Below are positions 1 to 63,866 of a stretch of DNA of 63,866 bases, piece by piece. Under the pieces are notes generated by a model. The model ran no database searches. It was not told the DNA's origin and saw only the letters and a list, made by a program, of their open reading frames with translations. The stretch lies in the NCBI GenBank assembly GCA_002269645.1, contig NIVC01003236.1, positions 1 to 63,866 on the forward strand, in the 5' to 3' direction. The translations under genes were made by a program, and so were the position numbers. Within the stretch, counting starts at the first letter, position 1. Each line of letters begins with the position of its first letter. The DNA comes from Macrostomum lignano (taxonomy: Eukaryota).

Positions 1-600
1 AGAAGGGAGAGGATATAATAGGTGAGAAGATGAGAGAGAAAGGGAGAGATGAGACAGAGATTGATGAGAGAGAGAGAAAGAAAGTGAGATGAGAGAACAA
101 AGAGGAGAGAGAGTATCGAGAGGGGTTAGAAAGGATAGAGGAGAGGAGATAAAAAGGGGGAGATGAGTGAGAAGAAGAAGATAGAGATGAGAGATAGGAT
201 AGGAGAGAGCAGATAGATGAGAGAGAGAGTGGACAGAGGAGAGGAAAGAGTTGAGAGAAGAGAGGAAAAAGGAGAGAGTAGAGATAAGGAAAGTGTTAAG
301 AGAGGGTAGAGTAAGGAGTGAGAAGAGAGGTGAGGGAAGAGAGAGCAGAGAGCAGAGGAAAGAGAGAGTAGAGAGCAGAGATAAATGAGAAAAGATAAAA
401 CATGAGAAAGGAAATATGAGAGACCAGAGACCAGAGCGAAGAGAGGAGAAGAGAGAGAGAAAAGAATAGAGGGGAGAGGGAAGAGACAAGAGAGGAGAGA
501 AGAAAGAAGAGATGAGAGAGAAGATAGGAAACAGAAAAGAAGATAGAAGTTTCAAAGGATGCAAAGGACATAGGGAGAGGCAGAGGTAGAGGCCAGAGTT
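1..600. repeat. GA-rich low-complexity / degenerate (GA)n tract
   Basis: Almost pure purine GA/GAGA sequence. The ORF at 296-652 (-) is a Ser/Leu/Phe low-complexity artefact. Confidence 0.9.
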
Positions 601-3600
601 TGCCTAACATTCTGCGTAGCACCCCAGCCAACAATATCAATGTTTGCCTCAAATCCTAATTTTAAATGAATGTACACTATTTTATGTTTAACTCTATCCT
701 ATTCCTAACTATTAACAAGGGAACAAGTTTTTGTTTGAGTTTTACCTCAGATTTTAGAATACATGCAAAAATAATTCCGGGGAATGGAGTTCCCCGGGTT
801 CAAAATCTGTGGGTTTCAACAGCTTGTACTTTTAATTAGCTTGGCAGAATGTCTTAGTCTGTCTGCAAACACTGAACCAGATATACTTTATAGCTTTATA
901 ATCTATGGCTATGGGAGGCAGTAACGAAAGTGAAGGAAATGTGCGGGACCTGTTGAGGTCAAACATGCATGAGGAAGCTGCTGGCAAGCAGAGTGCCTAG
1001 GCCATCTATATGGACCAGGCATTCATCTTTCCTGCAGTGGTCCCATCTGCAACTGTGCTAGAGTTGACTTCTAGCACACCAGTTTGACAACATTTCTCTG
1101 CTGCTGCTATTGCTTGGTCCCCTTAAGAGGAGAGGGATGCCAATGCAGGCCTTTAAGAAGCTGTGCACAATCTTTGGGTCCAGCTGAAATGATAGAGGCA
1201 ACTGTACAGCAGCACAAAGCAGCACATGAGTATGTCAAGTGCTCATAGCAGATACTATATAGGTGTAGCGTGTCTGGCATCTGCAATATCTGCAAATAAA
1301 AGATGGATTAGTGAGAAATGCATAAAAGATAAAGTATATCGTAAATTCTGCTATCCATTTTTGAAAAAATTGCATATCTGACTTCTTTTCAAATGTTCAA
1401 CCTTTCAATGTGCATTTTCCTATCTCTGTAGTGTATTTGTATATACACCTGGGCCAATTATAGTTAATAACTTTGGTGTGACAAAATCTATCTGGATGTG
1501 CCTTTAGGACAAAGAGTTTGGCCTGTTTTGCTATCATTTTATTGAAGAAACTATATATAACAGGCCATTCTTTTGAGCTTCAAAAGTTTCCGGATTTTTA
1601 TGTCTCATGGGATTTAATTGCATGCATTTTGCCAATTTCTGTTAAGCATACTGTGGCAAGAGTTACACTCATCCTGTCTTGCCTAAAAGTTTCATTTTGT
1701 CACTAGAAGTAAGTAGCAAAAAAAATTAAGGTGGCCAGGCCACTCTTTCCATTCAAAAGTTTTGGCCACTTTAAATTTTACATGTACATATATATGTACA
1801 TATTTGTGAACAAAAAAGTTCACTTAAAATGACCTCTAGGAAGTTACCTACACTTAGTGTGCAAGCATTCTTAGCAGTTATGCACTTATTTTCTAAAAAA
1901 ATCCTTCCAACCCCATATTTTCAAGCAAATTCAACACAGTTTTGAAAATGAATGAAAATGTACATGGTGTTTGATAGTCTATATCTTTGTAATCATATGT
2001 CCTATTCCTAAACATGTAAACTATATGTTGTTTGAAAGATCTATTTGTCTATTTTTCAATGAATTTAAGAATGTAGCCATATCTTAAATATTAAAAAAAT
2101 CTGCCATTTATAGAAGACCACTTTTCACCATTTTTCATTTTTGCACATGCTAAAAATAGGCTCACTGGACTCCCTACTCTTATCTAGAAATATTGTAAAC
2201 ACTGGTGTGATGAAATAAAAAATATTGACAGACCAAGGTCCAAGAATTTATCTATCTAAGCCTAAGTTTATATAAAAAATTTCAATAAATTTTAGTTACT
2301 AACCACCCTCATATTAAAAATTTGTATAGCAAGTTAGGTTGAATGGCAGCACATTTGGCAACAAGCAGAATTGGGTAGTTGACCAAGGGATAAAGGGTAA
2401 ATAAGTCATCATGCATGCCAAATCATGCAATTTGCTTAGTTTTTTATGTACATTAGCTATATAAATTTTAATGTTAATAAAAACAATTGGTCAAAGTTTT
2501 ATATATATATATATACTTCTTTATATCTATTTAGAAACCCACTATTTATATATTAATATTAATTGGCTAAAAGGTTAAGAAATTAAAATTTAATTTGAGT
2601 TTGATTATCTCTACCTCAAAATGTTATACATATGTAGCATATCAAAAGTCATTTTTATAATATTTATACCTAGCAATAGGAAAAGCTATTGTCTTATTTA
2701 GACTTTAAGAGGTAACTGATAGTTCAGATAAAAAAGTCATCTCTTTCGGTAGGGTAGCAGTTTGACTAGGCCATATTGTTAATAAAAGATTTTATTTTGA
2801 TGTTTCCAAAACATAAAAAAATTATACTTTCTGATAATTTGAATTTCATAGTAATAGAATATCCATTAATTGTTTTTTAGTATATCAAATATTTTTGGTA
2901 AATGAATATGTACCAAAAATATAGAACAATGCATATTCTATAATCTTTATATTTCTATATATTTTGGTTTTTATGTTTTACCATGTATAATTTGCCTTAA
3001 AAACTTTTAAATGAAAGTAAAAATTCAATTGATTAATATTGCTTTTACTGCTTTTGATGCATGTGTTTTTTGACAACAAGATGTTTTGATGACACTTGGC
3101 AAACTTCATTAAGCATCAAATTCAACTAGAAAATTTAATTTTGCTACCTAAAGTAGCAATAATGAGGTTAGTAAGACTTGCTTTTTGTATGCTCTATATC
3201 AGATTTATTATCTAGCTTATATTTCTACTTTTTTTATCATTTTTAGATTATTTTATTGTTAGAAATTTCGTTAATAATGAATGTATTACTCAGTTTTAGA
3301 CCAGCTGCTCAAACAAAGGAGAATGTGAAGCCAGCTTATCAGAGGAGATATTTGCCAAGGTGTTTAAGAATTTCAAAAACACTGAATTATTGTTTCCAAT
3401 CTTCTAGTCTGCTCAATATGGATATGCTAAAAACCAATTTTTAATCAAATATGAAGTATTTAACTTATTTTTGCATTTTGCTTATATATATATTCACTGA
3501 GTGATAAAAAATACTTATTATTTTAACTTTCCAAAGCAAAAAAATTTTAAAGTGCATTTTTAAGGTAATAAGGAAAACAGCAAAACCAAAATTATAAGTT

Positions 3601-4089
3601 GTTCAGTCCTAAATAAAAAAAATTCAGTGGCAAATTTATTGAAACTTGACACCTTAAAACCTTAAAACTAATTAAGTCTTCAATTTGTCATCAAATTGTC
3701 TTTAAAAAAGTCTAAAATTTTCAAAATTTTCAAAATGTATCAGTTAGTAATCTGTTTTTCAACTTAGCCATATTAGCATAGATTGTGGCCTGGATCTAAG
3801 CATGCATCACTGTCAAAAAATCTAAGTCCTTTTATTCAACTTGTTGCTTCAAAACAATGCGCAGTATTTCACATCCTCAGATTTTGCAGTACACAGATAA
3901 TTGCTTGACTTTGATATTGCTCTATCATTTCTGTTTCTGTAAACTTGCTCTAATGGTTTCTTACTGGACTTGAAGTATCTTACTCTTGCAGAAGTTTTTT
4001 TTGTCTAACCTTCTGTATTACTGCTTGTTTTAAAGTTCTTTTGGTTCTTGTTTGTTTGCCTGTCCATTTATGTTGTGACATGTCTATCT

Positions 4090-4232
4090 ATGTGTGTGTG
4101 TCTGTATCTGTCCGTTTGTCTGTCTGTCTGTCTGTCTCTCTGTCTGTCTTTCTGTCTGTCTGTCTTTCTGTCTTAGTGTCTGTCTGTCGGTCTCTATGTC
4201 TGTCTTTCTGTCTGTCTGTCTTTCTGTCTTAG

Positions 4233-4281
<49 letters not shown>

Positions 4282-4286
4282 TAGTA

Positions 4287-4329
<43 letters not shown>

Positions 4330-4335
4330 TTCTAG
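4090..4335. repeat. (TCTG)n microsatellite
   Basis: Direct reading of tandem TCTG units. Confidence 0.95.
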
Positions 4336-4879
4336 TCACACAGCGCCATTGGCAAGTTTTTCCTGATAACACAGACTGAGAAGTATGAATCAAAGAGTCT
4401 TGAATAATGATATTACTGAATTTATATTATGTAAGCTTCTTTTAAACTCTTGATGGCAAATTTACCTCGAAAACCACCTGGTCTTGCTAATAATTGGTGC
4501 CATCAGGGTCAAGCTTCTATGCAACGTGCCTGTGTGTTGGGGCAGATTATCAAAGCATCTTAAAAGCTATTTAAATTGAATTCCAAGCTTTAAATTTTAT
4601 TAATTAGTACCTATTGGTTCTAATCTGTTCTGTTGCATCCCTATTAGAGTGACACAGTATTAGCTGATATTCTTACAGCTCAGTATGCATGTTTTATAAA
4701 TAAATTATAGTGTAACTGATATCTGTTTCGAAAAACATCCTTTAGGAGATTTGTTAGCAATAATTCAGCTAAGGAAAGCAAATTTGACTCTTTATTTATT
4801 CTTGCATTGCACGCAATCCTTAAGTTGCATTCCTACTGAGTGACTAGCGATTTACTGTAAGTTGTATTGCTGCTGTTTT

Positions 4880-5195
4880 GTCTTTGCTGTGTCTGCCTGT
4901 CTGCTCCTGTCTGTCTGTTTGTCTCCCTACCTGTGTCTGGCTTTATGTATTTTTGTCTGTCTGTTTATCTTCCTACCTGTCTGGCTTTATGGCTTTATGT
5001 ATTTTTGTATGTCTGTCTGTCTGTCTGCCTGTCTGTCTGTCTGTCTGTGTCTGTCCGTCTGTCGTTTTCTGAATATGGCTGTCTGTCTGTCTGTCTGTCC
5101 GTCTGTCGTTTTCTGAATATGTCTGTCTGTCTGTCCGTCTGTCGTTTCTGAATATGTCTGTCTGTCTGTCCGTCCGTCTGTCGTTTTCTGAATCT

Positions 5196-5229
<34 letters not shown>

Positions 5230-5242
5230 CGTTTTCTGAATA

Positions 5243-5273
<31 letters not shown>

Positions 5274-5330
5274 CGTTTTCTGAATATGTCTGTCTGTCTG
5301 TCTGTCTGTCTGTGTCTGGCTATCTGTCTT
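4880..5330. repeat. (TCTG)n microsatellite with interspersed GTCGTTTTCTGAATAT units
   Basis: Direct reading. It generates the spurious SVCL/TDRQ ORFs. Confidence 0.9.
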
Positions 5331-5722
5331 CTTGTGTGTCTTACACTGTCCTCCCGTGAGCTCTACACTCACGAATATCCATTTTCACACTCTTAATAAT
5401 CACCTCCTTTGGATGCACATTTGAATGCTAATTTAAACCACAAGATAACGTTTTCATAATCATAAATAGAAATTCAGTTTAAGCAGCACCGCCCACTACC
5501 CGCGAATCCAACAGTGGCAGTGACTCGACGCGGTCCCCCAGCGGAGGGGGCAGGGCATTCTCAGTCCAGCCCGTTGCCTCGTCTGGCTCGCCACCGGCCG
5601 CCGCCGCCGCCGCCTCCACCAAGGCTGACGACTTGAAACCGCTGCCAAACCTGCCGCACTACACTGTGACAGGAGCTTCTCAGGCCGACAACCGCTTGCG
5701 TCAGTTTGCCCACAATCTGTTC

Positions 5723-5934
5723 ATGTTTCGCAGAAAGTCTGCCGACGGACTCGAGAACGACTCAGTGCCAATGGATGGTGCTGGCAGAGCCGCTGGCAAT
5801 GCAGATACTGGCGCTGCTGCCGCTACTAGCAGGCGCAGATTAGCTGTCAGCACCAAGTCATGGCGCGATATGAAAGCTAAAAGTACAAGGAGGTGAGCTT
5901 TATCAAGGGTCGCGATGTACTTTGGGGTGTGATT

Positions 5935-5985
<51 letters not shown>

Positions 5986-8900
5986 ATTTAGCTCTGATTT
6001 GTGTGTGTGTTTATTTAGCTGTGATTTGGTGTGTTTATTTAGCTGTGATTTGCGTGTGTTTATTCACCTGTCATGTGTGTTTATTTAGCTGTGATGTGTG
6101 TTTATTTAGCTGTGATGTGTGTGTGTGTTTATTTAGCTTTGATTTGCGTGTGTTTATTTAGCTCTGATTTGTGTGTGTGTGTTTATTTAGCTGTAATTTG
6201 GTGTGTTTATTTAGCTGTGATTTGCGTGTGTTTATTCAGCAGTGATGTGTGTTTATTTAGCTGTGATGTGTGTGTTTATTTTGCTGTGATGTGTGTGTTT
6301 ATTTAGCTGTGATGTGTGTGTGTGTGTGTTTATTTAGCTGTGATGTGTGTTTTTATTTAGCTGTGATGTGTGTGTTTATTTAGCTGTAATGTGTGTGTGT
6401 TTATTTTGCTGTGATGTGTGTGTTTATTTTGCTGTGATGTGTGTGTGTTTATTTAGCTGTGATGTGTGTTTTTATTTAGCTGTGATGTGTGTTTATTTAG
6501 CTGTAATGTGTGTGTGTTTATTTTGCTGTGATGTGTGTGTTTATTTTGCTGTGATGTGTGTTTTTATTTAGCTGTGATGTGTGTTTATTTAGCTGTGATG
6601 TGTGTTTATTTAGCTGTGATGTGTGTGTTTATTTTGCTGTGATGTGTGTGTTTATTTTGCTGTGATGTGTGTGTTTATTTTGCTGTGATGTGTGTGTTTA
6701 TTTTGATGTGATGTGTGTGTGTGTTTATTTAGCTGTGATGTGTGTGTTTATTTTGCTGTGATGTGTGTGTTTATTTTGCTGTGATGTGTGTGTTTATTTA
6801 GCTGTGATGTGTGTGTGTGTGTTTTTAGCTGTGATGTGTGTGTGTGTTTATTTAGCTGTGATGTGTGTGTGTGTTTATTTAGCTGTGATGTGTGTTTATT
6901 TAGCTGTGATGTGTGTGTTTATTTAGCTGTGATGTGTGTGTTTATTTAGCTGTGATGTGTGTTTATTTAGCTTTGATGTGTGTGTTTATTTAGCTGTGAT
7001 GTGTGTTTATTTAGCTTTGATGTGTGTGTTTATTTAGCTGTGATGTGTGTGTGTGTTTATTTAGCTGTGATGTGTGTTTATTTAGCTGTGATGTGTGTGT
7101 TTATTTAGCTGTGATGTGTGTGTTTATTTAGCTGTGATGTGTGTGTTTATTTAGCTTTGATGTGTGTGTTTATTTAGCTGTGATGTGTGTGTGTGTGTGT
7201 GTGTGTGTTTTCGACATCAGCCAGCTGACATCGGGCACCCGCACCCGACCGCAGGTACAAGCGCCTGGTATTCAAGAACGGCGAGTGCAACATCTCCCAC
7301 TACAACATCAAGAAACGAAAGCGGAGATTCCTAGCAGACATTTTCACCACTCTGGTGGATATTAAATGGCGGTACGCGCTTCTGTTGTTCACAGTGGGGT
7401 TCATAGCCAGCTGGTTGTTTTTCTCCCTATTCTGGTTGCTCATCTGCTTCTCGCACGGCGATTTGGACGAAAAAAAGCCGAAGAATTTTGTACCGTGCGT
7501 TGAAAATGTGAATGGATTCACCGATGCCCTGCTGTTCTCTATTGAGACTCAGCACACGATTGGCTACGGGTTTCGGTATCCGTCAGACAGGTGCCCGGAG
7601 GCTGTGCTCATGGTGATGGTGCAGAGCTGCTTTGGAGTCATCATCCAGGTGAGACTTTTGTGAGATTAAGGATCTAAAAATTAATGTTTTAATTTAAAAA
7701 AAATTCGAAAAAAATTCTTTAAAGTGCTATTTTGAATTTTAGGAGTCGACGGAGTAAGGCTTAGTACTCATTTTGAACTTCAGGAATGCAGAAATAGGAA
7801 AGTAACATGTGGAACTTTCAGAATCTGGCAAAGTTCATGTGGAACTTTCAGAATCTAGCAAAGTATACGTGGAACTTTCAGAATCTAGCAAAGTACATGT
7901 GGAACTTAAATAATCTAGCAAAAACATGTTAAACTTTAGGAATCTAGCCAAGTACTTGTGGAACTTTCAGAATCTAGCAAAGTACATGTGGAACTTTAGG
8001 AATCTAGCAAAAACATGTTAAACTTTAGGAATCTAGCCAAGTACATGTGGAACTTTCAGAATCTAGCAAAGTACATGTGGAACTTTAGGAATCTAGCAAA
8101 AACATGTTAAACTTTAGGAATCTAGCCAAGTACATGTGGAACTTTCAGAATCTAGCAAAGTACATGTGGAACTTTAGGAATCTAGCAAAAACATGTTAAA
8201 CTTTAGGAATCTAGCCAAGTACATGTGGAACTTTCAGAATCTAGCAAAGTACATGTGGAACTTTAGGAATCTAGCAAAGCACATGTGTAACTTTAGGAAT
8301 CTAATAAAGTACATGTCGAACTTATGAATCTATAAAATACATATGAAACTTAATATTTATCAACGTACATTGCAAACTTTAATAAGCATTGCATCGCCGT
8401 ACCCACCTACCCTTTAGGCCCTGATGACTGGATTAGTATTCGCCAAGCTGTCGCGCCCCAAGAAGCGCGCCGAGACGCTGATGTTCAGCAAGAACGCGGT
8501 GATCTGCAAGCGGGACGGTCAGATGGTGCTGCTGTTTCGCGTAGGCGACATGCGCAAGTCTCAACTGCTAGAGGCTCACGTTCGTGGAATATTAATTAAA
8601 AAACGAATCACAAGGGAGGGCGAAGTGCTGCCTTTGGAGCAGTTCGACATTGACTTAGGCTACGGCGAGGGCTACGATCGACTGTTCCTAGTCTGGCCAA
8701 TTATTGTCGAGCATAAAATCACGAAGGATTCGCCATTCTGGGAGATTTCTAGCGGCGATTTGTTGTGCGAACAATTCGAGCTAATTGTCATACTGGAGGG
8801 CATTATTGAGTCCACTGGGATGACTACTCAGGTACGGCTGTGGTTTTGGTGTTTATAGTTTTCTAGGGTGAGATTTTGGAGTATCTATAGACTTCTGGGT

Positions 8901-10415
8901 GAGGTTTTAGAGAATCTATATAGTCTTCTAAAGTGAGATTTTGGAGTGTCTATAGTCCTCTAGGGTGAGGTTTTAGAGTATCTATAGTCTTCTAAAGTGA
9001 GATTTTGGAGTATCTATAGTCTTCAAGGGTGAGATTTTGGAGTATCTATAGTCTTCTAGGGTGAGATTTTGGAGTATCTATAGTTTTCCAGGGTGAGATT
9101 TTGGAGTATCTATAGACTTCTAAAGTGAGATTTTGGAGTATCTATAGTCTTCTAGGGTGAGATTTTGGAGTATCTATAATCTAGGGTGAGATTTTGGAGT
9201 ATCTATAATCTTCTAGGGTGAGATTTTGGAGTATCTATTAGTCTTCTAAAGTGATATTTTGGGAGTATCTGTAACTTTCTGGGTGAGATTTTGGTGTATC
9301 TATAGTCTTCTAGGGTGAGATTCTAGAGTATCTATATACTTCTAAAGTGAGATTTTGGAGTATCTATAGTCTTCTAAAGTGATATTTTGGGAGTATCTGT
9401 AACTTTCTGGGTGAGATTTTGGTGTATCTATAGTCTTCTAGGGTGAGATTCTAGAATATCTATATACTTCTAAAGTGAGATTTTGGAGTATCTATAGTCT
9501 TCTAGGGTGAGATTTTGGAGTATCTATAATCTAGGGTGAGATTTTGGAGTATCTATAATCTTCTAGGGTGAGATTTTGGAGTATCTATAGTCTTCTAAAG
9601 TGATATTTTGGGAGTATCTGTAACTTTCTGGGTGAGATTTTGGTGTATCTATAGTCTTCTAGGGTGAGATTCTAGAGTATCTATATACTTCTAAAGTGAG
9701 ATTTTGGAGTATCTATAGTCTTCTAGGGTGAGATTCTAGAATATCTATATACTTCTAAAGTGAGATTTTGGAGTATCTATAGTCTTCTAGTTTGAGATTT
9801 TGAAGTATCTATAGTCTTCTAGGGTGAGATTTTGGAGTATCTATAATCTAGGGTGAGATTTTGGAATATCTATAGTCTTATAGGGTGAGATTTTGGAGTA
9901 TCCATTATCCAGGGTGAGATTTTGAAGTAATCTATCACGATTATAACTTGTGGGTTTTTTCAGCTCAGTTGTACTTTTCAATTGATAGCGTAGCAACTAC
10001 CCCTTGATCCCCTCTCCAGGCTCGTTCCAGCTACCTGCCCTCTGAGATTCGCTGGGGTCACAGGTTCGAACGCCTGATCACCTACCAGAAGGACAACGGC
10101 GAATACCAGATCAACTACGAGAAATTCCACGCCACGAGGGAGATCCCCAGATTTCCCAGATGCTCGGCGAAAGATCTGGCCGACTTAGGGGAGGAAAATT
10201 TCCCCTATCAGGGCATGATCGATGACGACCAGTACTCACTGGCCAGCAGGACCGTCACCAGCGCTTCCAATCTGCACTCGATGATTCTGCCTAAGCAGCA
10301 GTCAACTCGCGATCAAGAGTCTGCGCCGCTTCATCAGCGCAAATCTGCCGGTGGCGCCTCCACATCTGGTGCCGGAGCCCACTCTGACTTTGCCTGTCCA
10401 ATATCGCTGGCCTAG
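5723..10415 (+). CDS. Kir: Inward-rectifier potassium channel (Kir/KCNJ family), 4 exons, about 457 aa
   Basis: Exons 5723-5892, 7255-7648, 8418-8831 and 10020-10415, with GT-AG junctions and phases 2,0,0 that all join in frame. Motifs: RLVFKNGECNI, FTTLVDIKWR, selectivity filter SIETQHTIGYGFR, paired Cys (PCVENV / RCPE), PIP2 site KLSRPKKRAETL, ILEG, RSSYLPSEIRWGHRF. The start ATG choice is less certain. Confidence 0.95.
5930..7207. repeat. Kir intron 1 minisatellite: (GT)n plus TTATTTAGCTGTGAT units of about 22-26 bp
   Basis: Tandem units fill nearly the whole intron. Confidence 0.95.
7800..8325. repeat. Kir intron 2 minisatellite, 29-30 bp unit (AAGTACATGTGGAACTTTCAGAATCTAGCA)
   Basis: Direct reading. 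Three variants cycle as a higher-order unit of about 89 bp. Confidence 0.9.
8860..9930. repeat. Kir intron 3 minisatellite, about 32 bp unit (TCTAGGGTGAGATTTTGGAGTATCTATAGTCT)
   Basis: Direct reading. Confidence 0.95.
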
Positions 10416-10554
10416 AGATTGCAGACTGCTTGGTGTTCACTTTCTGAGAACTCAGCTTGTGCCTGTTTTTTATTCGTTTTTAATATGGTGCAAATTGTTT
10501 CAAGCAAATTCGATACTAGTGTACTTTTATTTAGTTTATCGCTGTCGTTCAAAG

Positions 10555-11050
10555 GTGAGATTCTACTCGTGTCTCAGAGTATCTCGTGGGTGAGATTCTA
10601 CTAGTGTCTCAGAGTATCTCATGGGTGAGATTCTACTAGTGTCTCAGAGTATCTCATGGGTGAAATTCTACTAGTGTCTCTGAGTATCTCATGGGTGAGA
10701 TTCTTTTAGTGTCTCTGAGTGTCTAATGTGTGAGATTATTTTAGTGTCTCTGAGTATCTCATGGGTGAGATTATTTTAGTGTCTCTGAGTGTCTAATGGG
10801 TGAGATTCTACTAGTGTCTGAGTATCTCATGGTTGAGACTCTACTAGTGTCTCTGAGTGTCTAATGCGTGAGATTCTACTAGTGTCTCAGAATATCTCAT
10901 GGGTGAGATTCTTTTAGTGTCTCTGAGTGTCTAATGGTTGAGACTCTACTAGTGTCTCTGAGTGTCTAATGGGTGAGATTCTACTAGTGTCTCTGAGTGT
11001 CTAATGGTTGAGACTCTACTAGTGTCTCTGAGTGTCTAATGGGTGAGATT
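10555..11050. repeat. Minisatellite of about 35 bp downstream of Kir (GGGTGAGATTCTACTAGTGTCTCAGAGTATCTCAT)
   Basis: Direct reading. Shares the GGGTGAGATT core with the intron 3 array. Confidence 0.9.
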
Positions 11051-12409
11051 CAAGTAGAGTCCCCTGCTCGCTAAATATCTCTATGCTGAGATGTACACGC
11101 ACATTCGGTGCACACGAAGCGCACATTTACAACTGATTGGCGCACAATGGCATATCACTACAGCTAGGATTTTTTTCTAAGATTTTTATGCGCCTCAGCT
11201 GGTTTGTTTTAATTTAGTCTTGTGCATGCAGCTGTGCTAACTGTAATTATCATTATTGCTATCAGACCAGGTGTACCTTACCTGGACTCTGCTATCAGAC
11301 CTGTTTAGAATTTCTTATCTACATTCGCGCGCTAATTTTTACAGAGGTGCTAATTACTACTAATTACTAATTAGCACCTAATTAATTCCAATCGCCTAAT
11401 CAGCTAAACGAGTCTTTGATTTCTCCTGCCAAATTTTCACCTGCCTGCCAATTAGTAGTTTAAGTTTATTACTTAATACTAATTTATAAATCTATTAGAT
11501 GACTTCTAACTAATGATTGTCCGCTGCTTGTGGCCATATGTATATAGTGGTTAATTATTTATAGCAATAAAACCGTACTAGATTTCCAATATACTCATTT
11601 CCATTTATTTTGTTAGGAAGAACTCTTTAACTTTGATTTTTCAAGTTAATGTCAAAATGAACTTTAAGCTAGCTTTGTTTTTGCTTTGTCGACTGGATTG
11701 AAGCAGTTTTGCTGCCACGCAGTAGGTTGGCTGAATTTAATTAGCGCACTTCCGTTGGCGGCACAATTATAAGCTTTTAGAACGTTCAGAACGACCCCTG
11801 CTTGCCCATAGCTGGCACACGCCTAGCGTCTACTGTTAGTAGAGCAACATTTTAGCGAAGTTAAAATGGCAGTATCGAATAATAATATTACTAGTGATCT
11901 ACTGTATAATAAAGACTAAAGCTATTGAAATGTCGATGTAGTATTCGTATATAAATATTCTCAGTAGGGCTGTGGGCACCCTGGTGCAACGCCTTGGGCA
12001 ACGGATTCCAAGGTCATTTGCTAGAAAATTGATCTGCAGAAAAGCAGAAATTTCAAGATGAAACACCAAATAACTGCATGAGCCAACACCATTCTTACTA
12101 AAGCATCACTTGAAGTCTACTCCACATCTACAGCGCTTGGCAGTTGGCTGGCTTGGCGAAAGAGTTGCACACAGTGACGCAGTGCGGTAACCTCTGGGCT
12201 CTCTGTCCCGCCTTATATTCTCTTCATCAGGCTTAAGATTTTTTTGAACGCCAAGAAAAGCACAGTGCGCAGAGACCCGCCTGTCTGGCCTATTGAGCTC
12301 TAGCATCTGCGGCAGCCATTTATTAAAATCTTTCCTCTCACGCCAGCGGAAGCCCAACACAACAATACACACTGAAGCAGGTATTCTATCCACAAGAGTT
12401 TATCTACAC

Positions 12410-12416
12410 TATAAAA
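12410..12416 (+). promoter_or_regulatory. Candidate TATA box for the orphan ORF at 12500
   Basis: CTATAAAAGG lies about 85-90 nt upstream of ATG 12500. Confidence 0.5.
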
Positions 12417-12499
12417 GGGACACAGTGGAAGAAGCCTAAAATTATAGCTTCTGTGGAGAGCCGGGCGCAGGCTATACAGCTGTAGCCAGGTCCACTGCA

Positions 12500-13174
12500 A
12501 TGCCCGCCAACAGTCGCCCTGAGATCAGCGTTCGTTTCAACGAGCCGCCGCAGTCGTCAACTCAGAATTCAAATCATTCGCCAACTGCAGCCGATGCAAA
12601 ACCGCCGCCGCCTGCTGCAGTGCGTCGGGTTCGACCGCACACAGCCGCCGCTGCCGCTGGGCCGTCGTGTGGAGCGCCGTTCCTGGATGCCCAGGGCAAC
12701 CGTACCCAGCCCAGCAGAGACCCGCAGCATCCTTCATCTGCTGCAGGCCCTGCCAACACAACCATGACCGGCCTGAGACGGAAGAAACGAAAGAAGAGAC
12801 GACCGAAGACCGCCCTGGGGATCGAGCAGCAGCAGCAGCAGACTACTTCGTCATCGGCGGCGGCCGGAGCCAACGGCGCGGCAGGCGGCAGCGAGCCGAA
12901 CTTTCCAACTTTGAATCCGCGCGTTTTTCACGCGTTGCGCGGATTTTTAACCACGGAAAGTTTGAAGAAGACGAAATTCTATTCGGATAGAGAGGAGAGA
13001 ATGTCCAGCAGGAGGCTGCAGCTGGACGAGCAGAGTGAGCGGCTGAAGCAGCGAATTGGTGGCTTCTACCAGAAGCTGGACAGCTTCATCGCCGAGACCA
13101 ACAAGGCTGCTCAGTGGGAGCCGGAAGACCGGCGGAAGCAGAAAAGTTTTCTAGACGATTTGGACAATCTGTGA
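12500..13174 (+). CDS. Intronless hypothetical protein, 224 aa, with a disordered N-terminus, basic NLS-like patch and C-terminal coiled coil
   Basis: GC-rich non-repetitive ORF with an in-frame stop upstream (12437), a TATA box upstream and AATAAA near 13729. Contains RRKKRKKRRPK and a helical C-terminus (EERMSSRRLQLDEQSERLKQRI). No family recognised. Confidence 0.6.
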   Translation: MPANSRPEISVRFNEPPQSSTQNSNHSPTAADAKPPPPAAVRRVRPHTAAAAAGPSCGAPFLDAQGNRTQPSRDPQHPSSAAGPANTTMTGLRRKKRKKRRPKTALGIEQQQQQTTSSSAAAGANGAAGGSEPNFPTLNPRVFHALRGFLTTESLKKTKFYSDREERMSSRRLQLDEQSERLKQRIGGFYQKLDSFIAETNKAAQWEPEDRRKQKSFLDDLDNL

Positions 13175-13239
13175 GGCTGCAGTGGACTGACCGCAGGACA
13201 GATGTACATAAATTTTAAGTTTTGGGCACCAGCAGTTTT

Positions 13240-13500
13240 ACCTGCCTCAGGTCTGCCTCTGTCTGCCTACCTGTCGGTGTCTGTCTACCTTACCTGTCTG
13301 TCTGCCTGCCTACCTGCCTGTGTCTGCCTGTCTACCTGTCTGTGTCTGCCTGCCTACCTGCCTGTGTCTGCCTGCCTACCTGCCTGTCTGTCTTCCTGTC
13401 AATATGTCTGTCTACCTGTCTGTCTACCTGCCTACCTGCCTGTCTGTCTGCCTGTCTACACGTCTGTCTGTCTCTCCTTGCATGCGTGTCTGTCTATCTG
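13240..13500. repeat. (CTGT/CTGC/CTAC)n microsatellite
   Basis: Direct reading. Confidence 0.85.
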
Positions 13501-14209
13501 TCTAAAGTGTCTTTGTCTGTGTCCGCATTCCGCATGCATGTCTCAATCTGTTTATCCTTCTGTGGGTCTATCTATCTACATTCTACCGTTTGTCTCGTGG
13601 CCTGAGAAACCACGGCTTTTATTAATTAGCCAATTAAAGTTTCTACAGGAAAATTTAGTGAATTGACGAAACTGTTAAAAACAATTTAAAAACTTTCCAT
13701 ATTTCTTGCCATTGCTAAGCTGAACACGAATAAAATTATTCAATAAAACTACAGACTGACAAAGAAAAAAGATAACAAAACATAAATATACTACTGCTGT
13801 CAATGTTTAAATTGTTTTAAAGAAACGAGAAACGATTAAACAAAAAAAATCAGTCGCACTTTTTTATTTGTTGTTTTAATGAGGATAAATAGTTTTGAAA
13901 AATAAATAGCTTTATTAAAATGTTGAAACAAAAAAGTAAAAATTGGAGGAAGCTTTCATAACCAGTGGCCAAAATATGGCAAATTGGGAGATCAAGTAAA
14001 AAGTAGAGTATTAAAAAAAAAAGAAAAAATAATTTAAAAAAAGATTGCGTTTTACTACTTGTGGTAATTAGTGGTGTTAATATGCTGTTAGCCGATAAAA
14101 TGCAGGACTCACGGTCCTTAACTGCACTGGGTCAATAAAAAATAAACTTGGGATTAATTTTGTAAGCGCTTCATCATATAAAAATTAGGGGAAAAACTTT
14201 CGACTCTTA

Positions 14210-15220
14210 GGTGGTGCTCAGAATGAGAGATCTGAGATACTCAGTGCTCAGAATGAGGATCTGAGAGATACTCAGTGCTCAGAATGAGGATCTGAGAGAT
14301 ACTCAGTGCTCAGAATGAGGATCTGAGAGATACTCTGTGCTCAGAATGAGGATCTGAGAGATACTCAGTGCTCAGAATGAGGATCTGAGAGATACTCAGT
14401 GCTCAGAATGAGGATCTGAGAGATACTCTGTGCTCAGAATGAGGATCTGAGAGATACTCAGTGCTCAGAATAAGATATCTGAGAGATACTCAGTGCTCAG
14501 AATAAGATATCTGAGAGATACTCAGTGCTCAGAATGAGGATCTGAGAGATACTCAGTGCTCAGAATGAGGATCTGAGAGATACTCAGTGCTCAGAATGAG
14601 GATCTGAGAGATACTCTGTGCTCAGAATGAGGATCTGAGAGATACTCAGTGCTCAGAATGAGGATCTGAGAGATACTCTGTGCTCAGAATGAGGATCTGA
14701 GAGATACTCAGTGCTCAGAATGAGGATCTGAGAGATACTCAGTGCTCAGAATGAGGATCTGAGAGATACTCAGTGCTCAGAATGAGGATCTGAGAGATAC
14801 TCAGTGCTCAGAATGAGGATCTGAGAGATACTCAGTGCTCAGAATGAGGATCTGAGAGATACTCAGTGCTCAGAATGAGGATCTGAGAGATACTCAGTGC
14901 TCAGAATGAGGATCTGAGAGATACTCAGTGCTCAGAATGAGGATCTGAGAGATACTCAGTGCTCAGAATGAGGATCTGAGAGATACTCAGTGCTCAGAAT
15001 GAGGATCTGAGAGATACTCAGTGCTCAGAATGAGGATCTGAGAGATACTCAGTGCTCAGAATGAGGATCTGAGAGATACTCAGTGCTCAGAATGAGGATC
15101 TGAGAGATACTCAGTGCTCAGAATGAGGATCTGAGAGATACTCAGTGCTCAGAATGAGGATCTGAGAAATACTCTGCGCTCAGAATGAGGATCTCAGAAA
15201 TACTCTGCGCTCAGAATGAG
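14210..15220. repeat. 31-bp minisatellite (TCAGTGCTCAGAATGAGGATCTGAGAGATAC), about 32 near-identical copies
   Basis: Direct reading. It starts about 120 bp 3' of the DNMT3 stop codon. Confidence 0.97.
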
Positions 15221-15336
15221 GATCAGGGACATGGAAAACCAGATTATTAGGGACATAAAGGGATTGCCAATGTCAGTCAGAGTATCAGGTAATTCCCAAT
15301 GCTCAGCAGGCCTCATCAACAAGCTCAGAGCAGTGC

Positions 15337-16446
15337 TCACTCGCCGTCGCCGGCATCAGGCCCCGGCAGCACAGCAAAGAAGTGGCGCAGCGGGCGCAGC
15401 AGGTGGGCAACCAGAGGCAGACACCAGCTGCGGCCAATCAGCTTGCGCCTGGCCAGGTCGGTCAGTCCGCAGTCCGTGTAGTGTGCCGGGAAACCGAACA
15501 GCCGCTCGAGCTCCGTCACCCACAGGGCGTCCGGGAGGCCGTCAGCGTCGGCCACCGGCAGGGAGCCGTCAGGGCCGCGGCCGCTGCAGCGCTTCGTGGT
15601 GACGCAGCCGACGGTGGCGTGACGGGCGGCGCGGCCGCTGCGAGGGTCGATGCAGCTGGCCAGATGGCGCTGGCGCCTTCGGGATGGGAGTGACGCTTTC
15701 TGTTCAGGGAGTGACTGGTTCAGGGAGTGACTGGTTCAGGGAGTGACTGGTTCAGGGAGTGACTGGTTCAGGGAGTGACTGGTTCAGGGAGTGACTGGTT
15801 CAGGGAGTGACTGGTTCAGGGAGTGACTGGTTCAGGGAGTGACTGGTTCAGGGAGTGACTGGTTCAGGGAGTGACTGGTTCAGGGAGTGACTGGTTCAGG
15901 GAGTGACTGGTTCAGGGAGTGACTGGTTCAGGGAGTGACTGGTTCAGGGAGTGACTGGTTCAGGGAGTGACTGGTTCAGGGAGTGACTGGTTCAGGGAGT
16001 GACTGGTTCAGGGAGTGACTGGTTCAGGGAGTGACTGGTTCAGGGAGTGACTGGTTCAGGGAGTGACTGGTTCAGGGAGTGACTGGTTCAGGGAGTGACT
16101 GGTTCAGGGAGTGACTGGTTCAGGGAGTGACTGGGAGGGTGTGGCTTTGGGAGAACCAACCAGACCCAGTTGCCGGAACTAACTCACTCAGTTTCACGGG
16201 GCTCAGGCCCAGCAGCGGCAGCCGGCCTGGCGCAGTGCACAACATCGGCAGCCAGCGTGGAGGCGACGCCAGAGGAGCGCAGCATGCCGGGAAGGTTGCC
16301 CCAGAACAGGCGGGCTCGGCGCTGAGCTGAGAAAATGACGGCGTCCAGGCGGATCGGCTCGCGGCCTAGGAACCTGTGGGGTGGGGTAGAGTAATGGACT
16401 GACGGAGGACAGACAGACAGAGAGACAGACAGACAGAAAGACAGGG

Positions 16447-16519
<73 letters not shown>

Positions 16520-16522
16520 TTA

Positions 16523-16569
<47 letters not shown>

Positions 16570-19500
16570 AAGACAGACAGACAGACAGACAGAGAGACAG
16601 ACAGACGGACAGACAGACAGAGAGACAGACAGACAGACAGACAGACAGGGAGACAGACAGACAGAGAGACAGAGAGACAGACAGACAGACAGACAGAGAG
16701 ACAGGCAGACAGACAGACCTGGAAATGCGAGTCTTATCCTCCTGCCGCATGCTGGCCACATTCTCGAACAGCCAGAACAGGGGGCGCCGTTGGCGCTCGT
16801 CGGCGCTCGGGCTGCCAATCCGACGGAGCAGTTCGAGAATTCGGTGAAACTCGAAAAAAAGCAGTCCGGATTCTGAGGCCAGGCCTTGCCTGACGGAGAT
16901 GGGATATTAGAAAATTGAAATTTTCATAGGATTCTCGATACAGGAGGCTGGCCAAGAAAACGACACCTGGGAGGCGGGCAGCCCAGCAACTGAGGATCTG
17001 GGAGGCTGGCCCAGCAACTGAGGATCTGACAGGGCTGGCCCAGCAACTGAGGATCTGGGAGGCTGGCCCAGCAACTGAGGATCTAACAGGGCTGGCCCAG
17101 CAACTGAGGATCTGGGAGGCTGGCCCAGCAACTGAGGATCTGGGAGGCTGGCCCAGCAACTGACACTCTGGGAGGCTGGCCCAGCAACTGGGGATCTGGG
17201 AGGCTGGCCCAGCAACTGAGGATCTGGGAGGCTGGCCCAGCAACTGAGGATCTGGGAGGCTGGCCCAGCAACTGAGGATCTGGGAGGCTGGCCCAGCAAC
17301 TGAGGATCCGGAAGGCTGGCCCAGCAACTGAGGATCTGGGAGGCTGGCCCAGCAACTGAGGATCCGGGAGGCTCGCCCAGCAACTGAGGATCTGGGAGGC
17401 AGAACACGTGCACCAGTGGAGCAAGCAGTCACCTATTGGGATTGGCAGCGGACAGCTGACTGCAAGGCGAGCCCCCAATCAGCAGATCGATGGGCAGCAG
17501 AGAGCGCAGCCGGTCCTCAGTCAGCTCGGTGACGCTGCCCAGCTGCCGCACCCGGTTGCCATGGTTACAAGCGGCCACACGGATTGCGTCCGGGTCGATC
17601 TCGGAGGCGAAGCAGATTTCTACGGACAGGCCGGCGGACTGCAGGCACAGCAAGGCGGAGGCCACGCCATCGAATAGCGACAGAACTCGGAGCGGCTGGG
17701 AGCAGCCCGCGCTGCGCTGAAGCTCCGGCGGCGGCGGCGGGTGCAGAGAATGGGGCTCCGTTTGGCTGCAATAAATAAAAGCGATGCTTTTGGGGTAATT
17801 AACCTCATTTTGACATATTTTCTCCTCCATTCTCATCCCTGCTCTTCCCCTCCATTCTCACCCCTGCTCTTCCCCTCTATTCTCGTCCCTGCTCTTCCCC
17901 TCCATTCTCATGCCTGCTGTTCCCCTCCATTCTCATGCCTGCTGTTCCCCTCCATTCTCATCCCTGCTCTTCCCCTCCATTCTCACCCCTGCTCTTCCCC
18001 TCTATTCTCACCCCTGCTCTTCCCCTCCATTCTCATCCCTGCTCTTCCCCTCCATTCTCATGCCTGCTCTTCCCCTCCATTCTCATCCCTGCTCTTCCCC
18101 TCCATTCTCATCCCTGCTCTTCCCCTCCATTCTCATGCCTGCTGTTCCCCTCCATTCTCACCCCTGCTATTCCCCTCCTTCTCATTTCCTTCCATTTTCA
18201 TGCCTTAACGCCATCATGCTCCCCTCCCCTCTATTCTCATCAATCAGCAGCAGAAACCTACTAATACAGTCGCTGCCGCCAGTCGCTCCTGGGCTGAATG
18301 AGACGCTCAGACAGCAGCTGGCACAGGTGGCACAGCCACCCATTGTCGCTGATAATTCTTTGCCAAGCATCTTGGCCAATCAGCAAGGTGAGGCAGCCTT
18401 GACAGAAGCATCTGCCGCATTCAGCTGAACCGCACATGGCCTGAAAATTCAATTATTTATCGAATAAATTGAAGCTTCCAGCATGAGAAGCTTTAAGAAT
18501 GAGAAGCTTGGGAAGCTTTGAGCAAGAGAAGCTTTGAGCAAGAGAAGCTTTGAGCTTGAGAGGCCTTGAGCATGAGAGTTTGAGAGGCTTTGAGCATGAG
18601 AAGCTTTGAGCATGAGAAGCTTTGAGCAAGAGAAGCTTTGAGCTTGAGAAGCTTTGAGCTTGAGAGGCTTTGAGCATGAGAAGCTTTGAGCATGAGAAGC
18701 TTCGAGCATGAGAAGCTTTGAGCTTGGGAGGCTTTGAGTATGAAAAGCTTTGAGCATGAGAAGCTTTGAGCATGAAAAGCTTCGAGCATGAGAAGCTTTG
18801 AGCTTGAGAAGCTTTGAGCATGAGAAGCTTTGAGCTTGAGAGGCTTTGAGCATGAGAAGCTTTGAGCATGAGAAGCTTCGAGCATGAGAAGCTTTGAGCT
18901 TGGGAGGCTTTGAGTATGAAAAGCTTTGAGCATGAGAAGCTTTGAGCATGAGAAGCTTTGAGCATGAGAAGCTTCGAGCATGAGAAGCTTTGAGCTTGGG
19001 AGGCTTTGAGCATGAAAAGCTTTGAGCATGAGAAGCTTTGAGCATGAAAAGCTTCGAGCATGAGAAGCTTTGAGCTTGAGAGGCTTTGAGCATGAGAAGC
19101 TTTGAGCATGAGAAGCTTTGAGCATGAGAAGCTTTGAGCTTGAGAAGCTTTGAGCATGAGAAGCTTTGAGCTTGAGAGGCTTTGAGCTTGAGAGGCTTTG
19201 AGCATGAGAAGCTTTGAGCTTGAGAGGCTTTGAGCATGAGAAGCTTTGAGCATGGGAGGCTTTGAGCATGAAAAGCTTTGAGCATGAGAAGCTTTGAGCA
19301 TGAAAAGCTTTGAGCATGAGAAGCTTTGAGCTTGAGAAGCTTTGAACATGAGAAGCTTCGAGCATGAGAAGCTTTGAGCAAGAGAAGCTTTAAGCTTGAG
19401 AGGCTTTGAGCATGAAAAGCTTCGAGTATGAGAAGCTTTGAGCAAGAGAAGCTTTGAGCTTGAGAAGCTTTGAACATGAGAAGCTTTAGGCATGAGAAGC

Positions 19501-22500
19501 TTCGAGCATGAGAAGCTGAAAGGTCTCAATAAATTACGATCTTACAGAAAGCAGACGCTAACAGAAAGCAAGCCAGAAGCGCACCTGATTCCCGGGCCTG
19601 CCGCACACAGAGCAGTACATGAACCAGCCGTCATCGCCAACGGAGAAGCACACAGTCAAATAGTTTTCCAAGCAGTCGACGCACAGCGACCCGCGCAGCA
19701 CCGGGTGCTCCATCAACAGCGGCAGCTGCTGTTCAACCCGCACAGTGCCGCAGGCGAGGCAGACGTTCTCTAACGCGATCGATCCGTCCAAGACTTTCTC
19801 ATAGATGGCGGTCACATCTGGCGAAACCAATCGAGGCCGCGAGCTCAGGCCAGACAGTGAGTTTCGATTCGAACCCGATGAGTAGGTTGACGATGATGGA
19901 GAGAACGAGTGAGGCTGAGCCATCCCAGCAGCCTCATCATCATCGGAGTCTGCGAGAATTCGAGAGAAGTGGACCGAGTATGGGGATCTGGAAACTTAAG
20001 AATTTCACATCTAGAAATCTAGAGGATTTAGGGAAGATTTAGGGATCTGGGAATCTCGACGATTTGAGAAAATTTGGGGATCTGGGAATCTCGAGGATTT
20101 GAGAAAATTTAGGGATCTGGGAATCTCGACGATTTGAGAAAATTTGGGGATCTGGGAATCTCGAGGATTTGAGAAAATTTAGGGATCTGGGAATTTCGAG
20201 GATTTGAGAAAATTTAGGGATCTGGGAATCTCGACGATTTGAGAAAAATTTGGGGATCTGGGAATCTCGAGGATTTGAGAAAATTTGGGGATCTGGGAAT
20301 TTCGAGGATTTGAGAAAATTTAGGGATCTGGGAATCTCGACGATTTGAGAAAAATTTGGGGATCTGGGAATCTCGAGGATTTGAGAAAATTTGGGGATCT
20401 GGGAATTTCGAGGATTTGAGAAAATTTAGGGATCTGGGAATCTCGACGATTTGAGAAAAATTTGGGGATCTGGGAATCTCGAGGATTTGAGAAAATTTGG
20501 GGATCTGGGAATTTCGAGGATTTGAGAAAATTTAGGGATCTGGGAATCTCGACGATTTGAGAAAATTTGGGGATCTGGGAATCTCGAGGATTTGAGAAAA
20601 TTTAGGGATCTGGGAATCTCGACGATTTGAGAAAATTTGGGGATCTGGGAATCTCGAGGATTTGAGAAAATTTAGGGATCTGGGAATTTCGAGGATTTGA
20701 GAAAATTTAGGGATCTGGGAATCTCGACGATTTGAGAAAAATTTGGGGATCTGGGAATCTCGAGGATTTGAGAAAATTTGGGGATCTGGGAATTTCGAGG
20801 ATTTGAGAAAATTTAGGGATCTGGGAATCTCGACGATTTGAGAAAAATTTGGGGATCTGGGAATCTCGAGGATTTGAGAAAATTTGGGGATCTGGGAATT
20901 TCGAGGATTTGAGAAAATTTAGGGATCTGGGAATCTCGACGATTTGAGAAAAATTTGGGGATCTGGGAATCTCGAGGATTTGAGAAAATTTGGGGATCTG
21001 GGAATTTCGAGGATTTGAGAAAATTTAGGGATCTGGGAATCTCGACGATTTGAGAAAATTTGGGGATCTGGGAATTTCGAGGATTTGAGAAAATTTAGGG
21101 ATCTGGGAATCTCGACGATTTGAGAAAAATTTGGGGATCTGGGAATCTCGAGAATTTGAGAAAATTTGGGGATCTGGGAATTTCGAGGATTTGAGAAAAT
21201 TTAGGGATCTGGGAATCTCGACGATTTGAGAAAAATTTGGGGATCTGGGAATCTCGAGGATTTGAGAAAATTTGGGGATCTGGGAATTTCGAGGATTTGA
21301 GAAAATTTAGGGATCTGGGAATCTCGAGGATTTAGAGAAGATTTGAGGATCTGGGAATCTCGAAGATTTGGGGAATATTTGGGGATCTGGGAATCTCGAG
21401 GATTTAGAGAAGATTTGAGGATCTGGGAATCTCGAAGATTTGGGGAATATTTGGGGATCTGGGAATCTCGAGGATTTAGAGAAGATTTGAGGATCTGGGA
21501 ATCTCGAAGATTTGGGGAATATTTGGGGATCTGGGAATCTCGAGGATTTAGAGAAGATTTGAGGATCTGGGAATCTCGAAGATTTGGGGAATATTTGGGG
21601 ATCTGGGAATCTCGAGGATTTAGAGAAGATTTAGGGATCTGGGAATCTCGACGATTTGAGAAAAATTTGGGGATCTGGGAATCTCGAGGATTTGAGAAAA
21701 TTTGGGGATCTGGGAATTTCGAGGATTTGAGAAAATTTAGGGATCTGGGAATCTCGAGGATTTAGAGAAGATTTGAGGATCTGGGAATCTCGAAGATTTG
21801 GGGAATATTTGGGGATCTGGGAATCTCGAGGATTTAGAGAAGATTTGAGGATCTGGGAATCTCGAAGATTTGGGGAATATTTGGGGATCTGGGAATCTCG
21901 AGGATTTAGAGAAGATTTGAGGATCTGGGAATCTCGAAGATTTGGGGAATATTTGGGGATCTGGGAATCTCGAGGATTTAGAGAAGATTTGAGGATCTGG
22001 GAATCTCGAAGATTTGGGGAATATTTGGGGATCTGGGAATCTCGAGGATTTAGAGAAGATTTGAGGATCTGGGAATCTCGAAGATTTGGGGAATATTTGG
22101 GGATCTGGGAATCTCGAGGATTTAGAGAAGATTTGAGGATCTGGGAATCTCGAAGATTTGGGGAATATTTGGGGATCTGGGAATCTCGAGGATTTAGAGA
22201 AGATTTGAGGATCTGGGAATCTCGAAGATTTGGGGAATATTTGGGGATCTGGGAATCTCGAGGATTTAGAGAAGATTTAGGGATCTGGGAATCTCGACGA
22301 TTTGAGAAAAATTTGGGGATCTGGGAATCTCGAGGATTTGAGAAAATTTGGGGATCTGGGAATTTCGAGGATTTGAGAAAATTTAGGGATCTGGGAATCT
22401 CGAGGATTTAGAGAAGATTTGAGGATCTGGGAATCTCGAAGATTTGGGGAATATTTGGGGATCTGGGAATCTCGAGGATTTAGAGAAGATTTGAGGATCT

Positions 22501-23367
22501 GGGAATCTCGAAGATTTGGGGAATATTTGGGGATCTGGGAATCTCGAGGATTTAGAGAAGATTTGAGGATCTGGGAATCTCGAAGATTTGGGGAATATTT
22601 GGGGATCTGGGAATCTCGAGGATTTAGAGAAGATTTGAGGATCTGGGAATCTCAAAGATTTGGGGAACATTCGGGAATGTGGGAATCGCGGGGATTTGGG
22701 GAACATTTTGTACGTGGATTCTCGGGGATTTAAGAATCTGGGAATCGTGGGATTTGGGGAACATTTGGAGATCTGGGAATCTCGAGGATTTAGGGATGAT
22801 TTGGGGATCTGGGAATCTCGGGATTTGGGAGATTTGGGTTCTGGTAATACCAGTATGAGGATTTGGCAAGTCAAGCCTGAGGATCGCGGAAACCCTAGTC
22901 CCCACCTGACGTTTTCGGCACTGAGAAACTGAAGATGTGGGAATAGTAGCATCTAGACGAAAAAACAACTCGATCGCATCGAAATGAAAGCCACAACATA
23001 CATGCGCAACCTTGGGAATCACCCGGCCGTTTCTATTGGCAACACACACATGTAAGTCGCTATTGGCTGAGAGCAGTCACGTGACTACTATTCTGTCCAA
23101 TAGCGACATACGTGTGTGTTGCCAATAGAAACGGCCGGGTGAATCCAAAGGTTGCGCCCAAGCATGAGCCACAACAGCAATACAAAACTCACCGCTGACA
23201 GCGAGATGCAATCCCTCACTTTCGGCCACGGCACCGAGCGATTTACGGTGCTGCCTGCGGATGGGTGAGTCAGAATCAGGCTGCTGGTAAGGCTGTTGGA
23301 ATTTTATCATAGTGAATTGGCGATGGATTCCATCCATCCATCCATCCATCCATCCAACCATCTATCC

Positions 23368-23466
<99 letters not shown>

Positions 23467-23485
23467 ATCTATCTATCTATCTATC

Positions 23486-23535
<50 letters not shown>

Positions 23536-23580
23536 ATGTGTATCTATCTATATGTGTATCTATCTACCTATCTATCTATC

Positions 23581-23618
<38 letters not shown>

Positions 23619-23716
23619 ATGTGTATCTATCTATCTATCTATCTACCTATCTATCTATCATCTATCTATCTATATCTATCTATCTATCTATCTCTGTCTA
23701 TCTATCTGTCTATCTG

Positions 23717-23763
<47 letters not shown>

Positions 23764-23882
23764 CTGTCTATCTATCTATCTATCTATCTATCTGTCTGTC
23801 TATCTATCTATCTATCTATCTATCTATGATAGATCTATCATCTATCTATCTATCTATCTCTGTCTATCTATCTGTCTATCTG

Positions 23883-23914
<32 letters not shown>

Positions 23915-23971
23915 CCTATCTATCTATCATCTATCTATCTATCTATCTCTGTCTATCTATCTGTCTATCTG

Positions 23972-24014
<43 letters not shown>

Positions 24015-24153
24015 CTGTCTATCTATCTATCTATCTATCTATCTGTCTGTCTATCTATCTATCTATCTATCTATCTATGATAGATCTATCATCTATCTAT
24101 CTATCTATCTCTGTCTATCTATCTGTCTATCTGTCTATCTATCTATCTATCTA

Positions 24154-24236
<83 letters not shown>

Positions 24237-25661
24237 CTGTCTATCTATCTATCTATCTATCTATCTGTCTGTCTATCTATCTATCTATCTATCTGTCTGT
24301 CTATCTATCTATCTATCTATCTGTCTGTCTATCTATCTATCTACCATCTAATCAGGCTTACTTATAAATGTCAACCAGACAGTCGGTGGCCCAGTCAGAC
24401 AGAAGAGGCTGACGCCTCTTCCTCGCCGCCTCGTCCTCAGCAGCCAGTTGCGCCAAATCCTGACCGATTGCGCTGCCGCCACTACTGCCGGTAGCACCAT
24501 CAGACTTTTGAAAACTCTCGTCTCGACGTTCGATTAATTCTAGGCGAAGTCGGCGAACACCTCGAACTAGCAGGGAGTTTTTCTGCGCCGATGACGTCAT
24601 AGCGGCTGCCAGGGACTGCGGATTGTCTATGGACTGGAGACCCGAAACGGGTAGCTCGGACACTTTGCCCTCAGCCAGCCACAGGAGCCAGCGCATCCCG
24701 GGGCGGGCCGGGCGAAGGTGGCAGCGGCGGCCGGAGACCACCAGAGCTGGGTAGGACTGCGGGTTTGATGTGGGATCTGAGTCTCTGCTGATGGGATCTG
24801 AGTCTCTGCTGATGGGATCTGAGTCTCTGCTGATGGGATCAGAATCTCTATTGATGGGATCAGAGTCTCTATTGATGGGATCTGAGTCTCTACTGATGGG
24901 ATCTGAATCTCTGCTGATGGGATCAGAGTCTCTACTGATGGGATCTGAGTCTCTGCTGATGGGATCAGAATCTCTATTGATGGGATCAGAGTCTCTATTG
25001 ATAGGATCAGAGTCTCTAGTGATGGGATCTGAATCTCTGCTGATGGGATCTGAATCTCTATTGATGAATAGAGATTCTGATTATTATTTATAATTATTAT
25101 TTAGAATCCAGACATTCATGCGGCCCAAAGATATAGCCAACAAAGTCTCACCTGTCTCTGCCAACGCGCCCACACCAGCCTGCCAATATCTTCATTTTCG
25201 CAATCATCTTTGCCATCAGCATTTGGATCATCATTCACAGATTGGCTAGTTGTCTTGCCAGCTGGGAGCAGAATGCTGCAGTCAGGTCTCAGCTCAGCTA
25301 GCCTATCGGCAGCAGATTTTGAGCTGGTGGCAGCAGCTGACTGCTTCACAGATTTGGAAATGTCAGTCAGTACCACACGTAGCTGGGGCAGTGTTGTCAA
25401 GTTTTCACTGCTAGCATTAGCAAGACCTGGCTTGGCTTGACCTGCAACATCACTGTCCACATCAGTTATATCAGTAGTAGACTTGTTTGCTGACTGTTGA
25501 CGCTTTCTAAGCTGAGGTCCAAAGTGGCCACACCTTTTGGGATATTTTCTTTTATTGGATCTAGAAGAACCAGCTGCCTTTGACTTTGGCACTGACAATG
25601 CTGGCTTTGAATTTATAGACACCCTGCGTTTTTGTAGCTTTACACTGTCATAGAGGGACAT
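15337..25661 (-). CDS. DNMT3: DNA (cytosine-5)-methyltransferase 3-like protein (PWWP-ADD-MTase), 9 coding exons, about 846 aa
   Basis: Exons in transcript order: 25661-25152, 24756-24362, 23254-23193, 19949-19585, 18440-18262, 17765-17433, 16889-16719, 16373-16188, 15676-15337. All junctions are GT-AG, phases are consistent and the total is 2541 nt with no internal stop. PWWP: [18 protein letters not shown]...[13 protein letters not shown]: [49 protein letters not shown]. MTase: motif [68 protein letters not shown]. The small exon 3 is the least certain. Confidence 0.93.
15702..16132. repeat. Perfect 16-bp minisatellite (TTCAGGGAGTGACTGG), about 27 copies, filling the last DNMT3 intron
   Basis: Direct reading, with no variant units seen. 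Confidence 0.97.
16405..16718. repeat. (GACA)n microsatellite in a DNMT3 intron
   Basis: Direct reading. It abuts the splice donor at 16718. Confidence 0.95.
16975..17400. repeat. 28-bp minisatellite (CAGCAACTGAGGATCTGGGAGGCTGGCC) in a DNMT3 intron
   Basis: Direct reading. It is the reverse complement of the array at 40470-41040. Confidence 0.95.
17820..18200. repeat. 25-bp pyrimidine-rich minisatellite (TCCCCTCCATTCTCATCCCTGCTCT)
   Basis: Direct reading, in a DNMT3 intron. Confidence 0.9.
18475..19515. repeat. 16-bp minisatellite (AGCTTTGAGCATGAGA) between the two ADD exons
   Basis: Direct reading. It is the source of the 290-358 aa [12 protein letters not shown] pseudo-ORFs. Confidence 0.95.
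20040..22830. repeat. 35-36 bp satellite array (GGGATCTGGGAATCTCGAGGATTTGAGAAAATTT) with a 72-bp dimer sub-array
   Basis: About 2.8 kb of tandem sequence in a DNMT3 intron. The [24 protein letters not shown] ORFs are the 72-bp dimer read in frame. Confidence 0.97.
23004..23157. other. Long imperfect inverted repeat (arms of about 60 bp, central palindrome AGTCACGTGACT)
   Basis: The left arm 23004-23066 is about 90% identical to the reverse complement of 23097-23157. Confidence 0.85.
23330..24345. repeat. (TATC)n/(GATA)n microsatellite, about 1 kb
   Basis: Direct reading. It generates the SIYL ORFs. Confidence 0.97.
24770..25070. repeat. 21-bp minisatellite (GGGATCTGAGTCTCTGCTGAT) in the intron that splits the PWWP domain
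   Basis: Direct reading. It generates the MGSESLL ORF. Confidence 0.95.
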
Positions 25662-27968
25662 GATGATAAGCTTAATGTTATTCCAATAATAAAGACAAGA
25701 TGATGAAACAATGGTCCTTTATCTGAAAAAGAAATTGTAAATAAAATGTTACAATAGTTAAAAGCATTTATGCAAATGAACTAGCTATATTGAATGCTTA
25801 GAAATTATTTTTTATATCCACTAATTGTTTATTTTACTTATGGCCCTAACTCTAATCCTAACCTACCTAAATGTATATAAGTTTACTAATTTAGATTGAG
25901 TATATGATGATAAGAAATATATATAATTTTATATATATATGCTAACAGATTGTAGTAGTGCTTCAATACTGTATGATTTTTTAGCAATAAAATGTACAGT
26001 TTCTTTGTAGCCAAATAAACTCAACTGACTAAGCTTCAATAAGCACTTGTTTGCGAGCAAATAACAGTTCAAGATATAAATTCCTTAGAGACTTTGGAGT
26101 TGAAAGCGACTTATTCATTTAAGAAAGACTGAGAAATGATTCTAAGAAATTTGCTAAGAGAGGGAACTGGGACTAATTCTCGGAGATATACTAAGAGAGG
26201 CGCCATGACCCTCTAGTCTCAGTAAATGCCCAATTAGGACTAACTAACTCATGTACCAATACTAGACCGCTCAGGCCATACATAAGACGCTACCAGAGCC
26301 ATACATAAGACACTACTAGAACATATACTAAGAATGCTACCCAGAAATATATGAGATTCTAAGAAACAGTTAGAAGTATTAAGATAGAAGCTAAACTCAG
26401 ACAACTTTGGTGGCAGCTTGTAGGAAATTTAATAAACAATAGTATTAATAGTTAGGATTTAAAAAGGCAGAGCCATAAGCCCTGTCACAGCGGGTACCAG
26501 CAGTAGGATATTTGTAAGGACAGGACCCAGAAGCCCATCACAAGATATAAAATTTTAATTAATATATAACCAGTGCTTTTAGATTTGACAATTTCTAAAT
26601 AATATTGAATTTTTGAAAAACAAGTCATATATAAGAGTTCAAAAAACAATTATATTTAACCTTATAATTTATATCCTTATTGATTTATATATGTGATGTA
26701 ACCGCCCTTGTTGCCTGTCCGCTCCGTAGAGAGACAGCGCATGACTAGAGGGGCAATGACCGTAGGCTGCCTATGACCGGGCAATGACCTGATGGACCTC
26801 CAGCTCCAGACTGTCCCGCCCACATGATTAATAGCTTTGGTAGCGCTTCGTGACCAGAGGGCCAAGGACCCACATGGACCCCACCTGTAGCCAAGGTGCA
26901 ATAGTTGGTCACTCGGTCATGGTATGACCGAGTGGCTGCCACCACTCTATGTGACCTGGCGCACCTGGATCTTTCTACCAGACCTCTCGAGGCTAGAGCC
27001 CCGCCTGGGATGGTTACCAGGGGATTTAGGCTAGCAGGGGAGACGCATGCAGCCGAGTACAGGGACTCTGCTTGGGGCATGATCGGGAACTCTGGGCTCA
27101 ATCTGGAGGATTTCTCAGCAGGGGATCCTTTGTGGCTGTGAGCGAGGCTGACTTGCGACTTTGATTACTAAGAGTAGTATGAGGCGAACATGTACTGTCT
27201 CTAGTTTAGATTGCTCAGGGCGAAGCGACGCGTCAGCATGGGGTTGCAACCTTCCTACTGCCATTCTGTGCCAAGACTCGCTAATCCCCTCAACTGCACG
27301 CACACACGGGCCCGCAGCACGCACTCACAGGCGGGCTTTGCACGGGGAGAGGCCATTAGCTTACCCAAACTTCCTTATGCTTCGCCACCCCGGGAGAAAG
27401 GCTTAGCAAGCCATGGGTGAAATGATGGTGAAAGAGTGAGTAATGATGAGGTTAGTTAATAGTTAATAATTAGGCCCTTAGGCAAATAATCAGGGAATTA
27501 GGCGGCTTCACTATTGAGTAAAATACAGCAAAAAGTTACGGTATCACAATTGGCTCAGCTCTCTAGTCAAGCAATGGCAAAATAGGCAAACCCCGGATAA
27601 GCAAAGGCAATTAGAGCGCAAATTAGTAATAGGAACTTACCGGCAGCTGCACAGAGAGAGAGGCGGAGTGACCGAGGGCGGCTGTAGGCTGCAGTCAGGC
27701 AGACAGTGAAGCGGCGATGCGCTGAAGCGACGAGGCGCTGATGTAGATCAGGCGATGCTGATGATGCTGGGCGGTATCAGACCGCTGGCCGATAGGCGGG
27801 CTCGCTTGGGGAGCTAAGGATAACTTGACGGTAACAGACCGCGGACCGGCAGAGGTTCGTCCTATAGACGAATGGGTCAGAGCAATGTCTGACAGCGAGT
27901 CCACAGTAGGACGAGAAGAAACGCGTAACCTCGCCGAGTTGAGGATTCTCATGCCGAAAACCGCTTCC

Positions 27969-28059
27969 TTATATAGCCTTCCTAGCCGCCGCTCCAAGGT
28001 CCTTTCCATGACTCCCTCTCTCTGATTGGCTGCCGGCAGAATGACGTCAGAATGAGTCA
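27969..28059 (-). promoter_or_regulatory. Candidate Pol II promoter (AP-1, CRE, CCAAT, TATA), probably driving a non-coding first exon of DNMT3
   Basis: On the minus strand: TGACTCA (28059-28053), TGACGTCA (28049-28042), CCAAT (28029-28025), TATATAA (27975-27969). A strong donor CCG|GTAAGT follows at 27640, and a strong acceptor TTTCTTTTTCAG ends at 25723, 61 nt before the DNMT3 ATG. Confidence 0.55.
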
Positions 28060-28440
28060 TGATGAGAAGCATGAGACCGGCATAGCAACATGAGAAATGG
28101 GAGAATTGCGCAATCCGGAGGTGGGGTGGGGGGATAATTGGCGCAGCGGGTGGTCGCGAAAGTATTGCGCAAGCAAACATTGAGAACAATGGGGCTGGGG
28201 TCGAGAACAAAGGAATTGGAAATCGGGGATAATTGGGGAGAATCGAGAACAATAGAAAAGCAAACATTGGGGAAAAGGTGATAATTAGGTGTGAAAACGA
28301 GAACAAAAGAAAGAGAAAATCGGAGAAAATGTGATAATTTGTGGGGGTAAAGAGAACAAAAGAATCAAAAACGAGAACAATAGAAGCGGAGGTGGGGTGG
28401 GTGCCGCATGAGAAATTTGGGGAGGAGAACAATAGCATGA
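28060..28440. repeat. Degenerate GAGAACAA/GAGAA purine-rich tandem tract
   Basis: Recurrent GAGAACAA and GATAATT motifs. Confidence 0.6.
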
Positions 28441-29468
28441 GAAAAGGTTGCGCAAGAGAGGGGGATGAGTCATCGATGAGTCATCGAGGGGAAGAAGGGG
28501 TCACATGACATGCGTCACCGTTTGGGAGCTTGGGAAGGGATGGGGTGACGGTGAGCGCACAAAATACTGTAAGTAGACGCAGAGAAAGAGGGGACAGCGC
28601 AGGAAAATAGTGCGAAAAAGGGCAAAAAGAGGGGAGACAGGAAGAGTGCATAGAGAATAGGGAGGCGCGCAGGGGAGATAAGGTAGAGGGGGGGGGGGTA
28701 CAAAGAGGGAGGGGAAGCTCCGGAAAGGCAAATGTGGCGGCAGGGGAGATGGAGCCAAGGCAGCAAGGGGATTGCAGCAGAGTGGGAGTCTCCAGGCCTG
28801 GTCAAAGACCTGGCCGAGTCTCAACAGCTCTGTGCAGGGGGTGCACGGCGATAGGAGGCACTTTTGAAAAAGTTCCCCTGCCCTATCCCGCAACCAGAGC
28901 ATGGTTACATCATATGAAAAGCCTTTAATATATGGATAAATGTTTAATTTTAATTGTTTTTACTAAATCTTAAAAATCTACTAATAAAATCCTAGAAAAG
29001 ACTATATGGCTATATAAAACTTTATTAAAAACCAATTAGTATTTATGCTTCTACTTCTATATATTTTTATAGAATTCTATATTAAAACAATAGATCATAT
29101 AAATGACTAGTCTATAGTTAGTAGGCCTATTAGTTTTAATAGCTAAATATAAGATAATAAGAATAAAACTATAGTACAATAAAAAAGAGATTATATATAA
29201 GTATTATATTTTAGATTTTATATTTATGATATTATGTTTTTGTTGACTTAATAGCAATAATTGCCAACATTTAAGTTTATACTTTGATATAACTTCAATG
29301 ATACGAGTATGAGCATATTATGTTTTATAGAAAAAAATGATTATCCATTAGAATTATTTTTTAATAGACTTTTATTAAATATTAAAATTCTAATTGATAT
29401 TTTATTGCTTATTATAGGGGCCTATATGAGATTTTATTATTTGCCAATATAACCATAATTATTAAAAT

Positions 29469-29866
29469 GCAGTGCTATCCCCATGGTACCGTAGGAATAA
29501 TTTTTATCTTATAGCTGGCTTATCTTCTATATATGCTGTAAGAATAATTTAGTTTAGTACTTGGGTTTAAGTGCAGTATAACAATATAACTTTGCTTGAC
29601 AATTTGTTTAATAGAAGTAAAGATTTAATGGCTTTTTTATGCAAAAAACGCTAGTTATGGTGTTGATCCATATCAACAGCTTCTTAGTATCTTCAATTCA
29701 AATTCCCTTTCAAAAAGCTATAAACTATTCACGTATAGCATATATATGTAGAAGATGGGGCAGCTATCTCGTCAGTGTGCCATGCAGAGAAACAGAAAAT
29801 TATTCCCACAGTACCGTTGGAATAAGACAGAAATTATTCCTATAGTACCATGGGGATAAGCACTGC
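29469..29866. mobile_element. MITE-like element of about 400 bp with TIRs of about 42 bp
   Basis: GCAGTGCTATCCCCATGGTACCGTAGGAATAATTTTTATCTT (29469-29510) matches the reverse complement of 29824-29866. No clear TSD. Confidence 0.65.
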
Positions 29867-29879
29867 CTTATTAAAAATA

Positions 29880-31636
29880 GGGTCCTAGTCATTTCGTCAA
29901 CTGGCGTTTTGTCAACTGGCCATTTCGTCAACTCAGTTTTATCACTGGTCGTTTCGTCAACTAGCCAATGAAGCGATCTCAAACCTTGGTCACTTCGTCA
30001 ACTGGTCAACAGGAAGTGTTCCAACATTGGTCACTTTGTCAACTGCCAATAAACTACCCCCCGCAGCCGCAAAAAAGTAAAACTGAACCCTGAAATGACT
30101 AAGTCGACAGGCTAATTAATATTCATACCCTCTGCAACATCTTCCGGCTTTCGATCGATGCATCTCTGTTATACGCTTGTATATGTACTAACAAAATATA
30201 ATGTGCTCATGTGTTTGAAACGTGTGCAGCACGACGGGGTTGAAATGCCGTGTGCACATTTGTATATTTTAAATTTCGAATGCAGAAGTTAATTAAGAAG
30301 TAGTACATGTAGTTGAGGAGAACCCGGACCCAGCCGCGGGTCCTCTATTCGCAAAACATACATATAGAAAGCATTCCAAATCAAGCCATTACATACATGA
30401 ATGTGGTCATGTATGACTGCGCAGCAGGTCACTTGGACGGAACAGGTCGGCGCGGTGATACAAAAGCCATGTTGGTCACTCGCGTAGGCGCGATCTTTGA
30501 AGGCGGCGCGCAACAGGCCAGCGTGCGCCGCGTCAACTTGTTACTTGAGCAACTTCATCAGCGTCCAGGTCTTGACAGTATACAGCAGGACAGTCTCGAT
30601 CATAGCCTCGCCTGGAACAACGCTGCCCTCTAGTGGTCAGCTGTACATTAAGCTGGCCTCGGACTGCAGGACTCCCCAGACTACCATGTAAATGTACTGT
30701 AGCTCAAGCCAGTAGTGTCAGAACATTTCAGAGTGGGGGGGGGCTAATGATGGGAGGGCACATTGCACATAATTTCTTCTAATCTAAGGGCACCCAAACT
30801 GCAGCTACATGAGCAGGAATGCACGAATCAAGAGCACGCCGCTGTGGTACTGCACCCAATATTGCCAATCGGTTTGCGCGTCTGCCTGTGCCTTTGCGTC
30901 TGTCTGCTCGTGCCTTCTTACAGTGCATTGTACATTTTAGTGTTAAGCATGACAGGGAGTGAAATACCTTATACAGCATGATCAATCGATGAGCGCGCAT
31001 GAATCGTGCGTAATTATATACTCCGATCAAGAGCGTTACCGGATATCAAGATTCGCTGCGGGGGCTTCAGTTGACTGTGCACAGCGGGGTGGAGGGGTGG
31101 GAATTAGGCGCACGCAGTCCACCAATTTTCACGACTCCATATATAGGGGACTTTATAGCAGTCCTCGACGCGTTTTGATAGAAGAAATACCCATGTTATG
31201 TAGTTGCGTGTATGGTCGCATAACACACAAATACTCAATATTCATATATTAATGCCCGGACGCATATGGGTATGAGTGTGCATGGGGTGACGCATTTGCA
31301 TAGAATATTTGCATCGAAACATTTAACCTAATGGACATGCAGTCTGGTATTGCAGAATAAAGTGAATTTCAAAATAAATTGAATAATAAAAATAAGGCAA
31401 TTAATAAAACAAGTCATCGATATAACAATAATTATAAGCTATACAAGATATGCAGCTGTATCAGCTACATACGTATATCATTCATATAATGAAAATTTTA
31501 GTCACTTCGTCAAAAAGCAAATTGGAAGGACCTAGGCATTGGTCACTTCATCAACTACAAGTAAAGTCACCCCAACACTTTGGTCACTTCGTCAACCGAG
31601 TTGACGAAATGCCAGTTGATGAAATGACCATCACCC
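29880..31636. mobile_element. Non-autonomous TIR element of about 1.76 kb, flanked by TA
   Basis: TAGGGTCCTAGTCATTTCGTCAACTGG versus the reverse complement of the right end TAGGGTGATGGTCATTTCATCAACTGG (23/27 matches, including the flanking TA). Subterminal repeats GTCACTTCGTCAAC occur at both ends. Confidence 0.7.
30420..30630 (-). pseudogene. Degenerate RTE-type non-LTR retrotransposon post-RT fragment
   Basis: The minus strand reads IETVLLYTVKTWTL..*QVDAAHAGLLRAAFK..RVTN..HRADL.RPSDLLR, resembling the post-RT region of RTE-clade LINEs (ESVLLYGxETWTL). It contains a stop and frameshifts. Confidence 0.6.
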
Positions 31637-34021
31637 TAAAAATACTTTTACTTTTTAAAGTATATTAAGTGACTAGGGAGGTCTAGTTTTAATTTTAATC
31701 TAAAAATATTAATAAGATAAGATGAGATATCTAGATTAGAATATAGGCTTAGCTAGGCCTATTGATCAAATGATTAAAGTCAATGATATAATTATTAAAA
31801 TGTTACGCACTAGAAATATATTTTGATATTATTAATATAGTAGATTTCTTAATAATTTTAAATTAAAATTGAGAGGAAGGAAAGTCTCTTCTATCTTCAA
31901 GTAAAAATCTAAATTCAAAGTATTCAACTTTACTTATACAACTTCTAGCTTATGGCAATGCAATTATATAACAATTAGGCTTAAAATCCTTTTATGCACC
32001 AAAATGTATGTAAAGTATATAGACTAGGCCTATAGTAGCCTATTAGGACTAAAAAATATAACAAGGGTTATACTTTGATAGTTCTAAGGACTACTCAAGT
32101 GCTACTTTACTCTACCTAGCCCTATACTTGAGACTGTATTTAAGTAGTCCTTGGATAGTTAACCTATAGCACTTTAAATAAATATATATTATGCATGTAC
32201 TTTTCAAGCATTCAGGAAAAAACCACAAACAAAACTAACCACGCCGTTTAGGCCTAATAGGTTGAGGTTCAGCTAGCTAGGTCGAGTCGAACTATTTATA
32301 CTATAGTCGTATAGAGCGGGACCAAAAATTACAGAACTAGAAACTACTTCTAAGGTTAGAGAATTCATTTTAAAAGATCAAGGAGTAAAGCAATTTTTCA
32401 TGAACGGTTGGAAGAGTGCAGTGTAGTGCAAGTTCACTTTAGTAACTGATTTGGAGTTAATTAATGAGCAAATGCAGTCTGCTGAATAAAAATTGCTACT
32501 TAAAAAATAGAAACTACTAATAAATAACTAATAAAACCGAGTAATAATTATAATTACTAGCTAATATATAAATCATACCGTTACCTTGAGAATGTATAGT
32601 TCTGTATTATTAACCATGTTTGCAGTTTAAATGCACTACATAAATTTTAAATTGTGCTTGAGAGTTAATACTGCATCCATTGAAACAAAATAATACTTTT
32701 TTCGTTAGGTTATCAAGGTCGAAATTTTATAAATTTTCTAAAAGTAGATGATCCATAATATAGAAAATATGTCTAGAATAGTCTTAACTTACTAAATAGA
32801 TGTAAGTTTTGACGCGCGTATATAAATTTATGACTGTACTTGTCGAGACCATGTCGACAAGATACAAATATCGTAACTCGTTTTCAGCGATCGTGTAAAA
32901 ATATTTAACCTTGTGAACAAATACTAAATACATCGTATAATACTGGCAAAACAGGCTCCTTGCCTGAGCCAAATTTACTACTACTACTACCATTTGAGAT
33001 GTTGGCTCGCTGCTGGATGCTAAGCTGGGTCAACAGACTCAACACCAATTACTAATTATTTCATTGAAAATAGAATATTTAGTTTCTAAATGTAATTTGT
33101 TTTCATAGACTGGTCATTTACTGTATTTTGTGGTTGCTCATTATTTTTAATTGAATTTATATTATAGTTTCTCCTAGGCTTAATTGTAATTTAATTATAA
33201 ATGTATATTAATTTCAGGCTATTTTGAACAATATTTTCAAAGCATAATAGGAAGTAAGGGATTAAAAAATGTAGAGAATTCAAAGCATATTGCAAATTTT
33301 ATTCCAAATCTAATTTAATACTTGTAGGTCACATGGCCATTGCCAATTTATTCAGTTAACAATTTTATAGCAGTGATAGGAACTGACTATTCTAATAAAT
33401 ATTTTTTCAGCTGAGATTTTGCTTAATAAATAAATGCAATAAAGTTTAAGCCATAAATAATAATCAATGCTAATGTAATACATTTAATATATAAATTATG
33501 CAATGTAATAAAGCATGATTTAGCTCCCATTATGCCTGCAATCAGAGATAATATCCTATATATTATTTGCAGGATTTTTCAATTAATGGATATATATTTC
33601 TGTATTTAATTATATAGAAGTTTTAAAAGACATTACTACGTTACTCAACAGCACTAGTTTTATTAAATAAAAGTAACCATTATGAGCACAAAATTTTACA
33701 ATATTTATTTTGACAATAAGTATAAAAACAATTTATTTGTTCAATTTTCTTAGCTTGAAGTTTGATGTGCTTATTTGATATTTTTGAATATGAGCAACCT
33801 TTTTGTGAAGCTAACCAATAAGACAATATTAGTTTAAGTTTTGAAGTCACTGCCAAAGTAAAGTTCTGACCTGAGTTGGGTTTGAATAGCTCAATGGTAA
33901 GCACATCTGGCTCTATACTACTACCTCTATTTCAATTCTTTGTATAGCCATATTAATTTTGTGCTTATTAATTGGCAATAATGTAGGGGAGTCAGTGCTA
34001 TTGTACACCTTGTGTGAGCAT

Positions 34022-34662
34022 ATGAATAAGTTTGTGCCTCTGTGTAAGTATTGCCGCGCTGGTACATGTATGTTCTCAAGAGTCAGCAGAATGGGCAGAA
34101 TTGCCTCAGCGCTGGTTGTGGGACGAATTCTGCATTATATTTTTAATCCTAAAGTAGCTTTAGTTCTTAGAAATGTTATCATTACTCAGTGCCAATATGT
34201 AGTTGACCACTGGGCACAGGCAAAACTTCATGTACCGATACTGCACCCAACTTTCTGGATGTGACAGTGCTCGGAGCGGGCATTGTTGGCTGGTCGGTGG
34301 CAGTTCAATTGCTTGACGCTCTGCCGAACTGTCGTCTCACTGTGGTTGCCGACCAGCTGGATGGCGAGACCGTGTCCTGGGTGGCTGCCGGGTCGTTTCG
34401 CGTCGAAAATTTTGAGGAATTGTGCCCAGACAGGCCTGGACAGGGCAGGAAGTGGGCGGCGGATTCGTTCCAGCACTACCTGGATTTGGCTGTGTCTGGA
34501 CAGGTACAGGTCAAATATTGAGCACTAGTGCGAATCCTATTATTAGGTCAAGGATATCATAGTTCACTCTGTTCATTTAACACAGAGAGAAGATACCTTT
34601 AAATGCCTGTCCGCTCTAGAAGCCATCAACTTATAGGTTATTAAGGGTTAAGTTGGTTAGTC

Positions 34663-34701
<39 letters not shown>

Positions 34702-34706
34702 CAGTC

Positions 34707-34737
<31 letters not shown>

Positions 34738-34770
34738 CAGTTAGTTAGTTAGTTAGTTAGTTAGTCAGTC

Positions 34771-34813
<43 letters not shown>

Positions 34814-34886
34814 CAGTCAGTTAGTTAGTTAGTTGGCTAGTCAGTTAGTTAGTTAGTCAGTTAGTTAGTTAGTTAGTTAGTTAGTC

Positions 34887-34921
<35 letters not shown>

Positions 34922-34922
34922 C

Positions 34923-34981
<59 letters not shown>

Positions 34982-35006
34982 CAGTTAGTTAGTTAGTTGG
35001 CTAGTC

Positions 35007-35041
<35 letters not shown>

Positions 35042-35070
35042 CAGTCAGTTAGTTAGTTAGTTGGCTAGTC

Positions 35071-35126
<56 letters not shown>

Positions 35127-35214
35127 GGTTAGTCAGTTAGTTAGTTAGTTAGTTGGTTAGTCAGTTAGTTAGTTAGTTAGTTAGTCAGTTAGTTAGTTAG
35201 TTAGTTAGTTAGTC

Positions 35215-35257
<43 letters not shown>

Positions 35258-35258
35258 C

Positions 35259-35289
<31 letters not shown>

Positions 35290-35306
35290 CAGTCAGTCAG
35301 TCAGTC

Positions 35307-35344
<38 letters not shown>

Positions 35345-36970
35345 GTCAGTCAGCTAATTGTTTACTTATTTATTTATTTATTTATGTAGTCAGTTACCTA
35401 GTTAACTAATTATTTAACTAGGTTTTGGAACCTATTTGTTTGTGTGTGTTCTCTAGAAAATCTCCTCAAAATTGCCATACAAAAACGCCAACATAATGTC
35501 CCTTAAAAATCCGCCTAAAATCCCTCAGGGCAGCTCAGCGGGCTGCCTGCTGCTGCCGCTTGTGCAAGTGTACGAAGACTCCAACCAGACTCCTCCCGAC
35601 TACCTGCAGCTGGCGCACTCGGTGGCCACCCTGACACCCGACCAGCTCAGGGCCGAGTTCCCGCGTTGGCCCAGCCTGCAGTGCGGCTGGTCGTGCGAGA
35701 CCACCCTGACTGAGAGCCGGCTGTACCTGCCGTTTCTGAGAGCCAGGTACTTGCACGTGTTTTAATTTGATTGACTGCGTGAACTGGGGAGTTGCTGAGA
35801 TGCTATGGCTCAATGGGGGAGTTGCTGAGATGCTATGGCTCAATGGGGGAGTTGCTGAGATGCCAATTGGCTCAATGGGGGAGTTGCTGAGATGCCAATT
35901 GGCTCAATGGGGGAGTTGCTGAGATGCCAATTGGCTCAATGGGGGAGTTGCTGAGATACCAATTGGCTCAATGGGGGAGTTGCTGAGATGCCAATTGGCT
36001 CAATGGGGGAGTTGCTGAGATGCCAATTGGCTCAATGGGGGAGTTGCTGAGATGCCATGGCTCAATGGGGGAGTTGCTGAGATGCCAATTGGCTCAATGG
36101 GGGAGTTGCTGAGATGCCATGGCTCAATGGGGGAGTTGCTGAAATGCCATGGCTCAATGGGGGAGTTGCTGAGATGCCAATTGGCTCAATGGGGGAGTTG
36201 CTGAGATACCAATTGGCTCAATGGGGGAGATGCCAATTGGCACAATGGGGAGATGCTGAGATGCCAATTGGCTCAATGGGGGAGTTGCTGAGATACCAAT
36301 TGGCTCAATGGGGGAGTTGCTGAGATGCCAATTGGCACAATGGGGAGATGCTGAAATCCCATGGCTCAAGTGAAAATCGTGGAGATGGTGCCGGAACCAA
36401 TTCGCCGCCAGCAACCAACCCGATTGCAGATGCCGCTGCACCAATCTAGCTGTGACTCGCCAGCGCGTCAATTCGCTATCAGAAATACTCGATGGCTCCT
36501 CCTGCCGTTTGTTATTCAACTGCTCAGGTTTAGGCGCCGCCCAGCTGGCCAAGGATCCGAATGTGTACCCAATCCGTGGCCAGGTGTTCAAAGTTCGAGC
36601 TCCCTGGCTCAAACGAGCCGTGATTGGACCGAATGGGGAGACGTACATCTACCCGGGAGCTACCGACATCGTTACAGTTGGCGGTTGTCGCCAACCAAAC
36701 AGCTGGTCGACCGAGCCCTGTCCCGACGACGCCTCCAAAATCTGGTCTCGAGCTACCCGACTCGTACCGTCAGTGGGCGGCGCAGAAACTGTCAATCAAC
36801 TGGCCGGGCTGAGGCCGGCTCGACTCGGCGGGATTCGGGTCGAATTAGATTCCACCGACTCGCGAATAGTGCACTGCTACGGCCACGGCGGCAACGGGGT
36901 GGCCCTGGCCTGGGGCACCGCATCTGAGGCAGTTAAACTCGGCTTGGAATCGCTGCGCAGAGGCGGCTGA
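34022..36970 (+). CDS. DDO: FAD-dependent D-amino-acid oxidase family protein, D-aspartate oxidase-like, 4 exons, about 354 aa
   Basis: Exons 34022-34043 (donor GTAAGT), 34220-34503, 35529-35746 and 36430-36970, with phases 1,0,2 joining in frame. Motifs: VLGAGIVG (FAD), SWVAAG, NCSGLGA, YPIRGQV, TYIYPG, GGCRQ, GLRPAR, VHCYGHGGNG. The tiny exon 1 is inferred. DDO versus DAO assignment is by motif only. Confidence 0.88.
34650..35345. repeat. (GTTA)n/(TTAG)n microsatellite
   Basis: Direct reading, in an oxidase intron. Confidence 0.97.
35785..36365. repeat. Minisatellite of about 32 bp (GGGGGAGTTGCTGAGATGCCAATTGGCTCAAT)
   Basis: Direct reading, in the last oxidase intron. Confidence 0.93.
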
Positions 36971-37359
36971 CAGCGGCTAATGCGCTATTTTCAAATGCAC
37001 CGATATGTATCGAAAATAGTATTTTTTAACTTTGATTCTTTGCAGCATCAGCTGCTCCTAGACAAAAATATTGAAACGCTCGAGCTTTGCTACTGTCAGT
37101 AAGTGGCCAGGATATTTATTTGAACTTTTTAGTTGTCTTTATCTGTAATAAGTGCATTTTAAATTTGTTATGAATTTTATTTATAAAAATGCCTATTTTC
37201 ATACCGTTGTTTTAAAACCGTGCAATTAAAAATTAGTTTTGGTGCGCAATAAATTTCTGGATTCTTTTTGGCTTCAGTTTAACCATTGTTAATTGCTTTT
37301 TAGCTTCAGTTTTAACTTGAACAAATTTTTTTGAAGCGTTAATATGACTAAATTTTCAA

Positions 37360-38430
37360 GGCACCTGTTAGACTGGTTTCGCTTGTTAGACACTGAATGT
37401 CACCTGTTAGACACTGAGTGTCGCCTGTTAGACACTGGGTCTCGCCTGTTAGACACTGGATGCACCTGTTAGACACTGAATGTCACCTGTTAGAAACTGA
37501 GTGTCGCCTGTTAGACACTGAATGCACCTGTTAGACACTGGGTGTCACCTGTTAGACAATAAATGTCACCTGCTAGAAACTTGGTGTCGCCTGTTAGACA
37601 CTGGGTGTCGCCTGTTAGACACTGAATGTCGCCTGTTAGACACTGGGTGTCACCTGTTAGACACTGGGTGTCACCTGTTAGACACTGGATGCACCTGTTA
37701 GACACTGGGTGTCACCTGTTTGACAATAAATGTCACCTGCTAGAAACTTGGTGTCGCCTGTTAGACACTGGGTGTCGCCTGTTAGACACTGAATGTCGCC
37801 TGTTAGACACTGGGTGTCACCTGTTAGACACTGGGTGTCACCTGTTAGACACTGGATGCACCTGTTAGACACTGGGTGTCACCTGTTTGACAATAAATGT
37901 CACCTGCTAGAAACTTGGTGTCGCCTGTTAGACACTGGGTGTCACCTGTTAGACACTGGGTGTCACCTGTTAGACACTGGGTGTCGCCTGTTAGACACTG
38001 GGTGTCGCCTGTTAGACACTGGGTGTCACCTGTTAGACACTGGGTGTCACCTGTTAGACACTGGGTGTCACCTGTTAGACACTGGGTGTCACCTGTTAGA
38101 CACTGGGTGTCACCTGTTAGACACTGGGTGTCGCCTGTTAGACACTGGGTGTCGCCTGTTAGACACTGGGTGTCACCTGTTAGACACTGGGTGTCACCTG
38201 TTAGACACTGGGTGTCACCTGTTAGACACTGGGTGTCGCCTGTTAGACACTGGGTGTCGCCTGTTAGACACTGGGTGTCGCCTGTTAGACACTGGGTGTC
38301 GCCTGTTAGACACTGGGTGTCACCTGTTAGACACTGAATGTCACCTGTTAGACACTGAGTGTCACCTGTTAGACACTGAATGTCGCCTGTTAGACACTAA
38401 ATGTCACCTGTTAGACACTGAATGTCACCC
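37360..38430. repeat. 21-bp minisatellite (CCTGTTAGACACTGGGTGTCA), intergenic
   Basis: Direct reading. It generates the LLDTGCH/SPVRHWV ORFs. Confidence 0.97.
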
Positions 38431-38928
38431 ATTAATAACATATATCATATTATATGCATAACATAAGTGTTAACGTAACAAGTGAACAGTGACTTATCCT
38501 GGCACTGGCACTTAGACACATCGTTTTCTGGGATGAGCTACAATGTATAGATAATTTAATATAAGCCTACATGCTCCTGTTTCCTTATTAGGGAGTCTTT
38601 CTCAACAGTAGTAATTGGCCGACTCAGACTCCGTCCGTATATTGCTCCAGCAGTCATGTACAACACACACAAGACCGAGCTTCTCTCTCCTTCCCTCCTC
38701 TCTCTCTCTCTCTCCGCTCAGTGAGTGAGCGGTCCGAACTCGGGCAAGAGAAAGTAACGGAAAAAACTGGCTGCACTTGAAGGAGCGGCGGCGCAGATTT
38801 CTTTATAGCAGAGGCCCGTGTCCTTTGAGCTCGATCCCTTGCTCAAAGCAGATTCTTGCTAAACTGGATCTGTCTTCTTCACTTGCCGGCGGTGTTTCAG
38901 TTTAATCCAGTGGAGTAATTTTTCTGCA

Positions 38929-41900
38929 ATGGTTTTAGAGAACGTGAACATTCTTGGACTGGTATCCGTGCTGCTGTTCTATCTGCTCATTCTAGCTGTG
39001 GGCATCTGGGCTGGACGAAGGAGCAAGAACCGCGGCGACAGCGAAGAGGTCATGGTGGCTGACAGGAGCATCGGGCTGACCGTGGGAATCTTCACGATGA
39101 CTGGTGAGTCACAGATCTACGAGGGGCGTCCGGAAAGTAGTGTTACTATTACTCGGTGTGGACGTATGGAAAGTTGCACTTGCATGAGTTTGGTGTCATT
39201 TGAAAGCGGCAAGTCTCTTCTTTAAAATGACACCAATTGCAAGAGATTTGAATATGTGCTTCAAGAGATTTGGACCAAGGGGCTTTAGCACTAAGGGGCT
39301 TTAGCACCAAGGGGCGCCAGCACCAAGGGGCTTTAGCACCAAGGGGCGCCAGCACCAAGGGGCGCCAGCACCAAGGGGCGCCTGCACCAAGGGGCGCCAG
39401 CACCAAGGGGCGCCAGCACCAAGGGGCTTTAGCACTAAGGGGCTTTAGCACCAAGGGGCGCCAGCACCAAGGGGCGCCAGCACCAAGGGGCGCCAGCACC
39501 AAGGGGCGCCAGCACCAAGGGGCGCCAGCACCAAGGGGCGCCAGCACCAAGGGGCGCCAGCACCAAGGGGCGCCAGCACCAAGGGGCGCCAGCACCAAGG
39601 GGCGCCAGCACCAAGGGGCGCCAGCACCAAGGGGCGCCAGCACCAAGGGGCGCCAGCACCAAGGGGCGCCAGCACCAAGGGGCTTTAGCACCAAGGGGCT
39701 TTAGCACCAAGGGGCTTTAGCACCAAGGGGCGCCAGCACCAAGGGGCGCCAGCACCAAGGGGCGCCTGCACCAAGGGGCGCCAGCACCAAGGGGCGCCTG
39801 CACCAAGGGGCGCCAGCACCAAGGGGCGCCAGCACCAAGGGGCGCCAGCACCAAGGGGCGCCAGCACCAAGGGGCGCCAGCACCAAGGGGCGCCAGCACC
39901 AAGGGGCGCCAGCACCAAGGGGCGCCAGCACCAAAGGGCGCCAGCACCAAGGGGCGCCAGCACCAAGGGGCGCCAGCACCAAGGGGCGCCAGCACCAAGG
40001 GGCGCCAGCATCAAGGGGCGCCAGCACCAAGGGGCGCCAGCACCAAGGGGCGCCAGCATCAAGGGGCGCCAGCACCAAGGGGCGCCAGCACCAAGGGGCG
40101 CCAGCATCAAGGGGCGCCAGCACCAAGGGGCTTTAGCACCAAGGGGCGCCAGCACAATTTCCTGTAAAAGTAGCTAGTAGTCCATGCATATAAATAAGTC
40201 ACTGATAATGACAATTGCTCCACAACTTTCCCATTCCAACACGCACAGCCACCTGGGTTGGCGGAGGCTACATCAACGGCACGGCAGAGACGGTGTTTAA
40301 CCCGGCCATCGGGCTGGTTGGTGCTCAGGCTCCGTTTGGCTACGCTTTCAGCCTGGTCTTCGGTTTGTAACAATTCTTGTAGATTTTGTGCGCACTATTT
40401 GCACCAAGTGCATAATTTATAAATTAATTAGAGTAAATAATAAGTATATAACGCGCTTCTTTTAACTGAGTTGCTGGGCCAGCCTCCCAGATCCTCAGTT
40501 GCTGGGCCAGCCTCCCAGATCCTCAGTTGCTGGGCTAGCCCTGTCAGATCCTCAGTTGCTGGGCCAGTCTCCCAGATCCTCAGTTGCTGGGCCAGCCTCC
40601 CAGATCCTCAGTTGCTGGGCCAGCCTCCCAGATCCTCAGTTGCTGGTTGCTGGGCCAGCCTCCCAGATCCTCAGTTGCTGGGCCAGCCTAGCAGATCCTC
40701 AGTTGCTGGGCCAGCCTCCCAGATCTTCAGTTGCTGGGCCAGCCTAGCAGATCCTCAGTTGCTGGGCCAGCCTCCCAGATCCTCAGTTGCTGGGCCAGCC
40801 TCCCAGATCCTCAGTTGCTGGGCTAGCCCTGTCAGATCCTCAGTTGCTGGGCCAGCCTCCCAGATCCTCAGTTGCTGGGCCAGCCTCCCAGATCCTCAGT
40901 TGCTGGGCCAGCCTCCCAGATCCTCATTTGCTGGGCCAGCCTAGCAGATCCTCAGTTGCTGGGCCAGCCTCCCAGATCTTCAGTTGCTGGGCCAGCCTAG
41001 CAGATCCTCAGTTGCTGGGCCAGCTTCCCAGATCCTCAGCTTAATAATATCAGCCACAATCGCTCTCACACCTAGGCGGGCTGTTCTTCGCGAACCAGAT
41101 GCGCACTAGGGGCTACGTGACCATGCTGGACCCGTTCCAGTACAAGTACGGCGAGAGAATGTGCGGCCTGCTGTTTGTGCCGGCTCTGCTTGGCGAAGTT
41201 TTCTGGTCGGCAGCGATTCTGTCCGCACTGGGTGAGCCTCATTAATAGCGAGAGGTGCAAGGTGTATCTACCTACCTAAATGAGCATTGAGTTGTCAGGG
41301 CAGCCTACTATGTGAATTTTCAAAGGACACGAATGCCGGATAGAGAGGCTTCGCGGGCCGTCTGAGGCCCTTGTTTACATTCGAACTAGGCAAAAAATCA
41401 TGTGGCGACGCGAACGCTTCCAGAGTCGAAGTAAAACTTAGGCATCTCAATGAAGTGTCAATTAAATTTACATCTGACACTCCAGATTGCGGGTTTTATG
41501 CTTGATTCAGATGCAACTTTAACCGTAACAGGAGATTAAAATTCGTTTCTGAATTTATTCAACACGCAGGCGCCACACTCAAAGTGATACTAAACATGGA
41601 CAACACTCACGCTGTGATTGTGTCAGCCTGCATCGCACTCGGCTACACTCTGTTTGGAGGTCTCTACTCGGTGGCTTACACAGACGTTGTGCAGCTGTTC
41701 TGCATATTTATTGGACTGGTAAATGATTGCTTCGGCGTCTGCTTGACGTTTTACCTAAAGGTGTCACCTGGATGTGTCTCCAAGTGTGCCTGCAAGTGTG
41801 ATTGCCTAAAGTGCGTCCTGCGCGTGATACATGATGTTTAACAGTTTAACCTTCACTGGGCAGCCTAGTGCAGAGCCTTCGATAACATCTTCCAGTGAAT

Positions 41901-44559
41901 CCTGCTCATTCAGCTAACTCTTGAGAAAATTTACAAGTGAGCCAGTGTCGTACACAGACACGCACGCATACACACGCTCACACAGGGTGTACAACGGGCC
42001 CTAATTGATTTTCTAATCGTCAGGCATGTACACTCTCTGTCAGTGATGGGCACCGCTAAATTTATTTTTAGCGCCGCTAATTAGCGCTGTCGCTAACTGA
42101 TAGAAGAAAAAAGTTGGCGATCGCTAATTAGCGGGCGCCATTTCTACTTTGAGTTTTGCGCAATTAGCGCCGCTAATTTTGGAATGCGCTAATTAATAAA
42201 TACATTTAATATAAACTGCCGTTTCACACGTACTTATGCGCTATTGCACATTTTTAACTCACACTTTTTAAATGAATAAGCTATATAATAATGCTATTGC
42301 TAATAATTTGTTTTTATTATCAATCCTAATAAAAAATCCTCAAGCCGCTGAACTGTCAGAGCAACAGTTATTAGAAAGAGTTCCTAAACTACAATGCTGT
42401 TTGCCTTGAAAAACGTCAAGGGCCCTTGCTACCGGGGCCATGGTCTTATACTCAAGAAGGAAGGCCTGTCGCTTCGCATCATCGCTTAGAATATCAACTG
42501 AGTTGAACGTTGAATTCTTTGATTAAATTAAATTAATCAACAACTTTTTGCTAACGAATTAAAGGTAGTAAGAAAACTTTTGAAAGTCAATGATGAAAAC
42601 AAGATAAATTGTTGATAACGAAAGCAAAAAAAAGATATTCAAATTTCGTTTCGCATTTCTAAGAAAATTAGAAACATTTTAGAGATTTAGTATAGGTGGA
42701 TTTACGTAATATTTAACTTATTACTCAAATATGGTCTCATTTTAAGTATTAAACAGTCATTAACCGTCTAGTTTTATAGCAAAAAAATGAATTTAGCGCA
42801 ATTAGCGATTTTCAGAAAATAATAGCGGCGCTTTGATAGCGCGCGCTAATTTGAATTTCAATTTAGTGGAATTAGCGGCGCTTTAGCGGAATTCAAATTT
42901 AGCGGCGCTAGTGCCTATCACTGCTCTCTGTGCCTTGTGGGTTGGCCCTCATGGTTGCGAATCACAGGACAACCCCCCAGAAATATTTTCTGGCACAAGC
43001 AAGACCCAAATGAATGTTGCCGCACACGGAATAAAACCAGGGGTACTAGTCAGATGCTTAAATTGAATAGAATGATACATTGAAAGCTTGCTGATTGAGA
43101 GCCAACCTATTCACACTTTATCCTCATCAGTGGCTCTCTATTCCGTTCGCCATGATGAACCCGCTGGTGCAGCCCATCGCAACCACAGCGCTCACTCGGG
43201 TTGTGAACGGCACCGAACAGACCGGCTGGCTGGGCACCGTGGCACCTCAGGATGCCGCTTACTACGCCGATAATTTTTTGATGCTCACCTTTGGCGGCAT
43301 ACCCTGGCAGGTGTATTTTCAACGCGTTCTGTCGGCCAAGACGGCTCGAAATGCTCAGTTATTGTCGTACATTGCCGCCTTTGGCTGCTTGGTGATGGCT
43401 CTGCCATCCGTTCTAATTGGAGCTGTGGCAGCTTCAACAGGTAAGAGAGCTGACCCTGATGCAACGTCTTTTGACGCAGTCATACGCACAGGCACACACT
43501 CATACAGGAGTGTACAGCGGCCCTAACTTTATTTATCTTCGTAAATTGCACTAGCAGACCCGAGCCGAGATTCCAATTTAGTCCGAAATTAACGTGACTG
43601 CACTTGGAATCAAGCCTGGGCCTCTGGCACATGGAGCACCGCACCAGACCACTAGGATACGTCCCCCCAACAAATGCCCCTATTCCATCTTACAAACTGG
43701 TAACATGCGCATGGTACTGTTCATGTGGTATCATTAGCCTTGTCCAACACATTCCCCTGCCCCACTGCCAGACTGGGAGAGCACAGCCTACTTCAACCTG
43801 ACCCAGTCGACGCCATTTAGCAAAGACGACATGAAGCTGATTCTGCCGCTAGTCCTGCAGTACCTCTGCCCGCCGGCCGTCGCTTTTGTCGGCTTGGGCG
43901 TCGTCTCCGCCGCCGTGATGTCCTCAGCGGACAGCTCGATCCTCTCTGCCGCTTCCATGTTCGCTCGCAATGTGATGAAGCCGATTTTTTGGCAGACGGC
44001 AACTGACCGCCACGTCATCTGGTCGATGCGGGCAGCCATTGTAGTTGTTGGCATCATTGCTTGCATCTTAGCCATCCAGATCTCGACAATCTACGGCTTG
44101 TGGTTCCTCTGCTCGGATCTTGTCTATGTAGTCCTGTTCCCGCAGCTGATCTCTGTTATCTACCTAGACTGGTCCAACACGTACGGCAGTTTGGCCGGTT
44201 ACGTCACCGGGATGTTTCTGAGAATATCGGCCGGCGAGGCGCTGATTTTCCTGCCCGCTCTGTTCCACTATCCCGGCTTTGTTGACGGCAGCGAATTTTA
44301 TCAACGATTTCCCGTTAAAACATTCAGCATGCTGGCTTCGTTGGCTTCGTCCGCTCTAGTGAGCTACATGACTCACCGAATTTTCACTGAAGGAAAGCTG
44401 CCACCTGCTTGGGATGTTTTTCAATGCGTTGTCCCGAAGGAGATTCGAAGTGTCACCATCGCTGCTGCTGCTGAAGATGATGATGGATTGATGCTGCCAC
44501 CAATGGTTCAGTCGAAGCCAGAGGCCAACGAGCCTGAGTTGCGATCTGATATTGATTAA
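38929..44559 (+). CDS. SLC5A7: High-affinity choline transporter (SLC5A7/CHT1), 6 exons, about 563 aa
   Basis: Exons 38929-39103, 40249-40362, 41076-41231, 41570-41718, 43131-43440 and 43772-44559, with consistent phases. Motifs: [118 protein letters not shown]. Confidence 0.97.
39275..40155. repeat. 16-bp GC-rich minisatellite (GCACCAAGGGGCGCCA)
   Basis: About 55 tandem copies in SLC5A7 intron 1. Confidence 0.97.
40470..41040. repeat. 28-bp minisatellite (TTGCTGGGCCAGCCTCCCAGATCCTCAG) in SLC5A7 intron 2
   Basis: Same family as the array at 16975-17400. Confidence 0.95.
42041..42923. mobile_element. Non-autonomous hAT-like element (MITE), 883 bp, in SLC5A7 intron 4
   Basis: TIRs CAGTGATGGGCAC / GTGCCTATCACTG (12/13). 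Perfect 8-bp TSD CTCTCTGT at 42033-42040 and 42924-42931. Subterminal TTAGCG(C/G)CGCTAA palindromes at both ends. Confidence 0.92.
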
Positions 44560-45512
44560 GCTTGGACATCCGCGTTGTAGCGGGTTAGTACAGTCTATAT
44601 ACTGGTAGCTTGACAAAATTTATTGTTGTTTTTAGATTCGCTAAAGTATTACAGTAGTTGAGGAATAAAACTTAAGGCTATCTAATGTATAGATGAAGCT
44701 ACTTAAATATTTTTTATAATTGGGTAGCTCATCCGTTAGCTGTAGCTAGAAATGCACACGCTCCGGAAATTAACAAGAAAGTAGAATATTGTATTTGATT
44801 AATTCTATTTTCTCATTCGCAGTTATTCACAAAATTCGAGGTTGTTTTTTTTTAATTTCAAAATTTTGATTTTTTTTAAATCTGCTTGAAGCATATACTG
44901 TCAAAGTATTATTGTTTTTTCAATATCTAACTTCAAATATTTTTGTTTTTATTTTTAATATAAATTTTGCGCTCATATTTGTGCATTGCATACTGTAGTA
45001 TCAATGCCGATGCAAACGATAGTTATTCCGTTTCAAAAAGGTTGTAGAATCAATATTTAACTTTTTAATCAAGTATTTTGTTTAAAGTATTTTTAATTGC
45101 TACCTCGCAAATCCTCAGCAGTTTTATTCATTTTTAGTGAACTCGACGAAGGTTGTATCTTGATGTTCATTTTCTTTATAGCTCTTTCTGTAGTTTTTTT
45201 TTACTTTTCGGCTGACACTTTTATGCTTTACGATAGTTTGTGTCCATTCTACTTTTGCGATTATTATAACATGAAAATTCACTCAAATACACGTTGATTT
45301 TTACAGCACTCTTTGTTGAAGCGCTGCCCGAACTTAGAAGAGATGGGTTATCAAGCTTATTAAATAATAAAACTCATTCCACACTTAGAATTAACTGACT
45401 ATTAGCTGATTAACTGACTCCCCTTTTTCATGGCTGTATAATTTTAATTTTTCGAGATTAACTACGATGGGAACAAGCCTACTACAACTATCGCCTGTTT
45501 TGGGCCTTCTAA

Positions 45513-46297
<785 letters not shown>

Positions 46298-46636
46298 TCT
46301 GTTTTGGTGTTTTGTAGTTCTGATTCTCAGAAATTCTGTATTGCGTTTCTCAGCATGATCAGCTTCAGCGAATGCCTTTCTAAATAGAGCGTCTTTGTAA
46401 AATAATTTGAACGGGCGAACAAGGAGTGTTTAACTATTTATAGGCTCCACCATACCGCTCACTGGCCAGTACACAAACCGACGTTGAAAAACATGAAGTG
46501 CAGTAGTTGATTTTACCCTCATTGCCGTCAACCTTAATGAATTATTCATGAAGATCTTAAACCGCCTTAATTTTACTGGAATAACACTGCACGCGGTAAG
46601 TCCTTTATAAGAACGGCACGGTAAAGAGCTCCTCAC

Positions 46637-49297
46637 ATGGCATTCTCTGGCTGTGCGCCTACCAAAATGCCGGGGCCTCCGAACGACATGCTGACGGAGC
46701 TGCAGAACCGGCAGCGGGCCTACATTCAAAGCACTTGTGAGCCGCCATCGCCAACCCACGAGCCCGAACGTGACGTTGTTGAAGACTGCAGCAACGGTTC
46801 TAGACAATGGCGGAATGCTAAAACGATGGTGACTGGTGAAGGTCAGTGTGAGTTGCCGATGCTCTGGTGGTTACACATGTAACATATGTACAGTATTCTT
46901 CGGTATCGACAAAAGGCAATTGCGGCTGTCAGCATGCTGGCGTATGTCACTTTACATGACAATAATTAAAGACTAGAACCCTACAGCAATCCGACATATC
47001 GACGTGACTAGCAAATTATTACTGTTACACTACAGCGACGTTCACCCGACGTCTACAATTACGATGACAAGGGTGTTCACAAACATCCTGGATGCCACTG
47101 CTGAACCAGGAACTTCTCTTCCCGCGCTGGTCGCCAGCACTTTAGCCTCTCTCTCTGCTCGTTCTCCTTTGCCGACTCGCCCGCCAGCACATCCGGCCTC
47201 CTCATTGCCTTCAATACCACAACGGCTGGGAATCCACTTCAGGATGAATTGGTGAACAGTTTGGACCAGCTTCTTACTAAGCTCTTTACGGATTTTGCTA
47301 CCTAATGGATTTCTACCTCTGCCGCTGATCATATGCAGCCCGCTCTTGTTATCCATGTAAATTAGCGCCTTCTTCCAGGCGTGTTAGAGTCTCCAACCAT
47401 CTGACCGCCTGAGAAGTGCGGAACGCAAAGTTCCGCATGAGAAGAAGACGCGAGTCTTCCGCCCGCCACTTTCCGCAGCTCGATCGGCCCTCTGCTGCTC
47501 TTGGATCTGCCCACCACGCCACCTCCCCTACTGCCCGCCTTGTCCACAGAAGCAACCATCTGTGAGGATGGTCAAGTGCACGGGTACTAGACTTATTTCT
47601 ATACTAGTGGTTCTTTGACAAAAAATATCATCACACGTAACTCTGAAATATCACCTAAAGATGCATCACTTGGAATTTAAGGAGTCTGAATTGGTGGATA
47701 TGACTAATGGACTCCAAAAAACAGAACGTCGGTTTTGAAAAAAGAGCCCTAACTCAACAATTGAATCGAAGTTTAAGCTCAAGGTTGTATTTATTTAATT
47801 TTTCGTACATAATACGATTCAAACACAATTCCAGCTCACCACAGCAGTACGTGCCGTATTTTGCTGAGCCAAATCTCAGCCCTGGGAGCTGTGGGTCTGA
47901 TGATCAGCCTGACCGGCCTCATCACCGTCTGCGTGGGATTCGCCTTGAGCAGATCCGCCATCGGCGAGTTCGTGCGACAGCATCAGGACCGACATGATGT
48001 CACGTTCGACATGATGTGAGGCTGCAATGCGGTCTGTTAAATAACATAAGCAGTGTTTTGACTTCTTGGTCAGCTGAAGCAGGACCATTTTTGCAGGAAA
48101 TTTTTAGGATTAGATTTTGAATAGCTCGCCTTCTGAATTGCCGAATTCTCGGAATCTGGCCTCTTTCAGATACTTTTTAAACAGCTAGGAAGGCAAGTAA
48201 ACCTGATAAGTAATCTCTTTTACCTACGCCAGGTTTCCCAATGTGACCAACAGTATCATAGGTATCGTTGTTGGAAGCTTCACGTACTCGGCGATCCACT
48301 TTCTAGTTAATTGCGTCACATCTACTGGCTTCGGCTTCGACTGCCGAAAGCGAACACTCGTGGCTATTGTGAGTAGCTATTTTTGTTAAACAGCATCTCT
48401 TTAACACGTCTCAATGGCAAAGCCATTTAGCACGTCTTCCTGTCAAGGAATTTTTTTCGCACATTCACTTTCTGGAGCAACTGTGGCACAAAAGCGTTCT
48501 TCGTCTTTCCAAGTGCGCTCAGAAAACCGATGTCAGTGATGTCGGGTAAGAAATTTCGCACGGGAAGGTTCCTAAACGTTGAGTACTGTCCAAAGTGTAG
48601 CTGAACTGCTCTGACCACTTCCAACAGGGGTCGGCACACTCCGACCCGCGGACCACACATGCGGCCCGCGAAGCCTCTATCCGACCTTCGGGTCCGAGAA
48701 ACTTCACGGGTAGTGTCACTGTTAACTCTCTTTTTTATTCTATTCCCTCTCCTCTCTTTCTTCCTCTCCCTTCTCTCTCCCCTTCTCTCCACCCTCTTCT
48801 TCCACCTGCTCTATACCCTAATTCTTCCTTCTGTGCCTTTGTTTCCTCTATTCCCTCTCTTCTCTCTGGCCGGCAGTCATGCGCTAGATTATATACTTGT
48901 CCCTAAAGTCAAAACAGTTTGTCGACACCTGACTTAGAGCTTTTTTAATACTCGTAATTTCTGCTTATCTACATCATTACTTGAACTTCTTATGACTTGT
49001 CAAACCAAAACAAATCATTTTCGGCTCTTACAAAAGCAAATAGTAATCCTGACGTCGATAGAAGTCGCCGACGTACGTTGGATTGTTGCACAAGTAAGCA
49101 GTAAAACAGATTGCTAACAAGTCTGATCTCCTGACCCTCAACCGCAGTGGCTGACTCTGGACATATTCGTCACAGCTGGCTGGTGTCTGCTATCCTGCCT
49201 GTCCTTCGTGCCCCTGTTCGCTCACCTGGCCTACTCCAGTCGATTAAAACGAGGCGTACATGACTTGGACCTGAATCATTACATCACCGCGTTGGTG
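46637..49297 (+). CDS. Partial multi-exon multi-pass membrane protein, tetraspanin (peripherin/ROM1)-like; 3' end not found
   Basis: Exons 47835-48015, 48233-48368 and 49148-49297 join in frame (phases 2,0) with GT-AG sites and give three hydrophobic helices (LGAVGLMISLTGLITVCVGFAL; NSIIGIVVGSFTYSAIHFLV; TLVAIWLTLDIFVTAGWCLLSCLSFVPLF). A candidate first exon 46637-46841 (AAG|GTCAGT, phase 1) fits. The family call is weak because no CCG exon was found. Confidence 0.5.
47090..47580 (-). pseudogene. Degenerate RNase H fragment of a non-LTR retrotransposon
   Basis: Across frameshifts it reads LTILTDG..SVDKAGSRGGG..AGGRLASSSHAEL ... ILKWIPSRCGIEGNEEA, matching the RNase H motifs TDGS, AEL and WIPSHxGIxGNExAD. 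Confidence 0.75.
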
Positions 49298-50537
49298 GTA
49301 AATCCTAACCTAATAGTTACCATGACAACAGGAGACGAAGCATCCGCCTTGAAGCCGGCTGTGAGGAAACAACGATTTCAACTTAAAAACCTTATAATAA
49401 AAAACCGAATTACATCATATATAAAAGTACGAGAAATCCTTTTTAGTCGTTCTCTACATTTTATCCAATATTAACGCTGTACATTGGAAACTGCGTTGTG
49501 ACAGCTAGTCTGGTAAACTCCATTAATTTATTGGATTTGACTTGTTATACAACAGCTTATAGTAGTCCCTTAGCTTCACCGGTTAGCCAGTAGCTTCGCT
49601 TAATAGTAGCAAGTAGAGTGTAGTTTCATTAAATTTTAATTCAGTTTTAGCTAAAATAACGAACAAACAATTTTCGCTGCAGGTACTTCAAGCGAGTTGC
49701 CTTGCTGTAAATCTGGTTACAAACCAAATACTTCGTGGTAATCGGCAAGAAAAATCATCCAATAATCGACGAGATATACAAAGTCAGCCTGCTGTCACTG
49801 ATCAATCGAGGCAAGTCGTTGCTATGAATACTACAGGCTGCATCTTGCCAAACTAAATTTGATCGATAATAAATACTTGAAACAAATACTTGAATTTACT
49901 TCAAACGTATCCCTCCAAAGTATCTTTTTATCACACTTTGTTAATCACAATTTAATAGTGATTAGGTGAATAAGATAAACAGCCTACTTGAGTCAACAAA
50001 TATACTCTGAAGTTGTTAAGCCGTTTATATACGAGAAGTAACATATTTCAAGGTAAAATAACATAACAGAATAAATTACAATGTCATATAGTTAATTACA
50101 CAACCGACTCTAAAATGATAGAGCCAACTCAATTAGAGATAAAAGCTCGTCGACAAATACGCACGAAACTAACAAAAGATTATTTACATTAATTAATTTC
50201 CAAGGCAAACGCACTGTCGGGAACACATCAAGTTAGCAAACCTAGTCAAACACAGGCGCAAATAATCCATCAATTTATGAGTTAGCCAATAGCACTACAT
50301 GTAAATGGGATTGCCATTCAATTATCGGGTATTTCCTATTCCCCGATAGCAAATAACGATGATTGCTGCCCATGAACACTGCTTAGTTTGGACTATATGC
50401 AATCATAAAACGCATACCGGATGCAATATTGTCAGCTTCAATACATCCATTGTAGCATTCAGAGACTACATGTACATATAACAGCATCGCAGATGCGTAT
50501 TAGTCGAATTAGAAGCATCTAAGTCGAATCTTTCGCG

Positions 50538-51866
50538 ATGGCTGTCGAAAGCATGAAGCTACTTGCAATATTGCTTCTGTTCTGTTCGATCCTCGCAACG
50601 GAATGCATCGCCAAGCGGAGAGACTATCAAGCCGAGCTGTTCAAATACTTGAAGAACAACATTACTGACTACAGTCCGAAACTGCGACCTACGCTCGACC
50701 CAGACCAGGAGGTGGAAGTACACGTCATCGCCTCGCCAAGAATGATTGTATCCGTGGACAGCGCCAAGCAGAGCATGACAATAGCTGGCATGTTTTTTGC
50801 CAGCTGGTACGAGGAGCGACTGGTCTGGGACCCCCAGCTGTTCGGAAATGTCACAATGATGGACTGGGACAGCAACCAGCTCTGGCTCCCGGTCATAATC
50901 GTCTACAACGGCATGGGAGACAATCAACTACTCAGTCCTCAGTTTCCGCCGTACATCACTTCCGTGCAGTCCAATTTGTCTGTGGTATCGACAACCTGGA
51001 GACAGGAGTGGGAGTTCTCTTGCGAGTTTCATATGACCCGCTTCCCTCTGGACCGTCACATCTGCGACATGGAGCTGTTCATGAATGCCCGCGCATTGGA
51101 CAAAATCGTCCCGAGAAAAGGCTTATTATTGGCAAACTCATCGTTTGAATACAACGAAGGCGCGGCTTTTGCTCGTAACAGCGAATGGCGGGTGCTGAAC
51201 CTCAGCACATTCATACGGTACAACGACTTCAAAATGTTCGAAAATCTGCCGCCAGTGAAAATGCCGACCTTTGTGATGCGACTGGAGATCGAGCGAGTGT
51301 CCACTTACTACATGCTCAACGTGGTGGCTCCCCTAATGCTGCTCACGCTGCTCCAGGTGCTCGTCTTCTTCGTGCCAGTCGAGTCTGGAGAGAAGCTGGG
51401 CTTCGGCATCACCATCACGCTGAGCTACACGGTGTTCCTGCTGCTGCTGGACGGCCTGCTGCCCAAGTCGCAGTCGATGCCGGCCGTGGCGTCGTTCATC
51501 ACGGCGGCCATGGTGCTGTCGACGTCGTCTCTGCTGCTGACGTCGGTGGCGATTCGGTTCCACTTCGCTGCGGAGTCTCAGCCGATGCCGTCGTGTCTCC
51601 GGGTCGTGTTCGTGAGCTGCCTGGGCCGCGTGATGCTGTGCGGTGAGAGGCGAGGCGGCAGCAGGACGGCACCGGAGGGAGACCTCGATGATTCTGCTGT
51701 GAACAAACCGAGCCGTGACGATGTTAGGAACGGAGATACGTCCGGAGAGCCGAGGCGCTCGGAGTGGCAGGTTGCAGAGGTCGCCGTGGAGCGGCTGCTG
51801 ATCCTCCTAGGCTGTCCGGTCACTTTGGCCATCACGTTTTGTTTCCTTATTTTTCCGTTTCTTTGA
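50538..51866 (+). CDS. Intronless Cys-loop ligand-gated ion channel subunit A (divergent, non-alpha nAChR-like), 442 aa
   Basis: Signal peptide, LRP motif, WxPxI, Cys loop CEFHMTRFPLDRHIC (C-x13-C), four TM helices, and M2 ESGEKLGFGITITLSYTVFLLLL of cation type. No vicinal CC in loop C. Confidence 0.93.
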   Translation: MAVESMKLLAILLLFCSILATECIAKRRDYQAELFKYLKNNITDYSPKLRPTLDPDQEVEVHVIASPRMIVSVDSAKQSMTIAGMFFASWYEERLVWDPQLFGNVTMMDWDSNQLWLPVIIVYNGMGDNQLLSPQFPPYITSVQSNLSVVSTTWRQEWEFSCEFHMTRFPLDRHICDMELFMNARALDKIVPRKGLLLANSSFEYNEGAAFARNSEWRVLNLSTFIRYNDFKMFENLPPVKMPTFVMRLEIERVSTYYMLNVVAPLMLLTLLQVLVFFVPVESGEKLGFGITITLSYTVFLLLLDGLLPKSQSMPAVASFITAAMVLSTSSLLLTSVAIRFHFAAESQPMPSCLRVVFVSCLGRVMLCGERRGGSRTAPEGDLDDSAVNKPSRDDVRNGDTSGEPRRSEWQVAEVAVERLLILLGCPVTLAITFCFLIFPFL

Positions 51867-52334
51867 AAAAACATTCGGTGGCACCTTCACGGAGATGGGT
51901 TTTCTGATGGGTTAAAAATTCTCGTGTCTGACGAGAGTTTCGATATCTAAGCACCAAATTAACTTTGAAGATGATACGAAAACATTTTAATAGTATAATA
52001 AAGTCGGTTACTAATATATAGTTGCACTGAGTGAGGTGAAGAGTAAGTATCACGCTTCGACGTCACTAGTAAATTTTTTGGCGAACTGAATGTATACATG
52101 TATACGGACACTGTACTAAAAAATTATGATTGCTCTTTTCTAGGCCAAGTTTTCATATGGTAAGACCCTCTTGGCACAGCGCAAAAAGCTTAAAAAGATC
52201 AGAATAAACAACTTTTCTATGCATTGCCGCTATCCAATAAGATTCTTTTAAGTTTTCGATTAAAGCTTGTCAAAAAACGCATGCTTGCTTCAGGTGTTAT
52301 TTATAATATAAAGTAGTACAATCATATAATGATA

Positions 52335-52615
52335 GATAAAACCTGCCCTAATGGGCAGATTTGCAACCGACAGCTCAGCCGCAGCTATTGCGTGTCGCAT
52401 CTGAAGGCTGCGTACGGCTGTTCAGTCCGAGGACTGGGGGGGGGGGTTCATACACACCCTCAATTACCCCCAGCTAATGCTGGCACCCATTTTACAGCTG
52501 GGTGAACTGAAGCGTGTCAGTGTCTTGCTCGAGGACACAAATTGTTCCAAGAGGGTCGAGAATCGAACCCCAGACCTTTCAGTCGTGAGTCCGACGCTCT
52601 GACCACTAGGCTAGA
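52335..52615 (-). mobile_element. tRNA-derived SINE
   Basis: On the minus strand: A box TAGCCTAGTGG (52613-52603) and B box GGTTCGATTC (52569-52560), followed by GTGTCCTCGAGCAAGACACT...CACCCAGCTGTAAATGGGT, which resembles conserved SINE central domains. It does not form a complete tRNA. Confidence 0.8.
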
Positions 52616-53521
52616 TTTAACTACATCCAATAATAAGACAGTTCAGATGACGCAAGTGCAGGAAGGTTCCGTGGGAATCGGCCAGAATTGCAAGTCTGAA
52701 AACGGCGCAGTATTATTTGATGCAAACATTTTGAAGGGACTGCGTGCGGAAAACTTATTATAAATCACGCATGGGTTTCATCATATATTCTTTACCTTTT
52801 CATCCATATACATGTGAAAAATACTTGCTTGCTGTTATTTATTTTAAGTTACGCGTCCTAAAGCGCGTCTGCTGCCCCTTGAGGATCAAGGGAAAGACTG
52901 AGCACTACCGTGACTTATTGATATGTAATGTTTAAGGGTCTTTGACCTTAACTATGTATATAAGCTAGGACACAATGGATCAATGGTACAAGCTAAAATT
53001 AAATTGGGCATTAGTTATTATTATACGCTATCGTATCTCAGATGAATCACATGTAAGTTCTTAGTTTGCGGCCGATTAGAAACTTATAGCTGCATTTAGT
53101 CATTCTACATTAGATGTCCACACGCTCCTCGAGCGAGCTTTATCCAGAGGCAAATATCAGCAGAGGAGCTGCGTAGAATCCGCAAATATCAGTCATACCT
53201 GGCAAAGTCAATTTAGAAAATGAATCGCAAATAATACTAATTTTCTGATGAGACGAAAGTCACACAATGAGATATACCTGGTTCAGTCCTGCATCAGATT
53301 AATTACGGGATACTCAGTGACTGCAATTCACAGATGCTCGTAGCAACTAAATAGGCAGACTATGCAAACTTCAGAATTTGATAGCCTACTGCAGTGTCAA
53401 CATGTAAAACGCATTTACGCTTGTATAGCTCAAAGGCTCGGGTTCAATAGGATCTGGGGATTTTATTGTCCAAGCTTAGCACGCTGCTCATCATTGAGAC
53501 GGCTAACTCAACTACATCCAC

Positions 53522-54820
53522 GTGCCACAGTTCAGCCTTACCCGCTTCTGTTTGGTCTTCAGCGCCATCGCTAGTGTTCAGGTGGCTCAGGCTAGAGACT
53601 TTGAAGCGGAATTGCTCGATTACTTGAAGACTAACAACTCTCGGTATAGCCGTACGCTCAGGCCGAAACTAGATCCACATCAGGAGGAGCTCGGTGCTTG
53701 TCTGCTGAAAATTCTGGACGTAGACAGCGCCAAGCAGAGCGTCACCATAGCCGCAACTGTCTACGCGATGTGGTTTGATGAACGCCTCGTCTGGGACCCG
53801 ACCCAGTTTGGGAACATCACAATATTGGAATGGGACAACCAGAAAATCTGGTTTCCTCCAATCGTTATTCTGAATGGTCTCGGCGACAATCAGCTGCTGA
53901 AGCCGGAGTTTCCATCATTTTTGGCCTCGATGTCATCGAACAAGACATTGGTGTCGACTATTTGGCGACCAGATTTCGAGTTCACCTGCCAATTAAGCAT
54001 GTACCGATTTCCAATGGATCGACACGTATGCAGTTTTAGTTTGTATATGGAGGACCAGGCTCAGCTATACAAAAGTATAGTTCCAAGCAAGAAATTTTTG
54101 TGGAATGCGGAGAATGAGCAAGATGTGGAGTTAAATGAACTCGGTGCGCATAAAAACAGCAGCGAGTGGCGACTGCTAAGTTTGAGTACTTCGGTAGAAT
54201 ATGGACTTGTCAACTTTTTTAAGAATTCACCACTGATGCTAATACCAGCCTACAATATGCAAATGGAAATCGAGCGAGTGTCCACTTACTACATGCTCAA
54301 CGTGGTGACTCCACTACTGCTGCTCACGCTGCTCCAAGTGCTTGTCTTCTTCGTGCCAGTCGAGTCTGGAGAGAAGCTGGGCTTCGGCATCACCATCATG
54401 CTGAGCTACACGGTGTTCCTGCTGCTGCTGGACGGCCTGCTGCCCAAGTCGCAGTCGATGCCGGCCGTGGCGTCGTTCATCACGGCGGCCATGGTGCTGT
54501 CGACGTCTTCTCTGCTGCTGACGTCGGTGTCGATTCGGTTCCACTTTGCTGCGGAGTCTCAGCCGATGCCGTCGTGTCTCCGGGTCGTGTTCGTGAGCTG
54601 CCTGGGCCGCGTAATGCTGTGCGGTGAGCGGCGAGGCGGCAGCAGGACGGCGCCGGAGGGAGACGCCGATGACTCCGTGGTGAGCAAGGCGAGCGACGTC
54701 GGTGAAAGGCGCTCGGAGTGGCAGGTCGCAGCGGTCGCCGTGGAGCGGCTGATGATTTTCTTGGGCTGTCCTGCCGCAGTGGCCATTGTGGTTGCATTTG
54801 TCATTGTTCCATCCTGTTAA
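53522..54820 (+). CDS. Cys-loop ligand-gated ion channel subunit B (paralog of 50538), about 430 aa, with no in-frame ATG before the signal peptide
   Basis: Cys loop CQLSMYRFPMDRHVC, the same M1-M3 as subunit A, and a signal peptide FSLTRFCLVFSAIASVQVAQA. The frame opens after TAA at 53504. A 3' splice site (CTAAC...CACAG) ends at 53530. Confidence 0.88.
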   Translation: MPQFSLTRFCLVFSAIASVQVAQARDFEAELLDYLKTNNSRYSRTLRPKLDPHQEELGACLLKILDVDSAKQSVTIAATVYAMWFDERLVWDPTQFGNITILEWDNQKIWFPPIVILNGLGDNQLLKPEFPSFLASMSSNKTLVSTIWRPDFEFTCQLSMYRFPMDRHVCSFSLYMEDQAQLYKSIVPSKKFLWNAENEQDVELNELGAHKNSSEWRLLSLSTSVEYGLVNFFKNSPLMLIPAYNMQMEIERVSTYYMLNVVTPLLLLTLLQVLVFFVPVESGEKLGFGITIMLSYTVFLLLLDGLLPKSQSMPAVASFITAAMVLSTSSLLLTSVSIRFHFAAESQPMPSCLRVVFVSCLGRVMLCGERRGGSRTAPEGDADDSVVSKASDVGERRSEWQVAAVAVERLMIFLGCPAAVAIVVAFVIVPSC

Positions 54821-55369
54821 TTTTACTCGGCTAGACAAAAAATCGAAGCACAGTGATAGAGCGCTCTGTAGTAATATGAACTTATTAAACGTAATTTAAA
54901 AAAGCAGTCTCTTTTGTCTAATAGTTATTCTCTTTTACGTTCTCTAAGAAATGCCTCGCTGCTGAAGCCTTGGGGTCCAAAATTAAAGGTCACATTTGCT
55001 TAAACTATTTACACTAATGGGCAATGCTTAAAATACAAAATCCAACTTTAAAATCGAAGTGGTGTCAATCGTTCTAAATACACAAATTTTATTCTTTTTG
55101 TGAATCTTTGTGGACTAATTTCTTTCTTAACCTTTTCTGCAACAAAGGGCATGATACTCCAAAACTGAGTCTATTTTGTACCTTATGTATGGAAAAGCTT
55201 TCACACAGAACTTACGGATTCAGAACGGTGAGTTGTATACAACTGTCACAACTTGAGACATCGCAAAATCTGAAGCGATCGCTGAGTTGACTTCTGCAAC
55301 TTTAACTTTTCGACTGCACCTTCGACTGCACCCGCATACTGCCGTCCAGGGCCATGAAAGGCACAGAGT

Positions 55370-55745
55370 GAGGACCAAGGGTTTATTAGGCTGAGGACCA
55401 TGTGTTCATTGGGCTGAAGACCATGGGTTCATTGGGCTGAGGACCACGTGTTCATTGGGCTGAAGACCAAGGGTTCATAGGGCTGAAGACTATGGGTTCA
55501 TTGGGCTGAAGACCATGGGTACATTGGGCTGAGGACCACGTGTTCATTGGGCTGAGGACCATGGGTACATTGGGCTGAGGACCACGTGTTCATTGGGCTG
55601 AGGACCATGGGTACATTGGGCTGAGGACCACGTGTTCATTGGGCTGAGGACCATGGGTACATTGGGCTGAGGACCACGTGTTCATTGGGCTGAAGACCAA
55701 GGGTTCACTGGTTTGAGGACCATGACTTCATGAGAACTGAGGACC
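55370..55745. repeat. 23-bp minisatellite (CATTGGGCTGAGGACCATGGGTA)
   Basis: Direct reading, with two alternating variants. Confidence 0.93.
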
Positions 55746-56512
55746 AATAATGTGGTAGCGTGTGGCGTGTGTCTGGGGTGTTTGCATGGTGCTAGTTTGG
55801 TTTGGGTGTGTTATCGAATTATCGATTGTTCGTCCGAAGCTTCTAACGTTTTCGGCTTTGATAAATCTAAAGACAAAATATGTCAATAAATAAACTTTAT
55901 CTGACATTTTCCAATATGCGAAATTTCCTCCACTCAATTGGCAGTGAAATTTGATAGCGAAGCTGCTATTCTAGTATGATGCTTCGAATTTGGACGAAGC
56001 AATTGCTTCTCTTTCGACACCTAGATTTCGCCTCGAATAGTAAATTAATTTCACAAAAATATCAAAGCAGTCACGAACCTATAGAGTAAACACCTGAGCC
56101 ATTTTTACACAGACATGTATAGATGCATGGACACCTGAGGTATAGGCCGGTGGGATATTTTCGAATCTCTTTTAGGGTTATTATTGTCATCTGGATCGGT
56201 ATCTGCCAGTCAAGGTCAACTGATTATAGGCTTTTAGCCTGTTAGTCAGTTCTGCAAAGCCTGTTAGACAGTCTGTAGAGATCTCTAAAACATAGTATAA
56301 GCAGACTACTAGAAGTGGAAAGATAAAATATTTAAAAGACAAATTTTACATGCTTGGGTTCATACTCAATTTTTAATAGTAATCACGAAAACAGTAAATG
56401 TCTATTCCACTATGCGAAAAACCGGTTCTCAACATCTAATTTTAGAACTTCCAAATATGGTAAATGTTGACCTGAATGCTCTTTGCCGCCTCTCCTTTGA
56501 TATCAATTACCG

Positions 56513-58280
56513 GAGGAGGGGCACAGAGGAAGGCATTCATGCCTTCAAAAGGAGTACAGGGTGGAGCGCCCATAGTCATGCGTCAGGCTCTGCCCTGGAT
56601 TTTGTAGAGATTACCGAAATTCCAAAATTGCCGAAAGTGGGCTAGATGACCGCTAGCCCACACGAGGCTGGCGTAACAGATTGAGGTGCGCATAATGGCA
56701 GTGTAAATCCACCACAGTTTTCTGGGGGTGAGCCCTAGGTGGTTCCTACGGCGCGCCTGATCTGAGCCAGGACAGCCAGGGCTTTTTTGGCTTTGGTTTG
56801 GATGTGCGGAGTCCAGTTAAGCCTGTGGTCCAGAGTGAGGCCCAGGCCGCGGACGTGCTTCTCCATGGAAATATCCTTTCCATAGAGGGCGAGGGGCTTA
56901 ATGGTCCAGAGCAGTTTGTTGGTAAACATGACCGCTGTGGTTTTCGACTCTGAGAGTCTAAGGCCACATTGGTTTGCCCAACGCTCCGCTCGTCCCAGAA
57001 AGCCCTGCAGAAGATCTCTGAGGTATCAAACGAGGGACCCTCGCATATGGTGGTCACATTATAGGCATAGCCCACCTTGAGAATGGTGTCATGGAGATCA
57101 CTGCAAAGCAACTCATCCATGCGTCCTTTCTGGACAGGCGCCGTTAGAGAGCTGCTGTTCAGGTGGACCACGACAGTGCGGTTCCGGATCATGAACATGA
57201 TCCACCGGACAAGGGGAGGGTGCGTGGCCCTGGAGTCCAGGGCTCTGCAAAAGGCCTCGAAGATGACATTGTCAAAGGCCCCCTCAATCTCCAGGAAAAG
57301 CGAGAGGGCAAAGCCGCTGCCAAGAACGGCCCTCTTCAGGAAGTCAACGATGACATGGAGGGCACTCTCAGTGGACCTGCCCGCGCGGAAGGCGTGCTGG
57401 TTCTGCGAGAGTGGGAAGCGCTTTAGCTCGATTGAAAGTAAGCGCCAAAGCACCAGTCTTTCGAGGAGCTTAAGGCAGAAGGAGGTAAGGCTGATAGGCC
57501 TGAATTCACCTATTCGTAGTCGCAATATCCAGGCTTGGGGATAAAGACCACCCGGGCCTCTCTCCATGCAACTGGTACATAGCCCAGCTCCACACAAGCT
57601 CGGAGGAGACGACAGAGCAGGTCCAGGAAGCGGTGGTTTTTCACTGCCTCGTGCAAGAACGCTTAGTAGATGCCATCGGGCCCAGGCGCCTTGAACGGGT
57701 TGAAGGACCTTGCCGCTCTAATAATGCGGTCTTTGGTGATCATAGACTTTGCTTGGCCTTGCCCTCCCACGGTGTGGTCAGGCGGGCCCTGCTGAGTCGG
57801 AGATTTAGGGAAGAAACTGTTGAGCATGAGCTCTAGAGTCTCTTCAGAGCTCTCTGTGACCGAGCCATCAGGTCTCTTATCAACAGAGAGTTTAGAAAAA
57901 CGGTCGTTCGTGAGTGCCTTTACCACGTGGGCTACGGGGCGAGAGCCCTCAAGCCCTTCGCAATATTGGCGTCACTTGGCCGCCTTGGCCCTTCTGACTT
58001 GGCCCTTAAACTCGTGGATAGCACGGGTATAGGCCTCTCTATCAGATGGGTCTTTGGTTTTGAACGCTCGTCTTTGGAGGGTCCTGGCTCGGCGCCGAAG
58101 GCTCTGGGTTTCACCAGGGAGCAGATTTCTTGCCTTTGAAGGCCTTAAGAGGGCAGGCTGCCTCATAGGCAGTGGTGATCGCCCCGTCCAGGGGGGAGGC
58201 GTGATCATCCACAACCCGGCAGTCAGAGAGGTCACTGGGGACTGCTAGATCGGAACCCAACCATTCGATGGATGGAGTTG
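56513..58280 (-). mobile_element. Degenerate non-LTR retrotransposon (R1/LOA-like LINE), RT region, dead copy
   Basis: FNPFKAPGPDGIY, FRPISLTSFCLKLLERL, QHAFRAGRSTESALH, FLEIEGAFDNV. YADD is mutated to YAYN, the PQGG segment is deleted, and there are several frameshifts and stops. Confidence 0.9.
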
Positions 58281-59684
58281 CCCTAGCTCCAGAGGCTTAT
58301 TCTCTGGCGGCTGCTTTCATGCGAGCTGACAGCAATGCCCCTCAGCAATAATCAGCACGCCTTCCGTACCGAGAGAACGACTGACAGCGCCCTGCATGCG
58401 ATAGTCGAGAAGATTGAACGGGCGGTCCCGGTGTAAAAAGTAGGGTCAAGCGGACGTCTTTCGGACCCCGACGGGTCCTCATTGGGGTTGCGTCTGCTTT
58501 GAGAAAAAAATGTCTAGTTTTTACATTAAATCACTCTAAAGGGCCATATTTCAGTTACTTCATGGCTAAAAAGTTTGTCCACTTTGTACTTATGTGGGTC
58601 CGTTATTCGTCCCCAATGGTCCGTTTAGATCCGATCGACTCCTAAAAAATGCAAGTTTTTTCTAACGCCGTATAAATGTCCCTTTTGCTGTGATTTCGGT
58701 TAGTTTTGGGTTTATTTTCAAGTATTCACCTTTGTGTACTGACAACTAGCACTTTTTGACAGTCCGATTTAAAAAGATACGTCAGATGAAAAATGACCCT
58801 TGGTCATTCTCCAGTTGCATAATTTACTACTTGTGATAGTAGAAAAGTTGGCGAAGTTTCTTTTCAAACTTTTCAAACTTTTCAAACTTTAGTCTTTTGT
58901 GTTTTGGGGCTTCTAGATTGCAGTCGCTTGACATTAGCCTTTCAGTTGAAAACAAATTAATCTTTTTGTGTGAATGTTATATTTTCGTTTTTCATAGACT
59001 AATTTTTACGCTATCTTTTAAAGCTACATTTTGGTTGGGGTGTCGCGTAAAATACGTATCAACAGTAAGTCTGATCATGCCTTACTACTTTCGACAGTAG
59101 GGTTCACCAGAAAGGACTATACCCTGAGTGATAACTGCTTTTTATTAAAAATACCAAATTACCTGGTTATTAATTGCGTACAATCACTTTGATTATATAA
59201 ATATTTTGCAGTGCCAGAGCTTTTGAATTTGGAAAAGAAGTTGGTCAAATTTTCAGTGCGCACCTTATCCGTGTGAATAAGAGTTTAGCAACGTTGGGCG
59301 TGGGTGGGTTAAAACTCAAGAATTTCGGGAAAACAGAAAGTGAATGAGCTCAATGTAGCACTGAGCCGCCGAAGGGCTGGCGCCAGATTTTGGTGGACCA
59401 GGGCCCCGAAGCCCTAACTAAGATCAGTAGCGCAACGAGAAATTTTTAGGGGGGGGATTCTGGAGGGTAAAGCCCGGGAGGAAGCGGAGGGGTGTCAGGG
59501 TTGCTTTCACAAGGTCGAAATTTCATATCCTCGAAAATACATATCTCACATAGCACCCTATCCTTTCTTATCTCCCATTATCTTCTTATTTTTACCATCT
59601 CTTATCTCCTCGCTTCTCTCGTTTCTCTCCTCTCCATTTTCTCTACTCTCAGCTCCTTTCCTAGAGAAATTTCATATATTGTTT

Positions 59685-60065
59685 GGGAGCCTGCTGTTTG
59701 GGAGGGGACCGCTTGCTGTTTGGGAGGGGACCGCTTGCTGTTTGGGAGGGGACCGCTTGCTGTTTGGGAGGGGACCGCTTGCTGTTTGGGAGGGAACCGC
59801 TTGCTGTTTGGGAGGGGACCGCTTGCTGTTTGGGAGCCTGCTGTTTGGGAGCCTGCTGTTTGGGAGGGGACCGCTTGCTGTTTGGGAGCCTGCTGTTTGG
59901 GAGGGGACCGCTTGCTGTTTGGGAGCTTGCTGTTTGGGACCCTGCTGTTTGGGAGGGGACCGCTTGCTGTTTGGGAGCTTGCTGTTTGGGACCCTGCTGT
60001 TTGGGAGGGGACCGCTTGCTGTTTGGGAGCTTGCTGTTTGGGAGGGGACCGCTTGCTGTTTGGGA
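59685..60065. repeat. Minisatellite of about 14-22 bp units (GCTTGCTGTTTGGGAGGGGACC) inside the EnSpm-like element
   Basis: Direct reading. Confidence 0.9.
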
Positions 60066-60213
60066 ACTTAGAAAGAATTAGAAATTAAAGAATACGTAAA
60101 ATACGCATTTAGAGAGATTTAGAGTTATATAGCGACAGGTACAGGGAGGCAGATAAACATGTTCCAGGTCCTCTCTAACCCTGTGTGCAACCCACCCAAA
60201 CCTACATTTACAG

Positions 60214-60394
60214 AGGACGACCCTCTGAGCGCGATGTAGAAGTCGCCGTTATTCAGGTGCTGAAACACGCTGCCGAGAGGGAGGCCGCACGCCAACGTAG
60301 AAAATCCCTACGTGAAGAGCACCACGAAATGCCAGGAGACACCAGCGAGGCGCAGCAAGGGATGAGAAAGCGGGCCAGAATTGACTCTGATTGA
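60214..60394 (+). pseudogene. Terminal-exon-like coding remnant carried by the EnSpm-like element
   Basis: Acceptor CATTTACAG followed by GRPSERDVEVAVIQVLKHAAEREAARQRRKS...RKRARIDSD*. It loosely resembles C-termini of transposon accessory proteins. The identity is not established. Confidence 0.4.
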
Positions 60395-60484
60395 GATGTC
60401 GAGGAGTAACTGTTTATTTCTTTTCACCACAAAAACATTAATTTTCTGGATACGCACCAGAATATCCTATGTATTAAAATTCAG

Positions 60485-60850
60485 ATAGAGATAATTAGGA
60501 TTCAGGTAAGAGATAATTAGGATTTAGGTAAGAGATAATTAGGATTTAGGTAATAGATTAGGATTCAGATAAGAGATTAGAATTCAGGTAAGAAATTAGG
60601 ATTCAGGTAAGAGATAATTAGGATTCAGGTTAGAGATTAGGATTCAGGTAAGAGATAATTAGGATTTAGGTAATAGATTAGGATTCAGATAAGAGATTAG
60701 AATTCAGGTAAGAGATTAGAATTCAGGTAAGAGATTAGGATTCAGGTAAGAGATAATTGGGGTTCAGATAAGAGATAATTAGAATTTAGATAAGAGGTTA
60801 TTAGGATTTAGGTATTAGATCAATAGAATTCGGGTATTTGATAATTAGGA
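60485..60850. repeat. 19-22 bp minisatellite (TAAGAGATAATTAGGATTCAGG)
   Basis: Direct reading. Confidence 0.9.
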
Positions 60851-62743
60851 CTATTTCGGCCACTGCTGCCAAACCTGCTGCTCAACGACCCTGCCCGTTC
60901 TGCTAATGTTGCGCTAAGTGATGTTATATATTTCATACTTTCTATTTTACCCGTAAACTATATGTAACTACGTAAACAGGAAATAAATGATAACTAAAAT
61001 GCATTTTTCATTTCGCTCTTCAAAGTCTTCGTATACGTGATATAACTTTAACAAACTGAAACACTGCACGCAATGCAACCTACTGAAAGTAGTGTGTAAA
61101 TACTGGGGTCGAATAAAAGATTGCAAGTAGGAGTCATGAGGACCCCTACTGAACAGGGTCCGGTCTGCGTCTGAATCAGTCCTACATCAGCGTCTGGCGG
61201 ACTCGATTTCAGTAGGACATAAGCACCCTACCCAGACGGCCCAAAACTGACGCCCGATGGACGGCTTTTTTTACACCGGGGTACTGGGTGACGGTTACGC
61301 CCTGGCTCTTTTTCTCGACATTGTTGGCGCCTTCGACAACGTTATCTTTGAAGCGTTTCAGAGGACCCTTCAAAACCACAAAGCTCACGCTACCCTCATA
61401 CGGTGGATCATGTACATGATCTCTAACCGTACGGTCACTGCCCAACTTCTCGGGCAAACTACCTCCGCCAGAGTCTGTAAGGGTGGACCCCAAGGCGGAG
61501 TCCTCAGCCCGACGCTCTGGAATCTGGTCATGGACGCTCTTCTGGGTGACTCCCGACCTGATCCCGTTTTCAAAGTCGGGTATGCTGACGACGTCACTGC
61601 CATTGTGGCAGGGCCGTCCCCCAGCACGCTCAGGGATCTGATGCAGAGCTTTATCCGCAAAGCAGAATCCTGGGCCAATGACAACGATCTGGAACTCTCT
61701 GAGCCCAAAACCGTTGCCATTATGTTCACCAGCAGAATACGCTGAAACATACGACCTCTGCAGTTATAAGGCAGAGATATTGCCTTCGCGCACCAGACCA
61801 GATGTCTCGGGTCATAATTGACCACCGGCTCAACTGGTCCTTTCACGTGAAAGCAAAAGCCAAGCGTGCCTCAACCATCCTGGCCCAGCTCCGACGAGCA
61901 CTTGGCACCTCTTGGGGTCTATCCCCAAAGCGACTTTGGTGGATCTACAATTCCGTAGTTAGACCTGCCATTACGTACGCCTCGGTTGTCTGGGTTAGCG
62001 CTACCCAGGTCAAAAGTCATGCAGATTTGCTCAACGCAATCCAGGGCAGAGCGTGTAGGCTTATCTGCAACGCCACCAGGTCCACGCCCTTTGCCGGCAT
62101 GGGGGCCTTCCTTAATCTACCGCCTCTCGACCTCTTCGTCAGGGGTGAGGCGGCTAGAACGACGCGGCGTTTACTTGATGCCGGTGTCAAATTCCTTTGC
62201 ATGAGGGCACCTGCTAAGCGGAACCTCGTCCCGCATAGCGACCTGTGCCTCAACATTCTTAACGAGTGTCAGGCCAATCGCGTCTTCACCGATGGCATTG
62301 CCTCAACGCTCAACATATTGCTAAAAACTTTGCTTTCCTGACCCTCAACCGCAGTGGCTGACTCTGGACATATTCGTCACAGCTGGCTGGTCCCTGCCAT
62401 CCTGCGATTCTGCCAGAAAGTCGGATTTTAGCCATAAGCGATAGTGTATTCAGTACACCCCTGTACGCCAATTACACTGCGCCTTAGTGCAGCCTTTTCA
62501 AGCCTCCAAATTTCATCAGCACGTCGATCACACGCGGCTGCATCAGCTCTGACTTCTTTAGTCACTGGCCTTCATCCAGGCGGAGCTTCTGAACCTTCAA
62601 CAGGTGGCACCAGGTGAGTTTGAGAAGTTGCACAACAAAAAGTTAGCCCGTGCTCTTGAATTTCGTGTGCCTGCGTTGATCCGTTCAAGCGCATTAAAAA
62701 ATTGTCAGAGGGGGGGTAAATTCCCCCTTGGTAGTTCTACTGA

Positions 62744-63866
62744 TAATAGTAGCAAGTAGAGTGTAGTCTCATTAAATTTTAATTCAGTTTTAGCTAAGCA
62801 ACGACCAAACAATTTTCGCAGAGTACTTCAAGCGAGTTGCCTTGCTGTAAAGCTGTTTACAAACCAAATACTTCGTGTGATCGGCAAGAAAAATCATCCA
62901 ATAATCGACGAGATAAACAAAATCAACCTGCTGTCACTGAATAATCGAGGCAAGTCGTTGCTATGGATACAACAGAATGCATCTTAGGACAGGATGCATA
63001 TTTAGAACAAATTACTTGAATCGACTTCAAATGTATCACTGCAAAGTAATTTTTTATCAAACTTTGGTAATCACGATTTATAGTACCGCATAAACAGCCT
63101 ACTTGAGTCAACAAATATACTCTGAAGCTTTTAAGCCGTTTATATGCGAGAGGAAACATATTTCGAGGTAAAATAACAAAACAGAATAAATTACAATGTC
63201 ATATAGTTAATTACACAACCGACTCTAAAAATGATAGAGCCAAGACATCAATTAGACATGAAAGCTCGTTGAAAAATACGCACGAAACTAATAAAAAGAT
63301 TATTTACATTAATTAATTTCCAAGGCAAACGCACTGTCAGGACAAATCAACCTACGAGTAATCAAACACAGACGCAAATGATCCATCAATTTATGAGTTA
63401 GCCAATAGCACTAAATGGGATGGCGATTCAATTATTCAATTATTCAATTATTCAATTATTCAATTACTCAAACGGGTATTTGCTATGCCCCGATAGCAAA
63501 TAACCACGATTGCTTCCCATGAACACTGCTTAGTTTGGACTATATGCAATCATAAAACGCATACCGGATGCAATATTGTCTGCTTCTATGCATCCATGTA
63601 GCATCCAGAGATTACATATACCGGCATCGAAGCAGTGTATTAGTCGAATTAGAGGCATCTAAGTCGAATCTTTCGCGATGGCTGTCGAAGGATGAAGTTG
63701 CTTGCAATATTGCTTCTGTTCTGTTCGATCCTGGCAAAGGAATGCCTCGCCAAGCGGAGAGACTATCAAGCCGAGCTGTTCAAATACTTGAAGAAAACAA
63801 ATTACTGACTACAGTCCGAAACTTGCGACCTACGCTCGAACCCAGACGCAGGAGGTAGAAGTACAC
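62744..63866 (+). repeat. Segmental duplicate of 49601 to about 50727 (upstream region and 5' end of receptor A)
   Basis: Collinear similarity of roughly 85-90% by eye. A second short block, 62336-62404, matches 49129-49197. Confidence 0.9.
63678..63866 (+). pseudogene. Third Cys-loop receptor copy (A-like), 5' end only, frameshifted as given
   Basis: MKLLAILLLFCSILAKECLAKRRDYQAELFKYLK, then a +1 insertion leading to TGA at 63806, with further single-base indels. It could be a pseudogene or long-read indel errors. The window end truncates it. Confidence 0.7.

What the first reader, a model, noticed from the sequence alone, without database searches (positions are those of the whole stretch)
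15337..25661. Complete PWWP-ADD-MTase DNMT3 hidden across nine satellite-separated exons
The ORF track shows only fragments, but the splice phases give one uninterrupted frame of about 846 aa with the catalytic PC, ENV and RxR motifs intact. Planarians and schistosomes are known to retain only DNMT2, so a three-domain DNMT3 in a probable flatworm matters for the history of methylation loss. I recall DNMT3 homologues being reported for Macrostomum, so presence alone may not be new. About 75% of the locus is intron, mostly tandem repeat.
Basis: partly seen in the sequence, partly recalled or inferred. Interest (0 to 1): 0.7.

Follow-up and report, generated by a model that had tools for sequence, protein, structure and literature searches.

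The report
Known Macrostomum lignano DNMT3 gene
The region holds an intact nine-exon DNMT3 (de novo DNA methyltransferase) gene of the flatworm Macrostomum lignano, but the gene is already annotated in public databases and its presence in this species is already in the literature, so the finding is correct but not new.

Summary
On the minus strand of 15337-25661, nine exons joined by eight GT..AG introns give one open frame of 846 aa.

- **Domains:** a divergent PWWP barrel, a complete ADD zinc-finger domain (all 12 cysteines present) and a C5-methyltransferase domain with motifs I, IV (PC), VI (ENV), VIII (RxR), IX and X intact.
- **Closest matches:** the best solved-structure match is human DNMT3A (E 4e-98). 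The best database hits outside the species are all animal DNMT3s (37-43% identity).
- **Locus structure:** introns make up 75.4% of the locus and 86% of intron bases are tandem repeats. Each intron carries its own array.

The organism is Macrostomum lignano. The protein is 99% identical to NCBI BOX15_Mlig034009g1 (846 aa). Splicing that public locus at my nine mapped exons reproduces the deposited protein exactly. UniProt already names the M. lignano entries DNA (cytosine-5-)-methyltransferase. Three papers state that M. lignano keeps DNMT1 and DNMT3 and has low 5mC, all citing Wasik 2015.

Verdict: real, correctly read, already known. Two minor points may be undescribed. The PWWP motif is degenerate (SYPA instead of SWWP, no Pfam hit). 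The intron arrays differ up to 13-fold in copy number between two 99%-identical gene copies.

The parts
25152..25661 (-). Exon 1 (510 nt, aa 1-170). Holds the ATG at 25661, a disordered basic/Ser-rich N-terminus, and the first strands of the PWWP barrel ([12 protein letters not shown]). Donor is CAG|GTGAGA.
   Evidence: Maps to L001 10001-10510 at 98.8% identity. pLDDT is below 50 for aa 1-155.
24362..24756 (-). Exon 2 (395 nt). Holds the rest of the PWWP domain, starting with SYPA (in place of SWWP), and the helical bundle.
   Evidence: DNMT3B PWWP chains 1khc, 3flg and 5ciu match aa ~150-211 at E 2.6e-7 to 3e-6. Strands at 162-212 have pLDDT 87-92.
23193..23254 (-). Exon 3 (62 nt), a linker micro-exon ([20 protein letters not shown]).
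   Evidence: 100% identical in L001. Present in P0001.
19585..19949 (-). Exon 4 (365 nt). Holds the acidic/Ser-rich linker, the ADD GATA-like zinc finger and the start of the PHD finger.
   Evidence: Pfam PF17980 ADD_DNMT3 at 3e-8, aa 371-425. Invariant cysteines C386, C389, C412, C415, C435, C438.
18262..18440 (-). Exon 5 (179 nt). Holds the ADD PHD finger. An alternative donor at 18268 would remove 2 aa (YY).
   Evidence: Pfam PF21255 at 9e-10, aa 435-484. Cysteines C447, C452, C457, C460, C481, C484 are invariant. Donor comparison.
17433..17765 (-). Exon 6 (333 nt). Holds MTase motif I ([12 protein letters not shown] binding) and motif IV (GGSPC, catalytic Cys605).
   Evidence: Pfam PF00145 at 2e-18, aa 528-667. 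Alignment to DNMT3A. Invariant columns.
16719..16889 (-). Exon 7 (171 nt). Holds MTase motif VI (FWLFENV, E657).
16188..16373 (-). Exon 8 (186 nt). Holds motif VIII ([16 protein letters not shown]691/R693) and a lineage-specific insertion of about 22 aa before the TRD (aa ~705-734).
   Evidence: The insertion is predicted disordered, pLDDT below 50. It is present in all four deposited M. lignano models.
15337..15676 (-). Exon 9 (340 nt including the stop TGA at 15337-15339). Holds the TRD loop, motif IX ([13 protein letters not shown]) and motif X ([11 protein letters not shown]).
24771..25066 (.). Intron 1 tandem array: 21-mer, 14 copies.
   Evidence: The same family is in L001 intron 1 at 41 copies.
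23329..24343 (.). Intron 2 array: (ATCT)n, about 250 copies, with a (TCCA)n head.
   Evidence: L001 has 97 copies.
20009..22838 (.). Intron 3 array: 36-mer, 80 copies (2.8 kb).
   Evidence: L001 has only 6 copies.
18471..19517 (.). Intron 4 array: 16-mer, 66 copies.
   Evidence: L001 has 151 copies.
17820..18185 (.). Intron 5 array: 25-mer, 14.7 copies.
   Evidence: L001 has 18.8 copies.
16981..17400 (.). Intron 6 array: 28-mer, 14.9 copies. The same consensus, inverted, forms the array at window 40469-41039.
   Evidence: L001 has 11.9 copies.
16408..16718 (.). Intron 7 array: (GACA/GTCT)n. The donor GTCTGT is itself the first repeat units.
   Evidence: In L001 the whole intron is only 105 bp.
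15702..16134 (.). Intron 8 array: 16-mer, 27 perfect copies.
   Evidence: L001 has about 107 copies.

Best explanation
This is a copy (an allele, or a recent duplicate) of the Macrostomum lignano orthologue of animal DNMT3, the de novo DNA cytosine-5 methyltransferase.

Shown here:
- an intact nine-exon gene encoding 846 aa;
- a disordered N-terminus, a divergent PWWP barrel, a full ADD domain and a complete C5-MTase domain;
- purifying selection between the two copies compared.

Inferred from the family (human DNMT3A/3B biochemistry and structures):
- The enzyme binds S-adenosyl-methionine through motif I.
- It flips the target cytosine, attacks C6 with Cys605 (motif IV) and protonates N3 with Glu657 (motif VI). 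Arg691/Arg693 (motif VIII) position the base, and the methyl group is transferred to C5, chiefly at CpG.
- The ADD domain probably reads unmethylated H3K4 and relieves autoinhibition.
- The PWWP domain may tether the enzyme to H3K36-methylated chromatin, but its degenerate motif makes this step the least certain.

The introns are little more than splice signals plus one private tandem array each. The array lengths drift rapidly between copies.
For: - **Gene model:** nine exons, eight GT..AG introns, no internal stop.
- **Pfam:** DNA_methylase 2e-18, ADD_DNMT3 3e-8, DNMT3_ADD_GATA1-like 9e-10.
- **Solved structures by sequence:** DNMT3A 3.8e-98, DNMT3B 4.6e-93, DNMT3C 5.6e-64, against plant DRM2 about 1e-10 and HaeIII 1e-5.
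- **Database hits:** the best 120 of 1232 hits are all DNMT3-type proteins carrying ADD domains, at 37-43% identity.
- **Conserved residues:** the 12 ADD cysteines and the motif residues are invariant across 10 and 34 sequences.
- **Predicted structure:** the AF2 MTase domain matches DNMT3B/3A crystal structures at TM 0.89-0.90, rmsd about 3.4 A. ADD plus MTase matches 4u7t at TM 0.78. Three-domain DNMT3A2/3B3 chains are the top hits.
- **Rough tree:** a neighbour-joining tree places the protein among protostome DNMT3s.
- **Identity of the gene:** 99% identical to BOX15_Mlig034009g1. Splicing L001 at the mapped exons gives P0001 exactly, and the splice sites are conserved. Neighbouring genes are syntenic: a 224-aa ORF and an IRK channel.
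- **Selection:** pN/pS is 0.25 between the copies.
- **Literature:** M. lignano retains DNMT1 and DNMT3 and has low 5mC.
Against: - No transcript data could be examined here, so the junctions rest on sequence logic and on the public annotation. That annotation is described as transcriptome-based.
- The PWWP is not detected by Pfam. It has lost one Trp of the WWP motif and changed the other to Tyr, both nearly invariant in the 34 homologues.
- The TRD region carries an insertion of about 22 aa and a Cys where the other sequences have a nearly invariant Asn (position 764).
- No tree with DNMT1 or DNMT2 outgroups was built.
- Enzymatic activity was not tested.
- CpG o/e of the CDS is 0.87 and about 1.0 in neighbouring ORFs, so the locus shows no clear footprint of germline methylation.
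Confidence: 0.95

Rival explanations
1. The gene is a decaying or non-catalytic DNMT3 relative (a pseudogene, or a DNMT3L-like regulator) rather than an active enzyme.
For: The PWWP motif is degenerate and Pfam gives no PWWP hit. There is an insertion and an Asn-to-Cys change in the TRD region. Methylation in the species is reported to be low. CpG o/e is near 1.
Against: The frame is open across nine exons in two independent copies. All catalytic motifs that DNMT3L lacks are present: the PC cysteine, ENV and RxR. pN/pS is 0.25. The MTase domain is confidently predicted and superposes on active DNMT3A/B.
Confidence: 0.04
2. The window is not a separate gene copy. It is the same locus as BOX15_Mlig034009g1 seen as the other haplotype or in another assembly or strain, and the intron length differences are partly assembly artefacts (collapsed or expanded arrays).
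For: Exon identity is 98-100% and the flanking genes are the same. The published assembly is described as highly redundant, with 180 Mb in blocks of at least 95% identity. Tandem arrays are hard to assemble.
Against: There are ten amino-acid and 15 synonymous differences. Intron 1 of L001 holds a 23-mer array and a TTAGGG run that are absent here, so the sequences differ genuinely. UniProt holds at least three distinct M. lignano DNMT3 models. This rival concerns copy status only and is compatible with the main explanation.
Confidence: 0.4

Closest known systems
BOX15_Mlig034009g1 (Macrostomum lignano, assembly GCA_002269645.1, contig NIVC01000305.1). UniProt entries A0A1I8IPI0, A0A1I8FN39 and A0A1I8IKC4 are named 'DNA (cytosine-5-)-methyltransferase'.
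   Same: Same length (846 aa), 99% identity, the same nine exons and the same splice sites. Each intron holds the same repeat family, and the neighbouring genes are the same.
   Different: There are 10 amino-acid and 15 synonymous differences. Intron lengths differ up to about 12-fold (intron 1: 395 vs 4570 bp; intron 3: 3243 vs 446 bp) through array copy number and one extra array.
Vertebrate DNMT3A/DNMT3B (for example PDB 4u7t, 6pa7, 5yx2, 6u8p)
   Same: PWWP-ADD-MTase order, all ADD zinc ligands, motifs I, IV, VI, VIII, IX and X, and the MTase fold at TM about 0.9.
   Different: - Only about 36-40% identity.
- The PWWP motif is SYPA instead of SWWP, and FGD is replaced by LAE.
- There is an insertion of about 22 aa after motif VIII.
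- The position of DNMT3A R882 holds Asp, by my reading of the alignment.
- The long N-terminus is unrelated.
Protostome DNMT3s (molluscs Patella and Haliotis, nemerteans Lineus and Tubulanus, hymenopterans, ticks, Trichinella)
   Same: They group with the M. lignano protein in a neighbour-joining tree and share the domain order. Identity is 37-43% over ADD plus MTase.
   Different: Those proteins keep a Pfam-detectable PWWP (PF00855) with WWP. The M. lignano protein has the longest terminal branch.

Membership tests
DNMT3 (animal de novo DNA cytosine-5 methyltransferase) | C-terminal C5-MTase domain with motifs I (FxGxG), IV (PC), VI (ENV), VIII (RxR), IX and X in order. | tested here: met
   PF00145 at 2e-18. 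The alignment to DNMT3A shows each motif. Positions: FDG 535, PC 604-605, ENV 657, RRAR 690, GFP 795, GRSW 815. These columns are invariant in 34 homologues.
DNMT3 (animal de novo DNA cytosine-5 methyltransferase) | ADD (ATRX-DNMT3-DNMT3L) domain, a GATA-like plus PHD zinc finger, directly upstream of the MTase. | tested here: met
   PF17980 at 3e-8 and PF21255 at 9e-10. All 12 zinc-ligand cysteines are invariant. Solved ADD chains match at E 1e-16 to 1e-20.
DNMT3 (animal de novo DNA cytosine-5 methyltransferase) | PWWP domain N-terminal to the ADD. | tested here: inconclusive
   Pfam PWWP is not hit, even at E up to 10. However, DNMT3B PWWP-only chains match aa ~150-211 at E 2.6e-7 to 3e-6. 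AF2 predicts a five-strand barrel plus helices at pLDDT 87-92. Three-domain chains are the top Foldseek hits. The motif is SYPA, with one Trp lost and one changed to Tyr. Homology is supported; function is uncertain.
DNMT3 (animal de novo DNA cytosine-5 methyltransferase) | Phylogenetic placement inside the DNMT3 clade, apart from DNMT1, DNMT2 and plant DRM. | tested here: inconclusive
   All of the best 120 hits are DNMT3. PDB scores are DNMT3A 1e-98, against DRM2 1e-10 to 1e-14 and bacterial enzymes 1e-5. The neighbour-joining tree places it among protostome DNMT3s. No tree with outgroups could be built with the sequences available.
DNMT3 (animal de novo DNA cytosine-5 methyltransferase) | SAM-dependent de novo methylation of unmethylated CpG DNA. 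| not testable with these tools
   Needs an enzyme assay or RNAi followed by methylome analysis.
DNMT3L (catalytically dead regulator) | Loss of the catalytic motifs (no PC cysteine, degenerate motifs IX and X) and no PWWP. | tested here: not met
   All catalytic motifs are present. DNMT3L chains score only 1e-30 and cover only part of the protein.

The most novel reading that the evidence does not exclude
The M. lignano DNMT3 may have a functionally altered chromatin reader. Its PWWP has lost the canonical WWP motif (SYPA, with FGD changed to LAE), so the enzyme may no longer be recruited by H3K36 methylation. That could underlie the unusually low methylation reported for this flatworm, as an intermediate step on the way to the complete loss seen in planarians and parasitic flatworms. 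Separately, the pattern of one private, fast-evolving tandem array per intron may reflect a genome-wide mode of intron expansion in this species that has not been described as such. Several of the arrays share a GGATCTGRG core.
Probability: 0.15. Interest if true: 0.4.

Novelty: already known. Interest (0 to 1): 0.13.

Why it matters
DNMT3 in a free-living flatworm marks the point in platyhelminth evolution before DNMT1 and DNMT3 were lost in planarians and parasitic flatworms. Published reviews already make this point for Macrostomum lignano. What remains open is functional. [quoted passage not shown] No functional study of this gene turned up in the searches I made. The gene model confirmed here could serve as a template for RNAi or for cloning, but it adds nothing that the public annotation does not already give.

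Tried and rejected
- **Alternative E5 donor (CT|GTATTA at 18268, giving 844 aa):** rejected in favour of TA|GTAGGT. The latter is closer to the donor consensus and reproduces the deposited 846-aa protein.
- **Alternative E8/E9 junctions that would remove the 22-aa insertion (weak donor GTGCAC, acceptor CAG|CGC):** rejected. All four deposited M. lignano models contain the insertion, and the chosen donor is a perfect GTGAGT.
- **Pfam search for PWWP on the isolated N-terminal region at E up to 10:** no hit.
- **Wasik et al. 2015 (PMC4603488):** not held, so the primary statement on 5mC and DNMTs is cited through three later papers.
- **Rfam scan of the whole window:** no RNA family reached its gathering score.
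- **Searches for the gene identifier and for functional studies:** nothing specific found.
- **Plus-strand ORFs inside the locus (for example 21773-22411 and 23312-24367):** these are translations of tandem repeats, not genes.
Full report
**Observation.** The ORF list for 14-27 kb shows only fragments, several of which resemble DNMT3 on the minus strand. Six-frame segments and boundary inspection allowed a model of nine exons (+ coordinates):

| Exon | Coordinates |
|---|---|
| E1 | 25152-25661 |
| E2 | 24362-24756 |
| E3 | 23193-23254 |
| E4 | 19585-19949 |
| E5 | 18262-18440 |
| E6 | 17433-17765 |
| E7 | 16719-16889 |
| E8 | 16188-16373 |
| E9 | 15337-15676 |

All eight introns are GT..AG, the phases agree, and the 2541-nt CDS has no internal stop, giving 846 aa. 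Introns make up 75.4% of the locus. TRF marks 6718 of the 7784 intron bases (86%) as tandem repeat and marks no exon base.

**What the protein is.**
- Pfam finds the C5 DNA methylase domain (2e-18) and both halves of the DNMT3 ADD domain (3e-8, 9e-10).
- Against solved structures, the best sequence matches are human DNMT3A (3.8e-98 over aa 380-834), DNMT3B and DNMT3C. Plant DRM2 (about 1e-10 to 1e-14) and bacterial HaeIII (1e-5) are far behind.
- A search of 5.8 billion proteins with the ADD-MTase part returned 1232 hits at E <= 1e-20. The best 120 are all DNMT3-type proteins from cnidarians, nemerteans, molluscs, arthropods, Trichinella, echinoderms, amphioxus and vertebrates, at 37-43% identity.
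- In alignments of 10 and 34 sequences, the twelve ADD cysteines and the catalytic residues are invariant: FDG 535-537, PC 604-605, ENV 657-659, R691/R693, GFP and HYTD of motif IX, and GRSW of motif X.
- AlphaFold2 with that alignment gives confident ADD and MTase domains. Foldseek places the MTase on DNMT3A/3B crystal structures at TM 0.89-0.90 (rmsd about 3.4 A) and ADD plus MTase on 4u7t at TM 0.78. Three-domain DNMT3A2/3B3 chains are the top hits.
- A rough neighbour-joining tree puts the protein among protostome DNMT3s on a long branch.

**The PWWP domain.** This is the one weak point of the three-domain description. Pfam does not detect a PWWP, even at E up to 10 on the isolated region. 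The precomputed Pfam list for the public protein also lacks PF00855, while most homologues have it. The region is nevertheless homologous:
- PWWP-only chains of DNMT3B (1khc, 3flg, 5ciu) match aa ~150-211 at E 2.6e-7 to 3e-6.
- Invariant columns G160, L162, P173, W193, W196, K201 and S203 line up.
- The model predicts a five-strand barrel followed by helices at pLDDT 87-92.

The signature motif is SYPA instead of SWWP, with one Trp deleted and the other changed to Tyr; both are at least 90% conserved in the 34 sequences. FGD is replaced by LAE. Whether the domain still reads H3K36 methylation cannot be judged here.

**Other departures from the family.**
- An insertion of about 22 aa after motif VIII (aa ~705-734), predicted disordered.
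- A Cys where the others have a nearly invariant Asn in the TRD loop (position 764).
- A disordered 155-aa N-terminus.

**Organism and prior knowledge.** The full-length query hit BOX15_Mlig034009g1 of Macrostomum lignano (846 aa, 99% identity, 100% coverage). It also hit UniProt entries for the same species already named DNA (cytosine-5-)-methyltransferase.

The public locus (NIVC01000305.1, assembly GCA_002269645.1; L001) carries all nine exons end to end at 98-100% identity. It has the same splice-site hexamers apart from one base in the intron 7 acceptor. Splicing it at the mapped coordinates reproduces the deposited protein exactly. The neighbouring genes agree as well: a 224-aa ORF and an inward-rectifier K+ channel. 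The assembly paper describes its annotation as transcriptome-based and reports heavy redundancy, with 180 Mb in blocks of at least 95% identity, and 15% simple and tandem repeats.

Three papers cover the presence of the gene, all citing Wasik et al. 2015:
[quoted passage not shown] - A 2023 review says the same.

I could not read the 2015 paper itself.

**State of the gene.** Between the window copy and the public copy there are 15 synonymous and 11 non-synonymous nucleotide differences (10 amino-acid changes), giving pN/pS of 0.25. Both copies are therefore under purifying selection, and none of the changes touches a catalytic or zinc-binding residue. A pseudogene or a DNMT3L-like dead regulator is very unlikely. 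CpG o/e is 0.87 in the CDS and about 1.0 in neighbouring ORFs. That fits weak or absent germline methylation of these genes but proves nothing from one locus.

**Mechanism (inferred from the family).** SAM binds at motif I. The target cytosine is flipped out. Cys605 attacks C6, Glu657 protonates N3, and Arg691/Arg693 hold the base while the methyl group is transferred to C5. The ADD domain probably senses unmethylated H3K4 and releases autoinhibition; the acidic GDDG loop is kept. PWWP-dependent targeting is the uncertain step.

**The introns.** Each intron consists of short unique splice-proximal sequence plus one array of its own. A 31-mer array also lies just past the stop codon.

| Intron | Repeat unit | Copies in window | Copies in L001 |
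|---|---|---|---|
| 1 | 21-mer | 14 | 41 |
| 2 | ATCT | 252 | 97 |
| 3 | 36-mer | 80 | 6 |
| 4 | 16-mer | 66 | 151 |
| 5 | 25-mer | 14.7 | 18.8 |
| 6 | 28-mer | 14.9 | 11.9 |
| 7 | GACA/GTCT | 38.9 (period 8) | 17.8 (period 4) |
| 8 | 16-mer | 27 | about 107 |

The public copy has the same family in the same intron, but with very different copy numbers. Its intron 1 also carries an extra 23-mer array and a short TTAGGG run. Intron lengths therefore differ up to about 12-fold between copies whose exons are 99% identical. Part of this could be assembly error in long arrays.

The intron 6 unit is identical in consensus to an inverted array at 40469-41039. Several units share a GGATCTG(A/G)G core. 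In intron 7 the donor GTCTGT is itself part of the microsatellite. I found no paper describing this intron pattern specifically, but I did not test it genome-wide.

**Verdict.** It is, however, a rediscovery of an annotated gene whose evolutionary significance has been published. Interest is low. The degenerate PWWP and the per-intron arrays are the only aspects that might repay further work.

Noticed in passing
window 15677-25151 (introns), 14214-15224, 40469-41039; L001 10511-23398: Every DNMT3 intron carries its own tandem array. The 99%-identical public copy has the same family in each intron, but copy numbers differ up to 13-fold (for example the 36-mer: 80 vs 6 copies). Several units share a GGATCTG(A/G)G core, and the intron 6 28-mer recurs inverted at 40469-41039.
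   Followed up: partly
window 16713-16725 (minus strand): The intron 7 donor GTCTGT is the first units of the (GTCT)n microsatellite that fills the intron. In the public copy the whole intron is only 105 bp.
   Followed up: partly
L001 13882-13949 and 11176-13012: Intron 1 of the public copy holds a telomere-like (TTAGGG) run of about 12 units and an 80-copy 23-mer array. Both are absent from the window's intron 1.
   Followed up: no
window 50538-51866 and 53522-54820 (+): Two tandem, apparently intronless ORFs (442 and 432 aa) encode Cys-loop ligand-gated ion channels. Both have the Neur_chan_LBD and Neur_chan_memb domains.
   Followed up: partly
window 8424-8858 (+), 12500-13174 (+), 43831-44559 (+), 56746-57597 (-): Other content of the window:
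- An exon of an inward-rectifier K+ channel (IRK_C, 1.5e-45).
- A 224-aa ORF that is an annotated gene in the public locus but has no Pfam hit reaching its gathering threshold.
- A sodium:solute symporter exon.
- A reverse-transcriptase fragment.
   Followed up: partly
window 45514-46297: A perfect (AGT)n microsatellite of 261 units (100% matches). It creates an artificial 306-aa ORF at 45467-46387.
   Followed up: no
window 1-63866: 30% of the window is tandem repeat, compared with the 15% simple and tandem repeats published for the genome. GC content swings between 0.26 and 0.65 per kb, with GC-rich exons (0.58-0.72) set in a lower-GC background.
   Followed up: partly

Follow-up and report, generated by a model that had tools for sequence, protein, structure and literature searches.

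The window analysed here, a stretch of 63,866 nucleotides of Macrostomum lignano contig NIVC01003236.1, harbors a spliced DNMT3 gene on the minus strand at 15337-25661, of which the span 15337-17500 named in an earlier sequence-only reading represents only the 3' part. A bacterial-style listing of open reading frames was dropped as a gene-finding approach because the gene is spliced, and the gene model was built from six-frame segments and splice-phase logic. The resulting model contains nine exons, encoding 778 aa in 2337 nt, with GT-AG boundaries for every intron, all junctions in phase and no stop codon or frameshift within the nine exons, and it comprises a putative, divergent PWWP, an ADD and a methyltransferase domain, distributed as follows.

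Exon 1, 25152..25661, minus strand: start Met (MSLYDSV...), basic disordered N-terminus and first PWWP strand; donor GTGAGA; placed by open frame and splice signals.
Exon 2, 24362..24756, minus strand: remaining PWWP beta-barrel (SYPALVVSG...) and linker (...DIYK); phmmer match to 1khc, E = 2.5e-08.
Exon 3, 23220..23254, minus strand: 35-nt micro-exon, present in the M. lignano models P0001 and P0121; AG/GT sites and matching phase.
Exon 4, 19585..19817, minus strand: ADD, GATA-like zinc finger; Pfam PF17980 and splice phase.
Exon 5, 18268..18440, minus strand: ADD, PHD-type zinc finger; Pfam PF21255.
Exon 6, 17433..17765, minus strand: motifs I-IV, with codons for the catalytic Cys710 (17464-17462) and for Ala716 (17446-17444); Pfam PF00145.
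Exon 7, 16719..16889, minus strand: FF-interface helix and motif VI (FWLFENV).
Exon 8, 16188..16373, minus strand: motif VIII and linker; donor GTGAGT at 16188, common to P0001 and P0121.
Exon 9, 15337..15637, minus strand: TRD loop (15612-15574), W860, RD loop (15483-15442), motif X (GRSW) and stop codon.

The start codon of exon 1 is putative and the exon is absent from all database models, while the 3' half of exon 2 is identical to P0121. Four options (m1 to m4) are possible for the exon 8/9 junction, none of which touches the debated residues: exon 8 has a weaker alternative donor at 16244, and exon 9, whose acceptor CCCTCGCAG is also that of P0121, has alternatives at 15669, 15676 and 15699 whose effect is confined to the linker that precedes the TRD loop. 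The m4 junction is preferred as the probable one, since its GTGAGT donor and CCCTCGCAG acceptor are both used by the UniProt entry A0A1I8IPI0; the m1 junction is closer to the human linker length. The debated residues are encoded by GCC (A716, 17446-17444), AAG (K836, 15594-15592), TGC (C838, 15588-15586) and GAC (D882, 15459-15457). An assembly error is unlikely, because C838 and D882 are each two base changes away from Asn and Arg, respectively, and P0001, a second copy from M. lignano, agrees at these residues. The window has a CpG observed/expected ratio of 0.69 and the CDS one of 0.86, values that are uninformative as tandem repeats dominate the composition.

On sequence comparison, the locus is the DNMT3 orthologue of M. 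lignano, apparently with the canonical domain order of these animal de novo DNA cytosine-5 methyltransferases; the gene is already known for this species in UniProt and in reviews. The best PDB matches of the catalytic region in phmmer were DNMT3A (4e-100) and DNMT3B (6e-89), with much weaker matches to DNMT3L (~1e-29, covering part of the domain only), DRM2 (1e-12 to 1e-15) and the bacterial M.HaeIII/M.HhaI (about 1e-4 to 1e-5), and no DNMT1 or DNMT2 chain among the 60 PDB matches listed. The catalytic domain aligns over its full length with residues 628-911 of DNMT3A (Pfam PF00145, 5.7e-19) and displays motifs I-X in unpermuted order (FDG...ASE...GGSPC...FWLFENV...RRARLFWGN...GRSW), directly preceded on its N-terminal side by the ADD (PF17980, 2.4e-08; PF21255, 8.1e-10; both above curated cut-offs). 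The residues kept for SAM binding and catalysis include F640, D641, G642, E664, P709, C710, E756, N757, V758, R790, R792 and GRSW. The structure predicted with AF2 from the m1 junction variant reached a mean pLDDT of 90.8, with TM scores of 0.88-0.93 and an rmsd of ~1.9 Å to 5yx2, 6w89 and 6kda; this model can be superposed on the DNA-bound forms of DNMT3A and DNMT3B, and its best 50 Foldseek matches were all DNMT3A, DNMT3B or DNMT3C. The PWWP is less readily recognised, as the Pfam PWWP profile found no match in the model even at E <= 1 and a tblastn search of the upstream sequence with a homologue that carries a PWWP gave no match. The candidate view of a gene without PWWP was overturned by reading the upstream frames and by phmmer against PDB, in which residues ~155-215 align to DNMT3B PWWP structures (1khc, 2.5e-08; 6r3e, 3.7e-16) with only the beta-barrel half recognisable. 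The PWWPs of 41 family members align to this stretch as well, in which the SWWP motif is reduced to S-YP, and by phmmer this N-terminal region is nearer to that of DNMT3B than to that of DNMT3A.

The sequence-only reading had proposed, from a by-eye alignment to human DNMT3A, a DNMT3 catalytic domain altered at four DNA-contact positions. All three peptides it named are encoded by the spliced minus-strand exons, the catalytic-loop peptide in exon 17765-17433 and CVTTKRCS and the RD-loop peptide in the last exon, 15637-15337. Two independent formal alignments, phmmer to human DNMT3A chains (E = 4e-100, residues 491-911) and MAFFT of 146 family members plus the human and window sequences, reassign no residue at 716, 836, 838 or 882. 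Both place Ala-Ala under I715-V716, Lys-Arg-Cys under R836-S837-N838 and Asp under R882, with the RD loop one residue shorter (gap at S878 in phmmer, at N879 in MAFFT), and both retain the homodimer residues W860, H873, D876 and R885 as identical to human DNMT3A. The last three are conserved in 76-82 of the 82 invertebrate-grade sequences and W860 in 68 of them. The DNMT3 assignment and the by-eye alignment were thus borne out, whereas the word altered holds only relative to human DNMT3A, as three of the four residues fall within family variation.

Among the 82 invertebrate-grade domains, position 716 is Val in 54 and Ala in 26; position 836 is most commonly Lys (K24/R22/N21); and position 882 is variable (P16/V12/I11/L10/A10, R4, D2), one of the two Asp-bearing sequences being Dnmt3 of Nilaparvata lugens, whose RD loop is shortened in the same way. 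Arg882 was found in 31 of 38 vertebrate-like sequences versus 4 of 82 invertebrate-grade ones, so that the Arg of the R882 'hotspot' is, on these counts, a vertebrate feature; in the window this vertebrate-type backbone-contact residue (DNMT3B R823) is replaced by Asp in the loop shortened by one residue. Asn838 occupies its position in 58 of 82 invertebrate-grade and 33 of 38 vertebrate-like sequences, and Cys was observed there in none of the 146 family members. Of the vertebrate-type pair of Arg/Lys836 and Asn838, the window has K836 with Cys at 838, but the pair does not define the family, since N838 is missing from 27 of 118 sequences and both R836 and N838 from 25 of 118 (21%), such as Ciona savignyi, Clavelina, Cherax (crayfish), Penaeus (shrimp), aphids and thrips. 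CpG gene-body methylation is known from lineages such as Ciona, decapods and aphids. The family-wide tallies thus indicate that A716, K836 and D882 are normal invertebrate DNMT3 variation and that Cys838 alone is unusual. Scoring invertebrate DNMT3s against the human enzyme therefore overstates their oddity, because R882, V716 and R836 are not family-wide constants.

We consider it reasonably probable (roughly 0.6) that the gene encodes an ordinary DNMT3, intact, CpG-preferring and with a flank preference of its own, showing at most a modest loss of CpG/CpH discrimination; the gene is intact, and its enzyme is most likely catalytically active. Such an enzyme would dimerise through the RD interface, flip the target cytosine and attack it with Cys710. 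Ala716 would occupy the vacated space, as in approximately one third of invertebrate DNMT3s, Thr834 would retain its contact, through water, with N7 of the base that follows the target cytosine on the 3' side, and Lys836 would sense the +1 flank in the manner of DNMT3B K777. The RD loop is of the invertebrate type, without Arg882, one residue shorter and with Asp opening the helix. Cys838 is the only unusual DNA-contact residue and would remove the Asn amide with which DNMT3B-type enzymes hydrogen-bond O6 of the CpG guanine. Two donors to this O6 are known, DNMT3A R836 and N838/N779, and with K836 and C838 the window protein has neither. The N838A mutant of DNMT3A shows wild-type activity and higher CpG specificity (PMC9530848), and N779A in DNMT3B modestly weakens CpG specificity and lowers CGA activity (PMC7335073, PMC7144912). 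In species whose DNMT3 is without N838, the CpG specificity of the methylome could come from DNMT1. A Cys832-Cys838 disulfide within the TRD loop was also considered, and is unlikely in the nucleus.

A rather unlikely alternative is that A716, K836, C838, D882 and the short RD loop together produce a substantially relaxed CpG specificity (CpA/CpH) or a clearly different target preference. The loss of both guanine O6 hydrogen-bonders and the uniqueness of Cys838 among the relatives point in this direction, as do the nearby TRD changes R831G, T832C and Gly at 840, the reduced CpG methylation by DNMT3B N779A, N779V and N779Q (PMC7144912, PMC7335073) and the increased non-CpG methylation by DNMT3A R836A (PMC9530848). 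However, three of the four residues are nothing out of the ordinary for invertebrates, the 21% of DNMT3-grade sequences without R836 and N838 include those of Ciona, decapods and aphids, known for their CpG gene-body methylation, the single mutants described in the literature have modest effects, Thr834 with its water-mediated contact is conserved, and DNMT3A R882A, R882H and L883A cut relative non-CpG methylation (PMC9530848). Strongly changed specificity or low activity, as the earlier reading had predicted, is thus possible, but not what the evidence favours. The narrower suggestion that K836/C838 and the acidic, shortened RD loop yield a relaxed or shifted context (CpH or a flank-defined motif) appears distinctly unlikely; if true, the relaxed context could explain the low 5mC of M. 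lignano, and the enzyme would provide the first demonstrated example in nature of an animal DNMT3 with non-CpG primary specificity.

It is still less probable that the locus is a weakly active or decaying copy, one of several DNMT3 loci in a recently duplicated genome, on which constraint has relaxed and whose deviations mark the onset of decay. For M. lignano, at least two or three DNMT3 models that differ slightly are known (P0001, P0002, P0121), the PWWP is degenerate and invisible to Pfam, and the domain strays from the family consensus more than the median sequence does, with 21 departures from columns >=70% conserved versus a median of 10 (15 of 120 sequences equal or worse), including D686S (motif III), D712Q (beside the catalytic Cys), the loss of N879 and Gly at 840; G646A also lies near the cofactor and catalytic motifs. 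A low global level of 5mC has been reported for the species (PMC11292947), which would fit a weak enzyme as well. On the other hand, the nine exons are open with all splice sites canonical, all residues essential for catalysis are kept, a second M. lignano copy has the same protein sequence across the TRD and RD exon, S686, Q712 and A646 are each shared with other family members, and the fold prediction is confident. A non-catalytic regulatory paralogue of the DNMT3L or DNMT3B3 kind, acting as a scaffold for another methyltransferase, is highly improbable, for although the RD- and FF-interface residues for oligomerisation are kept and several genome copies exist, C710, E756, R790, R792, the SAM motifs and a complete TRD are present, whereas DNMT3L and DNMT3B3 are without catalytic motifs or TRD, and the match to DNMT3L is much weaker than that to DNMT3A.

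The gene belongs to a species that represents one of the few flatworms still possessing both DNMT1 and DNMT3 (PMC9246332), a retention reported in several reviews (PMC11292947, PMC9246332, PMC10658182), in which the low 5mC of M. lignano is likewise given, at second hand as regards the levels; according to one of them, its methylation pattern has had no description so far (PMC9246332). The full-length model is useful for RNAi and biochemistry, since each of the three models in the databases suffers from truncation, mis-splicing or fusion, and Cys838 offers a cheap and testable entry to the share of N838 in CpG reading in a Lys836 background.

Compared with the database models of the same species, A0A1I8IPI0 is identical to the window model from VRRLRL... 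to ...GPDAGDG but has no N-terminus and runs past the stop into the antisense of the neighbouring gene, and A0A1I8FN39 shares the same TRD and RD residues, but both it and A0A1I8IKC4 follow an out-of-frame path via exons 6-7 that loses the catalytic loop after SPCS. Two protein searches found no match in other Macrostomum species. The invertebrate DNMT3s without R836 and N838 share with the window the loss of both guanine-reading side chains, as in the TRD loops TSKRSCLQ of aphid, TTKLGSIR of Ciona and TTNTASLR of Cherax, but carry S, T, A, G, H, K or Y at 838 and never Cys, and their identity to the window is only 40-47%, so these states arose independently. Nilaparvata lugens Dnmt3 exhibits the RD loop shortened by one residue with Asp, as G-LND versus G-LTD in the window. 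Human DNMT3A is the best-scoring solved relative (4e-100, 44% identity in the catalytic domain, rmsd 1.9 Å), from which the window protein differs by I715A, V716A, R836K, S837R, N838C, R882D, the loss of N879, D686S and D712Q, and by S-YP in place of the SWWP motif of the PWWP. Human DNMT3B, with an identity of ~42%, differs in that the window has Cys for N779, Asp in a shorter loop for R823/R882 and Ala-Ala for Asn-Val at 656-657 (715-716), while the two share Lys at the R836 position, the probable PWWP-ADD-methyltransferase order, the catalytic motifs, the RD-interface residues and a predicted fold that matches DNMT3B-DNA complexes with TM scores of 0.88-0.92.

The DNMT3 gene is spliced and lies on the minus strand, and six-frame translation recovered the three peptides quoted by the sequence-only reading. 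Nine exons, joined at phase-consistent splice sites with GT-AG at all introns, give a single open reading frame of 2337 nt encoding 778 amino acids.

Exons of the DNMT3 model (each placed by open frame and splice phase)
25661-25152, minus, exon 1
24756-24362, minus, exon 2
23254-23220, minus, exon 3
19817-19585, minus, exon 4
18440-18268, minus, exon 5
17765-17433, minus, exon 6
16889-16719, minus, exon 7
16373-16188, minus, exon 8
15637-15337, minus, exon 9

The sole ambiguous junction is that of exons 8 and 9, where the four candidates are all upstream of the TRD loop (the CVTTKRCS region), and the residues flagged by the sequence-only reading are identical whichever is chosen. Pfam detected DNA_methylase and both ADD zinc-finger domains in the model and returned no PWWP match. 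Residues ~155-215 align by phmmer to DNMT3B PWWP structures (1khc, 2.5e-08; 6r3e, 3.7e-16), and likewise to PWWPs from 41 members of the family, so the layout would be the canonical PWWP-ADD-methyltransferase one with a divergent PWWP. Within the upstream exons (24362-25661, minus strand), S-YP stands in place of the SWWP motif, with the first Trp absent, the second (W in 40 of the 41 family PWWPs) present as Tyr, and the cage Asp replaced by Glu. Such divergence might impair or change how H3K36me is read and, through this, how the enzyme is targeted to gene bodies.

Protein searches with the catalytic domain placed Macrostomum lignano proteins at the top, with no other match above ~52% identity, and the UniProt model A0A1I8IPI0 (P0121) is 100% identical to the window model from VRRLRL… to …GPDAGDG, which by sequence identity makes this gene the M. 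lignano DNMT3. A0A1I8FN39 (P0001) shares the TRD and RD-loop (R882 region) sequence and differs at two ADD-domain residues, and is therefore a second gene copy. All three UniProt models of M. lignano DNMT3 (15337-19995 in the window) are defective when compared with the window model: A0A1I8IPI0 lacks the N-terminus and splices beyond the stop codon into the antisense of a convergent plus-strand ORF (12500-13174), and both A0A1I8FN39 and A0A1I8IKC4 (P0002) use an exon 6 donor 26 nt early, with exon 7 out of frame, so that the frame is left after SPCS and the catalytic loop is deleted. The gene already has UniProt entries, and published work records a DNMT3 for M. lignano; reviews state that the species keeps DNMT1 and DNMT3 with low 5mC, and that no methylome pattern is known for a free-living flatworm (PMC11292947, PMC9246332, PMC10658182).

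Four DNA-contact residues had been claimed as altered (V716A, R836K, N838C and R882D, human DNMT3A numbering), and these assignments stand. The top phmmer match among all PDB chains was human DNMT3A (E = 4e-100, residues 491-911), with A-A at I715-V716, K-R-C at R836-S837-N838, D at R882 and a single gap within the RD loop of the window protein. Aligning 146 family members with the human and window sequences in MAFFT likewise gave Ala716, Lys836, Cys838, Asp882 and an RD loop one residue shorter, and W860, H873, D876 and R885 are retained. Cys838 (TGC) and Asp882 (GAC) each lie two base changes from Asn and Arg, respectively, and since the second copy has the same residues, a sequencing artefact is not the explanation.

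The residues F640, D641, G642, E664, P709, C710, E756, N757, V758, R790, R792 and the GRSW motif are conserved in the MAFFT alignment. The catalytic domain as modelled by AlphaFold2 (mean pLDDT 90.8, pTM 0.90) superposes on DNA-bound DNMT3A (5yx2, 6w89) and DNMT3B (6kda, 6u8p) with TM 0.88-0.93 and ~1.9 Å, and Asp882 opens a helix as its first residue in a high-confidence block. Because the catalytic motifs are intact, an inactive cofactor of the DNMT3L kind is ruled out.

The 146 aligned domains were split by identity to human into 38 vertebrate-like (at least 62%), 82 invertebrate-grade (40-62%) and 26 more distant sequences.

Residues at the four positions (window; vertebrate-like, 38; invertebrate-grade, 82)
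716: Ala; V34, A3; V54, A26
836: Lys; N13, R11, K10; K24, R22, N21
838: Cys; N33; N58, S8, T4, G3, A3
882: Asp; R31; P16, V12, I11, L10, A10, R4, K4, D2

By these counts both Ala716 and Lys836 are ordinary family states and Arg882 is a vertebrate feature, no family constant, placing three of the four residues within normal family variation. The Dnmt3 of Nilaparvata lugens has the same Asp and one-residue-shorter RD loop (G-LND, against G-LTD here). Both R836 and N838 are absent from 25 of 118 DNMT3-grade sequences, among them Ciona savignyi, Clavelina, Cherax, Penaeus, a parasitoid wasp, aphids and thrips, as in the window; no sequence among the 146 aligned family members has Cys at 838. The window protein deviates at 21 sites in columns with conservation of 70% or more (median 10), and 15 of 120 sequences are equally or more divergent; it is thus divergent without being an outlier, in keeping with a flatworm lineage that evolves fast. 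Further departures from strongly conserved columns (15574-15612, 15442-15483, 17435-17476) include D686S (motif III), G646A, R831G and T832C; D712Q adjoins the catalytic Cys, N879 is lost, and position 840 is Gly, where 75 of the 82 invertebrate-grade sequences have Leu or Ile. The one undocumented point found is the unique Cys838, together with the loss of N879, in an otherwise ordinary DNMT3.

Each DNMT3 intron is mostly occupied by its own distinct tandem array (14214-25066). The CpG observed/expected values of 0.69 for the whole window, 0.86 for the DNMT3 coding sequence and 0.12 for the AT-rich first 4 kb say little on germline methylation, as they are dominated by repeats.

Tandem arrays
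14214-15224, 31 bp x33, just 3' of the DNMT3 stop
15702-16134, 16 bp x27, 100% identity
16408-16718, 8 bp
16981-17400, 28 bp
17820-18185, 25 bp
18471-19517, 16 bp x66
20009-22838, 36 bp x80
23360-24343, ATCT x252
24771-25066, 21 bp

Neighbouring genes
7229-10412, plus, inward-rectifier K+ channel, exons matching Pfam IRK (2.7e-53) and IRK_C (1.6e-45)
12440-13171, plus, 224-aa ORF (MPANSRPEISVRF…), low-complexity and basic, convergent with the DNMT3 3' end, no match in Pfam
34207-36967, plus, FAD-dependent oxidoreductase (D-amino-acid-oxidase-like), two exons matching Pfam DAO
38863-44556, plus, sodium:solute symporter family gene, last exon matching Pfam SSF, choline-transporter-like in appearance by eye
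50523-51863, plus, Cys-loop ligand-gated ion channel, apparently intron-less, tandem copy 1, Neur_chan_LBD and Neur_chan_memb
53507-54817, plus, the same, tandem copy 2, Neur_chan_LBD and Neur_chan_memb
56749-58244, minus, reverse-transcriptase fragment, non-LTR retrotransposon type
61251-62338, plus, reverse-transcriptase fragment, non-LTR retrotransposon type

The transmembrane and C-terminal halves of the two Cys-loop channel genes are nearly identical, pointing to a recent event of duplication or gene conversion, and one of the two oppositely oriented reverse-transcriptase fragments matches Pfam RVT_1.

In DNMT3A, N838A keeps wild-type activity with a changed +1 flank preference (CGA and CGG down), and its CpG specificity rises through compensation by R836; CpG specificity drops in R836A, and R882A, R882H and L883A move the flank preference towards DNMT3B, with a fall in relative non-CpG methylation (PMC9530848). 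Thr834, which makes a conserved water-mediated contact, is present in the window. By analogy with such mutants, we infer an enzyme that is active and prefers CpG, has a flank preference of its own and discriminates CpG from CpH, if anything, modestly less well. The substantially relaxed specificity envisaged by the sequence-only reading is unlikely: the absence of both known O6 donors and the deviation of adjoining TRD residues (R831G, T832C, Gly840) speak for it, but three of the four residues are ordinary and the mutant effects modest. A decaying paralogue is more improbable still, with the frame, splice sites and all catalytic residues intact and the same TRD and RD exon encoded by the second copy. 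In DNMT3B, N779 hydrogen-bonds guanine O6, the 836-equivalent is Lys, as in the window, and CpG methylation is reduced by N779A, N779V and N779Q and most strongly by N779D (PMC7144912). CpG specificity falls modestly in N779A, and so does its activity on CGA (PMC7335073, PMC7144912). Because of this shared Lys, the closest experimental analogue of K836 with C838 is DNMT3B N779A or N779V, whose phenotype is modest.

Follow-up and report, generated by a model that had tools for sequence, protein, structure and literature searches.

The receptor copies A, B and C of Macrostomum lignano are probably members of a family specific to the Macrostomum lineage, whose intronless, tandemly duplicated genes would encode nAChR-derived subunits of pentameric cation channels gated by some small molecule that is not ACh. 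According to this proposal, the ligand would open the channels by binding at a remodelled inter-subunit pocket, and its specificity would be set by differing ECDs on a common pore. The ligands could be environmental, i.e. chemosensory, or endogenous, and the chemosensory role is one hypothesis among several. This explanation carries the caveat that B has no ATG and that C is frameshifted. All three copies lie in the window, which is the whole of contig NIVC01003236.1, complete at 63,866 bp. The following features were located in it:

49601..50537, + strand: upstream region of A, putative promoter, with a second copy (62744-63677) upstream of C that was duplicated along with the coding start
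50538..51866, + strand: gene A, intact single-exon ORF of 442 aa (ORF list)
51021..51065, + strand: Cys loop of A, C162...FPLD...C176 (sequence and alignment)
51276..51692, + strand: gene-conversion tract in A, spanning codons ~247-385 from pre-M1 to mid-ICD, near-identical to B 54257-54673
51387..51455, + strand: M2 pore helix of A, with G at -2', E at -1', K at 0', L at 9' and D at 19' followed by G (sequence, aligned to alpha1 M2)
51997..52002, + strand: AATAAA, candidate poly(A) signal of A, 131 nt past the stop (pattern scan, consensus match only)
53522..54820, + strand: gene B, uninterrupted ORF of 432 codons with the architecture of A (ORF list and Pfam)
53525..53530, + strand: CCACAG, candidate SL trans-splice acceptor of B, next base 53531 in frame (sequence)
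54257..54673, + strand: conversion-tract partner in B, near-identical to the tract in A
54884..54889, + strand: ATTAAA, candidate poly(A) signal of B, 64 nt past the stop (pattern scan, consensus match only)
63678..63866, + strand: copy C, 5' end of a recent A duplicate, cut off by the contig end (tblastn, three-frame translation and DNA alignment)

Gene A consists of a signal peptide, the ECD, M1-M3, MX, a short ICD and MA-M4, and it matched the Pfam domains Neur_chan_LBD (1.2e-24) and Neur_chan_memb (TM; 3.9e-18). The amino acid identity of B to A was 64% overall, 50% in the ECD and 96% in TM1-3. No in-frame ATG precedes the signal peptide of B; its ORF opens with GTG, five codons past a stop. 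The SL of M. lignano ends in ...TTGCATG and its trans-splice acceptor motif is [T/C]TNCAG (PMC8629364), and the AUG of a flatworm SL serves as initiator (PMC9851317). A trans-spliced leader may therefore be the source of the AUG for B, which would then be expressed via SL trans-splicing; joining SL...AUG to UUC AGC at 53531 would start the protein as MFSLTRFCLVFSAIASVQVAQA. Self-BLASTN revealed that the duplicated block of A and C (49601-50723 versus 62744-63866) is 84% identical throughout. Five 1-nt indels were observed in the DNA alignment within the first 186 coding bases of C, which may reflect either decay or an assembly error. Since C is frameshifted and B has no ATG, A is the sole unambiguously intact gene of the window. 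The tandem of uninterrupted ORFs reported in the preliminary description thus applies to A and B, which lie on the same strand and contain both domains, but not without reservation to B, which has no ATG, nor to C, which is frameshifted and cut off.

Between 54.8 and 62.7 kb, the contig contains minisatellites and two reverse-transcriptase fragments, but no receptor sequence. Rfam and tRNA scans of the whole window yielded nothing. The window also gave matches of 100% and 99% to the M. lignano DAO and Kir proteins, respectively. A choline-transporter gene lies ~6 kb upstream of the receptor genes; the best matches of its exon were neodermatan CHTs (~60%), with no M. lignano CHT among the matches, and the M. 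lignano CHT may be missing from public annotation. The earlier statement that every other recognised gene has large introns was contradicted by an annotated single-exon gene at 12500-13174.

A second M. lignano locus (L001) was found to harbour three intact intronless tandem copies (c1-c3) and one fragment, so that the family extends beyond the few copies of the window, with about 8 distinct members seen in the two loci. A word-index homology search with A gave two matches only, as low-complexity words of the TM region swamped the candidates, and an exhaustive search of 1.84 billion representative proteins was used instead. Close relatives were obtained from M. lignano only, i.e. P0002 (48%) and P0001/PAA92206.1 (45%), while the next matches were about 25-31% identical. 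Monophyly of the family was supported by 100/100 bootstraps, as was the sister position of A and B, and Kimura distances were 0.46-0.85 inside the family versus at least 1.7 to any canonical subunit. An expansion in the flatworm lineage, as had been proposed, is in agreement with the restriction to M. lignano and with the second intronless tandem array, but it is a small one. Neither A (in full or from Met6) nor P0001, P0002 or P0003 had a match when their exact products were looked up. The public annotation, which we take to be transcript-based, includes the family member Mlig033226g1, but lacks A, B and, of the three L001 copies, c1 and c3, which is consistent with very low or absent expression. 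Searches for Mlig033226 by its gene ID, and for annotated receptors in supplements to M. lignano papers, turned up no expression data.

Both Neur_chan_LBD and, following it, the four-helix Neur_chan_memb scored above the gathering score in A, B, L001 c1 and L001 c3, and the closest solved relative of A was muscle nAChR alpha1 (8e-34). All six paralogues have a Cys loop with two Cys 13 residues apart flanking FPxD. Residues C162, F169, P170, D172, H174 and C176 (A numbering) are invariant in the family, the His standing where 91% of the nearest nAChR-like sequences have Gln. The M2 segment of A, SGEKLGFGITITLSY, when aligned to alpha1 M2, contains -1' Glu (SGEK) and 9' Leu, but neither -2' Pro nor PAR, as predicted for a cation-type pore, and M2 is 96% identical between paralogues, also when the A/B pair is left out. 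In alignments to solved nAChRs, the pore, Cys loop and MX region lined up with alpha1 and alpha3, an MX-like helix falling on the MX helix of alpha1. The Cys loop, GEK, 9' Leu and MX helix that the preliminary description had read from the sequence were therefore all recovered. Together with the Cys loop, -1' Glu and 9' Leu, the pre-M1 Arg, M2 -4' Glu, 6' Thr, the outer Asp, the M2-M3 Pro and MX/MA are kept, showing that the subunits, as judged from their sequences, retain all the elements that folding, assembly and the gating of a cation pore require. The AlphaFold2 model, built from four aligned sequences, was of low quality (pLDDT 52), and its Foldseek matches only restated the nAChR fold; statements at residue level rest on sequence and alignment rather than on this model.

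The ligand-binding residues showed a different pattern. The ECDs of 6/6 paralogues lack the vicinal Cys that mark the loop C tip, and the loop D Trp (W55) is replaced by M in A, T in B and L, I, Y and F in the others. Over the six paralogues, the loop B Trp column reads N/E/I/S/A/N (N/E in A/B), whereas 71% of the nearest nAChR-likes have W there. The loop C Y198 position is non-aromatic, and F/Y is still present at the Y190 position in most paralogues; how loops B, C and F line up with solved receptors is uncertain. The near-universal Asp of WxPD has been lost in the family. The loop A Tyr is present in 5/6 paralogues, being kept in A and replaced by Leu in B. All residue losses listed in the preliminary description, including that of the loop A Tyr in B, were thus found again in alignments to solved nAChRs. 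Its wider claim that the ACh site is lost agrees with the missing Cys pair, loop B and D Trp and Y198, but has to be qualified by the Y190-position aromatic and the loop A Tyr. The alignments show the canonical cation-pi ACh site to be dismantled on both faces. Structural (non-binding) nAChR subunits likewise have no binding residues, which counts against the preferred reading.

Identity between paralogues in the ECD was 32-50%, with synonymous sites saturated, and loops B, C, D and F were the most divergent segments (18-29% identity versus 96% in M2). In the ECD, pN was 0.32-0.47 compared with a saturated pS of 0.72-0.84, whereas pN in TM1-3 was 0.08-0.16, indicating that the ECDs of the paralogues are old and divergent and that the pores are conserved. 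The A/B pair departs from this picture: pS was 0.06 in TM1-3 versus 0.84 in the ECD, and third-position identity was 0.85-1.0 inside the conversion tract versus 0.1-0.45 in the ECD, with a sharp boundary at A codon ~247. These values show that the pore-encoding half of the two genes has been homogenised recently by gene conversion. As all six full copies are intronless, their ancestor was intronless too, and the family has expanded through both tandem and dispersed duplication. No recognisable poly(A) tract or TSD was found around the copies as a mark of retroposition, and no parent gene was identified.

Canonical nAChR subunits were the closest solved relatives of the family profile (alpha3, 2.3e-51; alpha1, 1.1e-50; alpha7, 1.2e-49). 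The Cys loop, GEK filter, 9' Leu and MX/MA helices are shared with them, whereas identity is only ~25%, vicinal Cys and introns are absent, the ICD is very short and the aromatic box is down to the loop A Tyr and one loop C aromatic. Of the other cationic Cys-loop receptors, 5-HT3A reached ~125 bits compared with 172-178 for nAChRs, and ZAC was not among the best 60 matches of the profile. By sequence descent, the flatworm family is thus nAChR-derived. Lophotrochozoans are already known to have tandem, intronless expansions of nAChR-like genes in which the binding site is degenerate (PMC6896357, PMC10338036). Those of bivalves, gastropods and annelids likewise comprise single-exon tandem genes that cluster by lineage and have a cation-type pore; many members lack principal binding residues, and their function is mostly unknown (PMC6896357). 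The M. lignano genes are similarly single-exon and tandem (A, B and C; L001 c1-c3 and the fragment), with paralogues clustering at 100/100, but they belong to Platyhelminthes and form a monophyletic clade of their own, for which the databases searched contain no orthologue from any species but M. lignano, and the about 8 members contrast with 99-217 nAChR genes in bivalves (PMC6896357). Alpo4 of Alvinella pompejana (PMC10338036) is also a phylogenetically isolated lophotrochozoan nAChR-like orphan with no loop C CC tip and no known agonist; it keeps key aromatics, whereas the flatworm family has neither the loop B/D Trp nor the WxPD Asp.

Cephalopod chemotactile receptors (CRs; CRT1/CRB1, PDB 8eis, 9e6b) resemble the family in being nAChR-derived, intronless and clustered, with ACh residues lost and a cation pore (PMC11526382, PMC13174522). 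The tree comprised non-CR sequences, and CRs were compared by matching the family profile to solved structures. Solved CR chains were not among the best 60 matches (below 119 bits versus 178 for alpha3), although they do turn up as solved matches for a mollusc orphan. Membership of the CR clade was rejected, given the M. lignano-only monophyly and the rank of CR structures below nAChR and 5-HT3A chains. The likeness to CRs noted earlier therefore extends to the intronless tandem organisation and the lost ACh residues, but not to a specific kinship beyond common nAChR descent.

It is possible, though doubtful, that the proteins are chemosensory receptors of ciliated epidermal or rostral sensory cells, gated by environmental compounds and convergent with CRs. 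The lack of introns, a property of CRs and of many chemoreceptor families (PMC11526382), is in line with this, as are the tandem and lineage-restricted arrangement, the absent ACh residues, the most variable binding loops on an invariant pore and the missing annotation of most copies, which would be expected for expression in few cells. CRs are, however, set apart functionally by expression in peripheral sensory cells and by activation through hydrophobic, poorly soluble molecules from the environment, and the search for expression data on the flatworm family found none. The few members, the age of the paralogues with saturated pS and no recent birth-death burst, the purifying selection on the ECDs and the lack of specific kinship with CRs also argue against it, and the authors who described the bivalve orphan nAChR-like expansions tie these to development, immunity and stress, not sensing (PMC6896357). 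A more specific version, in which the free-living flatworm would independently have turned a retroposed nAChR into a small ionotropic chemoreceptor family with divergent LBDs and a shared cation pore kept uniform partly via gene conversion, we consider rather improbable; if true, it would be a case of convergence with octopus CRs, and Platyhelminthes would have their first described family of ionotropic chemoreceptors.

Vertebrate beta1, alpha5 and beta3 are models for accessory or structural nAChR subunits, and the family might similarly join canonical ACh-binding alpha subunits, contributing to pore and modulation without an agonist site. The nAChR-type pore and gating elements, the nAChR alpha/beta chains as best solved relatives, the persisting loop A Tyr and loop C aromatic and the nearby choline-transporter gene would fit such a role, which is nevertheless unlikely, as both pocket faces are altered, including the WxPD Asp and the Cys-loop Gln to His change, the distance to any canonical subunit is large, the ICD is very short and an M2 that is invariant and peculiar to the family suggests that its members assemble with one another. 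That the copies of the window, especially B and C, are partly or wholly non-functional retrocopies or decaying duplicates is very unlikely. The GTG opening of B after a stop, the indels of C, the missing annotation of A and B and the observation that silent nAChRs are commoner among the intron-poor ones of bivalves (Jiao et al., PMC6896357) could be explained in this way, but the ~430-codon ORFs of A and B have stayed open while synonymous sites reached saturation, and pN is far below pS, indicating purifying selection, which excludes long-dead pseudogenes. Furthermore, the in-frame acceptor of B would receive the SL AUG, and the five indels of C (four insertions), against ~8 substitutions at a contig end, look like a long-read consensus error.

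The preferred reading, a non-ACh, small-molecule-gated family, places M. lignano beside the known lineage-specific intronless tandem orphan nAChR-like expansions, to which it adds. At least four family members (A, B, L001 c1 and L001 c3) are missing from public annotation, and B is a candidate gene with a start codon from the spliced leader. Since M. lignano is transparent and tractable to transgenesis, direct tests of cell type and function are possible. If the proteins are functional and not ACh-gated, M. lignano would represent a third spiralian lineage, independent of the cephalopod CRs and of the bivalve/annelid expansions, with retroposed nAChR genes freed from cholinergic transmission in each, and would support nAChR scaffolds as recurrent raw material for new ligand specificities.

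Two uninterrupted ORFs with Cys-loop receptor domains, A and B, were present on the same strand 1.65 kb apart, A lying upstream, in agreement with the preliminary description. Both ORFs appeared in the ORF list and scored far above the Pfam gathering scores for Neur_chan_LBD and Neur_chan_memb, and that of A was free of interruption from signal peptide through M4. When both were compared with the whole window by tblastn, only one extra copy, C, was obtained. No receptor sequence was detected by this search between B and C, an interval holding 22-46-bp minisatellites and two reverse-transcriptase fragments sharing about 69% DNA identity. A look-up of the public record yielded no gene carrying the product of A. 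The receptor cluster is real, and most of its molecular details had been correctly described beforehand; an operon-like arrangement of A and B is conceivable.

Features of the window (A, B and C, receptor copies)
3162-10415, spliced Kir gene (public annotation)
12500-13174, + strand, single-exon gene, 224 aa (public annotation)
15337 to about 20415, - strand, spliced DNMT3-type DNA methyltransferase gene, 846 aa (annotation; ADD_DNMT3 and DNA_methylase domains)
38929-44559, + strand, SLC5A7-like gene for a high-affinity choline transporter, exons on the same strand as A and about 6 kb upstream
50538-51866, + strand, A, complete ORF, 442 aa, ATG start
53522-54820, + strand, B, complete ORF, 432 codons
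51276-51692 (A) and 54257-54673 (B), + strand, gene-conversion tract
56746-57597, - strand, reverse-transcriptase fragment (Pfam RVT_1), degenerate, non-LTR-type
61257-61745 (61257-62341 in the wider delimitation), + strand, reverse-transcriptase fragment (Pfam RVT_1), degenerate, non-LTR-type
63678-63866, + strand, C, cut at the window end (tblastn match to A and B)
41952-42039 and 42926-43042, dispersed repeat
4094-5372, 16203-19529, 21343-24367, 37793-40944, 45467-46387, 55369-55746, 59680-60069 and 60473-60850, micro-/minisatellite arrays

The statement that every other gene has large introns was nearly right, i.e. the Kir and DNMT3 genes are spliced, but the gene at 12500-13174 has a single exon. 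Its low-complexity product is rich in Pro, Ala and Gln and gave no Pfam domain above threshold, only a weak sub-threshold SPX-like match. Exons of the window were 100% identical to a M. lignano DAO-domain protein, 99% to the Kir channel BOX15_Mlig015253g1 and 94% to a DNMT; DNMT1/3 are reportedly missing from several flatworm lineages. The choline transporter (CHT) exons matched neodermatan flatworm CHTs best (about 60% identity). Since no M. lignano CHT was among their database matches, this gene may be unannotated; its position beside nAChR-derived genes may be a coincidence. The satellite arrays were very dense, with about 900 bp of (GTT)n among them, and were the source of numerous spurious long ORFs in both orientations.

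The B ORF begins with GTG, five codons past a stop, and in-frame ATGs are absent upstream of residue ~80. An acceptor-like CCACAG ends at 53530, with the following base in frame. Trans-splicing affects 30% of M. lignano genes, with a spliced leader (SL) ending in ...TTGCATG and the acceptor motif [T/C]TNCAG (PMC8629364), and in flatworms initiation at the SL AUG has been documented (Cheng et al. 2006, cited in PMC9851317). The leader might be trans-spliced onto B at CCACAG, its AUG serving as initiator Met; joined to UUC AGC... of B, it would yield a normal signal peptide, MFSLTRFCLVFSAIASVQVAQA. We infer that the start codon of B is supplied in this way, the alternatives being a 5' exon not yet seen or loss of the start codon.

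Compared with A over 186 coding bases, C showed five 1-nt indels (four insertions), located at the extreme contig end, and only about 8 substitutions, a ratio which long-read consensus error fits equally well as decay. Many indels with few substitutions are typical of unpolished long-read consensus and not of evolution. C stems from A by a more recent duplication: the block 49601-50723, including about 940 bp upstream of A, is repeated at 62744-63866 with 84% identity.

A HMMER search of 1.84 billion representative proteins gave 7815 matches, of which the close ones came exclusively from M. lignano. The next-best were nAChR-like proteins of bivalves, gastropods, annelids, a brachiopod, corals, amphioxus and a hemichordate, 25-31% identical. 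A second array was found on another M. lignano contig, L001, which carries PAA92206.1 and where public annotation covers the middle copy only, missing two intact members and one fragment. As this array is likewise intronless and tandem, such arrays are a trait of the whole family.

Family members outside the window
L001 7884-9185, copy 1 (c1), full-length, uninterrupted, same strand as c2 and c3, unannotated
L001 10001-11302, copy 2 (c2), full-length, uninterrupted, same strand, annotated (Mlig033226g1)
L001 12786-14102, copy 3 (c3), full-length, uninterrupted, same strand, unannotated
L001 16369-16671, partial fourth copy, fragment, unannotated
P0001/PAA92206.1, M. lignano, 45% identity
P0002, M. 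lignano, 48% identity
P0003, M. lignano, fragment identical to c2
P0020, M. lignano, matches c3 with 16 differences in 217 aligned residues, nine in one terminal run

In a neighbour-joining tree that included the 45 closest outside sequences (100 bootstraps), monophyly of the family and the A + B sister pair were each recovered in 100/100 replicates, and the L001 copies clustered with P0002 in 76/100. Kimura distances were 0.46-0.85 within the family vs at least 1.7 to all else. The family is restricted to its lineage, and part of it lacks annotation. Both contigs also share a dispersed repeat (L001 4187-4275 and 15203-15387; 72-86% identity between contigs), one module of which terminates in a tRNA T-arm-like GGAATCGAACC motif, suggesting a tRNA-derived SINE; ARAGORN and Rfam made no calls on it.

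The Cys loop of A (C162-x13-C176) contains FPLD, and its M2 reads E(-4')SGE(-1')K(0')LGFGIT(6')ITL(9')SYTV(13')FLLLLD(19')G, without a PAR-type anion motif. The segment after M3 could be aligned to the alpha1 MX helix; retention of Cys loop, GEK (-1' Glu), 9' Leu and MX helix, as previously proposed, was thus confirmed by sequence and alignments. The reported losses at the ACh site were also found, although loops B, C and F are aligned with less certainty than the remainder. Vicinal cysteines are absent, the W55 column of loop D holds M in A, T in B and L/I/Y/F in other paralogues, and the Y198 position of loop C is non-aromatic, while most copies still have F/Y at Y190. The loop A Tyr, kept in five of six paralogues, is Leu in B. 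Compared with the 160 nearest nAChR-like domains, the loop B column is N/E/I/S/A/N vs W in 71%, the otherwise near-universal WxPD Asp is V/P/L/I/E vs D in 66%, and one Cys-loop position is invariantly His vs Gln in 91%. These features support pentameric cation channels in which canonical ACh binding by the orthosteric pocket would be impossible.

When the family profile was scored against solved structures, the best of the top 60 matches were nAChR alpha3 (178 bits), alpha1 (176) and alpha7 (172), followed by beta and delta subunits (about 136-153), 5-HT3A (about 125) and DEG-3 (121). The octopus CRT1 structures (8eis, 9e6b) were not among these 60, but did match the mollusc orphan P0029 at about 107 bits. 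This ranking points to a nAChR derivative without a special tie to cephalopod chemotactile receptors (CRs).

Paralogue identity was 32-50% in the extracellular domain (ECD) vs 73-96% in TM1-3. With the A/B pair left out, it reached 96% in M2, 56% in loop A and 53% in the Cys loop, and fell to 29% in loop D, 28% in loop F, 23% in loop B and 18% in loop C. By the Nei-Gojobori method, all ECD comparisons gave saturated pS of 0.72-0.84 with pN of 0.32-0.47; TM1-3 gave pN of 0.08-0.16 and pS of 0.52-0.64, except for A/B, where pS was only 0.06. Third-position identity of A and B rose sharply at codon ~247, from 0.1-0.45 to 0.85-1.0, and stayed high until codon ~385, which together with the low pS marks recent gene conversion. 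The paralogues are old and held by purifying selection, not dead retrocopies; that the window copies as a whole are non-functional is very improbable, the risk being higher for C alone.

The binding loops are variable and the pore is common to all paralogues, which is what ligand diversification would be expected to produce, and the family probably comprises functional cation channels with orphan ligands. Accessory subunits, in which the site had fallen out of use and constraint had relaxed, would fit the same variability, but such a role appears unlikely. The chemosensory role proposed in the preliminary description would be a somewhat better candidate, but still a doubtful one. In molluscs and annelids, tandem intronless nAChR genes with degenerate binding sites have expanded in a lineage-specific manner (PMC6896357), and cephalopod CRs (PMC11526382, PMC13174522) and the orphan Alpo receptors (PMC10338036) represent the same type. 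M. lignano LGICs have been catalogued in bulk only (PMC6881066), and our literature search found no description of this clade, nor any data on its expression or ligands. The kind of nAChR-derived expansion is already known, and the M. lignano family belongs there.

Follow-up and report, generated by a model that had tools for sequence, protein, structure and literature searches.

Two tandem receptor genes of the flatworm Macrostomum lignano pair extracellular domains (ECDs) that have diverged widely with pore regions that are nearly identical down to their synonymous sites, and the question raised by this locus is how both states came to coexist in a single gene pair. The analysis covered a stretch of 63,866 nt (contig NIVC01003236.1, positions 1 to 63,866, referred to here as the window). 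A sequence-only reading of the window had attributed the pattern to recent gene conversion or domain swapping, and had compared it with diversifying receptor systems in which a constant channel module is combined with variable sensor modules. The most probable answer, to which we attach considerable confidence on the basis of the sequence comparisons, is that genes A and B are tandem paralogs of long standing whose pore region (approximately 0.4-0.5 kb) underwent recent interlocus gene conversion, probably from an A-type gene to B.

The two genes follow each other in tandem at a distance of 2981 bp and have the same orientation (Table 1). The ORF of gene B begins after a TAA at 53504 and its 5′ part lacks an in-frame ATG; without an obvious ATG, gene B is functional only putatively. 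A putative mini-exon lies upstream of this ORF, at 53362-53403. Both the ligand-binding domain (PF02931, Neur_chan_LBD) and the four-TM channel domain (PF02932, Neur_chan_memb) were present in each gene, and all scores were above the gathering threshold (gene A, 1.2e-24 and 3.9e-18; gene B, 1.3e-22 and 3.3e-18, respectively). A search of the PDB returned 224 pLGIC chains at E ≤ 1e-3, with muscle and neuronal nAChR alpha subunits as the top matches (8e-34). The Cys-x13-Cys loop with its FPxD core was found in both proteins (C162-x13-C176 at 51018-51065 in A, with EFHMTRFPLDRHI between the cysteines; C156-QLSMYRFPMDRHV-C170 in B), and the M2 helix, GEKLGFGITI(T/M)LSYTVFLLLLD, was of the cation type, with Glu at −1′ and Leu at 9′; the helices of A and B differed solely at 8′ (Thr in A, Met in B). 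In the alignment to muscle alpha, the vicinal Cys-Cys of loop C was absent, the YSCCPDTPY of 9dmg_A being aligned with FKMFENLPPVKMP, and the Trp of loop B was absent as well, the TWTYDGS of 9dmg_A being aligned with a segment that lacks Trp. Because the Cys-Cys pair and the aromatic-box residues are missing, A and B are classed by their sequences as nAChR-like orphans and not as ACh receptors; they are probably cation-selective subunits of orphan nAChR-like pentameric channels.

Table 1. Features of genes A and B and of copy C (window coordinates).
Feature	Position	Strand	Description
Gene A	50538-51866	+	Single-ORF Cys-loop (nAChR-like) receptor subunit, 442 aa; ATG start, signal peptide
Mature ECD of A	50613-51287	+	Old divergence from the ECD of B
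Main tract in A	51288-51683	+	Pre-M1, M1-M3, first 41 codons of the M3-M4 loop
M1 of A	51306-51374	+	Helix in tract
M2 of A	51387-51464	+	Pore helix in tract
M3 of A	51477-51560	+	Helix in tract
Diverged M3-M4 loop part in A	51684-51752	+	Interrupts the homogenised region
Second near-identical patch in A	51753-51797	+	RRSEWQVAEVAVERL; pre-M4 and start of M4
M4 and C-terminus of A	51798-51863	+	Diverged again
Gene B	53522-54820	+	Paralogous Cys-loop receptor ORF, 432 codons
Mature ECD of B	53588-54268	+	GC3 0.55
Main tract in B	54269-54664	+	M1-M3 and loop start
M1 of B	54287-54355	+	Helix in tract
M2 of B	54368-54445	+	Helix in tract
M3 of B	54458-54541	+	Helix in tract
Diverged M3-M4 loop part in B	54665-54706		Counterpart of 51684-51752
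Second near-identical patch in B	54707-54751	+	43/45 nt identical to the patch in A
M4 and C-terminus of B	54752-54817		Counterpart of 51798-51863
Copy C	62744-63866	+	Duplicate of the upstream region of A (62744-63678) and approximately 188 first coding nt (63679-63866)

The main tract aligned without gaps and was identical at 384 of 396 bases (97.0%), so the earlier estimate of approximately 12 differences was exact; these 12 substitutions, 4 of them non-synonymous, were scattered along the tract. The longest identical run, previously described as exceeding 100 bases and covering synonymous sites, was 108 nt long, and 115 of the 123 codons specifying the same amino acid in both genes were identical (0.935). 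When the columns of the two-gene alignment were shuffled 10,000 times, the longest run averaged 17.9 nt and never exceeded 40 nt; with third positions only, the observed run was 54, and the shuffles reached 21 at most. A two-breakpoint model gave a log-likelihood gain of 128, with 51283-51802 as the best segment.

The mature ECDs shared 106 of 222 residues (48%, the "about half" of the sequence-only reading) and were 57% identical at the nucleotide level. Their synonymous sites were saturated (NG86, pS 0.84; dN 0.42), and only 33 of 97 same-amino-acid codons were identical (34.8 expected by chance), which differs from the proportion in the tract (Fisher test, P = 7.6e-22). The ECD split of A and B is ancient to judge by this saturation. 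Synonymous divergence was not uniform along the gene: dS was saturated in the ECD, 0.077 in the tract (dN 0.014) and 0.885 in the region after the tract (pS 0.52; all NG86). The earlier preference for recent gene conversion over purifying selection is well supported by these values, the synonymous sites of the tract being nearly untouched.

The 5′ edge of the tract was sharp and fell at the ECD/M1 junction (EIER), where the boundary had been placed: nearly all codons differed up to 51287, and 39 identical bases followed from the I of EIER onward. This start coincides with the start of family-wide conservation (RVSTYY, at the same junction). The tract extended 17 codons into a part of the loop that is variable among the sole known relatives, the identity of A and B continuing through MLCGERRGGSRTAPEGD in a segment that is wholly different in P0001 and P0002. 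The limit at 51683 was correct for the main tract, but the homogenised region as a whole reached beyond it. Past the diverged part of the loop (29 of 42 aligned nt identical, 69%, with three indels totalling 27 nt) lay the second patch, in which 12 of 13 same-amino-acid codons were identical (P = 2e-5 under the ECD rate; P = 0.01 under the codon-bias rate of the tract). As previously reported, M4 and the flanks were diverged: 40 of 66 nt were identical (60.6%) in M4 and the C-terminus, and blastn detected no similarity between the 5′ and 3′ flanks of the two genes. The blastn comparison of A with B matched 51276-51832 with 54257-54786, where similarity stopped, and gave a single weak match in the ECD.

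In gene B, GC3 rose to 0.84 in the tract, having been 0.55 in the ECD; neighbouring exons had values of 0.63-0.65. The shift toward GC-rich codons had been described for B alone, but gene A showed it as well (0.68 to 0.88), and the GC3 of the tract locally reached 1.0. This enrichment suggests that GC-biased conversion acted repeatedly on the tract. The codon usage of the tract was closer to the non-tract usage of A than to that of B (delta logL approximately 25), and 9 of the 12 differences pair a G or C in A with an A or T in B. The donor was probably of the A type (A itself, copy C or an unseen relative), with B as the recipient; codon usage is a weak guide to this direction, since a GC-rich tract of any origin will fit whichever gene is richer in GC.

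The locus contains two intact paralogous ORFs with mosaic divergence, an internal patch and a shift in GC3. Under interlocus conversion, an old tandem duplication would have produced A and B as bilaterian nAChR-like pentameric channel subunits, and a recent non-reciprocal homologous recombination (tract dS approximately 0.08) would have copied the M1-M2-M3 segment, together with part of the intracellular loop, from one to the other. The transfer could have occurred as interlocus conversion while a double-strand break was being repaired, or through unequal pairing at meiosis. Both strand invasion and the extension of a heteroduplex require prior homology, which would explain why the tract starts at the conserved junction, and a conversion that reached the ECD would overwrite a differing ligand-binding domain and would presumably be selected against. 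The diverged loop within the homogenised region demands an extra assumption: mismatch repair of a single heteroduplex was patchy over the indels, or two nested events took place. The conversion was thus possibly patchy or repeated. Selection may also have favoured the event, for instance if it made the pore helices of heteromers compatible.

Among the alternatives, an assembly or polishing artefact, in which cross-mapped reads or consensus collapse replaced part of one TM tract and gave the copies a false likeness, is very unlikely. The window is extremely rich in repeats, and the one-base indels of copy C could be read as the product of an error-prone assembly, but A and B are free of indel errors over 1.3 kb each, and the sequence beyond both tract edges is divergent and well resolved. 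The spread of the 12 substitutions (4 non-synonymous) and the integrity of both ORFs also argue against overwriting, and cross-mapping presupposes that the underlying sequences were highly similar.

Domain swapping, the second mechanism of the sequence-only reading, would have created B recently as a chimeric gene, unequal crossover or template switching having joined a foreign promoter and ECD to a 3′ half of the A type. A single crossover should leave the entire 3′ end and the downstream flank in common, whereas M4 is 60.6% identical, the loop carries three indels and the 3′ flanks have no similarity. The 5′ breakpoint is nevertheless single, sharp and located on a domain boundary, and divergence over the entire 3′ part is somewhat lower than in the ECD (pS after the tract, 0.52; pS in the ECD, 0.84). 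The unequal-crossover version is disfavoured by the lack of a common M4 and 3′ flank, and we rate a chimeric birth as a shade less likely even than an artefact. A history of this type needs a second breakpoint, which would make it operationally a conversion.

Least credible of the three is synonymous constraint without recombination, imposed by extreme codon bias for membrane insertion, by RNA structure or by an antisense element. The high GC3 of the tract (0.84-0.88) already raises chance codon identity to approximately 0.59, but the observed 0.935 is far higher (P = 2e-18 against the codon-bias expectation of the tract itself, 0.586, which is circularly inflated). In addition, the identity enters a loop segment that is unconserved in relatives even as protein, and the conserved residues of the ECD are at chance codon identity (33/97 vs. 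34.8). A long antisense ORF does cover the tract of B (54314-54838), but it is split in A (51333-51563 and 51578-51874), as would be the case for a by-product of GC-rich coding. Recent duplication of the whole gene with fast divergence of the ECD was ruled out, the synonymous sites of conserved ECD residues being at chance.

Copy C is cut off by the end of the window. It was 90.4% identical to 49601-50723 over ungapped columns (blastn), and its coding part was 95.1% identical, with five gap columns that represent five one-base indels. The tblastn match of copy C was divided between two frames, and the coding part looks like a pseudogene. The comparison across "all paralogs" that had been proposed is thus one of two complete genes and a frameshifted copy (63679-63866) at the window end. 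Searches of the full window with tblastn and blastn detected neither further copies nor TM-only donor fragments, and the notion of many paralogs with one homogenised module did not hold within the window, A and B being its only complete copies and tblastn adding none.

The idea of a constant channel with variable sensors in a diversifying system is not supported by the window, which offers one gene pair with an ECD pN/pS of approximately 0.38 (0.32/0.84, with dS saturated and a single pair giving no power to site models). An old ECD divergence with a ratio of approximately 0.38 gives no positive indication of diversifying selection. Much of the contrast between a conserved TM region and a variable ECD would be ordinary differential constraint, because the pore protein is strongly conserved in relatives too. 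It is conceivable, though unlikely, that the A/B event is a single visible case of ongoing concerted evolution, tolerated by selection, in which the pore module (M1-M3) is homogenised throughout a bigger, lineage-specific array of nAChR-like orphan genes and the ECDs are spared. In such an array, GC-biased conversion would bring the GC3 of the pore close to saturation, and homogenised helices would permit free heteromeric mixing of sensor domains. To our knowledge, domain-restricted concerted evolution has not been described so far for pentameric ligand-gated channels.

Conversion confined to one part of a receptor gene is well documented elsewhere. In mammalian TLR1 and TLR6, gene conversion keeps a C-terminal block, transmembrane domain included, near-identical between the paralogs (Kruithof et al. 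2007, PMC2077338); the events were independent in nine species, and the authors proposed that conversion limits the divergence of a functional module while other domains diversify. Like TLR1/TLR6, A and B are tandem receptor paralogs with diverged N-terminal ligand-recognising parts and a homogenised TM block. The TLRs are single-pass innate immune receptors, unlike the pentameric channel considered here, and their block measures approximately 300 codons, whereas A and B represent one pair in one genome with an interrupted tract of approximately 130-170 codons. In the clustered protocadherins of fugu, divergent 5′ recognition regions are combined with 3′ regions that are homogenised at synonymous sites as well, and the converted region has a significantly higher GC3, which was read as a mark of repeated conversion (PMC1852091, where Noonan et al. 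2004 is cited for regional gene conversion in clustered protocadherins). Synonymous-site homogenisation and raised GC3 are shared by the A/B tract, and protocadherin units are likewise tandem and single-exon; protocadherins, however, have many paralogs per subcluster at >99% identity, as opposed to two genes at 97%, and are unrelated in fold and function.

Within the nAChR-like family, lophotrochozoan expansions are intronless and form tandem arrays (Jiao et al. 2019, PMC6896357, from which the term "gene conversion" is absent), and diversifying selection on the binding pocket has been reported for the cephalopod chemotactile receptors (CRs; reviewed in PMC11526382). A and B resemble these expansions in being single-exon and tandem with a pseudogenised copy nearby, and in lacking the canonical ACh-binding residues while keeping a cation-type pore; the likeness is one of features.

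The A/B tract represents a statistically unambiguous case of domain-restricted interlocus conversion in a pair of pentameric ligand-gated channel genes. Conversion between such genes would be a real event of a well-known kind and an ordinary outcome of tandem duplication. Full-length or TM-weighted trees of the expanded invertebrate nAChR-like families would misplace paralogs of this type and underestimate their age, which calls for trees built from the ECD alone. Should the pattern prove recurrent in the family, this would suggest that pore compatibility among co-assembling subunits is upheld by recombination and not by purifying selection alone.

In the window, the receptor genes have a choline-transporter exon as a neighbour; its best protein matches, at 53-61% identity, came from nematodes, flatworms, bivalves and annelids alike, which points to a bilaterian and probably to a protostome. 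The receptor subfamily is barely sampled in protein databases. Only P0001, P0002 and P0003 reached 45-61% identity in protein searches, all other matches being at or below approximately 31%; the nearest relatives of A and B were metagenome-derived sequences at 45-48% identity, and in these sole relatives the pore domain was strongly conserved at the protein level. Exact-protein look-ups of P0001 and of protein A, which sought the DNA of the relatives, gave no match. A profile-guided scan of metagenome contigs yielded 555 pattern stretches, 0 of them homologous, and a scan with a degenerate back-translated pattern (with Ile at DG[I]LP, aimed at the relatives and not at A or B) gave 0 matches.

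Genes A and B, two paralogous nicotinic acetylcholine receptor (nAChR)-like reading frames, contained 396-nt segments that aligned without gaps. Exactly 12 substitutions, of which 7 were transitions and 5 transversions, separated the two, and identity was unbroken for up to 108 nt; the sequence-only reading had counted approximately 12 differences and a run of more than 100 nt. Divergence was mosaic in the codon alignment of the full-length genes (see table), with an extracellular ligand-binding domain (ECD) sharing about half of its amino acids and an M4 region diverging again, both as that reading had described. By blastn, neither flank nor the 1.65-kb spacer showed any similarity. Synonymous divergence was not uniform along the gene. 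The most direct test used codons encoding the same amino acid in both genes. The ECD had 97 such codons, of which 33 were identical, compared with 34.8 expected by chance from the genes' own codon usage, so its synonymous sites were fully randomised, whereas in the tract 115 of 123 were identical (Fisher P = 7.6e-22 vs. ECD). Codon bias raised the chance identity in the tract to approximately 0.59, an estimate itself inflated by circularity, and the excess still had P = 2e-18. Column shuffles never yielded an identical run longer than 40 nt, and a two-breakpoint model (51283-51802) gained 128 log-likelihood units. The near-identical tract was confirmed, far beyond chance. Taken separately, the pre-M4 patch was also significant (12/13 same-amino-acid codons identical; P = 2e-5 against the ECD rate and 0.01 against that set by codon bias).

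Coordinates of genes, gene segments, and neighbouring features. Segment comparisons are A vs. B.
Feature	Position	Strand	Remarks
Gene A	50538-51866	+	long ORF, 442 aa
Gene B	53522-54820	+	long ORF, 432 codons
Mature ECD	A 50613-51287	+	48% aa, 57% nt; pS 0.84 (beyond Jukes-Cantor correction), dN 0.42
Main tract	A 51288-51683; B 54269-54664	+	97.0% nt, 128/132 aa; dS 0.077, dN 0.014
Loop segment	A 51684-51752	+	69% nt; three indels, total 27 nt
Pre-M4 patch	A 51753-51797	+	43/45 nt
M4 and C-terminus	A 51798-51863	+	60.6% nt
Copy C	62744-63866 (and 62312-62405)		duplicate of A's upstream region and 5′ coding sequence; coding from 63679
DAO-family exon	36452-36970	+	C-terminal part of FAD-dependent oxidoreductase; Pfam 6.9e-19
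Choline transporter terminal coding exon	43831-44559	+	CHT1/SLC5A7-like; best matches 53-61% identity
RVT_1 ORF fragment	56746-57597	-	non-LTR retrotransposon type; between gene B and copy C
RVT_1 ORF fragment	61257-62341	+	non-LTR retrotransposon type; between gene B and copy C
Satellite-dense zones	4000-24400, 34500-40950, 45467-46387, 55300-55780, 59680-60850		micro-/minisatellite arrays

In a search of approximately 15 billion proteins, the only close relatives of A and B were three metagenome-derived proteins (P0001-P0003, 45-61% identity); all other matches reached at most approximately 31%. The M1-M3 protein sequence was strongly conserved in A, B, and these relatives, starting exactly at RVSTYY. 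Thus, the constant pore and variable ECD of the sequence-only reading are partly ordinary differential purifying selection; what stood was the near-identity of the tract, which extends to synonymous sites. Identity between A and B also continued across the loop segment MLCGERRGGSRTAPEGD, where P0001 and P0002 have a wholly different sequence, and protein-level selection explains neither this identity nor that at synonymous sites. A long antisense ORF over B's tract is another possible source of constraint, but A has two shorter ORFs in its place, and it appears incidental to the GC-rich coding sequence. An assembly or polishing artefact is very unlikely, because the 12 differences were spread over the tract and both ORFs were clean. 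A single unequal-crossover chimera would share all sequence 3′ of its breakpoint and was rejected, and "domain swapping" was not supported, since M4, the C-terminus, and the 3′ flank were as diverged as the ECD.

The homogenised region spanned 0.4-0.5 kb in the interior of two genes that share a strand and lie 2981 bp apart, the textbook layout of interlocus gene conversion. Judging from the sequences, recent, domain-restricted conversion between tandem nAChR-like paralogs is the best explanation; the internal patch, the synonymous-site identity, and the shared loop segment all bear out the conversion first proposed. The 5′ edge of the tract coincided with the ECD/M1 junction, as had been noted. 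Heteroduplex formation would require pre-existing homology, and family-wide conservation begins at this edge; conversion extending further 5′ would overwrite a ligand-binding domain unlike the donor's, and selection would eliminate it. The diverged loop followed by a second near-identical patch suggests patchy mismatch repair of an indel-bearing heteroduplex, or two nested events.

The patch is genuine and adds a further case to a familiar process; it does not represent a new kind of system. Its closest mechanistic precedents are TLR1/TLR6, in which conversion prevents a C-terminal block that includes most of the TIR domain and the TM from diverging as the ligand-binding LRRs do (PMC2077338), and the clustered protocadherins, with divergent 5′ regions, homogenised 3′ regions, and raised GC3 (PMC1852091). 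In gene family and architecture, A and B were closest to the intronless tandem nAChR-like expansions of molluscs and other lophotrochozoans (PMC6896357, from which the term "gene conversion" is absent) and likewise close to the cephalopod chemotactile receptors, which derived from nAChRs (PMC11526382). No paper on domain-restricted conversion in pLGICs was found within the literature searchable here. The suggested resemblance to diversifying receptor systems did not hold: there was one complete gene pair, and its ECD divergence was ancient (pN/pS approximately 0.38). No further receptor copies or donor fragments were found within the window, and family-wide concerted evolution of the pore module seems unlikely. 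Protein look-ups and metagenome contig scans found no ortholog or paralog DNA. Many next-best matches (P0004-P0016) were 800-1200 aa long with two or more pLGIC-matching stretches each, and are probably gene models from other genomes in which neighbouring intronless receptor genes of a tandem array were fused.

GC3 was 0.88 (A) and 0.84 (B) in the tract, reaching 1.0 in one 30-codon window, 0.68 (A) and 0.55 (B) in the ECD, and 0.63-0.65 in the window's three other coding stretches; B's change to GC-rich codons at the boundary was as first described. Raised GC3 in the homogenised part of fugu protocadherin clusters was taken as an argument for repeated conversion (PMC1852091); by analogy, the tract hints at, without proving, more than one conversion. 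The tract was rich in NCG codons (A: TCG 7, ACG 7, GCG 4, CCG 4), and CpG at codon positions 2-3 was common there, unlike in the ECDs; this could stem from GC-biased conversion, or CpG may not have decayed there. Tract codon usage was closer to A's remaining codons than to B's (delta logL approximately 25), and 9 of the 12 differing sites had G/C in A vs. A/T in B, which points weakly to transfer from an A-type donor into B. Copy C, a third, partial receptor gene, or unseen paralogs are equally possible donors.

Copy C repeats the 5′ coding region of A together with 0.94 kb or more of the preceding (promoter) sequence, and is truncated by the window end. Its TM region, beyond the window, is the most informative missing piece. 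Five one-base indels within its first 188 coding nt suggest that C is probably a pseudogene. A-C identity was 90.4% over ungapped columns (95.1% in the coding part), in a mostly non-coding alignment; the A-B tract is more similar, so the conversion is probably younger than the A/C duplication.

Both A and B matched the Pfam ligand-binding and transmembrane domains of neurotransmitter-gated channels above gathering thresholds, with a canonical Cys-x13-Cys loop (core FP(L/M)D). Their best solved relatives were nicotinic receptor alpha subunits (8e-34), followed by 5-HT3A. Aligned to muscle alpha, they lacked the loop-C Cys-Cys pair, its flanking tyrosines, and the loop-B tryptophan but retained the -1′ Glu, 9′ Leu, and M2 register; we therefore call them putative orphan nAChR-like subunits rather than acetylcholine receptors. 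From what is known of the pLGIC selectivity filter, a cation-selective pore is predicted. Gene B opened after a TAA at 53504, its start being set at GTG 53522 by the ORF listing; because its 5′ end had no in-frame ATG, its expression is putative. By eye, a candidate 42-nt mini-exon (ATG 53362, GTAAAA donor at 53404) was seen upstream, with a candidate CCACAG acceptor ending at 53530 that would join it in frame to TTC at 53531, giving the predicted N-terminus MQTSEFDSLLQCQH + FSLTRFCLVFSAIASVQVAQA... Thus, B may have a 14-codon mini-exon and be neither strictly intronless nor start-less.

The window was eukaryotic nuclear DNA whose GC content varied patchily between 0.26 and 0.65 per kb; it contained non-LTR reverse transcriptase fragments and intron-bounded exons of ordinary animal genes. 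The DAO-family exon is presumably part of a gene for a D-amino-acid or D-aspartate oxidase-like enzyme. Approximately 6 kb upstream of the receptor genes, on the same strand, lay the last exon of a high-affinity choline transporter, whose matches were scattered among nematodes, flatworms, molluscs (including bivalves), and annelids; this adjacency of a cholinergic-pathway gene may be coincidence. The RVT_1 fragments were degenerate, with short, broken ORFs, and are relevant background to a retrogene origin of intronless receptor genes. Dozens of satellite arrays (periods 4, 8, 16, 21, 23, 25, 28, 31, 35, and 36 nt) were present at exceptional density and produced many spurious long ORFs on both strands; a run of approximately 800 nt within 45467-46387 translates to poly-Val in one reading frame.
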